Assembly (NCBI GenBank): GCA_963924565.1 | Contig: OZ004615.1 | Coordinates: 16,988,001-17,052,000 of the forward strand | Direction of reading: 5' to 3' | Length of the DNA stretch: 64,000 bases | DNA from: Ascidiella aspersa | Taxonomy: Eukaryota | Shown: positions 1-64,000 of the stretch, in pieces | Numbering within the stretch: position 1 is the stretch's first letter | Layout of the letters: each line of letters begins with the position of its first letter | The notes under the pieces: model-generated | Told to the model about the DNA's origin: nothing | Seen by the model: the letters and a program-made list of their open reading frames with translations, nothing else | Databases searched by the model: none | Made by a program: the position numbers and the translations under genes

Positions 1-634
1 AATTCGAGTTCACACGACGTCATCCATACTTCTTATGAAAAGTGCAATAAAACTACTTTGAGGGAACGCGATAACATTTAAAGTTAATCTAGTTCAGTGA
101 ATAGATGTCCGATTTGTTTTTGCGCGACGCACGCCTTGTACGGCGCAAGGGTAAAAGCAGCGTTTTTTGGCAGCCTTCCACGGCTTAACGGTTAACAATC
201 GCTGATGTACTTGAAAAGGCAGCATCAAAACGTAAAAAAGCAGACGCATCAATCATTTGCGCGAAGCGCGAACATTTTTTGCATTTACGTAGTTAAAATA
301 GTCAAAAAGTATGTGAAACAAGACTCATGTCTAACTTGCCAAAGAGGCCGCGGGCCGGATGAATTACATCGGCGGGCCGTAGGTTGCCGACCCCTGATTT
401 AAACGGTACTGTTCGAATCCTATGTACGGTCCTATATTCAAATCATAATTTTATCCAATCTAAGCTATGCATGTTGAAAATATTATACGGCTTTCACAAG
501 AACATTTTGGGGCTTCTTCGGCAAAAAAAATTTCACCCCTTTGTCAGAGAGAAATAGTACTTTGCCATATAACGGCAACATCCATCGTTAAACACAGCTC
601 CACGTCAATAATAATTAATTGTCGTTTCTGTCAG

Positions 635-3600
635 ATCGTACGAATGTAGTTGCTTGCACGGCCACGTCGGGGTCCATTGCGAGGTCTGGTACGACCCGTG
701 CTTCAGCAACCCGTGTGGCAACGGTGGCACCTGCCACAGCATCGATGCCAACTCGTACACATGCCACTGCGCCGCCGGATTCGCCGGTGACAACTGCCAG
801 ATCGATATCGACGAGTGCCTGTCGAACCCCTGCGTGTCAGTTGAAAATTGTACTTCTTTGTGAATAAACATTTTTAAGCATTCTTTTATAATCAACACGC
901 TTTTGGTTGTGAGCCTACATCGGTACCCAATTAATTAAACACAATAACGGCAGTTCATAGATATAACCAGACTCTTTTTATTAAAAAATCGTTTTTGCGC
1001 TGAAACTTTTTTGTAAAAGATTTAAAACAATTTCTTCTAATCGCCATGTTGTTATTTATTTTTCAAACAAAAGGGGTCTATTAATTGAAGACACGCAAAC
1101 ACAAGTCATAAATATATCAAAACATTGTTTACCGAAAAATTTACCATAAAAATTGTTTTAAATGCATCTTTTACGCGGTAAATAAACAGCATATTAGAGT
1201 TACGAGTATAACGAAACTTTGTGAATAAAGCTGATAATATACATTACATAATGCCATGTACTTCAGTATTAGTCTCAATAATTGTACTACAACTTTAAGC
1301 CTTGTTTTTATGTGTCATATCAGACCGCGTTATTTACCGTTTTTTCTTTGTTTCCTAGCAACGGCAATTGTACCGACGCCGTAGCGAGCTACAATTGTAC
1401 TTGTGACGTTGGTTGGCATGGACATAATTGTGACGTCAACATTGACGAATGCGCAAGTGACCCTTGCTCAAATGCAGTCAACTGCACAGACGAGGTAAAT
1501 CTATCAAGACATGGAACATGAAATGCACCTGTATATAATTTAGAACTCGCCAAAGTCAACACACTTTATTTAATCTTTTATTTCTCATTAGTTTGACCCT
1601 TGACAATTTTTATTTTCTGGAGTGGTAAATTGCTAATGATTAAAGGAAAAAAATCCGAAAAATAAGTTCTTTTTAGCTAGGTTTATGCTTTAATTTAAAT
1701 TGTGGTAAAAGTTTTATATCGATGCCTTATTTTTCATACTTTAAAATATTTTGGCGTCGACTGAATGTTTCCTAGCTGAGTGTTGACAACTAAATTTCGT
1801 AAAAGTATAAAAAAAAATACAACCGTTCCCTTTACAAGTGTTTTCAGTACGATTAAATCTAGTGGAAAATTAATTGAACAAGAACCTTAAAAAGCTTCCA
1901 TCTTATCCTGCAATGCTATTTAAGTTTTGTACATTCGTTTGCTGCTTTATCCACAGCACAGTAAGATGTGGACTATTTATCTTGTTTTCTTTCAAGATTG
2001 CTGGCTACCGATGTCACTGCGTTGAAGGCTTCACAGGATCCCACTGCACCATCAACATTGACGAGTGCGAAGACGACCCGTGCTTGAACAACGGAACATG
2101 CGTTGATGGTAAGCAACTATCCAGGTTATTTTAGCTCCCAATATAGGGCGAATATATCAAATACGCTTGCGTCAACCGAACAAGTTAGGCGCAATAGTCC
2201 GTCGAATACCAGTTTTTAGGATTGCAATGTTGAAGAACCTACTAGCACCTAAATTGTTTCTCTTTTTTGATGCTGTTCTTTGTAGTAAGTTGCTATTTGT
2301 ACTCTTTACCGCGTTTTAACGCATTGTTGGGATTTGAATTCGTTGTATTTTGAAAAAAAAAAAAAAAAAAAAAAAATTTAACCGTTTTAACAATTGATCT
2401 TCGGCGTACCTTTCATAATTTCTTCATTTGATCGAGTAACATTGGTAACAAAATTAAAAAATACGTCTCATTTTTGATAACTAAAACTAGTATATGTCAA
2501 TGGTCAAACACTTTTCGTGAATACCACGTATTTTCTTCATAGAATTCTTGTTTTGATTAAAAACAGGAATCAACTCCTACTCGTGCAATTGTGACGACAC
2601 CGGTTACAACGGGACCCATTGTGACGTAGAAGTGGACGAGTGCTCTCTGCTGACATCGTGCGAGAACGGCGGCACTTGTCTGGACCTTGTCAACGACTTC
2701 AGATGCCTGTGCTATGAAGCCTACTCTGGCGAGAGATGCGAGGTATCGATTGGAGATTGTAGTTTTTAATTTTTGTGTTGGACAGCTAACATCTTTAAAA
2801 AAATCTTTAAAGAAAAAAATTTGCACAACTGAAAAGTTAAGTTTAAGCGTTTCCGCGACTAAAGGCATAAGTAAAAAAAAACTGAAGAGTGTAAGATTAA
2901 ACAGAATAATTATTACCTGCTTAGATCGTATCACCCCGTCTCACACCGATCACGGGCAAGGTTTGATGCTTTACGCATTTTGTGTTGTTTTGTCCTCGTA
3001 TTATTGTTGCTTCCGAGAATGTGGTCTTTTTGTGCTGTGGAATACGTGATACCGTTCAATTGTCACAAATATATGTTTCTTGAACATTTACAGCGTGGTC
3101 TTACTGCTAATATCTAGTTTTTTTGTAATCTTGAAATAGTCTTTGGATGTTATTAAAACACAAACTAATTTAGATATACTTGCACGATGTCCCCTTCTGT
3201 TTTAATATCCTATCGCAACTGAACAACGTAGTTCTGCACGAATTTACTTGTGTAATATTTAAATTGAATGCTCATTTTTTTTAAGAGTACTCTCACAAAA
3301 CACAAGGAATTTTTTAAAATGGATTGCTTTAAAAAATACGCGATATAGCTTTAAAACTAATTATTGGATGGAGTAAAAATGTTTGTTATGTTTTAGACAT
3401 TTTGTTAAAACGCGGTTGCCTTATAGAACCTCGACTATTTTTTAACTTGAAATTTATTTACGGTTTCAGATTGACGAAGACGACTGCTTGTCACAACCGT
3501 GCCATCACAATGGCACCTGCATTGAGAGGTCCGACCAGTCTTCGTACGGAGTGCATTTTAACGCAACATTTTCGTACGAAACTGCGCATGGATTCGTGTG

Positions 3601-6600
3601 CATCTGTGCAGAAGGTATGTCGTTGAGTTTAGAACAGCTTTTCTTAAAGTCGATATAAGGTGGCCCTGCGTAAAATAGTTTAAACAGGTCCGACAAAATG
3701 ACTATTTTGTCCTACAAATGAACCTAAAATAGAATAATTAAATAAAAAGCGATTTAAATGCACCCGTCCTGTTGATACGTGCCCTAGATTTGTTTTAAAT
3801 GTATTTATTTTTACTTACAGAGATCATTTTTTTTTGTATCGTAAAACTTTTACTTTAACATTGTTTTTTAAAAAAAAGGGCGTGGATCCTAACAGGTTAA
3901 AACGGTCCAGTCATGCAAGTAATTAAAAAAATGCAAAATATTCAGTTTGAAATACTCAGGTGTAAAGTTCTTTTTTAATTTTGTTGGTTTTGTTATTGTG
4001 CCTATTTTTTTTTTATTTTGGGTTGGTTTTGTTATTGTGCATATTTTTTTATTTCAATAAAAAGGTTACCATGGCGACCTGTGCGCTCACGAGATTGATG
4101 AGTGCGCCACCCTGCGGCCATGCGCGTCGGGTTCCACTTGCGTCGATCTGTTGGCCGACTACCTCTGCCTTTGCCCCCCGAATCTGGGGGGTAAAACTTG
4201 CTCGGTGACGTTGCGCGGCTGCGATACGCACCAGTGCGCACGTGGTTCTTTGTGCCGGCCTTACCTTGAAAATGAATATTTGGGTAAAATTTTACAAATA
4301 ATTTAAGGCTATTTTAAAAGGTATGATTTGTTTTATACAACTCTCGGAAAAGCCATTGCTGACTTACCGAATCTGTCGATTAATTATCAATATTTTATTG
4401 TTTTATACAACATACAAATTGTCAAATTAAATGTTGGAAAAAGTTTAAACGATAAGTAAGATGCTCTTTTTTGTTAAATGGAATGATGTTTTACTAATTA
4501 AATATGTAAGGTAGATTTTTTTCTTTCTGCATGATTGTCACTATACCCCTAAACATTTTCATAGGTTTTTCACTTGAAATATCTTCGGCTTTATTATTAG
4601 TTAAACATTAACCACGAAAATGTTGACTGTGCGGTAGGTAGTTTCTTAGTTAAATAGTTAACATTAGTTTTGCTACCAAATATTTTTAGAATTATTTTTG
4701 TTATACTGGACACTGTTTTATTCTTATTAAACCAACCATGGGATGACTTCAAAAACAATTTCTTGTGACTATCTAAACCTAAGTGAAAACTGTAACGGTT
4801 AAATAATAATATTATGGAGCAACAAAACAACAGAAATAAGAAAAAAACAATCATTATATCTTGTTTATTTCCGTTTGTAGATATACACAACTACACCTGC
4901 CAATGCGATCGCGGTTTCACTGGGAGGTTTTGCGATGTTACGACAGCAATGTCGTTAATCGAAAGTTCTCGAATGCTGTTCAATTTGCCTCAGGACGGTG
5001 GCGTGAATGACGTCAACGTACAGTTCCGGACTACTCTGTCGAACCTGCCGCTGTTTTCGCTAACTTTCATTGACGAAAATGTAACCCTGAAGGTTTGTTT
5101 GTTCAAATGTTGCCTGTGACAGGTTTGACACCCTATCATAATGATTGTGTCACGCGCTCGGTATTTTTGTTATGGGTAAAGCTAAGCATCGAAATATTTT
5201 CCTGTGTAGCGATATTTTTCGAACAATTTAAACGAGAAATTGTTCCTAAAAGCATTTTTGTTTGGAACTAAATTAAAAGCATTTACCCGAATCGATAAAA
5301 ACCTGAACTAGGACTAGACATTGGTGTGTAACATAGGTAAATTAACTTTTCAACATATCCATCCTGCGTTGTGTAGAGTTGATGTGTGTTGCTCGAGTTC
5401 CGTTTATTGTGACATTCTAGTGAATTACCTACAGAAAAATCTTGTAGAGTGCCACAATCTATTTACTATTTCTTAGGGGTGCCGCTAGCCATAACAGGCT
5501 AAGAAACACTGGGTTAACCGTTCAACATCATTCAGAATCTAAAGACTTTATTTGTTCACACATCTCTTTTAGATCAGTATTAACGAAGGACGACTGAATT
5601 ATTTTCTCGCTACTTCAAGTGCCAATCAAGCTACGTACAACGTGACTTTAAGCGACAAAGAATCTGGTTTCATTTCGACGGTGAACGACGATACGTGGCA
5701 TTCCGTTTCCATTAAATGGCAGCAAAAGTTGATTTATGTAAACTTTGCTTCAAGCGAAATCGTTATCGATGTCCAACGATCTGTGAACAACAACCTTGAA
5801 GGTGTTTACGAGATTTAGTTAGCTGATGTTTCTATCCTTTGCCTTTCGCTTGTTTTAAATACGTTATTTTTTTTATGAAATTTTAAAGTTGGTATACTGT
5901 CTCGATACAGGCAACCTCTTGTATAATGAACTTTAGAAGGTGATATCACTAATATATATAAAATAATAAAATATTGGTAAAATGAGTTTCGATTTTTACT
6001 GCTAATTCCTTTTGGCAAAGTTCATGTGTTTTGTAATATTCGGCTTGTTGGGACATTATAGGAAACCACCTAGCCGAACCACAGATACTTTGCAATGGAG
6101 TGCCGTAACCTCAAAACTGTTGAAAAGAAAAGAACTGACTTAGACCATGAGAAAAACCTTAAGCTCAACGTATTGTGGATTACTAAATGTTTGCTTAATT
6201 ACTCGCGACTAAAATGAATGTGTCTTTAAACTTGTTTTACACCACAGCGATGAGTTTATTATTTCAAAATATTTTATTTACCGATATATCTATAGGAGAC
6301 ATACTCATGTTCGGTGGCGGTTACATCGGCTGCATTCGTGATGTAACAGTTGGACCAAGCACGCTTAGCTTGAATGATGCAGTCTCCTATGATGACGTCA
6401 CAGGCGGATGCAATCGAAGCATTGAATGTCACAACGATTCATGCAGCGGAAGGGGAGCTTGTATTGACTTGTGGACCGAATACCGGTAAAAATACGAATC
6501 CTCTTTGTTTTGCTGCAACTTTCATTAAAAAATTCCAGTAAACAACAGGTTCTTGTCCTCCAACAGAACACTTGATGCCGACGATTAACTATCTAAAATT

Positions 6601-9600
6601 TAATAATAGCTTGAGAAGCGCACCGCTTTCGATTTTATTTGCCGCTAGTTGAAAAACGTTGCCGATTGTTTTGAAAGCCTTTCTTGATCGACTTTCCTTT
6701 GCGGCTTATAAGCTCTTTTATGTGTTAGTATATTTCCGTGTTTGATAAACTAAATTGTCAGATATAAAAAGCTGATTTGTCCTAAATTGGTTCTAACGGA
6801 TGCTCCATACACTTTTTGTTTTTATTTGTTTATCTATTTTTTGTTATACATTTATTGACTGGGCTTATATTTCGTTTCATTTAGATGCATTTGCACGAGG
6901 CCCTATGTGGGAAGTGACTGCAATTTTTCCCTCACGCCTTCAACATTTAGTTATATGGATACCTCGAGCTTTGCCCAGTTTCAGGTGAGCTAATAAATAA
7001 TGTAGGGCCTGTTGGGATGATGTGAGAATATTGTATTTCTTTAACATCCTTTTCAAAACAGAAAAAATGCGGGTCATACTTTTGCTATTCAATTATTGTG
7101 TTTGTATTTTAGTAACAACCTCCACGGGGGCTGCTATTGTTGTTACAATGACAAACTTACCTAGAAGGTTTATCGGTATTTCTTGTTATTAAAAAAATGT
7201 CCTATCGTCGTTCAACTTGATTTTGTGTTTTTCAACAATATACTATTTCAGCTCCCTTCTCCCCCTGTTTCGACTTTCCAACTTTCCGCCTTCATCAAAA
7301 CAAGAGAGCCTGACTCTTTTTTTCTCTCCACCACGGATGACGTAACACAGGATCCCAACGCCACGGATTATTACTCGGTTGTGGTGGGCATCGAAGACGG
7401 AAAACCCATGGTCAGTCGATTTTATTTTGTGAAAAATAGTTTCCACATTTGCACCCTACAGTAGCTGCATCAATATCATGGATCGCGAATTAATACTATT
7501 TATTCGAATGTCTTTTCCGTCATATATAGATTAATTTTGCAGTCTGAAAAACCATGTTGAAAAAAGTTTTTGTATTAATCAATTTTAAAAAGCGAAAAGT
7601 CTAAAACCAGACCATAATCTGTTACACTTAGTATACGGTAACTACCCGCCGTTTCAAATTATGAAAAAAATCTATTTGTGGATACAAATATTTATTAAGA
7701 AAGATTAATGTGATATAGTTTCCAATTAGCTAAATGTTTTATCTAGGTTTCACTTGGAGAAGCTGTATTTTACCCTTATTTGCAAGAAAGTGGTGGCGTG
7801 AATACAGAAGGAAAAACGCTATCAGATGGAAAAACTCGTTTTATCTCCATTCATATCGATGATCGTAAAATGTCTTACACAGACGACGAAACGTGGGTGG
7901 AAATATTTGATTTATTTATAATATTGTTTCAGAAAATTTTGTAAAATGTTGTGACCTTTTAATGTGAAAAAAATACACTTTCCTTTTTATTTCGGATAAT
8001 TCTATACCTTTCCCGCGATTACCTTTCATATCTCCAAAAGAAGATTTCTGTTATCTTACTGCTCTCTACTTTTTCCACCAGAACATTTGAGCAAACGTTG
8101 CCCAAAGCTCTCAACATAACAACCTCAACTATTTACGTTGGATTGATGCCCAAGAGACACGGGGGTGAGTGATCTAATGCCTTGAATAGTCATGAAACCT
8201 ACAAGAACGTATATTCCAGTGATTCTAAACAGTGGAGCCTGGGGCGCCTAGTTTTTGTTATTTTTATTTCGGGTGGAGAAAATACAAGCTAACCCCGCTC
8301 TAACATACATCATTTATTTTATGTGATTAGCCATTATGTTTTAAAGCAAATTTCTGCATATCACTAACCTTGTTGGCATTTAAAATGAAGATTGAATTGT
8401 ATTTCTTTGTTTTGTTAATTGCTTCGCTTTATATATCCCTAAAATTTAATAGAATTATAAAAAAGGCAATAAAATTGTACTACGATAAAAAAGGGTGGTG
8501 AATTTGCCCGCGACTAAAATTTCGAAAATCACTGGTGTAAGCGTTACCGTGCAAGTAATTTATTTGGCTTCAGATCTATTATAAATATTTCTCAGGGCCT
8601 TTACTGATGAAACAGTATTATATTTTTTAATATTTTGGGTAAAACAACAGTTTCATACAAGTTTTTCTTTTCAGCCCGCACTCGAAGGTCTTCCTACTCA
8701 TTGCCCCCTTTCAAAGGAGCAATCCAAGATCTTCAGTTCAATGGGTTCAGACTTCTCTTTAGCGGAAAGGAAACCAAGCTAATCGAAGGTAAATTTGAAG
8801 GACATAACTTCCCCAGTTTATAATTCACTTGTTATTTTGTTATTTTATTTTACCCCGAAGACAATGTTTTAAACTTACAGATATGTGCTATTCCGAACGC
8901 ATTGGCCCACGACAGTTAGATTTGTGTGGGTATTTAATTCATGGTGACCAATATTTTGTGTTTCCTTTTTACTTAAGATTCCAAGACACTAACTACTACC
9001 CCGCACAGAAACCACAAAATGTTAGTGATAGAAAAAATCGTAACTTTTTCTCGATATACAAGTATAAGGTTTATGGACATACGTTTTCATAAAGATATAT
9101 TTTGTTATTTAGCTGGCAATTTTCTTTTTAATAGTTTCAAAAATGAAATAATGATTACCATACAGATTCTGGCACTCCCAACTTTATTCTGCCCTTTACT
9201 GCACCAATCGATGTGAAGTTTGGCCTCGTGTCAGACCCGGTATGCAACAAAACCACTCAACCGTGCCAAAACGGAGGGGTTTGTGACGTCACATTCAACG
9301 ATTACGTATGTAATTGCACGCCACAATGGAAAGGAAGGAATTGCAACGACCCGGTGTTTTGCAAGTAAAGAAGAAGTTCATTTAAACGTTTTTTTGTGTG
9401 ATTTGACATTACTAATTTTATGTAATTTAGGAACTGCTGACTTTTAAGAGTTAAAAAATATTGGGAACTGGTTAAATAAAATATGTCTCAACGACATTAC
9501 TTTAATTACACTTTCATTCGCGAATACCATTTACTATTATAATAAAGCGTCTAGGTACGCGATTTATTTTGTTTGCACTAAAAAACATTAAGAATTGATC

Positions 9601-12600
9601 CACTCAATTCAAAACTTTGTTCACTCCCAACTAATGCGGGCCGTTTCCACGCGCACTTTAATTAAAAAATTAAATGTAATGTAACAAATGTTCGAAACTT
9701 AACTTTGCTTATTTTCCCTGTATTTTAGGCAATTGACTTGTCCCGGTGGCATGACTTGCCTAGACTTACCCGCTGGTGGATTCGAATGCCAAGCGCCAAT
9801 AACTATTCAACCTAACACCACCTTCCGCTTCAGCTGGGTAGCGATGGACTCACGAAACTTCACAACTGTGAGCTTCAGAATAAAAACAAGGTTGGTATTG
9901 ACAAGGCATTTGGCTTTTTATTTTATTTTTGTCCACCAATGGTGAACTTAACAAAGCGAAAATAAGAAACAGTAAAGAAATTAGGTAAGGCCTGTGGCTC
10001 GGTTCTTCTCATTGGCCAAGAACGAGGCCGGGAATTTCTGAGCAAGTCAGTAATGGTCTTATCAGAGTCCTCTGAACAACCTGTCTCAACTAGGGAGCAG
10101 GTGCCTCCATGGGGGTAGGGCCCGAGTTAAAACTGCGCAAGGCAGAAGGTAAACATTTTAACCTTTGTTAAGTATTTGGATAAAAGTAAAATAAGGATCT
10201 ACAGGGTACCGTTTATTTCAAAACCTACACAACAAAACTAATCCAAAAATAACCGTGAAGCGGAATTAGTGGTGGCTGCATATGCGTGTAAATTTTGAAA
10301 AAATACTCCTGTGTAATTGTGGCAACGTAAATTTAGCAGAAACAGGGTTGTTTTAAATTAAAGGCATTGATACTTTTAAACGAAAGTATTAAAATAAGAA
10401 TTTACGTCGTCTTGGTCTAATTTCCTTAATTAAATGGCGAGTAGGCAATTCTTTTGCTGTCAAATTATTTTTTCCGTTATCTGCGTGAAACTTTGTTAAA
10501 GTTTTCCAAGTAACAGCATAATCGTCATAGTCAAACAAAGCATAGTGTAAACTGAATATAAAAGGTGGTGAAATTACGTTTTAAAAGGTCTTCCGATCGG
10601 TCCATTTTGCATCTGTCGGACGACAGCAACGTACCACGCGTCGTTTTTCGTCTCGACCTGCACGGTAACCTTGCCATGACGTACGGTAACGTCACCACGT
10701 CGCCACGTCACGCTCTGGTGCCTCGACCAATCAACGATGGCGCTTGGCATGACGTTGAATTGCATCCGATTGATTCCAAGTGAGAATTTATGATGTGGTG
10801 TATGTTTGTTTATTGATTACAATACACAGCACGATTTATTTTAAACCCGGTTTTACCACCATTTTCTGTTTGTTTATAAAGTCATGCCGTCCCGTTTCTT
10901 TCTCGTTAGCCTTTATGAGCTGAACCTTAACCTAAAAAAAGTAACCTAAAGGTCTATTATGTTTTAGCAATAAGCTATCGCTGCCAGGCATAATGTATAA
11001 CCTTAAAAAGTTATGCATCGTTTAAACTTGACGGTGAGCAGATAAACAGGACGCCAACTCCTTCATCTTTTTTATTATTTTTAATCATACAACTGATGAT
11101 TGGCAATTTTGGTAACAACGTTTCCTTCACTTTTTGTTTGTTTTTCAGATATTTTCGTCTCACAGTCGACTCACAATACTCGACGCAAATCGACGCTCCC
11201 GACCGGTTATTGAGTGACGTCATGGCATCCAAAAGCGGTGCTTTGTGGGTTGGAATATCGGCTGAGGAATTGGCGTTTAAAGGTTGGACAGCGTAAAATT
11301 GGTTAGGATATCGAACACATTATAAATACAAAATATATTATTTGCATTGTTTCAACATTTTGTCGTAACTTAAAACTCGCCGATAACACTTAGTTCAGTG
11401 GAACCTTTTATGGCTTGCGGCACCTTGACTGGAATTTTCGTTGAGTATTTTACTGAAATGTCACTATAAATCAAACTGAAAAACACAATCAACTTAAACA
11501 TGTAGGAAAAAGTCATTTGATTTAATGATCTCTAACCGTACACAAATAGTTATAATAGGAAGCTTACCAATTGAGCAAAAAACAGATTCTTATAAATTCG
11601 CAAATACCTAGGCCTATGGGCACCCTTGATCATTAAAAATGGCACACCAGAGTTCCGCGACCCCCGGTTAATAACCACTTACATAGTTGTTGGCTACAGG
11701 AAGAAAAAACATTTTTAGCTTTAAACAACCAAGATTGTTTTCCCATTGCTTTAGGTTGCTTGGTCGATTTGCGAATCGGGGGTTTCCTTCTGCCATTCTA
11801 CGACCCCTACAAGCTGACCAATCACACTGCAGCGATGAGCTCAACGCCTTTCTATATAGTGACGTCACCGCCGCTTATGTTTGGCTGCCACGGCGATGAC
11901 GTGTGCAGGGAGGAGCCGTGTCAAAATAACGGAACATGTGTGGACGAGTTTAACAAATACAGATGCGTGTGTAGAAGAGGTATTTGGATTTGTAGAGTTG
12001 CTTAGTAGGTTGTCATATAAAGTTGCCCTAACAAGCATCTACCTAATCCAAAAAATGCGTATAGACTTTACTTTTAGTTTAAACTAGTTGTGTTTTGTTT
12101 CAGTATATCACTTTTTTCTTTCCAGGTTTCACGTCATCAAATTGTGACGTCAACATCGACAATTGCGTAGGCGTGACATGCTCGGCGAACGGAACTTGTC
12201 TCGATCAAGTGGACGGATTTCGGTGTCGGTGCTTTACCGGTTATCATGGTGAAAAGTAAGATCTATATTAAATTTGTTCATAAAACGTTAAGATACACGC
12301 ATATTTCGATAAGAATATCACTTTTAATAAATATAATGTTCGATGTACATTGCACAATAAATCAGAAAATATCGTAGTAGAAACCAGGGCTGCGGAGTTG
12401 GTTAAAAATAACACGAGTCCGACTCCCGAGAAAAAAATCCTCCATATTCTATTCCATCTTTACAATTTCCAGTTGGCGGCCATGTCAGACTCTAGTAGTT
12501 TTACGTCGTCTTACTCGAGTCCCACATCCGACTCCAGCAAAACAAACCGACTCCTCGAGTCCCGACTCCGACTCCGCAGCCCTGGTAGAAACTGTCAGAT

Positions 12601-15600
12601 GGTATAGAATCCATACCTTAGTAAATTTGGTACTTATGATGAACCTTATGTAAGTTTCACACATCGCAAGAAACCTCGATTACTATTTAATTATTAGCTA
12701 TTTGGCGTACTATCCACTTTGGTGGCTTTGAATTAGGTTATGTACCGGTTTAATGAGTCGATATGAAAAACTGTGTCAACGGAAATGCTACAACAATTTC
12801 CTCTGATTAAATATTACAATATTTCCCAGTTGTGAGTTGGAAACGCTCGAGTGCGCAAGTTCTCCATGCTTGAACAATGCCACGTGCCGCGATCTGGTTG
12901 GTTCGTTTCGCTGCGAGTGTGGCGACGGCCGGTTTGAGGGCGAGCGTTGTCAAATTAACGCGTCACAATCGTGCGGTGGTGACATCACAAATGAAAACCA
13001 TCCATGCGTGAACGGCGGAAGCTGTAGGAATGTCACCGAAGACGAAAAGGTGCGCACCATTTTGCCAATTGTTTTCACCCAAAGCTAAATCTTGTTTACC
13101 AAGAGAATGATCTGTCTTTACACAAAACAGTAAAATTATTTTAAAAATGCAAGTCACTAAACATTGAAAAAAAAACCTATTTTTTTACTCTAGCAAACTA
13201 TATTTTTCTATGCAATGTGTGTTTGTAAAATAATTTTTTTATTGGAACACCTTCTAAATTAGAGAAATTATATTCACGATTTGTTGGCTTTGCATTTATA
13301 AAACGTAAACTTTTTGTTTTCAATATATATATTAACGTTTTTTGCCTTTTAACTTGAATGCATAGTTTACAATTTTGTATAATAAACACTTATCTTATAA
13401 TACATCGCACAACTGGGTGCCCCAAGAGATTCTTAAGTATGCCGAGGGACTTCTTTTTTTATTTATTGAAATAAACTCATTTACACTTCATATGGCAGAT
13501 TTAAAGGCATAGGCTACTGTCGAATTAATAACTGACTGTATTCATTATAACCTATTGCCTTGACGTGTATTAAGCGGTGTTGTCAAGGAATTACACTTTG
13601 TAGAAAGTGTTTCACGATTTTTTTTTCGTGTGTCCCATACTAGTTGAAAACTACTGTAGTGTCCTCTTACACAGCAGTGGTCTCCAACCTGTAGGTCGCG
13701 ACCCCAAGTGGGGTCACCTAAAATTTTGTGGAGTCGCTATAGCTCACTATATTCTTTACAATGACGTCTTACTAATAAACGTTACTGACTGCATCGTCTA
13801 AATTAAATTGCTGTGTTTAGGTCTTAAGAGCTGCTAATTCAAAAAAAAAAGAGCTGCTAATTCAGCTAAAGTGACATTTGACAAAATTAGGTTTCTTTGA
13901 TTTAGCGCAGCGAATGTCGCACTTTCTCAAATTGTTTCATTGCGACATTCGTTCAATAAGTTATAAATGAGCTGTTTTTTTAACACGTCAGCGTTTTGTT
14001 ACTTAACTTTGGCAACGTAGTTTGCAGATATAAGGACTAGGCTTTATGTTCTTAAATATAACAGCGGATACAGTAAAACTCGGTAAAAGTGAAATACTCT
14101 TTCAGCAAATATTTACATGTGGACTTCGATGCAATCACCGTACCCGACTCTGTCAAATTTTATTATTACACCCCATCCCGTTTTTAAACTCATAGTTTGT
14201 GAAGTGGAGTCAGCGCAATGAGCATATTAAAAACGAAACCTCGTAACGCTTGGAAATAGAGCATGACATGCGGTTATGCTTATGCAAAAGGGATGCAAAA
14301 ACTAGTGGATACTAGGCAGGCGCAATAATATTTTTATTTGTAAATGGGTCGCAATGTAAATTCTGATTACATTTTATTTAAATTAGGGTCGCTTATTAAA
14401 AAGGTTTAAGACCACTGCTGCTATACAGTAAGACAAACAAATTAAACATACATATAGTTTTTTACATTTATTTTTTTTTTGTAACATTTATAACATAAAC
14501 AGCAAAAAGTCAACAATTTACTAATTAAACGTTCTACTGTTTTCTTCAGATCACGTTTGCGTGCGAGTGCCCTCGTATGTACACCGGTTCAAGGTGCGAG
14601 TCAGCAATTGACCCGTGCGAGGACTCGGTCTGTGTGAATAATTCCACCTGTGTGGCAAACTTGGTAAGTTGGGAAAAAAAAATTAGTTAAAGCTTTGCGT
14701 TGTTTCAAGCTGGAAACAGAAACAAATTCCTGGTTAACAAACGTTTACATCTGTCACGTCAAAACTAAATCTCAATAATATTTTTTTGGTATACATTTAC
14801 AATTACATCGTCTAAATTTTAAAACGTCAATCAGTAGTTCCTAAACTATGTGCCTTGATAGATTTTTCGAGTGTGGCACGAATTTTTTGTCATTTGACAA
14901 CTCACATGAATGTGGTATTCACGTTTACCTTGTTTAGTAGGGGTAAATGAGAAAGTTTGTTTTGTTAAAAGTGTTTTTCTTAGCTGTGAAATGACAAAGT
15001 TGGATAATCACCAGTCTAAAAATACAAGTACTTGTAACGTTTTTCCTCCAAAAAATATTTTTCAAGTTACAATAATTACGCTCCTTACATCTTATGGTAA
15101 ATACACGAGTCACCTAAGCATTTTGCGCTCCATATATAGTTATTCATCTGTCGGGTGATTTTGTTTTGCGGCAGACTTCGGCGACGTTCACCTGCGCATG
15201 CGAAGAAGGTTACACGGGCGCGACGTGTCAGCACGTGATTGGTCGATGCACGAGCGCGCCGTGTCAGAACGGCGGAAGTTGCGTAGACGGAAAAAGTGGC
15301 TTCCGGTGTCTCTGCCCGAAAAGTGAGTATCTGTTGACTGAAAAAATGTGCACGACAAAATGGTCTTAAAGAGTTCTTTGCATATGCAAAATTTCCTGTC
15401 GGAAAAAAACTCATTTGTCGTGTTCTTCTGTTAGTCAAACGTATTGTACCTTTCATAGATCATAGATACACTAAAACCATCCATAGAAACACAAATCTTG
15501 TACCATTAATAGAAACAGAAATACACACATATAGAACTGTTACTGTCACTTCGTACTTGCCATTCATACAGCAACATCTGTTAAAAGGATACATATGTGT

Positions 15601-18600
15601 TTTTGGTGGTTTTATTAAAACAATTCCCATGTGATGCAGCTCTGCAAAACTATCCAGCGGTTAACTTAAAAAACATTGTAAAGACAATAAAAATCTAAAC
15701 TATAGCGGTAATAAAATATATTATCTCTAAATATAAGAAAAAAAAAATATTTTCACATGCTAAATATAGAATTTTAATAGGAAAACCCAGTAAGACGAAC
15801 TAGTCCTAATAGGTTTCCTACGTGTCTAGTGAAGCTTTGTTCACATTTCAATTTCAGGTTACACCGGTTTCACGTGTAACCTGCTCAACAATTGCACTCG
15901 TCCAGGCAACACCACGATGTGCGAAAATGACGGCGAATGTTTGGTGAATTTGGACAAGCGAGGGACGCCAATGTACACCTGCAATTGTACGCGTCTATAC
16001 GCAGGTGCGACACTATGCGGTTCGGCAAAAGCCTATTGGTATCCGTTGAGTGGCGCACGAGTTCAACGCAATGGTTTTATAATTGAATGTAAACCAAATG
16101 AACTTAGCTTGTATGACTGTTTACTTATAAACTGGACCGTTTATTATGATGTGTATGCATTATATACTATACAATTAGTTCAGCCCTTTTAAAGTTATAC
16201 ATACAAACGATAATGACTGCCTTACAATAGGACTAATTCATTTCAGTATTCCTTATTCAAGATACCTGGTGTATTATTTACATTGTGTATTCGATAAATC
16301 GTACATTTTGTTTAAATGTTAAAAACTGCAAATTTCAATTTATCTTGTGTATCACAGTGTGAACGCATAAACAAGACAAATATTTGCTCGCAAAACTATG
16401 CAAGTAATATTCCTTTCCTTAGAATTGCCGGAGGCCAAAATAGTTTCACGTACGCAAGCGTCGAAGTTAGACAGAAATGCAAGTCAGGATGACGCGCGGG
16501 AATTCCCCGCCATGCATTATGTAACACGTCTCTTATCTCGCCTCAGTTATATGCCTCCCGGTATGCTGACTGTCAAATTTCTACCTTCCTCGTTTATGTC
16601 AAGTCATACTACTGCCGACATGATAAGATTTAATCCTTAAGAAAAAAGGTGCCGTGTTACATAATGCGGTGACTCTTTCGCCGTTTCGCGTGTGCGAACT
16701 TCTACGATTTCTTGATTAAGTTTTTGTTGTCAAATGCGCGCTCTATCCGGCACGTTTTTGCATTTCAGGAAACTCCTGCCAGTTTGCCAATCCTTGCTTG
16801 AACGCCACTTGCCACAATGGCGGCACTTGTGTCGTCACCGACAGCATTGTGACGTCACAGCTGGATGCTGTGTCATCGTTGTGCCAATGCACGGAAGGAT
16901 TTTCTGGACCCGATTGTTCAGAGGTAGATTGTCGTATTGTCGTATGCACCATGTTCAGACAATCTATATTTAATAAAAATATAGATTAAATTTTACTCGC
17001 TTTTAGTTAAAATACAGTAGTAGTGTCTGGATTTTATTTTATTTAACTTTCTTGAGCATAATTAAACACACAAATCACCAAAATGCTCATCGCAGATTAC
17101 TTCATCATTTACGTATGGAAACCCTTGGCTTATCATTGGTCCCTTGATTGGCGCAGTCGCCTTATTGCTCACGATAGGAATTGTTACGTCATTGGTTTGT
17201 TACGTAAGAGGGGCGAGAGCGAACCGGGGGGTATACAGTCCCCAGCAGACTGAAAGTATTGTCGTGCCCTCCCTCAAAACCCCGTTGCCTCCGAAACAAC
17301 CCCCGGAAAGACTCATCTGAGTGGTTAGTCGTGCATGACGTGGTGATGTGACGTCATGTTCTGTTGTGACGTAACGCAGTAAGTTCCGACGTCACCACAC
17401 GAACACTGTATAATAGCTCGGTGAATTGTTACGTTATTGCACGACGAGGTGACGTGACGTATAGCGTGGTGAATTCTGACGTCACTTGGTGTTGTTGTAA
17501 GCATGACGTGGTGACGTAGTTCGTTGTTGTGGTTTCGATTTTGAGTGAAGAAACTTTTGGCATAATTTATGTATAAAGTTTTGAAGGTGGTCCAGCAGCA
17601 CGACTGATGTAAAAAACCTTTTATGATCTCGGATCACATATTAGGCATGCCACAATCGTTAGATGTTTTATTTTAATTGTTCGACACCGTGTAAAAAAAC
17701 ATAGTGCTGGAATGAGTAGTACACAGCGTCGAATCATAATCGGTACGAAAGTTTTACACGAAAGCACAAACTTGTCAGTTGAATACTGAAAAGTCCTATT
17801 AGCCACTTGTTGTCATGAGTACATAATAAAACTATGATAATTAGTCGATTAGTGTTTCCATTAAGTCGGCCTACATTACCGAGAGGTAAAGACAAATATA
17901 TTTCACTGAAGTGGGCGGTTCAACCTGTATTGTCCAATATTACAGTCAATGACAAGAAGCACGTAAAGGGTAAACATTCTCAATTTCACTTTGTAGGCAT
18001 AACTAAAATTGGTCACCCTTCTTAAACCTGGATATGTGTATTTTTACATTTTCTCTAACTGCCTTAACCCAGTGGTGGTATTTGGAACATTAAGAACAGG
18101 TTCTCCCCTACTAACCGTTTGAGATTGCTTTACAATGCTTTACACCAACAAAAATGTCTACAAAATTTTTGAATCGTTTGGCCATAACCGACTTCTATTA
18201 ATGCATGTAAACTCCCGCAAAGATTCTCCGGAGCGCTGTATTTTTATTAAATGGAGAAAAACTCCTGATACCCGATATCTGAAAATTTTAAACAGGAGTT
18301 TCTGGTAATATATGGAGCAGAGCCTATACTGGTGCCAAGTGTGGTATCGGTACTAGCAATACACCTTGCTTGATCTAATATCAAACGCAATTTCTTTCCT
18401 AAATAAAGCTTTCTTAAGGAATAATGAAAAAAATTAATTTAACAAACCTTCGTTACACTAAAGCAAATATTCGCCAAATTACGTAAAAAGATAACATTCA
18501 AAGGTTTTGTTGTTTTAATTTTGCCTATTTGATCATGATAATGACATAATTGGGTGGTTTTCAACATCACGGTATTAATGCGGCCGTATTTTCCGAAAAA

Positions 18601-19121
18601 CTGCGCACTCCTAAGTTTCATTAAGACAACCTCAACGGCCAACCAAAAATCTTTCCTTGGTCAAACAGAGCACTACAACTGACGCTTAAATTTGTAAATG
18701 TCCGATACTTCGCAATATATTCCGATACCCGATGCTTAAGACAAGAAGTACCTTCTTAATTCGAAAACCGTTTGAAGATCGCACCAAAATCTCAAAAAAA
18801 TCGCGTACTAAAACCTCCTTTTGACAATTCCAAAATCTTTTCCTGAACGTTTACCACTTTCTCGTCCTACAGACTTCCGGGCTGCTCTCCTCCACTTCCA
18901 TGGTGATCCTGATCGCTGCGGTCGGCGGCGCCGGCATCCTTCTCCTCGTGGTCCTGGGGGTGTTCGCGGGCGTCTCGGCCGCCATGGACCGCCGCTCGAC
19001 CTCCGGCACCTACTCGCCCAGCAAGCAGGAGGCCACTTCGGTTCCACCGGGCCTTTCCGGCCTCGAGTCGGAAATGTGGACCGAGCTGAAGCCGCCGCCC
19101 AAGTGCGAGCGGCTCATTTGA
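635..19121 (+). CDS. crb: Crumbs family apical polarity protein, 5'-truncated by the window (EGF repeats - LamG1 - EGF - LamG2 - EGF - LamG3 - 8 EGF - TM - short tail)
   Basis: 25 shared GT-AG exons with continuous phase: 635-835, 1359-1494, 1997-2108, 2567-2742, 3470-3614, 4065-4283, 4881-5092, 5573-5801, 6296-6485, 6885-6984, 7252-7410, 7747-7892, 8082-8164, 8675-8788, 9166-9364, 9729-9890, 10588-10779, 11149-11282, 11755-11979, 12126-12255, 12830-13049, 14550-14663, 15175-15322, 15858-16004, 16769-16923 (4048 nt). These join to either 17096-17320 or 18873-19121. Protein evidence: Ca-binding EGFs (IDEC..PC.N), the Crumbs-specific long-loop EGF CIERSDQSSYGVHFNATFSYETAHGFVCIC, LamG motifs (FRTTL, NDDTWH, GCIRDV, FKGAIQDL, NDGAWH, FKGCLVDLRIGG), and tails with GxYSP..E and ERLI. 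Confidence 0.97.
3981..4053 (+). repeat. about 40-bp tandem duplication just upstream of a Crumbs acceptor
   Basis: gttggttttgttattgtgc.tattttttt occurs twice. Confidence 0.7.
8217..8534. mobile_element. degenerate hAT-type MITE
   Basis: Ends CAGTGATTCT / AAAATCACTG; TSD not convincing. Confidence 0.45.
11396..11680. mobile_element. degenerate copy of MITE family 1
   Basis: Shares long blocks with 46927-47221 (gactggaattttcgttgagtattt, tgtcactataaa, accaattgagcaaaaa, ggcacccttga, cacaccag). Confidence 0.8.
12385..12584. mobile_element. hAT-type MITE
   Basis: TIR CAGGGCTGCGGAGT...ACTCCGCAGCCCTG, subterminal CGACTC repeats, perfect 8-bp TSD GTAGAAAC on both sides. Confidence 0.9.
13675..14417. 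mobile_element. hAT-type non-autonomous element
   Basis: Ends CAGTGGTCTCCAACCT / AGGTTTAAGACCACTG with GGGTCGC subterminal repeats; TSD degenerate. Confidence 0.7.
16514..16667. repeat. inverted repeat / fold-back (probably a MITE core)
   Basis: Perfect 15-bp arms GCATTATGTAACACG (16514-16528) and CGTGTTACATAATGC (16653-16667), with further partial pairing inside (tcttatc/gataaga). Confidence 0.7.
17096..17320 (+). CDS. crb: Crumbs alternative terminal exon A (TM + 37-aa tail)
   Basis: Acceptor ctcatcgcag, phase 0, matching the donor after 16923. Encodes ITSSFTYGNPWLIIGPLIGAVALLLTIGIVTSLVCYV-RGARANRGVYSPQQTESIVVPSLKTPLPPKQPPERLI* with no internal stop. Absent from the ORF track because it has no start codon. 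Confidence 0.9.
   Translation: MTSSFTYGNPWLIIGPLIGAVALLLTIGIVTSLVCYVRGARANRGVYSPQQTESIVVPSLKTPLPPKQPPERLI
17336..17518. promoter_or_regulatory. dense (T)GACGT / CRE-like motif cluster immediately after the exon A stop
   Basis: About 9 GACGT cores in about 185 nt, including perfect TGACGTCA at 17349 and 17477. Function is inferred only. Confidence 0.5.
17825..17830 (+). terminator. candidate poly(A) signal for Crumbs isoform A
   Basis: AATAAA about 500 nt after the exon A stop and upstream of the exon B acceptor. The AT-rich background makes this weak evidence. Confidence 0.35.
18873..19121 (+). CDS. crb: Crumbs alternative terminal exon B (TM + about 45-aa tail)
   Basis: Strong acceptor ccactttctcgtcctacag, phase 0. 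Encodes TSGLLSSTSMVILIAAVGGAGILLLVVLGVFAGVSAA-MDRRSTSGTYSPSKQEATSVPPGLSGLESEMWTELKPPPKCERLI*, with canonical GTYSPS..E, EMW..PPP and ERLI. Confidence 0.93.
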   Translation, partial: TSGLLSSTSMVILIAAVGGAGILLLVVLGVFAGVSAAMDRRSTSGTYSPSKQEATSVPPGLSGLESEMWTELKPPPKCERLI

Positions 19122-19281
19122 CGTCATTTTTTTCAGTGACGTCATTTTTTCTGTAGTTGAATTTCGAGTTTGCGGTGTCGGTCGGTTTTCTGCTGCACTT
19201 GGCTCCGGACAAATGATTTTAAGCGATGGCTTCGATCTGTGTAGATTTGTAAATGACAAGGTTAAAATATAACCTATTCGG

Positions 19282-19410
19282 CAACAAATATAAAATCCAA
19301 TTTTAGTCTGAAGGACAACAATTATAAAATCCCATTTTAATCTAAGAGACAACAAATACGAAATTCTATTTTAAACTGAAGGACAACAATTATAAAATCC
19401 TATTTTATTC
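19282..19410 (+). repeat. about 33-34-bp minisatellite (about 4 units) in the exon B 3' UTR
   Basis: Repeated taaaatcc.atttta.tctgaaggacaacaa units. Confidence 0.75.
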
Positions 19411-20105
19411 TAACTGAAGAAAAGCTTGGCTTCCATTTTATTGTTGTTTTTTTATAAACTAGTTCTGAACAAAAGGTCAACTTTTAAAAACATGACTTCT
19501 TGATCTTTGGACCCATTAGTTGTGGCGCTATTGTTATTTGGACACATTGCGCACAACAAAACATACTCTTTGCTACGTTCCCTCGTCGCCGTACTTTTAC
19601 GAAACTGTGCTTTTAAACTTTTATTTCGTTCTTGCTGTTCGAGAGCTGCTTTCTGCCTTTACACAGACTGATTTACCGATTGTGATGACTCACTTCTTCG
19701 TTGATATACGCGACCAGCTTTTATATTTGTACTTTTGTAGCGTGACATATAGTGTTCGTTTTATTCTTCAACTGTGTTTAAAACCTTTATTTCGAATATT
19801 TTTATTTTATTTGCGTCGTGCAATTAAATGCCAAGTGTGGTTTGACACCGCGATGTATATTTGCCAAATAGCGTTTCTTTAAAAACTGACCTTATAAAAA
19901 ATGTTTAATGTAACTTTTTGGTATTTAAAGATCCGAAATCTACCTGGTAACTGTATAATAGTACTGCAATACTGAATAGTGTTCACAACTGTCAATCAGC
20001 TATAAAATTTATACCTGAATAGTATTTCTTGTGGTGCATTTTGCTCTTATAGTGCTTTTTACCTGAAAATTGTTGCTGTGTATTTTTTAAATCTAAGTGA
20101 ACGGT

Positions 20106-20111
20106 AATAAA
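20106..20111 (+). terminator. candidate poly(A) signal for Crumbs isoform B
   Basis: AATAAA about 1 kb after the exon B stop; an ATTAAA also lies near 19823. Confidence 0.3.
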
Positions 20112-22041
20112 AACAAGTTTTACAATATCCAGAATCGACGGTTAATCCGTTAGAGGAGACGAATACAATATCTATCAACATTCCCCTTCCCCTGCGTACA
20201 ACGATTATCTCAAGACTCAAATAAGTTCGTTTCAAAAGACAAATATATAGCCGACTGAAAAATACTGGAAAACCCCGTTACTTACGCGTAAATGCTTTGT
20301 TTACGCAGGCACTATTGCTACATACGCAATGCTCTTCAATCGGCTATACGGTATACCCAAGTGTATACAAATATAGGGTATACAACTAAACAGCCTAACT
20401 AATTATTAGTGCCTGTCACAACTGTGACAGAATCTTTTTTCATAAAAAAAAAACTTATTTTTTAGGTCGAAAAATAATCGCCCGAATAATAACCTATGTA
20501 ATCCGTTTACTGAGCACTACACCGGGAGCCTTCAATAGATTGTACGAATCAGTTGACCAATTAAAGATCTGCATGCAAGAAAGGCCAGGCTAAAAATGTT
20601 AGCGGTGAGGTTGAAACTTGCGATCTCCGCCATACCATACGGATCCAGGAGGGCAAACATGTCACGCTTCTCGTAAATCTTTCATGTATACTTATATGTA
20701 CCACGAATTGAGGAAACCTTTTTATCCAAAGGACTGTGTGTGCAATGTCGCTGTCTAATATTTTTTAGATTTCGCGAGAATCTGGATGTTGTATCGTAAT
20801 TACCGCTTTTATAAATTCAAAGTTTATGAAAAAAGACATTATATGATTTTTGCGCCTGAACAAACTTATGTTTTTTTTTGGGCTGTCGGCTAGGTGAAAC
20901 ACAGCTTGTTTTTCATCGATCTATTTGTAACTAAATAAAACTTTTAAAAATTGTAACTTAATAAACTCAAATTTTCTTTACGGTTGTTTTTTCTGAAATG
21001 CAGACATACAAATATTGAATATATGAAAAAAGAAGCACTGTTTTTTGTTTATGAGGGTAAAATGGAAAATGATAAGCAATTAAACTATTTTAAATGATTT
21101 TAATTACCCAAACCAACTTTTGTTTTTGTCTGGTTTCTGTAAACTGATCTCAAAAAACAGCGGTTCTGTATAACGGTTAATTTTACCCGTCAGGTGTCAC
21201 TGTTGGAGCATTTTTGTAAACAGGGGATTTCCAAAAAATCGTGTTTACGAAATCTTGGCTTGAACTGAACCTTTCTCGTGATCATAAAGGCGTCACATGT
21301 TCGGCCTAACTTTTAGTCGTGTTAGAAATGGCAGACGTGCTGCTGCAGCCGCCAGTAGTTTACTACATCTAACATGTCTTATACTTAGTCCTATGGCTGT
21401 CATTTAAGATGTTCGGCAGTACATTTTATAGGAACATATGAGATGTTATATGTACTAAATAATTGGCTTAATGAGATGTATTATGTCAAGATTTTGTCAA
21501 ATTGTGAGACTAAACATAGAAGTTTGGTGGTGTCTCTGAAACTTGTACCAATACGTGATTATTTAATGATTTGGGTTAGGGTTTGGGCGGTGGCCAGTTT
21601 GGTGCATTCTGTTCCCAAAGCGAAGCAAGAAGCTCGAAATTTTATGGTGCAATATCGCGTAAACAGGATATCAATAATAAATTTTACATATTATTAAAAG
21701 CAACCTAACTTAGCCATCAAATCTGACTTAAAAAAAATTCAAGAAGGGCCATGACTCGACCTCCAGTTAATCGGATATAGGTTATTAATATTCGTTAAAA
21801 AATTCATAAATATCCAAAATTTCAAATTGGTCTAAAAAGCAAAGGGATATGTCGCATTAACTAATGTGTGGAAATCTTGAAGTCTTGTATATTTCTTGAG
21901 TTATGGGACTTTTATGCTGATGTTTTTTTGCTTATCTATGTAGACATATTAATTAAAATTGTTTTCAATGCATTACAGCGTATTTGCACACCTATGATGT
22001 ACTTAAATTGCTTAATGCCAGTTCTGTAAACAATATCAATA

Positions 22042-25000
22042 ATGGGGGTGAAATATTCCATTCCAGATGTTGAAGGCCATTCATTTGAAATGGTCTACAG
22101 TAAGTTTTTCCTCATTATTTCTAGTACCATGTTCTGCTTAATCATGGTAAATTAATAGTTTTAATGGTTAACTGTGTTTGAGATAATGTAATTGAAAAAT
22201 TGTTTGATTCAGTTAGGATTTCTTTAAAATGTTACATCAATCTTTTCATTGTAAAATCCTGGTGAGAAAATAGCGAGCTCAAAAGTTGTTCACCTATTTT
22301 TTGTACTTACCAGCATTTGCACTTTATATTTATTTTTTTAATTATAAAATAGGAATATTATGGTTTAGACATGTTTGTAATTATCACAATAATAGAAGTA
22401 TTATACACAGTCAAGACTTAGTAATAGTTTGTACTATTCAAGTTGGGTCCATAATACACTAATTAAGCTTTCAAACTAAACATTTTTTTACCCTTTCTGT
22501 GAGTTGTGGTTTACATACTGTGGAACATTACTGTAAAAACGGCAAGCCTCTAATAAATATTTATCACCCCAGACAATGTCTTGACAAACGTACTGCGCTT
22601 CTCTAAGTACTACAAGGCATCCTACATGTGGTTCTACCTCCAGAAGCTAAAGCTGGAAATGGAAGGCAAAGAACCTACCCAAAAGTGGCAACTTGCTCAG
22701 AGAAAGGTAGTTAACTTTAGTTTAACAGGTTATCACTTGAACAGAATATTCCAGAGGGCAGTTAATAGCATTGACATAAAAAAATATCGTAATTAGAAAA
22801 TTATAAATGTAATTGACCATCGCTGTTAGACAAAAAAAAACAGTTTATTTAATTCTTTCACTTAATTTAATATTGTTTTGTTTATCCGAGAAGATTTTGA
22901 TTCAATGTAACAGATTAATGTATCGTTGCTTGATTATGAATTGTATTGCTTTTTTGCAAAATGTTACAGTGGGAAAGCTATAACCGTCCACTCAAAGAAG
23001 GTGTGCTTTATGTACTGGCTGATGCCACTGGGAAAAAGTGGAAGAAGAGATACTGTGTAATGCAATCTAACTATGCTATGGAGGTCTACAACTCTAAAGA
23101 AGTAGGCACCATAGTAATATTATTTTGGACATACTGCTGGATAGGAAATGGTTTTTCATTGTCATTTTAAAATACCTCTATAATTAACTGAATCTTGCTT
23201 TTGCTGATTCAATATAACATATTGAGTCGAAATAGATTTTAGCACATCTTAACATTCTTTTAATGTTATAATTTAATTTTGTAAACATCAAATTTTATAG
23301 TGTAGGTTAGCAGTTTAAGATTTGAAATACCAATTTTGTTAGATGTATCTTTTTTATCATGTTTGTGATTGAATTTATAATACAAACCAATAAAACATAA
23401 AATCAGTAATTTATTATGTAAATCTTTATTTCTTAATTAATGGTTGTACCATCTCACCACTATGATTATCAGTAAGTGAAGTGGCCATAGTGACCAACAG
23501 TTTTACTAATGTTCGCTGACAACTATGTTTGTTTAACACGGGCCTTTTTGTTGTGAGAAAAAATAAACGATTCACTTTTCCAGACGTTACATGTCTCTAG
23601 ATTTTAAAAGATTCACAGCTACTGTAGATTTTTTTAAGGAAATCTAATAAGTTTTAATTTACACCCATGAACATTAATAATTTGGCCCTACCTAAATTAC
23701 TTTATATTCACATTCAGTGTAGTCGTACTAGTTTCTCAACAATTCAAGTATTGTTGAAAACATGTTTTGGGAATCTAAAAATGTTGATGCTCAACTTTAA
23801 TTTCATTAAGGAATATGAAAATGCTGGAAAAGCAAGAATGTCAAACAAATACAGTGGCCATGATGTTGTAACAAATGTGAATTCCTATCTCAGAAACAAA
23901 CTGGAAATTGCATCACGTGACTTTGGTAAACCTTTGTATAGCATAAGGTTTTATTGTTTTTCATTTTGGTCTGTTGCCGTTTTCATAATAAAATGATTGT
24001 CATGTTAAAAAATTATTGTTTCATAAATTTTCCCAAAATTTCAGGTTACATCAACCATGACATTTCTGCATTTATAAAGAAGGTAACTTTGATTGGCCAA
24101 AGTGGAAAACGACCAACACAGCACATTTTCTGTGTTGGACATGACTGGCGAGGCATCACTTATTTTGCTGCTGAAACTGCTATTGAGAAGGATCATTGGG
24201 TTCGGATCCTTAAGGACAGTGTTCGTCATTTAGAAGGTATGTGAAAACAGCTAATTGTGGGACTTTTTGTTTTTTTCAAATAATAGGTCTCCTCTCGCTT
24301 CTTAGCTTGCTTGTCAAAGAAAGCACAGATTAATAAAAACATGGTTTTAAGTAAAGCTAACAAAATTAAATTATAAATAAAATAACAAAATATTGTGTAC
24401 AAAAACATGAAAGTTTCTGTTTTATTAGAAGTAATTTGCATAAAACTTTATTAACTTGTGTTTTTATGCTTCCAACCATTTAATATTTAAGTATACCAAA
24501 TGCTATGCTAATAATGTTGGTTTTTGACTGTTTAAACTCTTAACCAAATTATAAAAAACATTATAAATATCAGTTACAACAAACATTATAAGCAATGCAG
24601 GTTTATCTGGATTTTAAATTTATTGACAAAGTTGAGGCACATGAGACTTCGGTTCGGCTGTTTATGCTTGAAACTAATATAAAATATATCCCAGCCACAG
24701 AGTATTTATTTCATCAATTAATTTTAACATCTCTTGTAACTCAAAAAAGTTTTGCCAAGTATGTGTCAATATTTACTGTGTTGGATATTCACCACCGTCA
24801 TAACCGTAATGCAAACAAGTATGGAATTGTTTGTTGTTGGTAATTTATCTTACTAGGAAATGAATTGAATCACTTACAAATAGTTGGTGTATTACAGTTT
24901 AATACTGTGACAAGATGTAATATATAAAATATTTATTTTAACTTGCAATCATTTAACAAGAGGTCAAATCAGATGTATAGGATAAATTTAATAGCAAAAA

Positions 25001-28000
25001 GTGTTTTATATAAACAAATTATTGTAAATATGTAGCTAATTAAAAAGTATTGGCAACACTCAATTTATTTTATTATATTGTTGATAACCTTATATATTTT
25101 AACTCATCTTAAGAACATAGCAACATTATCATCAATATTTTACACTCAGGGGTACAATGTACAGATGAGGTTTCAAGGGAAGCGTTTACCTTTGCACTAG
25201 AACAAACCATTCGTTTTCATGGCAATTATGTAGAGCCGGCCTTGCTATGTGGAACACAAGAAGAGGTGAGATGTTCATTTGTTTTCTACAATAGTTTGTT
25301 CAGTAAGATTTGCAAAATAGGTTTGTTTATGTTAGTGTTTATTATAATAGTTTTGACTTTATAAAAAGTTAATCAACCCCCTTAATCCTAAGCTAATGAT
25401 TTTACGTTATGCAATTTTTCGATGGTTGGCAACGCTTCATCATTTTAACATTATATGTTTCTTTTTTAGATCTTGTCAGATCTTTTCAGCGATTGTCAAA
25501 GTCTAGAGTGCAAAGAAATTCTTCTTCCAAAAATCAAAGGAGGTTTTGTTTACAGATTCCGTACTTGGGAGGTTGTCATTAATGCACTAAAAGACTGTGT
25601 CAAGGTAATGCCAACATTTTACTAATTACAAATAAAATTGAAAATTACAAATAAAAAAATTAATTTTAAAGTGACTGGAGAAAAATCTTTTTTGTTTCTT
25701 GTAGTATATATTTTACACGAAAGATCCCAAATGTTTTCCTTGACTAGATTTCCTACTAAGTTGTTGATCATGGCAACACATACAGCCACCTGATAAAATC
25801 TAGTTTACATTTACTTGGAGAGCCAACGACAGTCATGTCCATATCATACTAGTTTTTGTAATCACTTTTAAAGAAAATTAAAAAGTTTTAAATGTATGAT
25901 TGATATTATTCGCCAAGCACAATAATTCATGTTGTTGATATGCAACTCTGAAACAAAATAAAGTCACATTTCAAAAGGATTACGTCAAGTTCCTGGCCAT
26001 ACATTGCCTGAGGGCATTACAGTCTTGCAAGATTTAGGCTTTTCATGAAGTTTAGCAAAACCACTGTATGTCTGCTATGTCACGTTATGCAAGCATTTAA
26101 GCTAATTAAATGGTAAGCCCAATAGAAAAAGCATACAGCCCTGAAGTTAAAAAATTACAACCACTTTTTGTAATGGTTAAAATTGAGAGTCAATCAATTC
26201 ATAATAAGCTTGGTATGTTTTTCAACAACACAATCTTGCCCTTCAAAAAATATACAGCAAAAATGAAAGTTTTAACTTTTTTGAAGCTTGAGAAGCGCTT
26301 GGGTAAAACTTGTATTTGTCCTCTTTCTAATTATTGCCATAAGGTAGTGTTTTCCAGGATGTGGGTCCACAACCTATTATCAGGTCATCTGTTAATTTTC
26401 AAGGTTCATTTGTTTGGGAAAAAAAATAATATTGTAAACTAAAACACAAAGGCTTCTTGTCAAAAAGCTTGTAGGAATCTTTGTATACCTCGGTTTATTA
26501 ACACTTAAAAGTACACAAGTATAAATAACATCATGGATATCTTTCGTTTCAATATTTTTATTATTACTGAGTCACTGACAATCATTAGGCATTTTTTTTA
26601 TCTTTGTGGCCTGTTTATCAAGAAGCATCGAATCAAATACTTAGTGAAAATTTCCACCTAACAAACTACTGGTCAGTTTTTCACACCAGTTTGCCCAAAA
26701 ATTTACCCAAAAAATTTTTCCAATTTTCTCATCCCTTTTTTATATACCAATGTTTCATCCTTTAAAAAAACTTCTATAAGGTATCCAACAAGGTATTTAC
26801 TGATACTGAAGGTTTTGTCTTTTTTACTTAGAATTATATAATGTGAAAAAAAAACAATGTAATGAAATCCAATAATTTTTTTAAAATACTCGATTGTTCC
26901 ATTGGTTCCTATGACATATGTTTATCATGAACTTTATGTATTTGTAAACTTATTTGTATAAAAATGATATTTTAGAGTCTACACTCCAGTCCTATATAAG
27001 ACTGGTAGCTGTTGGTGTTATATTATTTTGTGCTTCATTTGTACTGTAACAAAACATTGGCCCAAATTTGTATTTTTGATATCATTGAGGGTATAACTAG
27101 TAAATTGTTGCATCTTGCATTATAAGTAAAACCTGCGCTAATTTTACATGTAATTATTAATTAATAACAGTCTGTTACAATATATTTAATTGCCATAAGA
27201 CAAAATACTACAAGCATGTATTCTGTCTAAATAGGTAATTGCATGTTTTTTAAAAGAATTGCTGCTTATCTTTTATGTTTTCAGGGCATAGTTGCAAAAG
27301 AATTTGTTCAAATTCGTCAACAGTGTGACACTGAATGTCTGTCTCAGAAACAAGAGATAATTGGCAACCTGCCACAGTTAAATGCTGCCTACAGTGTAAC
27401 TTCAAATGCAATAAAGGGTAAGATTAGTGGCTTTACACCAAACCTCAAATGCTGTACTTGGAAATGATTCTACTTATTATGTTATTATGTGATTCATTGT
27501 GGCTGCTTAATGGTAAATACACCAGGTGTTTATTATGTAATTATATGTAATATTTGTTTAGTCTTTGTTCTAGCTTGACATTTAAAGTCTGTACATTTGT
27601 TAAAAAAATGTTCATGAAATGTTTTGTCTACTGAAGTTTTTTTTGTTTTTTTTGAGTTGTTTTGATTTTTTTTTTTGCGATTCCTTTTTATATTTTAAAT
27701 ATTTAGGAAATTGTGGTAATATCACACACACTTGTAATATCACTCATAAGTATTGCTTTAGAATTATTTTATACTCCTAGGGTATGGTAATAATTTTATT
27801 TAATTTTAGATATAATGCAAATTACAAATGTATATTTTATCTACCTATTTAGGTATACAATTCTATTTTATATTTTAACTTTGCATCATGCTGACTACAA
27901 AATCGAAGAACTCTATGTTAAATTAGTCATCAATGAAAATTAAAGGACAAATTCGCAAGTTTGAAAATTAGATTTTTTTTATTTTTAAGGAAAAGGTATA

Positions 28001-31000
28001 TAATATATTTTGGTAAAATATCTCAAAATATATTAGCCAATATATATTGAAACCGATATATCAGTGAGAGCGGAATATATATAGGCCGATATTATCAATA
28101 AACCAATAAATCTAGTGAAAATATTAGGCATTGTATCTAATGCAATCCCAGTTGTTTTATTACTAAAATAAAATACCTAAAAAAGATATAAAAACAACAA
28201 AAATTATGTTCGCCTATTAGCCATAAGTATGATATTTCTAAATGCTGTGTCTATCCCTTATAATTGGAAAAAAATGATAATATTGGACTGCTAACTATAA
28301 TGATAACACCTACTGTACAATACTGGGAAGCACCTAGTAGCCAACAGCTAGTATAAACAAGTTAAAATGCTAAGTTCTAAAATCCAGTTTATCAAACATA
28401 AAAAATTAACAAATGTGGTGTGTCGAATTTTAGTTGACTCTTATTAAAATCAGTAGTTGTTGACATTAAAGAGACAACACCTAACCTGTGGCGCAACTGA
28501 ACCACTTGCACACTTGAATCAGGTCAGTCATACCAACAGTCAGTGCAATTTGTGATTTCAGGAGTCCTGTCTGAGTGCTTTGATCCAATCGTGGTGGGAG
28601 AAATTGTTCCCAGACTGCCAGAGGTGGTCAGCACAATGTCCGACTCTGTAAGAATTGCTGTTGCTTCAGTTTGTATTTCTTATTTAAATATAAAAAAAAT
28701 TATGTTAAATGACATAAGGCTAAATCATTAACAAAAAAATAGAACCCTTTTATATAATTTTTTTTCCTGTTTATTACAAAATACATTAACCGCCCCCAAA
28801 TTAAACTGTAATTGCCAAAGCAACTTGTTCAAACCTTATTATGTAATTTTGTTACCCACTACAACTTTCTGGTTTTCAATTTCTCATTAAATGTATGTTT
28901 TACTTGTAATATTTTATGTTTTTCTATATCAGTAAGAATTGACCCTCTTTAATCTACATTAAAATCTCTCTATTAAGTATACATTATCATGTTTCACTGC
29001 TTTTGGTCGGCACTAAGTCAATTTGCCTACTCCTGTATTTGCATTTAATTACAAAACTTTACAATAAAATAAAAATACATCAGGTCCTTACTTACGCACA
29101 TCATTGTTATTTTTCTCATTGCATGAACTTCTCAACCATTGTTACTACATCTATTGTATGTCTAATTTCAGCTTGCTGGACCTCTGCGTTCAACCCGTGA
29201 ACTTTTTTTGTCACTTGTTGACGGAGTTCAAAAGGTGGTGAATTCCAAAACACCACAATTCGCCAACAACATTGATCGGTATTTCCTGCACACTCTCGAT
29301 TTTGCTCCAAGGTATTTTTATTTTCTATTTTGGATTGGACAAAATTTTGAAACAGTTAAAGCTTATATCAGTTGAAAAAAAACTTAAAATGTAGATATTA
29401 TAAATTTGTTCAGTGTTTTTATTAATTTAAATGTGTAGTTGTCTGTTTAATAAATGCACCATTTATATCTGTTCAATAAAATATATAATAAATTATATAA
29501 TCATGATTAAATTTCTTTAACTTGAGGCGAAATTTTATCAGCGGCAAGCCTTTAACTTTGCAGTTAATTTCAATGAAAATGTTTTACCATCTTAATTCTC
29601 AATTTCTATTGAATGATTATCAACTTTATTTTCCCCCAATGTTTGCTGTTAAATATTTGCCATAACTACAGTGCGATCAAAAGAGTTATAGTGGCAGGAT
29701 TAACACTGGTTGCCATTCATTACTCAAGGTTCTGCAAATATTATGTTGGGCAATAATGCTTGCACGCGTGATGTTGTGTAAATTTGTAGTGGTTTTCACA
29801 GTAGTTCTAAACGTTGTTTCTGCTGTTGCCCCGACAGTCACTGGCAGTTGTAAGACCGCCAATTTTTTTATGGTTTCTTTTATATTTATTATAAGATATT
29901 ATGTGTTCATTGAATCCAAGCCATCTTTTTTTTTTTCTGATGACTATGAAGAAAAGTTGTCCTATGTATCAATATAAATGCAAATTAGTTGATGACTGAT
30001 GGTACCTATACACAAAACACTATTGAGGAAAACTTTTGCGCGAAAGTAGGGTACACCTAAATGATTTTTTTCATAGTTGCTAAACTAACCAAGTAGTGTT
30101 TACCCACTTATAGAACACTGGTGTTTTGTTTTTTAAAGAGATCCCGATTTTGTTGGTCCCTTGAGTGACTCGATAGGAAGCAAGAAGCCAACTATGGATC
30201 TTTTGGAAGTGGTCTTTCCAAGAACCGACTTCTCATCCCACCTAAACAGCATTTTTACATACCAACAGAAGGTAGGCTTTGTGTGTAAATCAATCATTTC
30301 GCAATTCGTGCTGTGTTTAAAACACCGGCTGCCAAATAGCGTTGAATTGGTTTGCCAAATAAGTATTTCAATAAGGTATTGCCTGCTACATAGGCAAACT
30401 TGCGCTGATATTGGAATCTGGCACACTGATTTCTGAACAACGCTACTTGGCTAACCGATGTATGATGAACCGCATGCATTTGTCTTTATATTTGAGACGT
30501 TTTATGAAACTGGAGCACTGGTGTAGAACGTGGGATATTTTTTTACTTCATTTTGTTTTGGCTGCTTTGACTGTTAAGGAAACCCTTTTTAATATGATTT
30601 ATTCCTTCTATATTTCAGTATCTCTTTTTTGTATTCGTAGTTTATTGTAGCAAACTTATTTTAAGCAAGTTCGTGGTCAGGGATGGGCCACCAGGACATT
30701 CTTGCCTGAAGGTGATGGTTAAAAGTTTTTTGTAATCACTCAGATTTAGAAATGCGTACAAACAGATTTAAAAAAATAAGTCATTCCCCTATTCCTGTTG
30801 GTAACCCAAAATGTCGTCCACTTTCGGGTGAACCATTCACCAGTTAACACTGGTTGGCCGCCGACTTTGTTGGGAAGAAACCTTTTTTAATATATCTTTT
30901 TCCTTCTATATTTTAGTATCCCTTTTTGTATTCGTAGTTTATTGTAGCATTCTTGATATTTTTTATGATCAGAAAGTGATTTATATGTTTATTGACAATC

Positions 31001-34000
31001 CGTATCGTTTTTCGACCAAATGGCAAACAGGGTTATCTTGTTTATGGCCCCTGTCTGGCTTCCTTTTTCTATGTCTAGAAAATACTCACCAATTTATGTT
31101 ATGGGTCCTATTCTTAAGTGGTGACAATCAATTACCACCACTGTCTGCTAATTGTATCTAAGTTTAGGGATGTTCAAAGTACAATATCGGATCCTAGCAT
31201 TCTAATCCTGAGGTATTTGAGAAACTCTGTCTAGTAACTTTTGAATTTCAATCGAAATGACAAGCTACACTTAATGCCAGTTACAGAGATTTCTTAATTC
31301 CTTGTATGCGTTTATGTACCGAAAATAACAATCACTATTTTATCTGTAGTTGCTGGATACAGCAATATACACGTTCGAGTCACTCTGCGGCGACGAAGTG
31401 GCCAAAAACGACGGGCAGCTGACGCAATCCGCAATCGCCAAGGTCAAGAACAGAGTCTTGAAGGTGAACCATTTTCCGTAGTTAATTTTAGTTGTCCTTA
31501 AGATATTGGTGTTATTATCTTATTATTATTGATGGGAATTGCTTTTCGCTTGTGGTTAACCTGTTCATGCTTTTTTTAAGTTATATTCATATGCTTAAAA
31601 ACGTGATCATCCCGACTTGTGGATGACACGCTTTCTCTCACACATCACATTAATATTCATATTTTTATTCGTATTATGTGATTACATAAAACTTGTATGC
31701 CCAACTAGTGTGTCCATTGTCGCAGCCAAAAATACCTGATACGAAGGTAGTATCGGTGCTCGTTGAATACTATAGGGTAGTTTTGTAGTCGATTTAATGC
31801 CAATTTATGTAGTCAATTCAATTTGCTTTGCATTGCAATTATCAACACACCGTTTTCCGATTTAAATAGAAAACCGTCCAACAATTGGGAAATTAAAAAC
31901 ATAAGAACTTTCTGTTTCTAATGCTATATCATTTTTTTCTCATAACCTTTGCACATTTCACTTGATTAATTTTGATTATTTGACCCTATAGGTTATCAAC
32001 ACACACAGGTACCTGAAACTTTATGAATCCGACTTGCCGCATGTACAAGCTGCTATAGGATGTGATTGTGGGTTGTTATTGCCACTTTGTACTCAATGTT
32101 CAGAAGTTTCCTGTGGGAATTTTAAGGAGAAACAACGACTTTATGATAAACTTATTAACTAAAAGTTATTTCGAAATGTTCAATTTCCATTTTAAGACAC
32201 AAAGCTTGTAAGGCAGTATAAAATTAAACAAATCGGCATTTCTTCTCCAAAGGAGCCACAACATGAAGCCTCTTTCGACAACACATGTATATGTTTTCTT
32301 ATTGCTTTGCATTTTATTAGATGGTTTATTTTCACCTATATTGGATAATTAACGTATTTTGAGTTGGAAAATGCCAACAATTTTTTTCTTCAATTTTGGC
32401 GATAGTCGTATTCCAAGCACAAATCGTTTTTTTTCTTCAGTTTGCAATGAGCCATATTGTGTCACGGTGTTTTGATAAAATTTTATGTCATTGCCGCACT
32501 TTGCAGACAACACGTTCAAAAGGAAGGCAACAGCAAAGCAAAACATGTATAACCCCGCATCATTTTATTGACGTCATAATTGACATTGCAGGTTGCAAAC
32601 AAACAAAAACATAACAGTAGCGCGCGTCATTACATCGCTGCAATTTCACTTAATGATGCTTGGATTCGATAGCCGCTATTTTATCTCATCTACACCGGCC
32701 GGCATCTCCTTGTTTTCTTTTCGGCATTTTGTTGTTTTAACTGCCACTTTGAACTTAAGCGCGTCTTTTTTTATACCGTACGTAATTTCCAACATTAGTT
32801 TTTAGGCAGTTCTCTATATAGCGTACCGTATTACACGTTTTTCATTTAGTGTCAAATTGAAACACGAAAAGTCAAAAAATTATTCTTTTAAAACCATGTT
32901 TTCGGGCGGAATAACTTCAGATAACTTTTCTTCATTGTATGCAGTGGTGATACAACCTTTGCATATAAGGTTTTGCATAATGCTTGAACAATGGCCTTGA
33001 GGTTGGGAAATTCCGTTTGTACTTAAACAATAACATGACTTGTTTAGCTTACGAACTTTAAGGCCAACACCGTCGTCAAAGTTTAACGTTGTTGCGCTTA
33101 ATAAGGTTTATTTGGCGGTCAGTTTTGCAGCCACAAATGACATGAGTATTAAACAAGTATGAAAAAACAAGCATGGCGTTCTTATACAAAGTAGTATAAA
33201 CAATAGACAGTTACCTTGACCACAAGCGCTGGATTCACTTTTTAACTTCACTTTGTCTTTTTTACCTTTTTACACGGCAACTCAAAGTATTCATATGGCA
33301 ACTCAAAAAAGCAGCCAAATTTCGTTACCAACCCGTAATTTTTTAGATCAGTTTTGCACCACCAGAACACTTTACATTTTAGCTCTTTTTATTCCTTAGC
33401 CTCTGTCATGTTACTTTTTCCCATTTTGGCTGTGAGGTGATGCGAAATAGGCAACTTTTGTGAGGTATGCAAGATTAAAAGAGGTTGAAAAGCATAAATT
33501 TGTCAAGTTTTGTGCGGCCATGTCTACTGAAAAAGTGCTCAGGTCTTAAATATAAAAGGAAGCGCTTTTCAAACGGCCTTTGTATTCACTGCCATGTTAC
33601 GAACATGACCAATCGCAATTGATTGTCCTTGGGAAACGTAAACAATCTACTCTCGCCGAGACAAAGTAGCTGCGGCAAGCGCGGGTCGGCTGGAGACTCA
33701 ACGCCAGGCCGCTTGTGACGTAACAATCGTTAGGCGCGCGCTGACTTCCTGTGCACGTGACTTTGCTGAAATCCGGTTGCTGCTGTTGCTTATTGCAACC
33801 AGGGCCTCCGCTGCGCTGAGCTCGGAGGGGGTAAATACCTCTCTATAAAGCTGGGTTTTTACCCCATAACCAAAAAATCAAATTCTTTTACAGAACTCTT
33901 ACAACAAATGCACCCCTTGTCCTTTGTGAGCAACAACTTACGCTGACGAAAAAAAAAACACTGTGGGCAGTAAGTGACTGTCTTGTTGCTATCTTAGAGA

Positions 34001-37000
34001 TTTCGATCCTACATCAAAAAAAACAACTAGTTTATTTGGCCGTGCTGCTTAATTTTTCACGGCAGGGTCACCCCTACCACAAAATCTTGTATTTTATTCA
34101 ATAAAATGCAAAACCGTATGATTGTAATGACCCGATATCATTCAAATCTACATCTAGATTCTCAGAGGATATACAGCTATAAACTTATTTTAAGCAAGTT
34201 CGTGGTCAGGGCTGGGCCACCAGTACATTCTTGCCTGAAGGTGATGGTTAAAAGTTTTTTTGTAATCACTCAGATTTAGAAATGCGTACAAACAGATTTA
34301 AACAAATAAGTCATTCCCCTTTTCCTGTTGGTAACCCAAAATGTCGTCCACTTTTGGGTGAACCATTCACCAGTTAACACTGGTTGGCCGCCGACTTTGT
34401 TGGGAAGAAACCTTTTTTAATATATATTTTTCCTTCTGTATTTCAGTATCTCTTTTTTGTAAGTGTAGTTTATTGTAGGATTCTTGACATTGTTTATTAT
34501 CAGAAAGTGATTAATATGTTTATTGACACAATCCGTATCTTTTGTAGACTGAATGGCAAACAGGGTTATCTTGTTTATTTTTCTGGCTGTTTTTTTTTTC
34601 TAGATCTAGAAAAAAAAACTAATTTATGTCAAGGGGCTTATCCTAAAATGGTGACAATCAATTACCACCACTGTCTGCTATTTGTATCTATGTTTAAGGA
34701 TGTTCAAAGCACAATACCGGATCCTAGGATTCTAATCCCGACCAGGTCCGATTGCACTACCCCGGTTGCAAAGTAACGTTTCATGCTTCCCCACCAATCA
34801 ACTGTCTTGCGTGGGCCAGCAGCATGTATATTGCAGCGCATGGCGCACAGTCCAACCCTTGCATTGAAACACATTATATTGACGTGCGGTTGTGCGTGAT
34901 TTGGTGAAAGCACCAACGAAGCGGCGTGCTTAATCTGCGCACGTCGCTGGAAGGCCTTTGTACATTGTTTACTGCCGCTTGTTGTTTTGCATCGAGGGCG
35001 TTTTGCTAACGATTGGGCTTCGGTGCACTTTCGAGTTTTTGCATTCGGACGCGCCTTTCGGGTTGTTTGTTTGTTTCGCCTTGATTTAACAGCTTATCGT
35101 ACATTTGATACACGTATCAAGTGCCACTCTTTCAGCGTCCTTCCTTAAGTAGACCGCCTATAGGTTATAAGTTGAAATTTCCCTATTTACTTTCCTGGCG
35201 CTTACCGAACCTAAACGTGTGTTTCGGGATCAATTACCCGAACTCTTACCGTTGTTGTTCGCAAGCCACTGAAAGAACGCCCAGCCCTATAAAACACAGG
35301 TTTGTTATCTTTGAAGTTAAGCCTAGACTCCGCCTGTTTATCTATTTACGTCTTACGATTCGAGTGTTTATCCAATGCGCGTTTTTACCGTTTTCACAGA
35401 AACTCGATTATGACATCATACTGGCCGAGCGACGCTTCTTCCGAGCCGTGATAAAGTCGGGCACGATGGAGCAGACCAGGGAATCAATTGAACAAAGTTG
35501 CAAATCGGTAAAATAAAATTATTTTGTCGGTCTACGTCAAGGCTTCCTAACATTTTTAGTCTGTGATACCCGAATTTATTTTCAAATCTGTCGGGGATTG
35601 CGTTAGTTTGTTCGATTGCCTATTAAAAGTTAAGTTTAAGTATAACTTATATAGATTTAAAACTAACTAGTGCAGTAGGTTCTTAACCGGGGTGCCGCGG
35701 CACACTGGGGTGATATTTATAATGCCCAAGGGTACCGCAAGATAGTTTGTACAATAAATCAAAATATAATTCCTACATCGCTTAGAGTTTATTTGTATTG
35801 TTCCAGTTCCGTTTATTGTAAACCACTTGACATTATAGGGAGTTACTAAACGAAAATTCTATTAGGGGTGCCGCAAACATTTTTTTCTTTGGGGTGTCAC
35901 AAGCCACAAAAGTTTGCGTACCACTGAACTAGTGACTCGTTGTGCCAACCCCTGCACAAGGTTGCGACCCAACATTTAAAATATAAGAGGCCCAATACAT
36001 AGATATGCGTTAATATTTACTACTGGCGTATGGGCAGCGTTAGGTATGCTCTTACACCCAGAATATAAATTTTGGCGACAAAATATAATTTTACTCACAC
36101 AAGGAGTAAGCTGCTCTACAGTCATTTACACGATGATTAGTACAAAGGCATTTTGACTTTGTATGTGTAAATTTGTTGTAAACCTAATTTTTTTAAAACC
36201 ATGTTGGCGATGGCCCAATGACGTAAACTACACGTACGTTACACCTGATTTTCTTAAACTTTTTAAACCGGACCCCTCTATTGTTTTCAAAAAAATGCCA
36301 GGTCCCACTAGAAATACTACACACCATTAAAATATGTTTTTGCTCTGCAATTAGAAAAACTTTGTTGCCCTACCAAAATGCACGCCCCACTTTGGGGAAC
36401 ACTGCATTGCACTGTGTTAAAATTCCAGAGAATTAAATGTAATACGATAGAAGACTTCAACAAATATTTTGTGTCATGTTAAGCAAATATTGTAGTAAAG
36501 TTACGCCCAAGCCTGAACAAAAAACTTGCCTAAGCGTTATCTTAATACTGGTATTTTATTTGTCATTGTTTCTAATGCCTTTCTAATTACTGCACTGTGG
36601 CACACTTTCCTGACTTAGAAATGGTAGCGGTGCAATTCCCATGTAAGGTTGAATGTAAAACGGTGATAACTTTAGTTTAACTTATGGATGTTCGTTTGAA
36701 TCACAGTCCAAGAGCTAGAAAATACCGTTTCCCTCATAGGCGCAGAACTGAAAGTATGTAGTACAGAACAGAAAGTATATTTTTATATTTTACTGTTTTT
36801 CCTGTGAAATGCCGAATTTCATTTCAGAAACCCATTCAACTTTATCACCTGTGTTTAATTAGCTTCTCACAACGCCTAAAAAAATCTAATAACTGCTTGT
36901 TGGTTCCTCATGCAGAAAATGCTGGACTTCCTGGAAACGATTCCGCCCGACCTTGCCGAGTACATGCCCATCACGAACGTGTTCACCGACGTGCTCACGA

Positions 37001-40000
37001 ATCGTTTCACGGAGCTCATTAACCCAGGTTTGTGATTTTGCAGAGCTGGTCGACCGTTGGTCAGCAATAGCTTTTAGTTTTGGCGCCACTGCCGTGGTTG
37101 AAACGCAAATGAATGCGACACTCAATAAATGGGAACATATAGCATTCCCACGACGACATAACAGTTATTGAAAAAAATGGGCAACGTGATAGTCTAAGCA
37201 CATCTATAGATACATATTTTACCGACAAATTTATTGTCTTGTTCATTTTATCTTAAATCGTTTGTCATATCGTATTAAAAGCGTCTCCCCGTCTACTTTT
37301 TTCTTTTTGGTAATAGTGTTAAGCTGTTCCGAAAATTTCTTAGTTCAATGTGTCTAAACGTAAGACTGAATAGTGAATACCGGTGTAAAAACGCAGTTTG
37401 CAATTGTGCGGGTAAATCTATTTAACTGTTGTTATAGCAAGAACTTCCTGTTTTTTACGCGTTAAATATCTCGTTAGAAACGAGCTGCGCTAGCGACGTG
37501 TCTTGTGTTAAATCAGTACAGATTTTTTTGTGATTTACAAACGTTTTAACTCTAACTCTATTTATGTTGTTGCACTTGCACAAGAACAACGAGTAATCTA
37601 TATAGGATAATAGTGAAACGTAACACTTGGTCCTCGGTGGTTTAACTTTACTTAGCCTGCCTAAACATAAAATCTGCTGGTTTGACAAAATCACAACTAC
37701 CTAAACATGATTACTAAGTTACAGCAAGGGCTTAAGCTTACCTGTTTGAAATGCAGTGACAAGTTGGTGAATTTTTCTAATAATAGGGAATGTCATATGA
37801 AGAAATCCGCACGTTGCGCTTATACGTCTATAGGCTAGTGTTCTTAACCTTTCCCCCCTTGTTACCCATTTCTGTCCAGATCAAAGTCCCGTTACCCAAA
37901 GTCCAATTTTATTTATTTTGCTATTTTGCCATAGTGAATATAAGACAGTGTTATTCAACAAAATATGCTAACAGCAACGCAGCCATCAAGCTTGCTTATG
38001 AAACACCTGTAACTGAACTGATTATGAAAAAATAGCTAGGCTCGCGGATACAAGAAAAACCTTACTATATAACGTCATATAAAAATAAAATACGTAAAAC
38101 CCGGTGACAAAAAAGATCACTGTGCTTGTTTGGTTGTTTTGAACGGATTCAAAATATCAAAAAAGTGTAATAAAGCAACATTACCACTTACAGCTGTGAC
38201 ATTGTTTGTTAGATCTATAAGTATCATATTATGGTTCAGCTGATTACCCACCTGCTATTCTGAAATTGCCCACATGTGGGTAATTACCCATAGGTTAAGA
38301 ACTAAATAACTGAAGCGAAAAATAAATCATCCGCAAGATATGCCCGAACTAAAGTGATAATTTGTTTACGTCAACAAAGGAGTGTTCTGAACTCTATGCT
38401 CATATCGATACTTAACTCTTAGGTTGTCCAATACCCGATATTTTGGACAAAAAGTTTTGCGATCCGATCCAATACACATTGACGTCATTGCTATGCTCAA
38501 AATAGTTTAAATTGAAGCGCATTTTTTCAGGTTATTTGCGCTTGCATTTGCTGTAAGAAAACTCCAATTGGTTAACCGCCATTTTTTTCATAAATTTACC
38601 TTTCAAGGTACAGTCGTTGCGCTGGATCTTGAACATGGCTGAAATTTTTAACTGGTATCGATCCGGGCACCGGAGTATCATATGGCACTTAGCATTGGGT
38701 ATCGGCTCCCATATTATCGGCCATTATTACTTAGTTCCGTACATTGTTCGCATGTACGTCAATTACGCCACCCCTTGTTTACTTTAAACCGCGTAAAACA
38801 TTAATTTTAATACTAAGTTTAACTGCAATTGTATAGCTGTATTGCCTCATAGTGTTTAAAATACTCTTGTAGAAGCTGATATATAAGTATACAACTCTAC
38901 ATCATCTCAGCTTTAGTGCCGGACAGTTGGTATTTTTCGTAATGCTTGACGTTATTTTTCTTTCAAAAGCACATAGATTTATAAAATACATTTTACTACT
39001 AGTTATGACTGGACTGAATTTTATGTTATTTCAAAGCGCTTACGAACTGCATGAAGCAGCTGATGTCGGACACCACCTCGAGCTACACCTTCCGCTCATC
39101 CAGTGCGCTCAGTTCGATTTCCTCCTTCTCATCTGCCGTAGGGGACGAAGGAAAGGCATCACAGTAAGTATGGCAATAAGCCAAAGAAAAGGCGTATCAA
39201 GTACTTCTGTTTTTTTTGACATTGTACTCTCAAATCGAAATTAGTTGTTAGTCTTTATCATTCCGTTGAGTTTGGCCAAATTATTTTTTAAGGTCCACTT
39301 GACAACATAACTGTGGTTAAAGAAGGGGCATTATAATAATTTACAGTTAGTATAGCAATTTATGTTGTCGACTGACTTGACTACCGCACCTACCATCCTA
39401 CCTAAACGTCTGCTGGGGATTGACGTACACTTTAAACTGAAGGAATATGTTTGACGGGGTTTTGTAACGGTTTTAATCGAGGCAAGTTCCCAAAATTTTT
39501 CAGCCTCTCATGAATATTTCTATTATTCGGTAATTAAAGTTTAGAAGATGTATTTCGTTATTACAATATCAAAAACCTTACCTATCTAAGTAGCCTAACG
39601 CCTTCAAGACTAAAATTATTATTATTTATTTACCAAATGTATAAAAAAATATAATTTTGCGGCTTCTTACATTGGCTTGGTTCACACCGTAGTTTAGAAT
39701 CCAAACCTAAAGTTAGATTACCAGGCGATTGAAGCCTAATCGTAGCGACCCTCAAAATATGAGCAAATACACTTCATATAGCCGTCCACATTTTTACTCC
39801 CATTGTTCCACAGGAGTCATTCTTCGAAGCTCCTTTCTCACGAATCGAACGGCGAATTAAATCCCCGTCGGGAGCTGGAGGCCCAGCATCCACTCGCTAC
39901 TCCTTCCTCCAGCAACGTCCAGGAGGAACCGAACGAAATCCCTACCGAACCCGACATGGACGGGGAGACTGGTGAGGCCTACAAGTTGCCCCCTGCCCCC

Positions 40001-40666
40001 GTACGGGAAACCCCCGACTTTGATGCGGGTCAGTCGCCCCCTGATGACGATATCGGTGACGTGGGGGCGAGCTCTCCGGAACAGAATGATGAAACGCAGG
40101 AGGAACAATCTCAAGAAGCGATTTTTCAGGAAGAAGATGCTGAGGAGGATGAGGATGAAAAAGCGGAAAACACAAAAGAAGATTCTAAGGAAATAACTCC
40201 TGAAGTTGGCAAAGACGACGAAGGAAATCTTCCCATAGTTGACAGTGCTCATGCCGAGAGTACTGAAGATATGATTCCTCAAGATAAAGATGACCAGGAG
40301 GATGGAAGTCCCTCGGACGAGGTCGCATCATCTTCCTCCGAAGTTGGTATCGAATTAGAAAACGGTGTGGCAGAGTCTGCCAGCGATGCAAGTTGTGGAG
40401 CAGAACAAAATAACGTCGAAACGGATGATGGAAACGATGATAATGACGTCACGAAAGAAAACGAAGAAAGTAATGACGTAGGGATGGTCAACGGCCATGT
40501 TGACGTAGAGGACGCCAGGGTCAACGGACTGGATGAAAGTCCAATGGAGAACAACAACTTTAACCCTTTAGGTTATGACAATGGTCGGATGAATAACGTC
40601 CCCTCGTGTGGTATTTCCGTTATTTCAGATGAGTCAGGAGAAAAAACAACGATATGTGCGTCATAG
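22042..40666 (+). CDS. NIBAN: Niban/FAM129 family protein (myristoylation motif, PH domain, helical bundle, acidic disordered tail), about 902 aa
   Basis: 16 phase-consistent GT-AG exons: 22042-22099, 22573-22706, 22970-23101, 23811-23925, 24045-24236, 25150-25265, 25470-25604, 27285-27417, 28562-28668, 29172-29311, 30139-30271, 31350-31463, 35400-35507, 36916-37027, 39037-39163, 39814-40666 (2709 nt). Start MGVKYS (MGxxxS). PH motifs KKWKKRYCVMQSNYAMEVY and HWVRILKDSVRHL. Niban motifs ILSDL...LLPKIKG...RTW and LLDTAIYTFESL...KVKNRVLKKLDYD. Paralog (NIBAN1/2/3) cannot be assigned. Confidence 0.93.
30652..31208 (+). repeat. about 560-bp direct repeat, copy 1 (Niban intron 11)
   Basis: Near-identical over its first ~300 nt to 34181-34738. 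An additional ~70-nt internal piece is duplicated at about 30580-30651. Confidence 0.92.
33600..33850. promoter_or_regulatory. CpG-rich promoter/enhancer-like element in Niban intron 12
   Basis: CCAAT (33609), Fox GTAAACA (33638), TGACGTAA (33716), ETS ACTTCCTG (33744), CACGTGAC (33754) and TATAAAG (33844) in a GC-rich patch. Confidence 0.4.
34181..34738 (+). repeat. about 560-bp direct repeat, copy 2 (Niban intron 12)
   Basis: Starts aaacttattttaagcaagttcgtggtcaggg and ends gatcctag.attctaatcc, as copy 1 does. Confidence 0.92.
35673..35926. mobile_element. hAT/Charlie-like MITE related to family 1, opposite orientation
   Basis: Starts CAGTAGGTTCTTAACCGGGGTGCCGCGG (reverse complement of the family-1 right end) and ends ACCACTG; perfect TSD AACTAGTG. 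A related fragment lies at about 5395-5511. Confidence 0.85.
37836..38303. mobile_element. degenerate MITE
   Basis: Ends gttcttaacct / aggttaagaac with repeated TTACCCA subterminal motifs. Confidence 0.55.
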
Positions 40667-43600
40667 AATATTAGGTCAGCGTCTTATGTACTTCGAGATT
40701 GCTACTTTATAAGACTTTTGGTTTTTGAGTTATTGAGTTTAATTTCAAGACGATCTCGTGCAAACCATGAGTATGACTATTAACTCGACTTCTGATGTGT
40801 GCGTCTGAAAAAGAATTCGTGTAAATAGCATTGTGTACTCTGCAAAAGCAAAAACACAACATATTACCTTTTATTACAAGCAAATCATTTTCCAAGCCTT
40901 TTTTTAAGTGATTAAAAACAGTTCAGTTCACATTTTTTACTCGTTGCGAATTGTTCACTGCTTTTTATGCATTTCGGAATTTTAGGTGTTCTTCGTGCGT
41001 TTGCCTAAATACGCCATGACAATGGGTAGCAACTGCGCGACTGTTTCTCGATTAGAGCGGCTACAGTCTTTCCCAAGGGTATAATTTGTCGCGGCGACGC
41101 TCTTGCGATTGACATTTTGGGAGAAACTCCGTTTCCGCACGTCGTTAGTTGCTGTTACTCTGACACCCGTTTTCAGCGTTAGTTTTTAGGCTTTATTTTT
41201 ATCAAAGAGCAAGCTGTTTAGTGGCAAATCTTTCACCATCGACACTTAACCACACTTTGACTATTCCTGTTTTTCAAAAACATGTGCATTAATCGGTGAA
41301 CTTTAAAGAATTCCCTTGTCATCATATGTAAAGTCGCAGCACGTCCATTCCGGCAAAGTCATTCCACTTCCTTCACCCTCAAAATACACCGGGAAGGTGG
41401 AAAACGTCCTTAAATGTGCAGTTCCGATTCCCCAACGTAATGCTCTTACTGTCAAGACAGCCGACCAGACTGCGGAGTCACGCGCCTTAAAAGTAGGCTT
41501 CCTCACTTCAGACTGCCGAACGTTGCTGTCACGTTTTGTTCGGTCACAATAACCCGAGGCCCACGCCACTTTCCGTTTGTGTCGGGCAAAAATAGTCGCG
41601 CGCTTCGCTTTTGCCTAATTAGCGCGCCGGATCTGGCCCGGGCCGATAGTTTGATCGGTGCAATAAAGCGATCGTTTGCCATCCGTCCGCATTCTGCGAA
41701 TGTTATAGTTTTGACTGGAAAAAAAATGCCCTGGTTGCTGCCTTATAGGCAAACCTTTCGAAAAAAATCGGTCAACTTTTCACGTGTAATGTTTAAAAAA
41801 AATGCACTCCTAATTTAAGGCGCAATAAACTTACGGTTTAAACACTTCGAAAAAGTGCAGTATTGTTGGTAAACTAAAAGCAAGGTGTTTGCGTTGATAT
41901 TTCCCAGAACAACACTGCAAGTCCACCCGTAACACACGCTGCTCTTCGATGATCGCTGTGACGTAGTCCAAACATTCCCATTAGTCTTGCTTTTCCCAGT
42001 CTCGGCATGGATTCCTAAACTCACTGATTTTCTCGTAGCAACTTGTAGAGAAGTATTTACTTGCGCTTACACTTCGGCCGTATAGTCACGTGACAACGCT
42101 CGCATACTTGACGTCATATTTTTTGCTTTCACAGATACATCAGTGTTTGTCGCAACAATGTTAGTATTTTTTCCACTTTGTAAGGTTTTAAATTCTTCCC
42201 AGTCTCTATTTGCACAATGGAATGTCTGATGAAAGTTCTACATAAAATCAATATATAGTCTGAATTAGCTTTAGAAAAAGCGTTTTTTTATTTTCCTTTT
42301 TAAAATATGAACCCATTTTATAAAGTGTTCCGTAGCTGTTTTCTGATTCAGGGTTATACGCGTGAATCGCTGGTTATTAACTTTGCTAACTTTGTACTAC
42401 AATCATTGTTACATTTTTTTGCCAATTTGACGTATCTTTTCTGACTTTTTTAACGACATTGCTGCAAAACTTTGTTAACCGACTGCTTGGTTGTTTTCAG
42501 AGGTGTTTTTAAGATGTTCCTCTCAAGAAATTAAATGACTTGCCTTAAAAAATTCAGCTGCGCTATTGGCAGGTTGTAAAAAGTCTGCCGATAGGTTTTT
42601 TTACTGTATATTCTTTTCTCGTTTGTTAAAGTTTCAATTGGATTGTAGTCCACAAGATGTTACCGGTGTTTGCCAATGTATTCCGCCCGTTGTCGTCTTA
42701 TCTTCGCATTTCTTGTTACTTCGATTCGGTGAATTGTTTGCTCTGTGGTTGCAATACACTTTTTTAACTATACAAAAACGGACTAAGCGTCCGGATTAAA
42801 TTTTTAACGCATAATTTTACGTAAAGTTATCGAAAAGTAACCACAGATATAAAATAGTTTTTACTGAGCCTTTTAAAAGTATGTCATGTATTTTATTAGA
42901 GGTTGGCCTCTTCAAAGGGTATACTTTTGTCCATTAGTCGGTTTGATTATCGCGGCTGATGAAGTGATATCAGATTTGCCAAACTTCAAAATAATATGGC
43001 CTAGTACTCAAGGCAAGAAACGGTATACTTATCTCGCACAGAGTGAAATGCGCCTAAGATTTGCCAAAATATGAACTAACCTACACTTTAAAAGTAATAG
43101 CACGTTTCTTAACTTGTCTAGGCATGTAAACCTGAACGTGACCTTACAACATTGGTTTATAGTCGGAAATCGTGCTACATGAATACCACGTAAATAGAAG
43201 TCACTTAGCTTGCAACCCGCCCACCCAGAATCGAACAAATAGCATGCTGAACGCCTCCATACACTGACAGCCTCTTCATAAAGTGAGGGGAGTAAAAGTT
43301 GGTAGCAGGACTGTCGTTTTTTGCGTGTGTGAGAGTCCGTTGTGCTTGAGTATTGCAGCTTAAGCTCTTACCTTTCTTACAACACGTCGTTTTTTTGCGG
43401 TGGTTGAGCCACTTAGCTGAATATACCAGACTCGACTGTGTCGATGTAAAGCAATTGACGAACGTCAATTTGTGTCTTTTGCTCGCTATACTGGTTTGTG
43501 TGCTTTGTTCTGTTAACCTTAAAGGCATCATGCCTTAGCCTTTCATTTATCCACGACAATCGACAATTTATCTCTACCTAAACAATTCGATCGCCATTTC

Positions 43601-45149
43601 GTAACAAGCCCTTTCTTGTCTGTAGTTTAAACATCCTAGGCAATATACCAGGGGTGACCAGCTAGTTGGAAACCAAGTGTCGATTTTCTTACTCTTAACT
43701 TTTTGTATTAACCACAGACACGCAATGCACAATGGTGCTGTTGCAGTGAGAGCGTTGTAGTGACATTTTGAAATGACTTACTTCTCAGTCAAGTCTTTCG
43801 CAAAACGACTCAGTTCAAGTAAGTTAATTTCATGCAAAATGCAAGTCAAGTCTAGTCCAAGTCATGTAATTTTCATCAAAAGTAGCCTAAATGCTAGTCT
43901 TAGAAAACCGAAACACAATAATCAAAAAATAATCCAATTTAACAGATTATTGAAACAAAGTATGTAAAATTTTGTCATTTTTCCAATTAACTCAAGTTAA
44001 GTCAATAATTCTGTACGAAAGACTTTATTCAAGTGATTTGAAAACTGACTTAAGTGCAAATATAAGTATCACCAAAGTCAGTTACTTAAGAAAATTCGCT
44101 ACTAAGTTGAAACTGCATATCACAAATACATAAATATAACATGAACCTAGCAGCCAAATAATACAACGAAAAAAGACTCAATGCACCTCGCTCGCGGGCT
44201 GCGGGTTGACCACCTTGGCACAAACGTTGTGTGTGGCAAATCAGTAAATACCATAGATGATTTTCGTCCGTTGGCGCAAACTATGCTATGACTGTTTACT
44301 ATGCGCTTGTGTTGAGATGATTATTTTAGGATTTGCCAATATCAAAATTTTCCGGGATACAATCAAACTTGGTTTAATGAACCTTAAAAGGTGAAGGGAA
44401 TACTTTATTTTTTGCGTAGCTGCTTTAGTACTGGGTAAAAATTAAAAAAAATATATGTAAATTGTAGGATTTCTCACTAAAACGCTTACGTGCTACACTT
44501 ACTTCTCCTGAATCGCTAAACCTTTTGCACCACAGGTATGGTCAATTGAAAAAAATTGAAAAGCTCAATAAAACATCTGAAATTTAAGGTACAAATACTG
44601 TTAAATAAGAGCCGCTGAGCTGTTTCTAAATTAACCAAAATTGGGTACTTCAGAAAACTTTATGCTTGCGGCGAAGTTAAATGAGAGCCTCTTTTAGGAC
44701 ATTTTAGAAAGACATTGACCTCAAATTAGTGGTTTATGAGATGAACAACATTAAGGAAATTTAATTGGTGTGTTTGAAAGACACTCTTAACAGTTTGTTT
44801 TTGCTGAAGTGTCGAAATAAGCTGTTAAAGGCGTTAAAAAAACAATTTAGGCTACTAATCTGGGTTCAGATTATTATATATCCAATATGTTTTAGTGTTA
44901 TTTACCCTCTCAGCTTTTAGATAAATTGGCGCCAACGTGTGTGAACCATTTTTTTATTATTTTGTGGCGCAAAAAGCCAAAACTGTTTTTAAAGCAGCTA
45001 GCCTAATACAAAACCCAGATTCGTAAAAAAATAGTTTTTCTTCAATGCAAGTTGGATGGATACTCACGTTAAAATTTTCTGTTGAAATACCAGGAAAATT
45101 TAGCATTGCCTGCAGTGTTACGATAGTCAGGTTGGTCCATGATTTGCAG

Positions 45150-45397
45150 CAGGGGTTCTTAAACTAAGGTCCAAGGACCCCTTGGGGTACGTACAGTGTA
45201 CTATATTTAGGGGGTCCATGAAAGCCTAATATTAGCGTATATTTAAGCAATCAATTTTTTATGAAAAAAAGTAGTCTATATTAAAAATGGAACGTTTTTG
45301 CACTGAATAAATTTAGACTTTATTTCATTTCAGATTTTTAGGACAGGAAACAGCGATTTCTGAAGTCTGTTTGTATTATGAAGTTTAAGAACGCCTG
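45150..45397. mobile_element. hAT-type MITE
   Basis: Ends CAGGGGTTCTTAAACT / AGTTTAAGAACGCCTG; flanks atttgcag/atttactg are partly matching. Confidence 0.7.
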
Positions 45398-46698
45398 ATT
45401 TACTGTAACCAGGGGAACAATATAGTTTGCATGTAGATCAAAGTAGATGGCTAATAAACCCAGGCCTAAAAACATCCAACGTTAAAACCTGCATTTAGAA
45501 TGCAAATGTAGGTAGGCTTATAAACGCTACAGTTCGAAGACCAAATCGTGCCTTTTGTCAACGAAAAAATATATCATTTGTATCGCTATGGCATGTAGGC
45601 CTACATGGAAAGTATTTTGTTTTAGATTTTATTTTCCGATACAATTTTCACAACGTTCAAAACATTTACAACTGTCGAAATATCTTTGGAAACACGATAC
45701 TATAAATTTCTTAAACTGAGTATACCTGTAAAAAGTGTGATTTAAGTCACTCATGCTGTAAAATAGTTTGTTGTAGGCGCCATTATTCAAAAAGTATTAA
45801 ACGGTTTTCCCTTGAATTAAGTTGTCTAATGGTAAATTATTATAAATTGGGAACTATTTAAAGTAGAATGCATTCTTAGAATGGAAATTAGCGATATATA
45901 TATGAAAATAATAATGAATACACAAAAAGATTCGCATTATGAGACCTCATTATGAGGAAAACGAAATCTTTGGTCGAACGTCAATATTAAATGTGTGCAA
46001 CAAGAGAACAAAACAAAATTATATTCGCCGTTTGGGTGAAAGCCCAAATATCCGTTGTAAGGAAAACGCAGAAATACGTAAAACACTCAAGCTCAAAGCA
46101 TGTAGACATGTCAGAGCAATTAAAAAAAAAAATAAAAAACGATTATCGTATCCGCAATAATACTTGTCAACAAATAAGCAGAAAAACGCGTTTGCGAAAA
46201 ATCAAACAGTAACAACAATATCGTTTAAACATATTCCGATTTAATAAAGAACCAAGCGAAATTGCACTAAACCTTGAAATGCAAATGCTACTTTTTTAAC
46301 AAGTTGATATTCCTTGGGGGCGATGGGGGGGGGGGGAGCGAAAGATGAGAAATAACATATTACTTTATAACCATAACAAATCGCTGCAGCGTTATAAAAA
46401 TCGGCTCTTTGTTTATACATAATAATGCACAATTTAATATAAGACAAATTTAGTTTAAATTCTGTCTTGTTTCACGGGCAAAATCCCACCTTTTACTGAC
46501 TTTCTTCAAGATTAGATAGAAAAATGCTTTAATATCAATGTCCGTTGTCAAAAAAATTGTTGAACAGGTAAAACGTAATTGTTACTACTGTTAGCCTCTC
46601 CAACCTCATCAAGTTCCAACTCTTTCTCGTCATTTTCACACACTCTGTATCCGCTTTAGTTTTCTTCGAGACCAAGGACCAAAAGTCTAGCATTTGAT

Positions 46699-49689
46699 TC
46701 ACGTGTTAAGTTGAGGCCGACCGTTTAGTTGGTCTCTTTGGTTACGAATCGGCCCGAATCTTGTATCCAGCGTAACTTTGTATCGAACTTGTCTTCCGTT
46801 GTCCCACGCATACAAGTAACGGTCTCTCGGGTTGTAATCGATCATGACGTTCATCCTATACGAGAAAAATAGCATACCTTTTTTATCATCCTCAAGGTTT
46901 TTGAGAAACTGCATGTGTAACTAGTTCAGTGATACTCAACCTTTTATGGCTTACGGCACCCCTCAAAAATAAAAAATAGATTTTTGACATCCCGACTGGA
47001 ATTTTCGTTGAGTATTTAACTGAGATGTCACTATAAACTGGATCAACTTAAAACATGTAGGAAAGTGTCATCTGATATAATGGTCTCTAATCGTACACGA
47101 ATAGTTACATTAAGATGCCTACCAATTGAGCAAAAATCAGATTCCTAAAATACCTATTGGCACCCTTGAGCATTGGAAATGACACACCAGGAGGCCGCGG
47201 CACCCCGGTTGAGAACCACTGAACTAGATAGTTATTACAAAGTTTTACATTTCTATTTTACGTGTAATTCGTTTGTGTATTTCTGATAACTGGGGCGTTC
47301 AGCAATTATTAGGTACAAAACCATTGTGTTGTGTTTCAGCTCTCTTCATGTTCGAGTTTTGATATGTAGTTCACAAATATCCTTTTATGAGTAACTTTCA
47401 CCACTAACTACATGTTACCTTCTGATTCTACAATTGCAGCCATTATATGCCAGATTGCAGCACATTACGAAAAAGACACGACCTTAATACATAGTGAAAC
47501 TCGCCTGTACTTGTTGTAGAACGCTATATTTGGTTCGTAGGTCTTTCCCGTGCTGAGCTCAACCGCGTGGTTAATTCTGGCAACCGGTCGTTTATGGTTG
47601 CTCACCGTGTACAGAGTTCCACAGATGATAAAAGCGTTAGCGACCGAACTTTTCTGCAATTTTTAGTAAAGTAGTCTTGAAAAGTGTTTTAAAATACTTG
47701 ATATCATGATTACTAGTCCAAACATACAGAAAAATATGGTTAACAGCAACACATAATAGCAAAACTAGTGTTTTATTGCAATGCGTTTCACTACAACAAG
47801 TTTGCATCAGTCGAGTAAGTTCATTTAAATACAGGTGATCTTATTGTAGAAGTTTTGAAATATAACGTTATGATAATTTTGCAAATAAAATAATATACGT
47901 ACAAGAATTTTCGTGTTAACAGTTTTTGTCAGTCGTAGAGTGACCGGGTCAACTTTTGAAATAGTGATGTTTCCCTTATTACGAACGGTACTGAAACATA
48001 AAATATGAATTTGTAGTTGGATTACTACACAAAAGCGTGGTTATATTCTAAAATTTTCGATGTAAATTATTGGACGCAAACTCGATGTTAAAATTGTCAT
48101 GCGTTTTATGCCTTTATAGAATTCAAGGACAGTGTGACTATTTTAAACTTGTGAGTCAAAACAACGTTTTAAGCTTGTGTTGTAGAAGCAAGATGGGTAT
48201 AAATTCATTAAACGAGTTCTAGTTTTTTCAAAAAAATATTGAACTGAATTCAGGCGGACTTTCATAACTAAATCACTGATGATCAACATGAGCATTTTCT
48301 ATTCACCTAGCTTCGTTTTCTTATCAATCTGTTAATACAAAAACGAAATTTATACCCAATTTTAGTAGCAATAAGCAATTGTGTCGGTCTATGGTTGCAT
48401 TTCAATATTTTGTCACGTGCTTTCTATATCTAATTCACTAAGAGTTGGGTCACAATATACGACTCGATTCTTCGGAACACCGCATTTTGACGTTAAAACA
48501 CATTGACAAACGCAATGTATGCTACATTTTAGCTAATTAGAAATAACAACCCTAAGCCAATTATATCGAGAATGGGTTTATAATTTAGTGCTTACCTGTA
48601 GATTACCCACATGCCGCTCTCGTCCGCCGCGAAATCAATGGCGGAATAAACTCCGGAACTGTAGGCGAACATCGGCCCGAACCCGGCGTTCTTTATCGTC
48701 TTCATACGAAGCGTTCGTCCAGTTCTCATGTTGTACCTTCGTTAAAAAAACAATAAAAATACAACAATTGAAACATTACAAGTATAACTATAATCACGAC
48801 TAAAGATGTTTAAAAAAGGTCGCCTGCGATTTATTACTAATTTTAAACGGACACGATGTTCGCATTCACACCTAAGACAAAATTCAAATTTGAATTGTTA
48901 CTGTTCTAATGTTAATCATTTAAAGTGGATCGAAACCGCTTGCAGTTCTGGTAAATATTCATACACTGTAGTTGAAAGCCCACCTGACTATCTTATTAGT
49001 TTTCTTTCGTTGTGAGTACAAACTCCCATTGTAAACAACGGCTCCGATGCTTTCCAATGGACGACGTAGCCTTCTCACCGCCTCCAATGTGTCTTGCCTG
49101 AACTTGCGCATGCTTGCAAACTGGACAACCTGGTACAGGGAAGTAACAAACTGCTTTTTAGACTAGTGACAGTTTTACTAGACGACTCAAAGTTGGTTTT
49201 TGGCCTTACGTACATATGTTCTGCAAAAAAACTAATCTGAAGATCAATTTCGAGGAATTTGTTGGTTGATTCTAGGGGAATCGAACCTAACTTGTTCTCC
49301 ACATTGCTATTGTAATACATGCAAAAGTAGATACCAGAAAAAAGTAAAGTAAACCATAATCCTTTTTCCTAATTTGGCTAGACGTCATGTTATCACAGCC
49401 AATTATTGTCGCTTTGCTTTAACATTTGTTTTAACATGTCATAACTGTATACAGTATGTATACTACACCTTGTCGGACATCAAATATCAAACGTTATTCC
49501 TCATTAAAAACATATTGTTTTGCTTTATACTTACCCGTTGCAGACGCAAATTATTGTGGCGGATCAGCCAGACTTTATCTTTCCCTGACGCCGCTAGCGG
49601 ATCTTTCATCCAGACTCCTTTGCGACGTGGTGGCGCTAAATCTTCACGAACGGTTTCTGGCCTCGATACAGAAACGATACGTCCACATT
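46699..49689 (-). CDS. Olfactomedin-domain protein (myocilin/noelin-like), complete OLF beta-propeller, N-terminus not resolved
   Basis: Six phase-consistent exons on -: 49689-49535, 49129-48984, 48736-48596, 47990-47903, 47653-47505 (GC donor), 46855-46699. Motifs: [89 protein letters not shown]. Confidence 0.95.
46927..47221. mobile_element. hAT/Charlie-like MITE (family 1)
   Basis: Ends CAGTGATACTCAACC / GGTTGAGAACCACTG, TSD AACTAGTT/AACTAGAT. Clearly homologous to 11396-11680. Confidence 0.88.
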
Positions 49690-52600
49690 CTATTAAAGAA
49701 TTTCAGATTGTTAAAGGAAAAATAAATTTTGGGTAATTTCACTGTACGGTAAAACAGGTAAGGTAATTTGTGTTTTCGCTATTCACTCCAAAGTGGTCGT
49801 CATTTGTCGACATGTCAAGATATAATATATGTTACCTTAGCTTTTGGGACAATAAAAAAAGACGTGACTATAATCACGAGAGGAAATATACTACCAGCCA
49901 ATCAGATGCCTTCTTCAAACAAACAACGTGAACTATCTGCCAAGTGTATTGCGCTAACTAAGCAAAGTATGTTACTCGGTATGTGCTAAAAATTAGGAAT
50001 TAAAAACAAAAAATTAATTTATGTTGGTAAAATTTATCAGTTGAGGTCAATGGAGGCTAACAACACGCGTTACAAATGCAAGTGATTGACAAGCAAATAA
50101 TATGTCAGACAGACAAAAAGCCAGATTAGTCTAATGCCGGAGATGAAACCTGTTAAAAGTGAAGTGACTAACTCAAAACCCTTCCAGACTGTCTCCGGAA
50201 TCTATTCGGCCGCATATAATCTCTGTTCGATTCTCACACCATTTAAAGTGCTTGCCCTGTGATAAGGCCCTGCAAGTGCCAATGAGTCACTGTGAAAATA
50301 ACGGTCGCCCTATCTCCCACGCCGCAAAAGGAAATGTGATTTCGAGAATCTTTTGGGTTAGCGTGGAATGAAAATGACGTCATACCTGTGCTAAGATCAA
50401 GTCAGTTACATAGATCGACACCTGGTACGAACTTGGTACAACTTAAAGCAGATCATAATCAAGCATCGAATTAGGTATGACAATTTGGATCATTTTTCGT
50501 CAGTAAAGAAGCTGAAAGTCTATGATTGGAAATTTCGATAAGCGTATCATTATAATCGATTTGGTTTAATGGTTGTATTACGTTCTCCTTACACCAGGTT
50601 TTTTTTTTTTCTCTTTTTATTGGGCAATCAAACCAGGTATACAAAAAATTGTGAGAAAATACCAGGTAATAGTATAGCAAATGTTGATCCTCGGATGCCG
50701 TCTTTATTTAAGGACTCGTAAACGTAAGGTTGTTTGCTTCAGGGTCATTGTCCGTACAAATAATATTATTTTGTTGAACTCCATTTTATTGTAAGATCCG
50801 TAATAACCCAAGAGTATTTTGGTTTCTTATAAAACGGACTCATGATACAATATACATGAGTTTTCCATGGCGCAACTGAAATGTTGTGCTGGCTTACAAA
50901 ATTGCAAAATTTTATTTTCAACCTTGCGGGGATGCTAAATCACCAGGTGTCATTTCTGAAATGTAACAACTACCTGAAATACGCATATTACACTTTTTCG
51001 CTAAATTTTGTGAACAGGCGTGCACAATTGCCAACCAGTAAGGCAGGCCTGCACAACATACGGCTCGCGGGCTGCACACGATGTAATACCATTTGTAGAT
51101 TTATTGATTTGATTTTAAATCAGTGCAGACTTGCTTGTGTTTGTGTAATTGTTCAATCACACATAATTGTTGTAATGATTTTTGGCAAAAGCGACAAACC
51201 GCATAGCTTAGTCAAGCGTATAGTAGTTAAATTGACTATAAGCGTATAATTGTTTACAGTAGTAAAATACCAAGTATTTCTAATTAGTATTTTAATCAAG
51301 AGTCGCATAGACTGGATTAACGTGTGAATTATTTGCCACTCCAGAGTAGGCTACGTCGAGTAATCTGTTGTGGGGCCCACGACATAGAGTTTGAAAAACA
51401 TGGTCACAAACAGGGGCGGATCTAGGGGGGGGGGTCATCAGGTCAAGGTCTCCCAAACTATATTTTTTGCCTTATTTAATCTGAAAACATTTTTTCTGTA
51501 TTTACTAAGATTTTGTCCGTTTCAAGGAAAGCTAGTCAGTCCATAGGCGCTATGCATAATATACGGCAAGTTGTGCCATGTGACTCATGAACTCCACAAA
51601 AGGCATTTTTAATATTAAATTAGACTATAAATGCTATCTTTTATTTCGAGCATTATGTAAATCTTTTTGGTGTGCCTAATGCACCACTATTTAGATCTAA
51701 TTTTTGTTCTATTTTTAAGCAAATAAAAGCAACTTTTTGATAGGAGTGTATTTTAGTTGCATATTTGCGCACGTTTTCGCTCGAGAACAAGGATGTTTTT
51801 ATTATTAAGTGTTTTTTGACGCCCTTTAGCTTTGTGACGTCATCCCTGTAAAATGTATATGCAACTTCAGTATGCGGCGGCAACACTCGAAATATTTCTT
51901 TGCGTCCCTTACTGCATTTTTTTTATGCGAGCCTGCTATAAGGAACTGGTAGCTTATTTAAATTGTAAAAAATACAAACCCAATACGTTAAAGAGATTGA
52001 CTTTTATCCAGGAGCTCTGTAACATTTTTGGAGTGCTTAATTGGTTGCAGTGAAAACACGAAAGACACCCAAACAGGGACTTAATATAGGGGTCCGCTAA
52101 TATCAGTTCAGAATGAGACCCGCCTAAAGTAGTAGTATCGGTACTCATAAAAATTATTTCTATAAATCAATTGTAACAATCTTACATTCATTTGGTAGCG
52201 GTTCGGAGTCGATATCCGAATTTTTTAAGCCATGGATTGCAATTAAACGAGACGTTTTCTTCCTTGAAATGTGAATTATCCAGAAAATACTAAAAATAAA
52301 CAGCCATAATCGAAGGAAACTAACTGGCTTATTAATCTAAAAACGTATCCTTTGAACGTACGAAGTGTATTGACTCTGATTATATTACAATATTAGTGAC
52401 GCCATCTGATTTCGGACGGTAATTATCCCCAAAATCCAGAAAGAAGTCCAGAAGAAGTTTGTTTCGCCACTTAGCGCGGTTGCTTGATTGCCTCTCGTCC
52501 CAACCGAGAGCTGACAAGCTGAAGTAGCCGAAGTGACACTCCAACTGACAAAGTGCCTCATGATTCAAGTCGAGTGGCGCAAACTTGCCCATTAACCTTC

Positions 52601-55052
52601 GGCGCATTAAACACTGTTCGAATCGTCGGCTGACAGATAATATAACTCCTGGTGGTCGCATAAAACTTTGACCGCAGCTCGGTTTGGCTTGTTTTGTTCT
52701 CACACGAAATGCATGGCGACGTTGTAAGCGCTATAAAGAAAGTCCTACGGTATTTAGCGAACCACATTTAAAGTGACTTCTTGTTTATTTTTAATAGAAA
52801 CACACTAACTAAGAAACTTTTGAAACGGTCTACTAACAAGACTTTTTTTATAATTTGGATAGTGAACGCTTATATTACGCATGTTTAGCGTGCACACACC
52901 CGTGACGCCGAAAAATCTATTTAACCTTTTACAAAATCACAACATTGTAGCTAAGTAAAAATTAAAAAAAAATAAACAACATGGACCAATAGATGAAAAC
53001 ACGGCCACCGATATACTTCAAAGTAATATAGGCCTACCTTTTTACAGCAAATTGGACCTATCGCTCAATCAATAATTTGTATTTTGTATAGGGCCTATAA
53101 CTAGGTGAAATGTGGAACCCTTAACGTTGCATTTAAAATTAGGATCGTCAACTATAAGCTTAAATTTTCGTTCAATGGATAAAAATATTTTAAGGTTGCA
53201 ATACATCAAAAATAAAAACTTTACAAGTTTGCCAATTATTTGTGGGCAGTCCGTCAGTCAACGGCAGCACCCACTTAAGCTAACAAAATTCCACATTTCG
53301 ACATGCATTGACGGAATTTTAACATACAAAACGTGATATATCATTCGCCTTGCACGTAAGTAAAATCAATCCACATCTTCCTCTTAAAAGTGGCTTGTTT
53401 AAGGCCGGTTGGGCCACGGCGAAGCGTTAACCAGGCGCAAGAAACTGCTTTTGAGGCTTTACTCTCACGCAACGGGTCTTATCAGTCAGCTCACGGGGTT
53501 AGGGTTACAAAACTTATGGGATATTAGGCACACTCGCAGCAAGTGATAACGCACCCTTTAAACCTATCAAATCAACGACCGCAGTATTGTGATGTACTGC
53601 TCTTCGAACGTGTAGAAATCGCGCCACCAAACATGTTCAAGTGAAAAACAAATATGTTTTCCAAAATTATAACTTTGTGAGCATTTTCCTTAAACCAAAC
53701 TCTAAAATGATGTTTTGGTAATCATGCATTTTTCAATAACATTCGTTTGATAACAAGTTGGCACAGGAAAAAACGCAGAAATATTAGGTAGGCCTACATG
53801 TTTTGGTGATATTTACTTTGGTCGATAACCAAAGTTGCCCAAGCGGCGTTTTGGCTTATTTCCACGCTTTGACAACCACCGACGGACCCAGACAAAAACA
53901 TGCGTTGAACAACGCGGGTCAGTAACTTTGACCCGAGACTGCTACCAGTCGCAGTAATTATCTTGTTGTCTACGACCCACTGTCAAGTGGGAAAGTTTCA
54001 GTATTTGCCCAAAAGATTAAAATGGTGCCGTAAAACTGGTCCAAGTGTTTGTTTCACGCCACTTAAATTACTAAGAATGATTTGAACTATCTGCTTACTG
54101 TTGAAAGTTATTCAAAACATAACGTATGAAAATACTTTGAGCTGAAGGAAAAAAATTAGGGTTGGTCTGCGTTCCTACGTTAAAAATCCTCGTTTTCAAA
54201 TTCACTTGAAAATGGAAGTGGATTATATATCACGCCCATCATCTGCGAGTTGAAAATCGGTCACAATTTGCGCGAGCGTGTCAGCCTCCTAACGAGAGGT
54301 GGATATTTTATCGGCTGAAATTTCGGCTCGATTTTCGTCGCAGGTTACGCTCGCCAAAAATTCCATTTAACTTGATCTAGATTAGAAAAGCGAACGGCCC
54401 TTCTGTCGTTCGGTGTCGGGTTACCTTATAATGAGCCACGCGCGCGAAAAAAACATTTGCCATTCCAACAGAATTTCTATCTCTGTGATAGACAGAAACT
54501 GGCACGTTTTCTTTATTGCTATATTGTTGGGTGTCTTTTTTGCTCGGTTAAGTGAAAATGGCAAATCTGTAAGGTAGAACAACCACTTGTTCAAATGTAA
54601 TACATTCAGATTGTGTTTTTAGTTGACATCTAAAAACAGCAAGCGATTAAACTAGAGTCTGTGGGCGATCTGCGGCAAAACGACGCTGTAGGTAGAAAGT
54701 ATTATGGGTTTGTTTGTTTCCGTTTTGCTGCAAAATCCAATACATCTGTTGCATTAAAAACCGAAATCCTGTGTCTAGACGGCATACAAGAGCATGGCGA
54801 TTACACTCACTAGTTGCATAAAATAACCTGTGTAAGGTTTACACGCGAGTTTATGGAAGCTGCAATAAAATCACAAATTTTATTTTCAAGAAATATAGTC
54901 AGCTCTTATGAGATGCCGTCTTCCGAGAATTATAATGGTGTTCAACTTACAGTAGGCTTACACATATCTGTATTATACCTTGCTGTGATATTACGCCTTT
55001 TTGTGCTTCACGGCAATATCTTTTGCGTATAAGTTTGATATAGAAAATTTAT

Positions 55053-55629
55053 CAGTTATTCATAAACTGTGTGCCTCGAGAGATTCACAGGTGTGTCGCG
55101 AAACATTTTGTAATTTTGGAAAATAACCGATTCTTTTCACGAAAGGCATGTGGACAAGCACACGGGACATAAAAACTATTCTCTATACCAGTGTTTCTTA
55201 ATCAGGTGAATAGTTCACCCAAGGGTGAATTACATTTTCGCAGGGGTGAACTAACCAAAAGGGGGGAATAGGAGTGAACTGTCAGAAATGGATCATAGCT
55301 TGCGAGCATAGAGCGGATTTTCTGCGTTTTTTGTGCTTTCGTAGCTTAAAAAGTCGAAACAACTTAAGCCTTTTTGTATAGATGAGATTTTCTAATATCA
55401 TGAGACAAGGGTGAATGAAATCTGGAGATAGACGCTAGGGGTGAACAAAACTAAAATAGTTTAGGTAGCACTGCTCTATACAACTGATAATTAGTATTAC
55501 TATATTAGGCTAGTTGCCAAAACAATGTCGTGCAATAAAGATGATTGAAATTATAGCTTTGTAAAAAGTGGGCCGCGAATTTGTTTTCAATATTTTTAGT
55601 ATACCACGAAAACGTTTAAGCACAACCAG
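55053..55629. mobile_element. older hAT-type MITE hosting the 55189-55473 insertion
   Basis: Left end cagttattcataaactgtgtgcc resembles 14832 (cagtagttcctaaactatgtgcc); the right end near 55570-55629 is degenerate. Confidence 0.5.
55189..55473. mobile_element. hAT-type MITE nested in an older MITE
   Basis: Ends CAGTGTTTCTTAA / TTTAGGTAGCACTG, internal GGGTGAA repeats, perfect TSD CTCTATAC. Confidence 0.85.
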
Positions 55630-58600
55630 TATAGATAGAAACAGCTGCAAAATTAAAGGTATTTGTATAACACGCTATAGTTGAAAATGTTCTTGTATAC
55701 CGTATAGTCGCTAGTTTGTGTGGTTCGGAATCACAAACATACCTGTTTTAAATTACGGTTCTAAGCAGGCATCTTATTAAACACGGAAATCAAAATAAAG
55801 CGATGGTTTCATAATTTCGGGCACTTTAACGCTTAAACCCTTGTTGACATTCACGGCACTCACTTGCTCGATCGCACAAGTTTGCGTGCCTAGCATATTC
55901 AGCCCTTCTGTGGCGAAGTCTATTTTAAGCCTGCCAACATAATATCGCAGCTTAAGCAAAGAACCTTAAGCAGCATAGGCGTTAAAGCTGATCATACGTG
56001 AGCTGAAAATACACGGTGCTGCACATAAAGGATGGGGTGAGACCTTCGTCAAAACCTAATAGTAATTGCAAGAAGTATTTTTTTAAAGGCGTGTGGTTGA
56101 ATGTCTTTTTAAATGTGTTTACTATTTATCACATAGTAGGCAATTTTAAAGCTGACGATTGGAAACTTTGCCTATAGGGTGGGTCGCAAGATTGGCAATA
56201 AAGCTTGGAGACCAATTTACGTTTTTTTCAAATTCCAACAATTTCCGTGCGTCGATTCAAGAAAGCAATTTTCACATTATTAGACGTGTTGGATGAAGAA
56301 GAGGGCTTATTTCGAGTAAGTACTTGGGAGGAATGTCGGTCAAAATCAGCGCACCTGTCTCCGCAGTTTTTGATAGGGAAATAAACACATAAACATTTAG
56401 GCTTTTCGTGAATTATATACTACACATAAAGAACCAATATTGTAGTAAACGTTTTACTTTGTTACAAAACAGCATGGAAAGTGGGCAACTTTACTGTATT
56501 GTGGTGATTTTTGGTCAGTATGTAATCGCAAATCAAGTATTCTTGTTATTAAGGACACTTTGATTTTTATTACGATTTCAAACCCGAAATTTTGGGCGCA
56601 AAATACGACCGTCCTTTTCGATACCAAATGACACAAAAAAATTGAAGAAAGTAAAACGTAAAAATCTAATGTTTTAGGTAGCTCAGTCAAAAATTACTTC
56701 AACTTTGAAAATTGAGTTCCTTTCGACTGTTAATTCGTTTTTGTCTAAATAAATTACTATTTAAAATATAGAAAATTACGGTGGGTCGCAAACCGTGTCT
56801 GAAATGAACAGATAATTTGTATCGAGCAGGCACAGAAACACTCTGTAGTGTTGGACGAGTACTTCTACTGCCACTTTGGGTTTCAGCTGCGATCTAAAAT
56901 TAATTATTATCGGACATCATTTAAGTCAAACATGTCATAACTCATATGCGGTTTCAACAAATTGTAATGTTTTAGCGATGTTTCTTCACTAATTTAATAA
57001 TGATAAAAAACATTAGGGCGTCCACAACTATTTTGGCTTAGGTTTTGCGTCTAAACAACATTCCGCTAACATGATTGGGCCACGCCTTCTGCTAAACGTC
57101 ATCCTACGAGCGTTACGCACCGAGTTCACCTCACCCCACAGCTGTGTGGGGCTCACGCGATCTAACAAATATTCAAGCGAGTAACGGTAATCATAATTAA
57201 TTTTTGTGGGTGCTTGTGGTGTTGTTTCAGTCGTAAGATGCAGGCGTTTTCCAATCGCTCGGTCTAATTTTGATTGGATGTTTATTATACTTTAAATATT
57301 TTAATTTTTTGACTTGTGTTTTTCACGTTTACTGGACGCTTTGCGTTACTTTTGCAAGAGCTTACTGTGGAAAAGTGAGATACTATTGTGACTTGACAAT
57401 GGCATTCCTAATAAAGTTAAAACATCCATAGAATACTGTTCTATACTTTGCGGTTTTGTGATACCTTACTCGTTATAACTTATATCGTAAGCGACGTCGA
57501 ACGCTATAACAAAAACCAACCCAATTTACAAGAAAGTGCTTCTCCTGCAACTGCAACTATACATCACCGATGTTACCTGATCTCGCAACAACAAATTAAA
57601 GTACAGGTCTGGCGAAAAACAAAGTTGCCGCTTGCTCTTTTCGGCCCTGACCAAGTTAGGCAAAGAGTCCTGCTTTATTGTTTGTTGTTGTCTAACACCC
57701 CAGCCCACTGTATTCTACCGTAATCTGCATTTTTACGTAGAACGAAGGAACACGAATTAGCGTCGATCAATCCCCGATAAGTTTCCGCGCCACAAACACT
57801 ATTTCTTTATGGACGACAACAGGTCTTGAGATACCAAGGGGCTAAACGAGGTCAACAATCATACCGACCTTGATTTTCCGCAAAGTGCTGGTAAAATTGA
57901 TTTAATTGATCTAAGTGCTGGTAAAATTTGAGTTACATTTCTCATAAGGTTCAGCAGTGAGTGTTGCCTGGTATTAGGATAATATAGGTCTGATGGATGG
58001 TTTTTTTAGCCCTCTTCACTTTCTAAAGATGGCAAGCTCTTGTGTGCCTGTTTGAATAGTTTGTGTACAGACGCAAAGCTATATACATTGTACATGCAAG
58101 TGGTGGGTACTCACGTGGCGATTGGCATCGCAATTTCGATGCACACCGCGATTAGATTCCAAAGGGTTTTCGCGAACTCATATCGCTCGGTTATTAGACA
58201 TCGCTTATTGACAAGGCTGATTTCTGGCATAAACGGTGTTGGCGTTTTTCTTAACCCGGTTTTGTCAAATGTTCGATTGACTTAAAATTGAACAGCAACA
58301 GGTGCATTGCAAAAACATTTACATTTATAAAGTTGTTTAACATAAACAGGGTTTTAATCATTTTTGAGAAATATAAGTTTACAAAACTACGTTTTTTATC
58401 CTTATCTGCGTTCAGCTTGCCACATGTTTTTTCAGGGAATTCGTTTTTAAATCAATCCGAAAAATAGATGTGTCTACAACAGGTATGCAAATGATGATTA
58501 AGGCGCTCGTCCACACTCGCTCACGTAAGATGACAACGAAGTCACGTACTCTCGTGGCTATTTCGCACGAGACTGCGTTGGCAAAAAAACTTCAGCTCGC

Positions 58601-58682
58601 GAGTTAAAGGACGTTAATGGGCGGTTAATCGCAACCTGTCCGCCAGAACCTTTTGCAACAAACGATCGTCTTTGGCGACCAT

Positions 58683-58764
58683 ATCAATCACTCGTGACGT
58701 CGCCATCAGTCACTCTTGACGTCACTATCAATTACACGTGACGTCACTATAAATCACTGCGTCA
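58683..58764. repeat. 22-bp tandem repeat (3 units + partial), each with a TGACGTC core
   Basis: atcaatcactcgtgacgtcgcc / atcagtcactcttgacgtcact / atcaattacacgtgacgtcact / ataaatcactgcgtca. Confidence 0.85.
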
Positions 58765-58792
58765 GCTAACCCTCATGTAAACCTGCACTCAC

Positions 58793-58879
58793 GTGAGTAG
58801 TCTTGGTCGTTCCTGGGCTCAACTTCTGCCTCTGTGACTGTAGGACGAGGTTGGATGCATGGAGGCGGAGTTGTGAAAA
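58793..58879 (-). CDS. probable upstream linker exon of the olfactomedin gene
   Basis: tatattttcag acceptor and GTGAGT donor; 87 nt, phase 1-1, compatible with the phase-1 acceptor at 49689. Encodes the Pro/Thr-rich linker FTTPPPCIQPRPTVTEAEVEPRNDQDYS, then Q-CGRIV. Implies an intron of about 9.1 kb. Confidence 0.6.
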
Positions 58880-61800
58880 CTGAAAATATATCAAATAGGT
58901 GTTTTTGGTGAGCCTTGAATTATTTTAATTGCAAAGTAATACGTGAATGACTTGCCGTAAAGGAAATGATTAGTTGTTTGGTAAATGGATTTCAATTCAG
59001 CTTGAAAGCGCTTTATTATTTTACGTCAGAAACTTTTAGCAAAGTTGCCAAACTATGTTTTTTATATCCAACGTTGTAAACCAAGATTTTAAATATTGCA
59101 AATATTCGATATACAACAAAAACAATTAGGATGAACCGTAAAAACAATTCGTCTTATTTGTGTACAATACAGATAGTGTCTTGATTTGATATTTACACAT
59201 TTTGTGTATTTTCACTTTGTGTGCATAATGTATGCACGTAGCAGCTTAACAACTCTACCGTCGTCGTCACTACGGTAAATCCAACGCAATCATTGCTACA
59301 TTATCTTTGTGGGTGTTTGCGTTCCCATTAAACAGAATCCGACATATGCCGCTTATCCGGATTCTTTCACCGTTTTAAATTTAAGCACTGCCCCCTTTAA
59401 ATGCTGTCGCGAAAACACGAAGTAAAACAAATAGACCGTAAAAGCTGTCGCTTCACCTATTTTTTGAGTAGTCATCGCAACCGTATAGGGCCAGTCAATT
59501 AAGGGTGTTTATTAGCGAACACATAATGAAGTCGTTATTGATCTCGGTAACTGCTGAGATGATCGAGATAAGACATATAGGTCCGCTCAAGAGAGAATTT
59601 GTCAACTAAAGGTCAAACGCAACCGACAAAAAGCAGCTGAAAATATGTGCTTACGTGATGTAATCTTAATACCTTTTCAATTAGTTGCCTGAATGCTTTT
59701 TAGCATCTGTTTTCACTAATATTTATTCATGTTTCGGTTACAAAGTGCCATTTGGTGTCTTTTTCTAATCTAGAAAAATATTATGTTTTCACTTTTAGAA
59801 TGACGTTTCTGCATGATTACTTAGTAAGGTTGATATGAGCATGTTATAGGTCGTTATTCGCTGCAGGTGGCAACATTCTAAGGATATTACCACTTTCAGA
59901 AGTCAATGACGTACGTATGACCACACTTTGTTGACCTTGTATAAAAACTTAATGTTTGTCGTTGAAATACGTGCTTTGTGTAATTTCGTTCGTTTTCAGT
60001 AAATTGTTTGTCAAGGGTTTTACGATAGGAGTTACGTAATTGTTTAAACAAAACTAACTTTAATTTTGGCTATTAAAATGATGTTATTCTTAATGGACAG
60101 AGAAAATATAAGAAAACGTTAGATAAAGGACATTCGTACAGTGTAACTATATTAAAATATCTGAGGCATAACTTTGGTGTGTATCCTTTGATAGGTGTAA
60201 ATATTTTAATAAAAAAAGTTTATAGTTCTGATTGTTTTTTATTTGGTTGCTGCACCATTTGTTTTACCGGTATAAGCATAATTATATTTTTCACATATTT
60301 ATCGAACAAAATTCTGATTCAAGGTATATTGCTCCTTAAATTCTTGCATTTGAATCTTATTACAGGAAATTGCCCCATCAACTGCGTCAACTTATTCATT
60401 AGCAATATTACATTCAGCTAAGGAGTAATTGGTTTTTGTCATTTGTTGAGCGCATGATCACGCAACAGAGTGTTAGGATTAACCTGAACTGTTTAAGGCA
60501 AAACAAAAAATGCCACTTAGCAGTTTGTGCTTGGGATTGCTAGCTAGAGGATAAACCATTTAACCTTTTTAACTTATCCTCCCTTCCAAAACACATATAT
60601 GGAATAAGTGTTACCTGTTTATTTTAAAACATTTCAATATGTACAGTTTTTATATTTTGACGACGTTTTTTTTCATAGAGCATTCGCAAAATCGGAAAAT
60701 CAAACCTCAAAAAATGAAAATGGCATTGTTCGGTGAGGGGTCAATAGCAAACTTTCGGCGTTTGCACTCAATTGCAGCCTCACCCTTGACGTAAACCAGT
60801 GAAAGTAAGGTTTCGGCTGAGTGATCACAAGGTTTCACGCCCCACTGCGCCCGCTTTAATCCCGCCGACCAGCCGCTAAGCTCACTTTCGTGCAGAAACA
60901 ATTCCGACGCCGAAATTTCACAACTATGCCGAAAATGTCTCTTTCAAATCCTAAAGCCCGGTGGATAAACCGAGATCAGCGAAAATTTAGCTTGCGTTGC
61001 CCTTGAAAGCTGGGGCGCTTACTTGACTTTGCGATATTGCCAAACTCTATATTGAAATAATTGTCTAATCTAAACTGTCGTTTGTTAATTTAAATCAAAC
61101 TGCATTTAGAAGGAAGATTTGTTTTGCTACTCTTTTAAAACTTATTATATGGCGGATGGTAAAACTGTAAGGACAACAGACCGAAAATTGTCGTTTTAAA
61201 TAGTATTGTTAATATATCCATACAAAAAGTGTTTTAGAAAAAAGCAGCGACATTTTACAATAGAAATACTTTTAAGGCTTTACTAAAGTAAGTTAGCGTC
61301 ATTTAATGACTTTATCCTAGCGGGCTCTAATATTGTATCAACTCCTGGCCTAAACGTTTGTGGGGCAACCCCAGACAACACGACAATGTTTGCTTTGAGC
61401 CTGTCTGATTACGACGCGGTGCTCTATTGCTGTAGCTTACATTGTAGTTTACAGTACATATCCAATCTTGTTGCCGTAATTTTGATTGTCCGCCAACTTT
61501 TCAATAAAAGCGACGGTGGGCCGGTAGACCGTCAGCTCTTTTGTACTTGTGCGACTCTGTTCGGATGTATACTCGAGATAAGATGCGTCAATTTATATCT
61601 CTTAAACCACGACGCCATCGCGAAGCAATAAGGGGTCTCATCAAAAAAACGATATGGTGGGGTACTACATACCCTACCCTCTGTGCGGCCTGAAAAGAAG
61701 CATTCAGCGTCGTAGGGGACCAAACGGCACTCCCCACTTTTTTCCTTGCAAAGTCCCTCAAAAGTTGATCCCCACAAAACTAGGATCGTCTGGGCCCCTG

Positions 61801-64000
61801 TCTTTCGCACGTCATGTTTACACGGCGCCCGTCGCGCAAAGATAACTCGGTGGCCGGACAAAGAAGGTGATAATCTGGCTACTTGAGTTCGATTTATTCG
61901 ATGTAAGCCGGCGCACCATAGCGGCACGACGTCCACACCATTGGCACTATACGCGGCACACTTTCAATGTTTGTTGAAAAAAAAACCCTGAGGTCCCCGA
62001 TATTGCCTTGAATCAATAGCGGGGCCAGCCGGGAAGGCGCCTGCAGTCGTTTCGCCGTCTTCGTTGAGCGTCAACTCGCACGCAACATCCTGCACCCCCC
62101 GCTGGGCCGAAAAAAATAAATTAAATTCGCAAAGATCGCCACAAAACCGCGATAGGTCACGAGAAGTCCCGACGAATTTGACGCCGATTTTTCTCGCGTT
62201 TTTATGCTGGATATTAATCAGTTCCCGGGTGGCGTAATCGCGAATAACGAGCTCGCCCCCGCCCGAGTTTTACACCACCCCCGCGAAGTTATTTGTCATA
62301 CTTGAACATTCAACCGCAATACAAGAATCACTTTTACTAACCGCAGTCTATATACATCGCACATTAATCCCTTTCAATTTGACACAAGAGCTTTACGCAG
62401 CAATAAACGTGTTTGATCGACTTCCTCGGAGATGTGGATATAATATCTTTCATTGTAGTTCAAATTTTATGCAATAATTTACAGCAAGGATATTGATTTC
62501 AATTTCACAGAACTTGTTGAAGCAATTGGATACGACAGTAATATTTAATCCTCCATCTTCTATATTCAACTCGCATTTTACTACTTTCTCCCCAGCTGCT
62601 TTTTATTTTCCACACAAATCACCAGGCAGTGGCACAATACTTACCGGGTGAACATATTATTTGGCGTTTAGGACGATTCCTAAAATTCGCTATGGTTTTT
62701 GCTTTTTAGTGCCTTGTAATTTTGCCGCAAACTGTTGCACCACGATTTATGACCTTTTTAAACTGTGATCTTTAAGTGCGTTTTGGGATGTAATGGTGAA
62801 GTTTGATGGCGATTTTTTTACATCGCGCAGGACCATCATACAGGTTTGCTTTGATATTATGGCTTCGTGTCAGTTATGAAACTAGTTTAATGTACCCCCT
62901 GTAAGTTATTATGCTCTACAACAAAAGCAACCATTTCGCAACGTTTAAGTGGTAAATTTTATTTGTATTAACATACCAAGTGCTCGTTCATAACCTATAA
63001 TCCAACCTTCGTAATCGAAACACTGTATATAGAAGGCGCGTGCGATAACCCTGGGAAGATCGCTTTACCACGCATCGAGCCGTTCAAAATCCGACATTTA
63101 TGGCGAGAATATCTCCACTGTATTCGGTTTGTTGTTAACGCCTATTTGTCTTGAATAGCAGCTCGTCGAAGTGTTGACGTTGTCGTCGGTTAAATTTCGC
63201 GTGAGCACGCACATCTTTTCGTTGCGACATTGGCACGGACCCAGTTCGGCTAATTACACGTCGCAGCGTACAACAAGCGAAGACATGCACGGCCCTATAG
63301 GCGCTTCAGAGTGACCCCGGGAGTGACATAGAGAGAGCGGTCCGGGCGATAATGGCTTGGCAAATACACGTTACGTGCACCTTCAGCCATCGAGCAGCGA
63401 TTCCCGCTGTTTGCGCGCATGAGAACGGAAGGACTGATAAGTAGTAAATCCACACCGCGCGTCGCGAAAAGCGTCCCTTGCAGCTCATTTTGCGGGCGTC
63501 GCCGCGTTACGCAATCAATCCACTTCAGGTTTTCGTTTTTTGCCCTCGTTGCAATGGAAGCCTTTTGGATGGCCGTTGAGTGCGGCGCCTGGAGGTTCAT
63601 TTGCAAACCAAAAAACGAAAGCCAGCGTGACGTGAGCTTGATCTAGTTCGGATCGAGGGCAGTCGGCATTGCAAGGCATCGGGCTTTGTTTGTCGTTTTT
63701 TTTATTACAATTTTTGGTTACCAAACCCACATTGTGCAAGCTAAAGTCTGAGATCTTTCGCGAAAACCCCGCAATTCAAAACACAAGTGGAACCGCTTAT
63801 GATATTGAACAAATCTGTATAAGACAGTTTGGTTATATTTTTATCGTTTGGTTATTTTTTTTATATCAATTGAACATGGCGCAACTTCGTTCACCGATGC
63901 TATAACACATTTCCGAACATTAAGCCAAAGTTATTGGCTAGAAAATCAACGGCAATGTAAAAAATACAGTTTCTTTACTTGTTACACTCTTGCAACAACA

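Follow-up and report, generated by a model that had tools for sequence, protein, structure and literature searches.

The window analyzed here, a 64,000-nucleotide stretch of Ascidiella aspersa DNA to which all coordinates below refer, contains the 3′ end of a single large Crumbs gene on the + strand, and this gene ends in two successive exons that each encode a transmembrane (TM) helix and a complete cytoplasmic tail, an observation that was confirmed. The gene extends past the start of the window, its 5′ end lying outside. The upstream part (615..14663, +) comprises many EGF and laminin-G-like exons, recognized as open reading frame pieces with the EGF pattern. Pfam EGF matches above cut-off were obtained for three exons (9147-9365, 11637-12002, and the last EGF exon), while two Laminin_G_2 fragments (5573-5815 and 10562-10780) scored 17.8 and 16.7 bits, below the cut-off of 22.9 bits because the domains are divided among exons. 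The ectodomain thereby has the composition that characterizes the Crumbs family, namely EGF-like repeats together with laminin-G domains.

The three exons that precede the tails, all on the + strand, were delimited with a spliced contig of sequencing run X3 (record 9). The first of them, an EGF exon at 15175..15322, is bounded by the junctions 14663>15175 and 15322>15858 (both GT..AG), and its frame is open. It is followed by an EGF-like exon at 15858..16004 (junctions 15322>15858 and 16004>16769), which is open and cysteine-rich in frame 2 and had been overlooked by the cysteine-pattern scan. The last EGF exon (16769..16923) has the donor gag|GTAGAT and is joined to position 18873 in the same contig. 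The original prediction let this exon end in phase 0 at 16923, and the translation of 16771-16923, an EGF-like peptide with the end ...GPDCSE (Pfam EGF, E = 6e−5), agrees.

Exon A (17096..17323, +) is a 228-nt alternative cassette exon, delimited by its translation, a second X3 contig (record 10), the splice contexts, and its orthologues. Positions 17096-17320 encode a 74-aa peptide without internal stop, followed by TGA (17318-17320), and the donor gtg|GTTAGT begins at 17324 (GT at 17324-5), so that the stop stands 3 nt before the donor; the exon had been predicted to end at 17320, which the X3 contig moves to 17323. On the acceptor side, the 40 nt ahead of 17101, where the contig starts, contain no AG but the one at 17094-5, and use of the next AG further upstream would add an in-frame TAA. 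When the exons are joined with the acceptor at 17094-5 and read from 15175, the first stop is the TGA of exon A. This acceptor is weak (52% pyrimidines). The encoded product consists of a TM helix, TM-A (19-residue hydrophobic core, Kyte-Doolittle 2.63, then a basic residue), and the 37-aa tail A (RxxxGVYSPQ...PPERLI).

The coding part of exon B (18873..19121, +), defined by its translation, by X3 junctions from 16923 and 17323, and by orthologues (L007:1988-2230 and P0001), encodes an 82-aa peptide followed by TGA, and its acceptor is strong (78% pyrimidines). Its product is TM-B (19-residue hydrophobic core, Kyte-Doolittle 2.92, then a basic residue) with the 44-aa tail B (RxxxGTYSPS...EMWTELKPPPKCERLI). 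The exon does not stop at 19121, where it had been thought to end: it continues as a shared 3′UTR (19122..20125, +, end approximate), with AATAAA at 20106, an X3 contig covering 18996-20022, and stranded RNA reads of run X5 that reach the 19916-20112 bin and place the RNA on the + strand.

The Crumbs cytoplasmic domain is under 40 aa long and carries the FERM-binding motif RxxxGxYxPS (PMC5968619). Both exons provide a single TM helix and a short cytoplasmic domain (37 aa in tail A, slightly long at 44 aa in tail B), and both tails contain the GxYSP FERM-type motif and end in the PDZ-binding ERLI directly before the stop. Tail B matches every position of RxxxGxYxPS; in tail A RxxxGxYxP is matched and Q replaces the final S. 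The translations thus bear out that both exons are intact, stop-terminated, and in phase with the last EGF exon, each being preceded by an AG and in frame with it. Outside the motifs the two modules are divergent, as had been noticed, with 32% identity between the peptides. For both, the best PDB match was the tail of Drosophila Crumbs (4wsi/4yl8; E = 0.022 for B and 0.56 for A), and ERLI was invariant in 7/7 aligned tails. When the complete 308.6-Mb genome was searched in six frames with each of the peptides, only exons A and B and one CRB3-like exon were returned, which rules out a chance origin; no further large-Crumbs tail exon was found in this search, and the third tail belongs to a separate CRB3-like gene on another chromosome (contig C8). 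Comparison of exon A with proteins of 41-131 aa revealed no word-sharing protein in this size range.

A related metagenome contig (L007) carries the end of an A-type exon (L007:3-107) and a B-type exon (L007:1988-2230), ordered as in the window and separated by about 1.9 kb, and is the one relative contig in which the tandem order could be checked. Within the tail exons only coding DNA aligns between L007 and the window, a block around the exon A donor also being aligned (see below), and no further shared sequence that could show flanking synteny was found. For this single species pair (window vs. L007; 35 and 79 codons), omega of exon A was about 0.27, and for exon B dN was 0.275 with saturated dS. 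A-type exons are present in two further species (P0002 and P0003), with a common YSPQxxE[ST] and a juxtamembrane Cys, and their tails have Q for the final S of the FERM motif, like tail A; B-type exons were found in three species. The proposal of an old duplication held by selection agrees with the L007 tandem pair, the A-type exons of the two further species, and the omega of exon A, which together support the view that the pair of TM and tail exons is old and under purifying selection. As exon A is 228 nt long, exon B lies in frame behind the exon A TGA. Stop readthrough from A into B was considered and rejected: the topology of the product would be impossible, and the distance from stop to donor is 14 nt in L007 vs. 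3 nt here, so the readthrough frame is not conserved.

Run X3, though not labelled as RNA, was treated as such in view of its spliced contigs, while the contigs of run X4 (organism B) run unspliced across splice sites, so that X4 behaves as DNA and gives no expression evidence. As expected, both exons occur in spliced RNA. The anticipated junction 16923>18873 (GT..AG), which skips exon A, is present in X3 record 9 (depth 8.6, 124 nt on the short side), and a junction 17323>18873 (GT..AG), which joins exon A to exon B, is present in record 10, a single low-depth contig (depth 3.4) that covers 17101-17323, begins 5 nt inside exon A, and extends 22 nt into exon B. For the contig of the shared exon B the depth is 11.8. 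X3 coverage is absent from 16961-17100 and from 17355-17551, and the edges of exon A are therefore sharp. The junction 16923>17096 was not seen among the X3 contigs listed; we infer that the last EGF exon is spliced to exon A at these positions. X5, the sole labelled RNA run, was sampled at 6% and gave 24 reads, with 0 on exon A.

These junctions change the architecture from that of the original prediction, in which A and B were two alternative terminal exons. Alternative last exons each end a transcript, whereas exon A joins exon B and is therefore not a terminal exon; the junction 17323>18873 and the empty 17355-17551 together indicate a stop-bearing cassette that is included or skipped ahead of one common last exon and 3′UTR.

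The start of the intron behind exon A (17324..17345, +) is conserved: the donor GTTAGT and a following TGCATG (17332-17337) are aligned with L007:125-147, the remainder of the intron being unalignable with L007, and L007 has four copies of TGCATG in the 210 nt that follow the stop of exon A. TGCATG is an Rbfox-type motif, and UGCAUG downstream of an exon promotes inclusion through Rbfox. In its motifs, exon A resembles Rbfox-regulated cassette exons: it is a weak exon with UGCAUG a few nt from its donor, and the motif is conserved or clustered in a relative. The weak acceptor and the conserved donor-proximal UGCAUG suggest that inclusion of exon A is regulated, probably in an Rbfox-type, tissue-specific manner. 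A search of the organism's own genome for Fox-1_C (PF12414) gave no match, the controls being equally silent. Further downstream in the same intron, a 668-bp stretch (18126..18793, +) is missing from an X4 contig; the joint 18125>18794 has the ends TG..TC with AAA between, and the absence is an insertion/deletion polymorphism, not a splice. Only about 65 bp of this stretch (query 560-625) recurs elsewhere in the genome.

The explanation that we favor, with a probability of roughly 0.7, is that a single Crumbs ectodomain receives its tail by inclusion or skipping of the stop-bearing 228-nt exon A, with exon B shared by both transcripts. When exon A is skipped, the last EGF exon would be joined to exon B, giving a Crumbs protein with TM-B and the canonical, slightly long tail B; when it is included, the protein would carry TM-A and the 37-aa tail A (RxxxGxYxPQ, ERLI). 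As the stop of exon A precedes the donor by 3 nt, exon B would be 3′UTR only in the inclusion isoform. That stop would be too near the last exon junction to seem premature, and both mRNAs would have a single common 3′UTR and poly(A) site. We infer that tail A is translated and that the two tails differ in their partners or phospho-regulation.

Two true alternative last exons, with a separate poly(A) site for exon A past 17320 and with exon B ending at about 20125, are unlikely. An AATAAA at 17825, 505 nt past the stop of exon A, and two read-sized X3 contigs at 17682-17995 could mark such a site, and the differing distance from stop to donor in L007 makes terminal use possible in some species, but the X3 contig runs from a canonical donor at the end of exon A exactly to the acceptor of exon B, X3 coverage is missing from 17355-17551, and in L007 the donor and its flank are conserved in an otherwise unconserved intron. 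Exon A could also be unconnected with the EGF exon and belong to a short transcript, CRB3-like or non-coding, that has a different 5′ exon or an internal promoter and finishes in exon B. There is, however, no in-frame ATG or signal peptide ahead of the exon (an ATG at 17083 lies in another frame), the intron before 17101 has no X3 coverage, the phase of exon A agrees with that of the EGF exon, and the genome already has its separate CRB3-like gene. We hold this origin to be improbable, even though the junction from the EGF exon to exon A was not observed among the contigs listed, the upstream-exon contig has a depth of 8.6 vs. 11.8 for exon B, and in vertebrate CRB1-B a promoter of its own goes together with a last exon of its own (PMC7335077); no alternative 5′ exon or promoter for exon A was seen in the thin read data among the contigs listed.

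The weak acceptor, the in-frame stop, and a contig depth below that of the skipping form are also features of a 'poison' or noise exon, whose inclusion merely lowers the amount of tail B protein and whose peptide is functionless. We regard this as very improbable. Conservation of the peptide extends over three species, with an omega of about 0.27; RxxxGxYxP, ERLI, the TM helix, and the canonical tail length of 37 aa are all kept; and a stop 3 nt from the last junction is unlike the layout of decay-inducing exons.

The closest known system is that of vertebrate CRB1, where CRB1-A and CRB1-B have unique last exons, each encoding a TM and an intracellular domain (PMC7335077, PMC8657784). The claim that known isoforms never exchange TM and tail together accordingly fails, since CRB1-A and CRB1-B do so (PMC7335077, PMC8657784). 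CRB1-B has its own promoter and 5′ exon, its last exon ends the transcript, and its tail is without FERM- and PDZ-binding motifs (Ray et al. 2020, PMC7335077). As in CRB1-A/CRB1-B, a large Crumbs gene here combines a common ectodomain with two C-terminal modules, each on its own 3′ exon, with the non-canonical module preceding the canonical last exon. Unlike in CRB1-A/CRB1-B, both tails keep both motifs and exon A splices on to exon B; the combination of an alternative promoter and a motif-less tail is thus not found here, tail A having both motifs. The arrangement had been thought undescribed, which does not hold for TM and tail switching as such, known from CRB1-A/B, and does hold, in the literature searched, for two alternatives that both bear the motifs. 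As far as our literature searches show, the new part is that both alternative tails keep the canonical motifs, for which no earlier report was found.

CRB3A (ERLI) and CRB3B (CLPI) arise from alternative splice sites within exon 4 (Fan et al. 2007, PMC2064851; PMC5380682). There, as in Ascidiella, alternative splicing at the 3′ end alters the cytoplasmic end and hence the partners, although the change of partners would be a prediction in our case; in CRB3A/CRB3B only the distal tail differs, the TM is common, and the PDZ motif is lost, whereas in our gene the exchange comprises the TM and the entire tail, and ERLI is kept. With the vertebrate CRB1/CRB2/CRB3 set the genome shares the presence of several tails with FERM-binding motif and ERLI and differing surrounding residues in one organism. 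The vertebrate tails, by contrast, belong to separate genes with separate ectodomains, whereas here two of the three are on one ectodomain and the third is CRB3-like.

The 37-aa Crumbs tail is among the most intensively studied short polarity signalling modules, with FERM and PDZ partners, an aPKC phosphorylation switch, and input to Hippo signalling. Tunicates are the sister group of vertebrates, and the arrangement therefore bears on the origin of CRB1/CRB2 diversity and of the CRB1-A/B switch. It is conceivable, though doubtful, that the tunicate A/B and vertebrate CRB1-B/CRB1-A pairs derive from one ancestral duplication of a TM and tail exon in Olfactores; on this view tunicates would show the original state, in which both tails bind FERM and PDZ proteins, and the choice of tail might be a cell-type switch with neural or muscle inclusion via Rbfox. 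If the inclusion or skipping of exon A is as we propose, the gene would be a clean case in which inclusion of a coding cassette exon terminates translation and yet creates no target for decay. Nature would also have attached either of two different TM helices and motif-bearing tails to the same ectodomain here, so that the contributions of the TM helix, of the juxtamembrane cysteine, of the last FERM-motif residue (S or Q), and of the residues outside the motifs could be compared within one gene.

On the + strand 5′ of the two tail exons, a long run of EGF-pattern exons was recovered by pattern scan and Pfam, with interspersed laminin-G fragments below threshold, and the 5′ part of this Crumbs gene extends beyond the window start. 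The last EGF exon (16769–16923, + strand; Pfam EGF E = 6e−5) is preceded by a CAG acceptor and ends before GT, and the EGF-like peptide translated from 16771 terminates in GPDCSE, bearing out the predicted phase 0. Both downstream coding parts, exon A (17096–17320, + strand) and exon B (18873–19121, + strand), have an AG directly before them and can be read without interruption in the frame matching the EGF exon. Translation also confirmed that each is an intact module with a TM helix and a GxYSP-containing tail (37 aa in A, 44 aa in B) ending in ERLI-TGA; the hydrophobic segments are strong in both (Kyte-Doolittle 19-mer means of 2.63 and 2.92 for A and B, respectively), and the two peptides are 32% identical. 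For either peptide, the best PDB match was the Drosophila Crumbs tail (entries 4wsi and 4yl8). With respect to the published Crumbs signature, RxxxGxYxPS plus ERLI (PMC5968619), tail B is a full match and tail A has the final S replaced by Q. Chance was dismissed as the source of these exons, as the entire 308.6-Mb assembly, searched in six frames, yielded only exons A and B and one more tail exon, on contig C8 of another chromosome.

Transcript evidence came mainly from sequencing run X3, which was treated as RNA because its contigs are spliced and it shares its study with the best DNA run. A 612-nt X3 contig (depth 8.6) confirmed the predicted exon boundaries and contains the junctions 14663>15175, 15322>15858, 16004>16769 and, joining the EGF exon to exon B, 16923>18873, all GT..AG. 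The same RNA contig exposed an extra EGF-like exon with atypical cysteine spacing (15858–16004, + strand), overlooked by the simple EGF-pattern scan. The original prediction held that exons A and B are alternative last exons, and this was not borne out: a 244-nt X3 contig (depth 3.4) runs from 17101 to 17323 and then continues at 18873 (GT..AG, with 22 nt on exon B), so exon A has a donor (gtg/GTTAGT, 3 nt past its stop) and is spliced on to exon B, probably as a stop-bearing cassette exon. X3 coverage was zero in 16961–17100 and 17355–17551, so that exon A is bounded on either side as an exon would be. Over exon B and the 3′UTR, the contig (18996–20022) has a depth of 11.8, near the sum of 8.6 and 3.4, although such depths are crude. 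Stranded reads from X5, a run labelled RNA (24 reads, 6% of the run sampled), derive from + strand RNA and cover the 3′UTR as far as the bin ending at 20112, with an AATAAA at 20106 (+ strand) near the end of the covered stretch. Exons A and B are both transcribed.

Of the two junctions for which RNA support was sought, 16923>18873 was seen, while 16923>17096 was not among the X3 contig matches listed. The latter junction probably exists, given that the AG at 17094–5 is the sole AG in the 40 nt 5′ of the contig start, that the next AG 5′ would add an in-frame TAA, that the phases of the EGF exon and exon A match, and that with this acceptor the frame, followed from 15175, meets no stop before that of exon A. 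Exon A would then be a 228-nt cassette exon, whose skipping would yield the canonical tail B isoform and whose inclusion would end the ORF within exon A, turning exon B into 3′UTR. Only 3 nt separate the exon A stop from the last exon junction, and under the usual 50–55-nt rule a stop so near that junction should not mark the inclusion mRNA as premature.

The acceptor of exon A is poor in pyrimidines (52% vs. 78% for exon B). A TGCATG (one of 13 copies on the + strand of the 64-kb window) lies 8 nt inside the intron after exon A, and L007, a 6.9-kb metagenome contig from a relative, has eight counting both strands, four of them within 210 nt past the stop of its A-type exon. The classic Rbfox enhancer is a UGCAUG placed 3′ of an alternative exon, and this placement leads us to propose that exon A inclusion may be regulated in a tissue-specific manner.

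The intron just after exon A (17330–17520) is also dense in GACGT / TGACGTCA (CRE-like) motifs, with 7 of the 33 window copies of GTGACGT falling within a 170-nt span, and two further TGACGTCA copies, at 19119 and 19137, lie at the exon B stop and shortly beyond it. This cluster could be an enhancer or splicing element; it was not seen at the corresponding place in L007. The window as a whole contains 20 copies of TGACGTCA, where 0.7 would be expected; of those in Crumbs exons, at least three arise from the C-D-V codons of the EGF motif (TGT GAC GTC A), and non-coding copies include 58717, 58739 and 40444. Within the intron between exons A and B, the assembly and a contig of X4 (a run from organism B that behaves as DNA) differ by a 668-bp insertion/deletion (18126–18793), of which an approximately 65-bp segment (query 560–625) recurs on other chromosomes and attracts stray mismatched RNA reads.

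The tandem pair was also recovered outside the window. Exon A, used as the query of an exhaustive phmmer search, retrieved two short ORFs, P0002 (59% identity) and P0003 (44%), which share the A-type signature YSPQxxE[ST], a juxtamembrane Cys and PxPERLI, and a word-based search with exon B retrieved P0001 (56%), with which a metagenome scan recovered L007. This contig starts within an A-type exon (L007:3–107 plus stop; tail identical to that of P0002) and carries a complete B-type exon after a strong acceptor 1.9 kb further 3′ (L007:1988–2230), in the same order and at similar spacing as in the window. Only the A and B coding parts align (74% and 70% DNA identity), and introns and flanks gave no alignment between window and L007, the one conserved non-coding block being the intron start after exon A (GTG then GTTAGTCGTGCATGACGTG in the window, GAGG then GTTGGTTTTGCATGAGGTG in L007), which argues that the cassette layout holds in the relative too. 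In a joint alignment each type grouped across species, placing the A/B duplication before the split of the species compared. Nei-Gojobori estimates between window and L007 gave an omega of about 0.27 for exon A (35 codons, dS 1.2) and, for exon B, a dN of 0.275 with saturated synonymous sites. The two-tail arrangement is thus genuine and conserved, and the predicted old duplication held by selection stood up, both tail copies having been selectively retained.

All A-type tails (window, P0002 and P0003) have Gln where the FERM motif ends in Ser, and this S-to-Q change after YSP is the only such change common to them. The EMW..LKPPP block is missing from A-type tails, which have a Cys where the TM ends on the cytoplasmic side; B-type tails have a 7-aa insertion and a Cys at position −5. 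In window tail A (17207–17320) both Thr of the FERM motif region are replaced, by N and V, a loss specific to the window species as P0002 and P0003 retain GTYSP; a phospho-resistant tail A would therefore be confined to this species. With such differences, tails A and B might function differently.

The third tail exon belongs to a CRB3-like small ORF of 92 aa (L002:1498–1776, − strand of L002; G000:C8:4626759–4626974 in the genome assembly), made up of a stub rich in Ser/Thr, a TM helix and the tail KKRRAFEGKYSPS...PPPPERLI; two other large ENA contigs are the source of its orthologues, P0004 and P0005. This gene is separate from the Crumbs gene, giving the lineage three canonical tails from two genes. 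In vertebrates, CRB1-A and CRB1-B have their own last exons, each encoding a TM and intracellular domain, CRB1-B having its own promoter and lacking both motifs (PMC7335077, PMC8657784), and CRB3A and CRB3B differ in the tail end alone, ERLI vs. CLPI (PMC2064851, PMC5380682). A full-text literature search of incomplete coverage found no Crumbs gene with two motif-bearing TM-plus-tail modules and nothing on tunicate Crumbs isoforms. C-terminal isoform switching is already known in Crumbs, and exons A and B form a new version of it, not a new type of system.

What the first reader, a model, noticed from the sequence alone, without database searches (positions are those of the whole stretch)
17207..17320. 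Tail A looks like a natural phospho-resistant Crumbs tail; tail B keeps the aPKC sites
Seen: tail A, RGARANRGVYSPQQTE...PPERLI, is 37 aa from the first Arg. It aligns without gaps to the 37-aa Drosophila tail RNKRATRGTYSPSAQE...ERLI (recalled). It keeps G8, Y10, P12 and E16 (FERM-binding determinants) but has N6, V9 and Q13 in place of T6, T9 and S13. Tail B, MDRRSTSGTYSPSKQE, keeps T6, T9, S11 and S13 and adds S5 and S7. Established: T6/T9/S11/S13 are the reported aPKC target residues, and phosphorylation there has been reported to weaken Moesin FERM binding; its in vivo importance in flies is debated. Inference: splicing toggles between a kinase-regulated tail and a constitutively FERM-competent tail.
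Basis: partly seen in the sequence, partly recalled or inferred. Interest (0 to 1): 0.8.

Follow-up and report, generated by a model that had tools for sequence, protein, structure and literature searches.

The report
Crumbs gene with two alternative tails
This animal's Crumbs polarity gene can make two versions of its membrane anchor and short inner tail, one of which lacks the two threonines that a polarity kinase targets in flies, but the only relative found for that tail keeps them, so the loss looks like a species quirk and not the purpose of the switch.

Summary
Tail A (17207-17317, stop 17318-17320) is 37 aa with N6, V9, S11, Q13. Tail B (18984-19118) is 45 aa with T6, T9, S11, S13 plus S5 and S7. 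Both match the fly Crumbs tail in PDB 4wsi/4yl8.

RNA-derived contigs support both forms. One joins the last EGF exon directly to exon B. Another runs through exon A and then splices from 17323 onto exon B. So A looks like a 228-nt cassette exon whose stop lies 3 nt before its donor, not a second terminal exon. The EGF-to-A joint was not seen.

The "kinase-resistant versus kinase-regulated" reading is only partly supported. In flies only T6 and T9 are aPKC sites in vitro, so tail A lacks both by homology. But the single A-type orthologue found (P0003) has T6, T7 and T9. Three of five B-type relatives lack T6 or T9. Four of 39 distinct tails lack S/T at both positions.

The conserved A/B differences lie elsewhere: the TM helix, Q13 versus S/N13, linker length, and the residues before ERLI.

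This scan had already noted the exon pair, on this same window (s1-801583). I found no description of it in print. I class it as a new variant of a known kind, of moderate interest.

The parts
16769..16923 (+). Last shared extracellular (EGF) exon of the Crumbs gene. It ends in phase 0 (..GPDCSE) with donor GAG|GTAGAT.
   Evidence: X3 spliced contig record 9 joins 16001/4>16766/9 and 16921/3>18871/3. Pfam EGF 23.5 bits against a cutoff of 21.5 on the ORF 16798-16986. Sequence read.
17096..17323 (+). Exon A, a 228-nt cassette exon. It encodes an extracellular stub, TM helix A (about 17126-17206), the 37-aa tail A (17207-17317) and stop TGA (17318-17320). Donor GTG|GTTAGT follows 17323. The acceptor has a weak, A-rich tract.
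   Evidence: Translation. X3 contig record 10 covers 17101-17322 and then continues on 18872/3 (22 nt, GT..AG). There is no RNA depth in 16924-17100 (table 2). Splice sites read. The EGF>A joint itself was not observed.
17207..17320 (+). It has N6, R7, G8, V9, Y10, S11, P12, Q13, E16 and ends PPERLI.
17336..17517 (.). Dense cluster of TGACGT/ACGTCA words in the intron just after exon A's donor. Twelve word starts fall in kb 17, against 94 in the whole 64 kb. The stretch is single copy in the genome. Its role is unknown.
   Evidence: No excess RNA structure (z -0.14).
18873..19121 (+). Exon B coding part. It encodes an extracellular stub, TM helix B (about 18900-18983), the 45-aa tail B (18984-19118) and stop TGA (19119-19121). 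The acceptor has a strong pyrimidine tract. This is the most GC-rich 200 bp of the window (0.70; GC3 0.88).
   Evidence: X3 contig record 9 splices the EGF exon directly to it. It is the best tblastn match to the C-terminus of Crumbs-like P0015.
19122..20125 (+). 3'UTR after exon B, presumably shared by both mRNA forms. AATAAA lies at 20106.
   Evidence: X3 contig record 14 covers 18996-20022. X5 RNA raw reads cover 19122-20178, all with the first mate on the - strand. The poly(A) signal scan is. The exact 3' end is inferred.

Best explanation
The 3' end of this animal's Crumbs gene carries two diverged copies of the 'TM helix + cytoplasmic tail' exon.

Exon B (18873-) is the constitutive terminal exon, with a strong acceptor and the gene's 3'UTR. 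Exon A (17096-17323) is an optional cassette with a weak acceptor and a moderate donor. When A is skipped, the last EGF exon joins B and the protein ends with TM-B and tail B. When A is included, translation ends at A's own stop, 3 nt before the A>B joint, so the protein ends with TM-A and tail A, and exon B becomes 3'UTR. With the stop this close to the last joint, the usual 50-55-nt rule does not predict nonsense-mediated decay (inferred).

Both isoforms share the ectodomain. Both keep the FERM-binding core (G8, Y10, S11, P12, E16) and the ERLI PDZ ligand, so both should assemble Crumbs complexes.

In this species tail A lacks the two fly aPKC sites (T6, T9) and keeps R7, while tail B has the sites but S7. 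These states are not conserved in relatives of either exon type. The features that separate the two types in every relative found are: the TM helix sequence (..TSLVCY in A), Q13 (A) versus S or N at 13 (B), tail length (36-37 aa against 40-52 aa with a long Gly/Ser/Pro linker), and the residues just before ERLI (PPERLI against K/R/P-C-ERLI or P-I-ERLI).

I therefore infer that the switch tunes membrane-proximal behaviour and partner preference (FERM and PDZ partners, trafficking). A dedicated on/off switch for aPKC control seems less likely.

Shown: the sequences, the EGF>B joint, the A>B joint, and the orthologue states. Inferred: the EGF>A joint, NMD immunity, and all protein function.
For: - Splicing. 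X3 record 9 (612 nt, depth 8.6) joins EGF>B. X3 record 10 (244 nt, depth 3.4) covers exon A and joins 17323>18873 with GT..AG. There is no intronic depth upstream of 17101.
- Splice-site quality and exon length: 228 nt = 76 codons, phase 0 on both sides.
- A-type orthologue P0003: same ..TSLVCY.RG.R...G.YSPQ..ES..PPK.PPERLI frame, but T6, T7, T9. It is the reciprocal best partner of tail A (score 109, next about 60).
- B-type relatives P0001, P0002, P0004, P0007, P0010, with variable positions 6, 9 and 13.
- Only synonymous differences were seen in other samples: 17239 T>C in A; 18995 C>T and 19118 T>A in B (my codon reading).
- S11 and E16 are invariant in 39 of 39 distinct tails.
- Fly aPKC sites are T6 and T9 only. 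R7 and Y10 are needed to recruit Moesin.
Against: - The A>B joint rests on one low-depth contig with a 22-nt overhang. The EGF>A joint was not observed.
- The one RNA run laid as raw reads (X5, about 6% of it read) gave only 22 reads, none on exon A or on the coding part of exon B.
- Run X3's type is not on record. I call it RNA because its contigs skip GT..AG introns.
So 'N6 and V9 are not conserved' rests on n=1.
- In this species the phospho-site contrast is real, and it could matter locally even if it is not ancestral.
- No binding, kinase or expression data exist.
Confidence: 0.6

Rival explanations
1. Splicing toggles Crumbs between an aPKC-regulated tail (B) and a constitutively FERM-competent, aPKC-resistant tail (A), and this is the selected function of the exon pair.
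For: - Tail A has N6 and V9 where the fly tail has its only in-vitro aPKC sites.
- Tail A keeps R7, G8 and Y10.
- Tail B has T6 and T9 plus S5 and S7.
- aPKC phosphorylation is proposed to antagonise Moesin binding (PMC7090908 passage; the title of Wei 2015 was seen only in reference lists).
- Both mRNA forms are supported.
Against: - A-type orthologue P0003 has T6, T7 and T9.
- Three of five B-type relatives lack T at 6 or 9. One of them (P0010) lacks S/T at 6, 9 and 13.
- V9, A9 and H9 occur in ordinary single-tail Crumbs proteins, for example P0011, P0018, P0020, P0022, P0024 and P0026.
- Tail B lacks R7, which fly work found to be needed for Moesin recruitment. So B may bind Moesin poorly whether or not it is phosphorylated.
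- Fly non-phosphorylatable knock-ins are normal.
Confidence: 0.2
2. Exon A is a decaying or noisy duplicate. Its inclusion is splicing noise, and only the B isoform is functional.
For: - Weak acceptor and moderate donor.
- Lower contig depth than the EGF>B form (3.4 against 8.6).
- No X5 reads on it.
- No homologue found in two word-based searches apart from P0003.
Against: - The frame is intact and has every Crumbs tail hallmark plus a stop.
- An orthologue at 54-59% identity keeps the TM helix, the FBM core, PPERLI and the terminal position. This argues for long-term purifying selection.
- The only polymorphism seen in the exon is synonymous.
Confidence: 0.12
3. Tail B belongs to a separate small CRB3-like gene downstream of Crumbs, not to Crumbs itself.
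For: - The ORF 18900-19121 starts with ATG.
- The genome does have a CRB3-like small ORF elsewhere, at C8:4626759-4626974.
Against: - An RNA-derived contig joins two Crumbs EGF exons to 18873 at a GT..AG intron.
- That ORF has no signal peptide or ectodomain.
- Exon B is the best match to the C-terminus of a full-length Crumbs-like protein.
Confidence: 0.03

Closest known systems
Drosophila Crumbs cytoplasmic tail (37 aa; PDB 4wsi and 4yl8)
   Same: Tail A has the same length. Both window tails have the same FBM core (G8, Y10, S11, P12, E16) and the same ERLI end. Tail A also shares R1, R4, A5 and R7.
   Different: The fly gene has one tail, with T6, T9 and S13 and the RxKR ER-export motif. 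Tail A has N6, V9, Q13 and RGAR. Tail B has MDRR, S7 and is 8 aa longer than the 37-aa fly tail. Fly crb splicing variants found in my searches affect the extracellular part (listings and abstracts of PMC5312091 and PMC4674277).
Vertebrate CRB1-A and CRB1-B isoforms
   Same: One Crumbs-family gene uses alternative 3' exons, each encoding its own TM and intracellular domain, on a shared ectodomain (Ray 2020, PMC7335077, passages read).
   Different: CRB1-B's intracellular domain lacks the conserved FERM and PDZ motifs and is paired with its own promoter. Here both tails keep FBM and ERLI, and the choice appears to be cassette inclusion.
Mammalian CRB3 ERLI and CLPI splice forms
   Same: Alternative splicing changes the C-terminal tail of a Crumbs-family protein (PMC2064851, abstract in the listing).
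   Different: The CLPI form loses the ERLI PDZ ligand and the TM is shared. Here both TM and tail are exchanged, and both forms end in ERLI.
Integrin alpha6 A and B cytoplasmic variants
   Same: Two splice variants have different cytoplasmic domains (PMC2132821, abstract in the listing). From recall, not checked here: the A tail comes from a stop-bearing cassette exon, and when that exon is included the B-coding exon becomes 3'UTR. That is the mechanism proposed here.
   Different: It is an unrelated protein family, and its TM is not exchanged.
C. elegans CRB-1 and the CRB3-like small proteins
   Same: These are natural Crumbs-family tails without the fly phospho-acceptor residues. Sotillos 2004 notes their absence from C. 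elegans Crb-1. This genome's own CRB3-like ORF and P0021 both have F6 and K9.
   Different: Those are separate genes, not alternative exons of one gene.

Membership tests
Crumbs (CRB) family | Large ectodomain of EGF-like and laminin-G repeats encoded upstream on the same strand | tested here: met
   Pfam EGF hits on three exon ORFs, including the last one before the tails. A 1999-aa Crumbs-like protein (P0015) aligns colinearly from 636 to 19118. Laminin-G was not detected by Pfam on the two short exon ORFs tried.
Crumbs (CRB) family | Single TM helix followed by a short (about 37 aa) cytoplasmic tail | tested here: met
   Both exons have a 26-29-residue hydrophobic run followed by a tail of 37 aa (A) or 45 aa (B). 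The TM assignment is by eye; no predictor was run.
Crumbs (CRB) family | FERM-binding motif core G8-x-Y10-S11-P12 ... E16 | tested here: met
   Present in both tails. S11 and E16 are invariant in 39 of 39 distinct tails. G8, Y10 and P12 are invariant by construction, because they served as the anchor motif.
Crumbs (CRB) family | C-terminal PDZ ligand ERLI | tested here: met
   Both tails end ERLI followed by TGA.
aPKC-regulated Crumbs tail (fly type) | Thr at positions 6 and 9, the in-vitro aPKC sites | tested here: not met
   Tail A has N6 and V9, so the feature is not met. Tail B has T6 and T9, so it is met. Whether B is actually phosphorylated cannot be tested with these tools.
aPKC-resistant tail as a conserved A-exon property | A-type orthologues lack S/T at positions 6 and 9 | tested here: not met
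   P0003, the only A-type orthologue found, has T6, T7 and T9. Q13 is shared. n=1.
Di-basic RxKR ER-export motif of Crumbs | R-x-K-R at tail positions 1-4 | tested here: not met
   A has R-G-A-R and B has M-D-R-R, against the fly RNKR (motif from PMC6681134, abstract and passages). The functional consequence was not tested.
Stop-bearing cassette exon (alternative C-terminus) | RNA showing both skipping (upstream>B) and inclusion (upstream>A and A>B) | tested here: inconclusive
   EGF>B and A>B joints were seen in X3 contigs. The EGF>A joint was not seen. The A contig starts 5 nt inside the predicted exon and there is no intronic depth upstream of it.

The most novel reading that the evidence does not exclude
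The two-tail exon pair is old rather than a local duplication. The evidence is as follows.
- A vertebrate-like metagenome contig (L007) also carries two tandem phase-0 TM+tail exons, both ending ERLI.
- The second L007 tail has the ..EMW..K.PP.ERLI pattern.
- Outside their own group, the B-type tails score best against tails of that kind: P0014, then L007's second tail.

If the window's animal is a tunicate, as another agent's unchecked note suggests, the chordate ancestor's Crumbs gene may already have had two alternative tails. The two tail types now found on separate vertebrate genes would then descend from them.
Probability: 0.12. Interest if true: 0.75.

Novelty: new variant of a known kind. 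Interest (0 to 1): 0.45.

Why it matters
Crumbs tails are among the most studied short signalling peptides in cell polarity. The in vivo role of their aPKC sites is disputed.

A gene that naturally offers two complete TM+tail modules on one ectodomain is a ready-made comparison. Both modules have intact FERM and PDZ motifs, but they differ at positions 6, 7, 9 and 13, in the linker, and in the TM helix. The pair can be used to ask which tail features set partner choice, trafficking and regulation.

It also matters for annotation. Depending on which isoform is modelled, the tail-B coding exon may be labelled as 3'UTR, or exon A may be missed.

The stronger claim, a conserved kinase-resistant isoform, is not borne out by the relatives found so far.

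Tried and rejected
- Word-based protein search with exon A found nothing. With exon B it found only P0001. With an A+P0003 profile it found only P0003. That tool sees only proteins of 0.55-1.75 times the query length, so full-length Crumbs proteins were out of reach.
The contigs carrying P0001 and P0003 could not be read, so I could not test whether A-type and B-type exons sit together in those species.
- The metagenome scan was seeded with B-type patterns. It returned 13 loci. Twelve have a single tail exon, and I call them insect-like only because they resemble the fly tail. One (L007) has two.
- RNA folding of exon B plus its trailing palindromes (z -1.47) and of the TGACGT cluster (z -0.14) showed nothing special.
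- The TGACGT cluster is single copy, not a repeat family.
- Pfam gives no family for either tail exon, and no laminin-G hit on the two short exon ORFs tried.
- Papers. Wei 2015 (PMC4416843) and Sherrard and Fehon 2015 (PMC4440922) are not held. What I say of them comes from citing papers. Cao 2017 was seen only through citing papers.
- My statement that two ERLI-ended alternative tails are not described in print rests only. Supplements were not consulted.
- I did not build or search a joined (spliced) protein model. Exons were searched one by one, and the joined step was left out.
Full report
**What is in the sequence**

The window's + strand carries the distal two-thirds of a Crumbs-type gene. 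Many exon-sized ORFs have EGF cysteine patterns. Three of them score as Pfam EGF, including the last one before the tails. A 1999-aa Crumbs-like protein returned by the protein search (P0015) aligns colinearly from 636 to 19118.

The last shared exon ends at 16923 in phase 0 (..GPDCSE|gtagat). Two exons follow, and each starts in phase 0 after an AG.

- Exon A (from 17096) encodes ITSSFTYGNPW, a hydrophobic helix, and the 37-aa tail at 17207-17317. Its stop is at 17318-17320.
- Exon B (from 18873) encodes TSGLLSSTS, a second and unrelated-looking hydrophobic helix, and a 45-aa tail at 18984-19118. Its stop is at 19119-19121.
- The two exon translations are 31% identical.

PDB chains 4wsi_X and 4yl8 ('Protein crumbs') align to tail A (E 0.23) and to tail B (E 0.012). 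From those alignments:

- Tail A has R1, R4, A5, N6, R7, G8, V9, Y10, S11, P12, Q13, T15, E16.
- Tail B has R3, R4, S5, T6, S7, G8, T9, Y10, S11, P12, S13, Q15, E16.

Tail B is 45 aa, not 37.

**Is it really alternative splicing?**

One run search and one read-laying run were available. Run X3 has no recorded type. Its contigs skip GT..AG introns and cover exons and UTR almost exclusively, so I treat it as RNA-derived.

- Record 9 (612 nt, depth 8.6) joins an upstream EGF exon to 16769-16923 and then directly to 18873. This is the tail-B mRNA. It rules out the idea that tail B belongs to a separate small gene.
- Record 10 (244 nt, depth 3.4) covers 17101-17322 and then continues for 22 nt on 18872/3. 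Shifted by one base, the skipped piece runs from GT (17324) to AG (18872).
- Exon A is therefore not a terminal exon in that molecule. It is a 228-nt (76-codon) cassette spliced onto exon B, with its own stop 3 nt before the joint.
- The bin depths show no RNA between 16924 and 17100. This argues against intron retention and fits an exon start at or near 17096. The EGF>A joint itself was not seen.
- The acceptor of A lies in an A-rich tract and its donor is GTG|GTTAGT. The acceptor of B has a long pyrimidine tract. That is the usual pattern for a regulated cassette ahead of a constitutive exon.
- The RNA run laid as raw reads (X5, about 6% read) gave only 22 reads. All lie between 18518 and 20178, with the first mate on the - strand. 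They support a + strand 3'UTR after exon B and nothing more.
- Differences in other samples are all at third codon positions and synonymous by my reading: 17239 in A, and 18995 and 19118 in B.

**Relatives**

A profile of the two exons, searched against 1.84 billion representative proteins, gave 34 hits at E<=1e-3. Of these, 32 carry a Crumbs-type tail.

- One hit, P0003 (71 aa, from an ENA contig of 20,951 bp), is clearly of the A type. It is 54% or 59% identical to exon A.
- P0003 shares W..GP..GAV..TSLVCY.RG.R, G.YSPQ..ES and PPK.PPERLI with exon A. It is tail A's reciprocal best partner (score 109, next about 60).
- Its tail reads T6, T7, T9, S11, Q13.
- Five hits are of the B type. They share an acidic residue plus RR at the membrane, S or T at position 7, a long linker, and ..ELKPPP.CERLI or ..KPPRPPIERLI. 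This grouping is my judgement and the shared motifs.

| B-type relative | Position 6 | Position 7 | Position 9 | Position 13 |
|---|---|---|---|---|
| P0001 | N | T | T | S |
| P0004 | T | S | A | S |
| P0002 | T | S | T | S |
| P0007 | T | S | T | S |
| P0010 | Q | S | E | N |

So the single A-type relative has both threonines, and three of five B-type relatives lack one or both.

I also tabulated all 39 distinct tails (49 rows in total). These are the two window tails, the paralogue, 14 tails from 13 metagenome loci, and 32 proteins.

| Position | Residue counts among 39 distinct tails |
|---|---|
| 6 | T 28, S 3, N 3, F 2, L 2, Q 1 |
| 9 | T 27, V 4, A 3, K 2, S 1, E 1, H 1 |
| 13 | S 34, Q 4, N 1 |
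| 11 | S 39 |
| 16 | E 39 |

- Four of the 39 lack S/T at both 6 and 9: tail A, P0010, and the two CRB3-like tails.
- G8, Y10 and P12 are invariant by construction, because I anchored on them.
- Four returned proteins were dropped before the count. P0005 and P0006 are not Crumbs tails. P0028 and P0036 have a tail followed by a read-through of the stop.
- The panel is biased towards what an A+B profile and B-type DNA patterns can find.

**The same genome has a third ERLI tail**

A search of the window's own genome (308.6 Mb, 75 contigs) with each exon found one further locus, C8:4626759-4626974. It holds a 92-aa ORF with a Ser/Thr-rich stub, a TM helix, and a tail with F6 and K9 ending PPPPERLI. 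This is a CRB3-like small protein. P0021 is its close relative from another source. Tails without the fly phospho-acceptors are therefore not unusual, even within this genome.

**What the literature says (what I saw)**

- Sotillos 2004 (PMC2172211, passages). T6, T9, S11 and S13 are the conserved Ser/Thr residues. Add-back experiments identified T6 and T9 as the aPKC substrates. T6A T9A is not phosphorylated. The quadruple mutant still binds aPKC, Patj and Moesin. The paper also notes that C. elegans Crb-1 lacks these residues.
- PMC4718732 (passages). Moesin recruitment fails on Y10A or R7A, and direct binding is lost on Y10A.
- PMC10249358 (passages). In 4YL8 the Crumbs tail binds the F3b site and the F1/F3 cleft, and the glycine two residues before the tyrosine packs on Moesin F250.
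- PMC7090908 and PMC6020718 (passages). aPKC phosphorylation 'may antagonize Moe binding', but non-phosphorylatable knock-ins are viable and normal (Cao 2017, not seen directly).
- PMC6681134 (abstract and passages). The RNKR (RxKR) motif at the start of the tail aids ER export. Neither window tail has RxKR.
- Ray 2020 (PMC7335077, passages). CRB1-A and CRB1-B use different 3' exons, each encoding a TM and an intracellular domain, but CRB1-B lacks the conserved motifs.
- Three searches for alternative ERLI-ended Crumbs tails, including ascidian terms, returned nothing relevant.

**Reading**

The exon pair is real and old enough to have recognisable relatives of each type. The mechanism best supported by the RNA is inclusion or skipping of a stop-bearing cassette. 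This gives two Crumbs isoforms with the same ectodomain but different TM helices and tails, both competent in principle for FERM and PDZ binding.

In this species tail A would, by homology with fly data, escape aPKC at positions 6 and 9 while keeping R7. Tail B has the sites but lacks R7. The relatives show that these particular states drift in both exon types. What stays different is the TM helix, position 13, the linker length, and the residues before ERLI.

I therefore rank 'partner, trafficking or membrane tuning by exchanging the whole TM+tail module' above 'aPKC toggle'. The latter could still hold locally.

**Limits**

- There is one A-type orthologue, with no genomic context.
- One low-depth contig supports the A>B joint, and there is none for EGF>A.
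- There are no expression patterns and no biochemistry.
- The organism is coded. Another agent's note calls it 'probably sea-squirt', which I did not test.
- I did not build a joined protein model; the exons were searched separately.

Noticed in passing
window 18901-19100 (exon B): Exon B is the most GC-rich 200 bp of the 64-kb window: 0.70 against a mean of 0.369 (sd 0.071). Its GC3 is 0.88 against 0.51 for exon A. There is no CpG depletion and no excess RNA structure. Unexplained.
   Followed up: partly
window 17336-17517 and 19119-19144; whole window: The palindrome TGACGTCA occurs 20 times in the window against 0.68 expected (0 of 100 shuffles reach 20). TGACGT words cluster just after exon A's donor. 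Two full palindromes sit directly on and after exon B's stop codon. Some copies are coding (Cys-Asp-Val-Asn of EGF repeats). Other notes of this scan report the same excess genome-wide.
   Followed up: partly
G000:C8:4626759-4626974 (-) = L002 1495-1773 (-): A 92-aa ORF encodes a CRB3-like small protein: a Ser/Thr-rich stub, a TM helix, and a tail with F6 and K9 ending PPPPERLI. A close relative (P0021) exists in a JGI sample.
   Followed up: partly
L007 9057-9284 and 10230-10447: A vertebrate-like metagenome contig (Ga0181612_150531, 11 kb) has two tandem phase-0 TM+tail exons, both ending ERLI plus a stop. Both keep S/T6, T9, S11 and S13. No donor follows the first stop. The other 12 loci of the scan show one tail exon each. 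Organism unknown; I did not take it for human.
   Followed up: partly
window 18698-18733: This is a short stretch where the DNA run X1 has extra contigs and several loose ends, and where X3 depth jumps. It is probably a small dispersed repeat in the A-B intron.
   Followed up: no
window about 22946-24244 (+): ORFs with pleckstrin-homology-like sequence mark the start of the next gene downstream. Not examined.
   Followed up: no
P0028, P0036: Two database proteins continue past ERLI with a W. I take this to mean the TGA stop was read as Trp by the gene caller, so these are metagenome gene calls on animal DNA made with the wrong genetic code.
   Followed up: no
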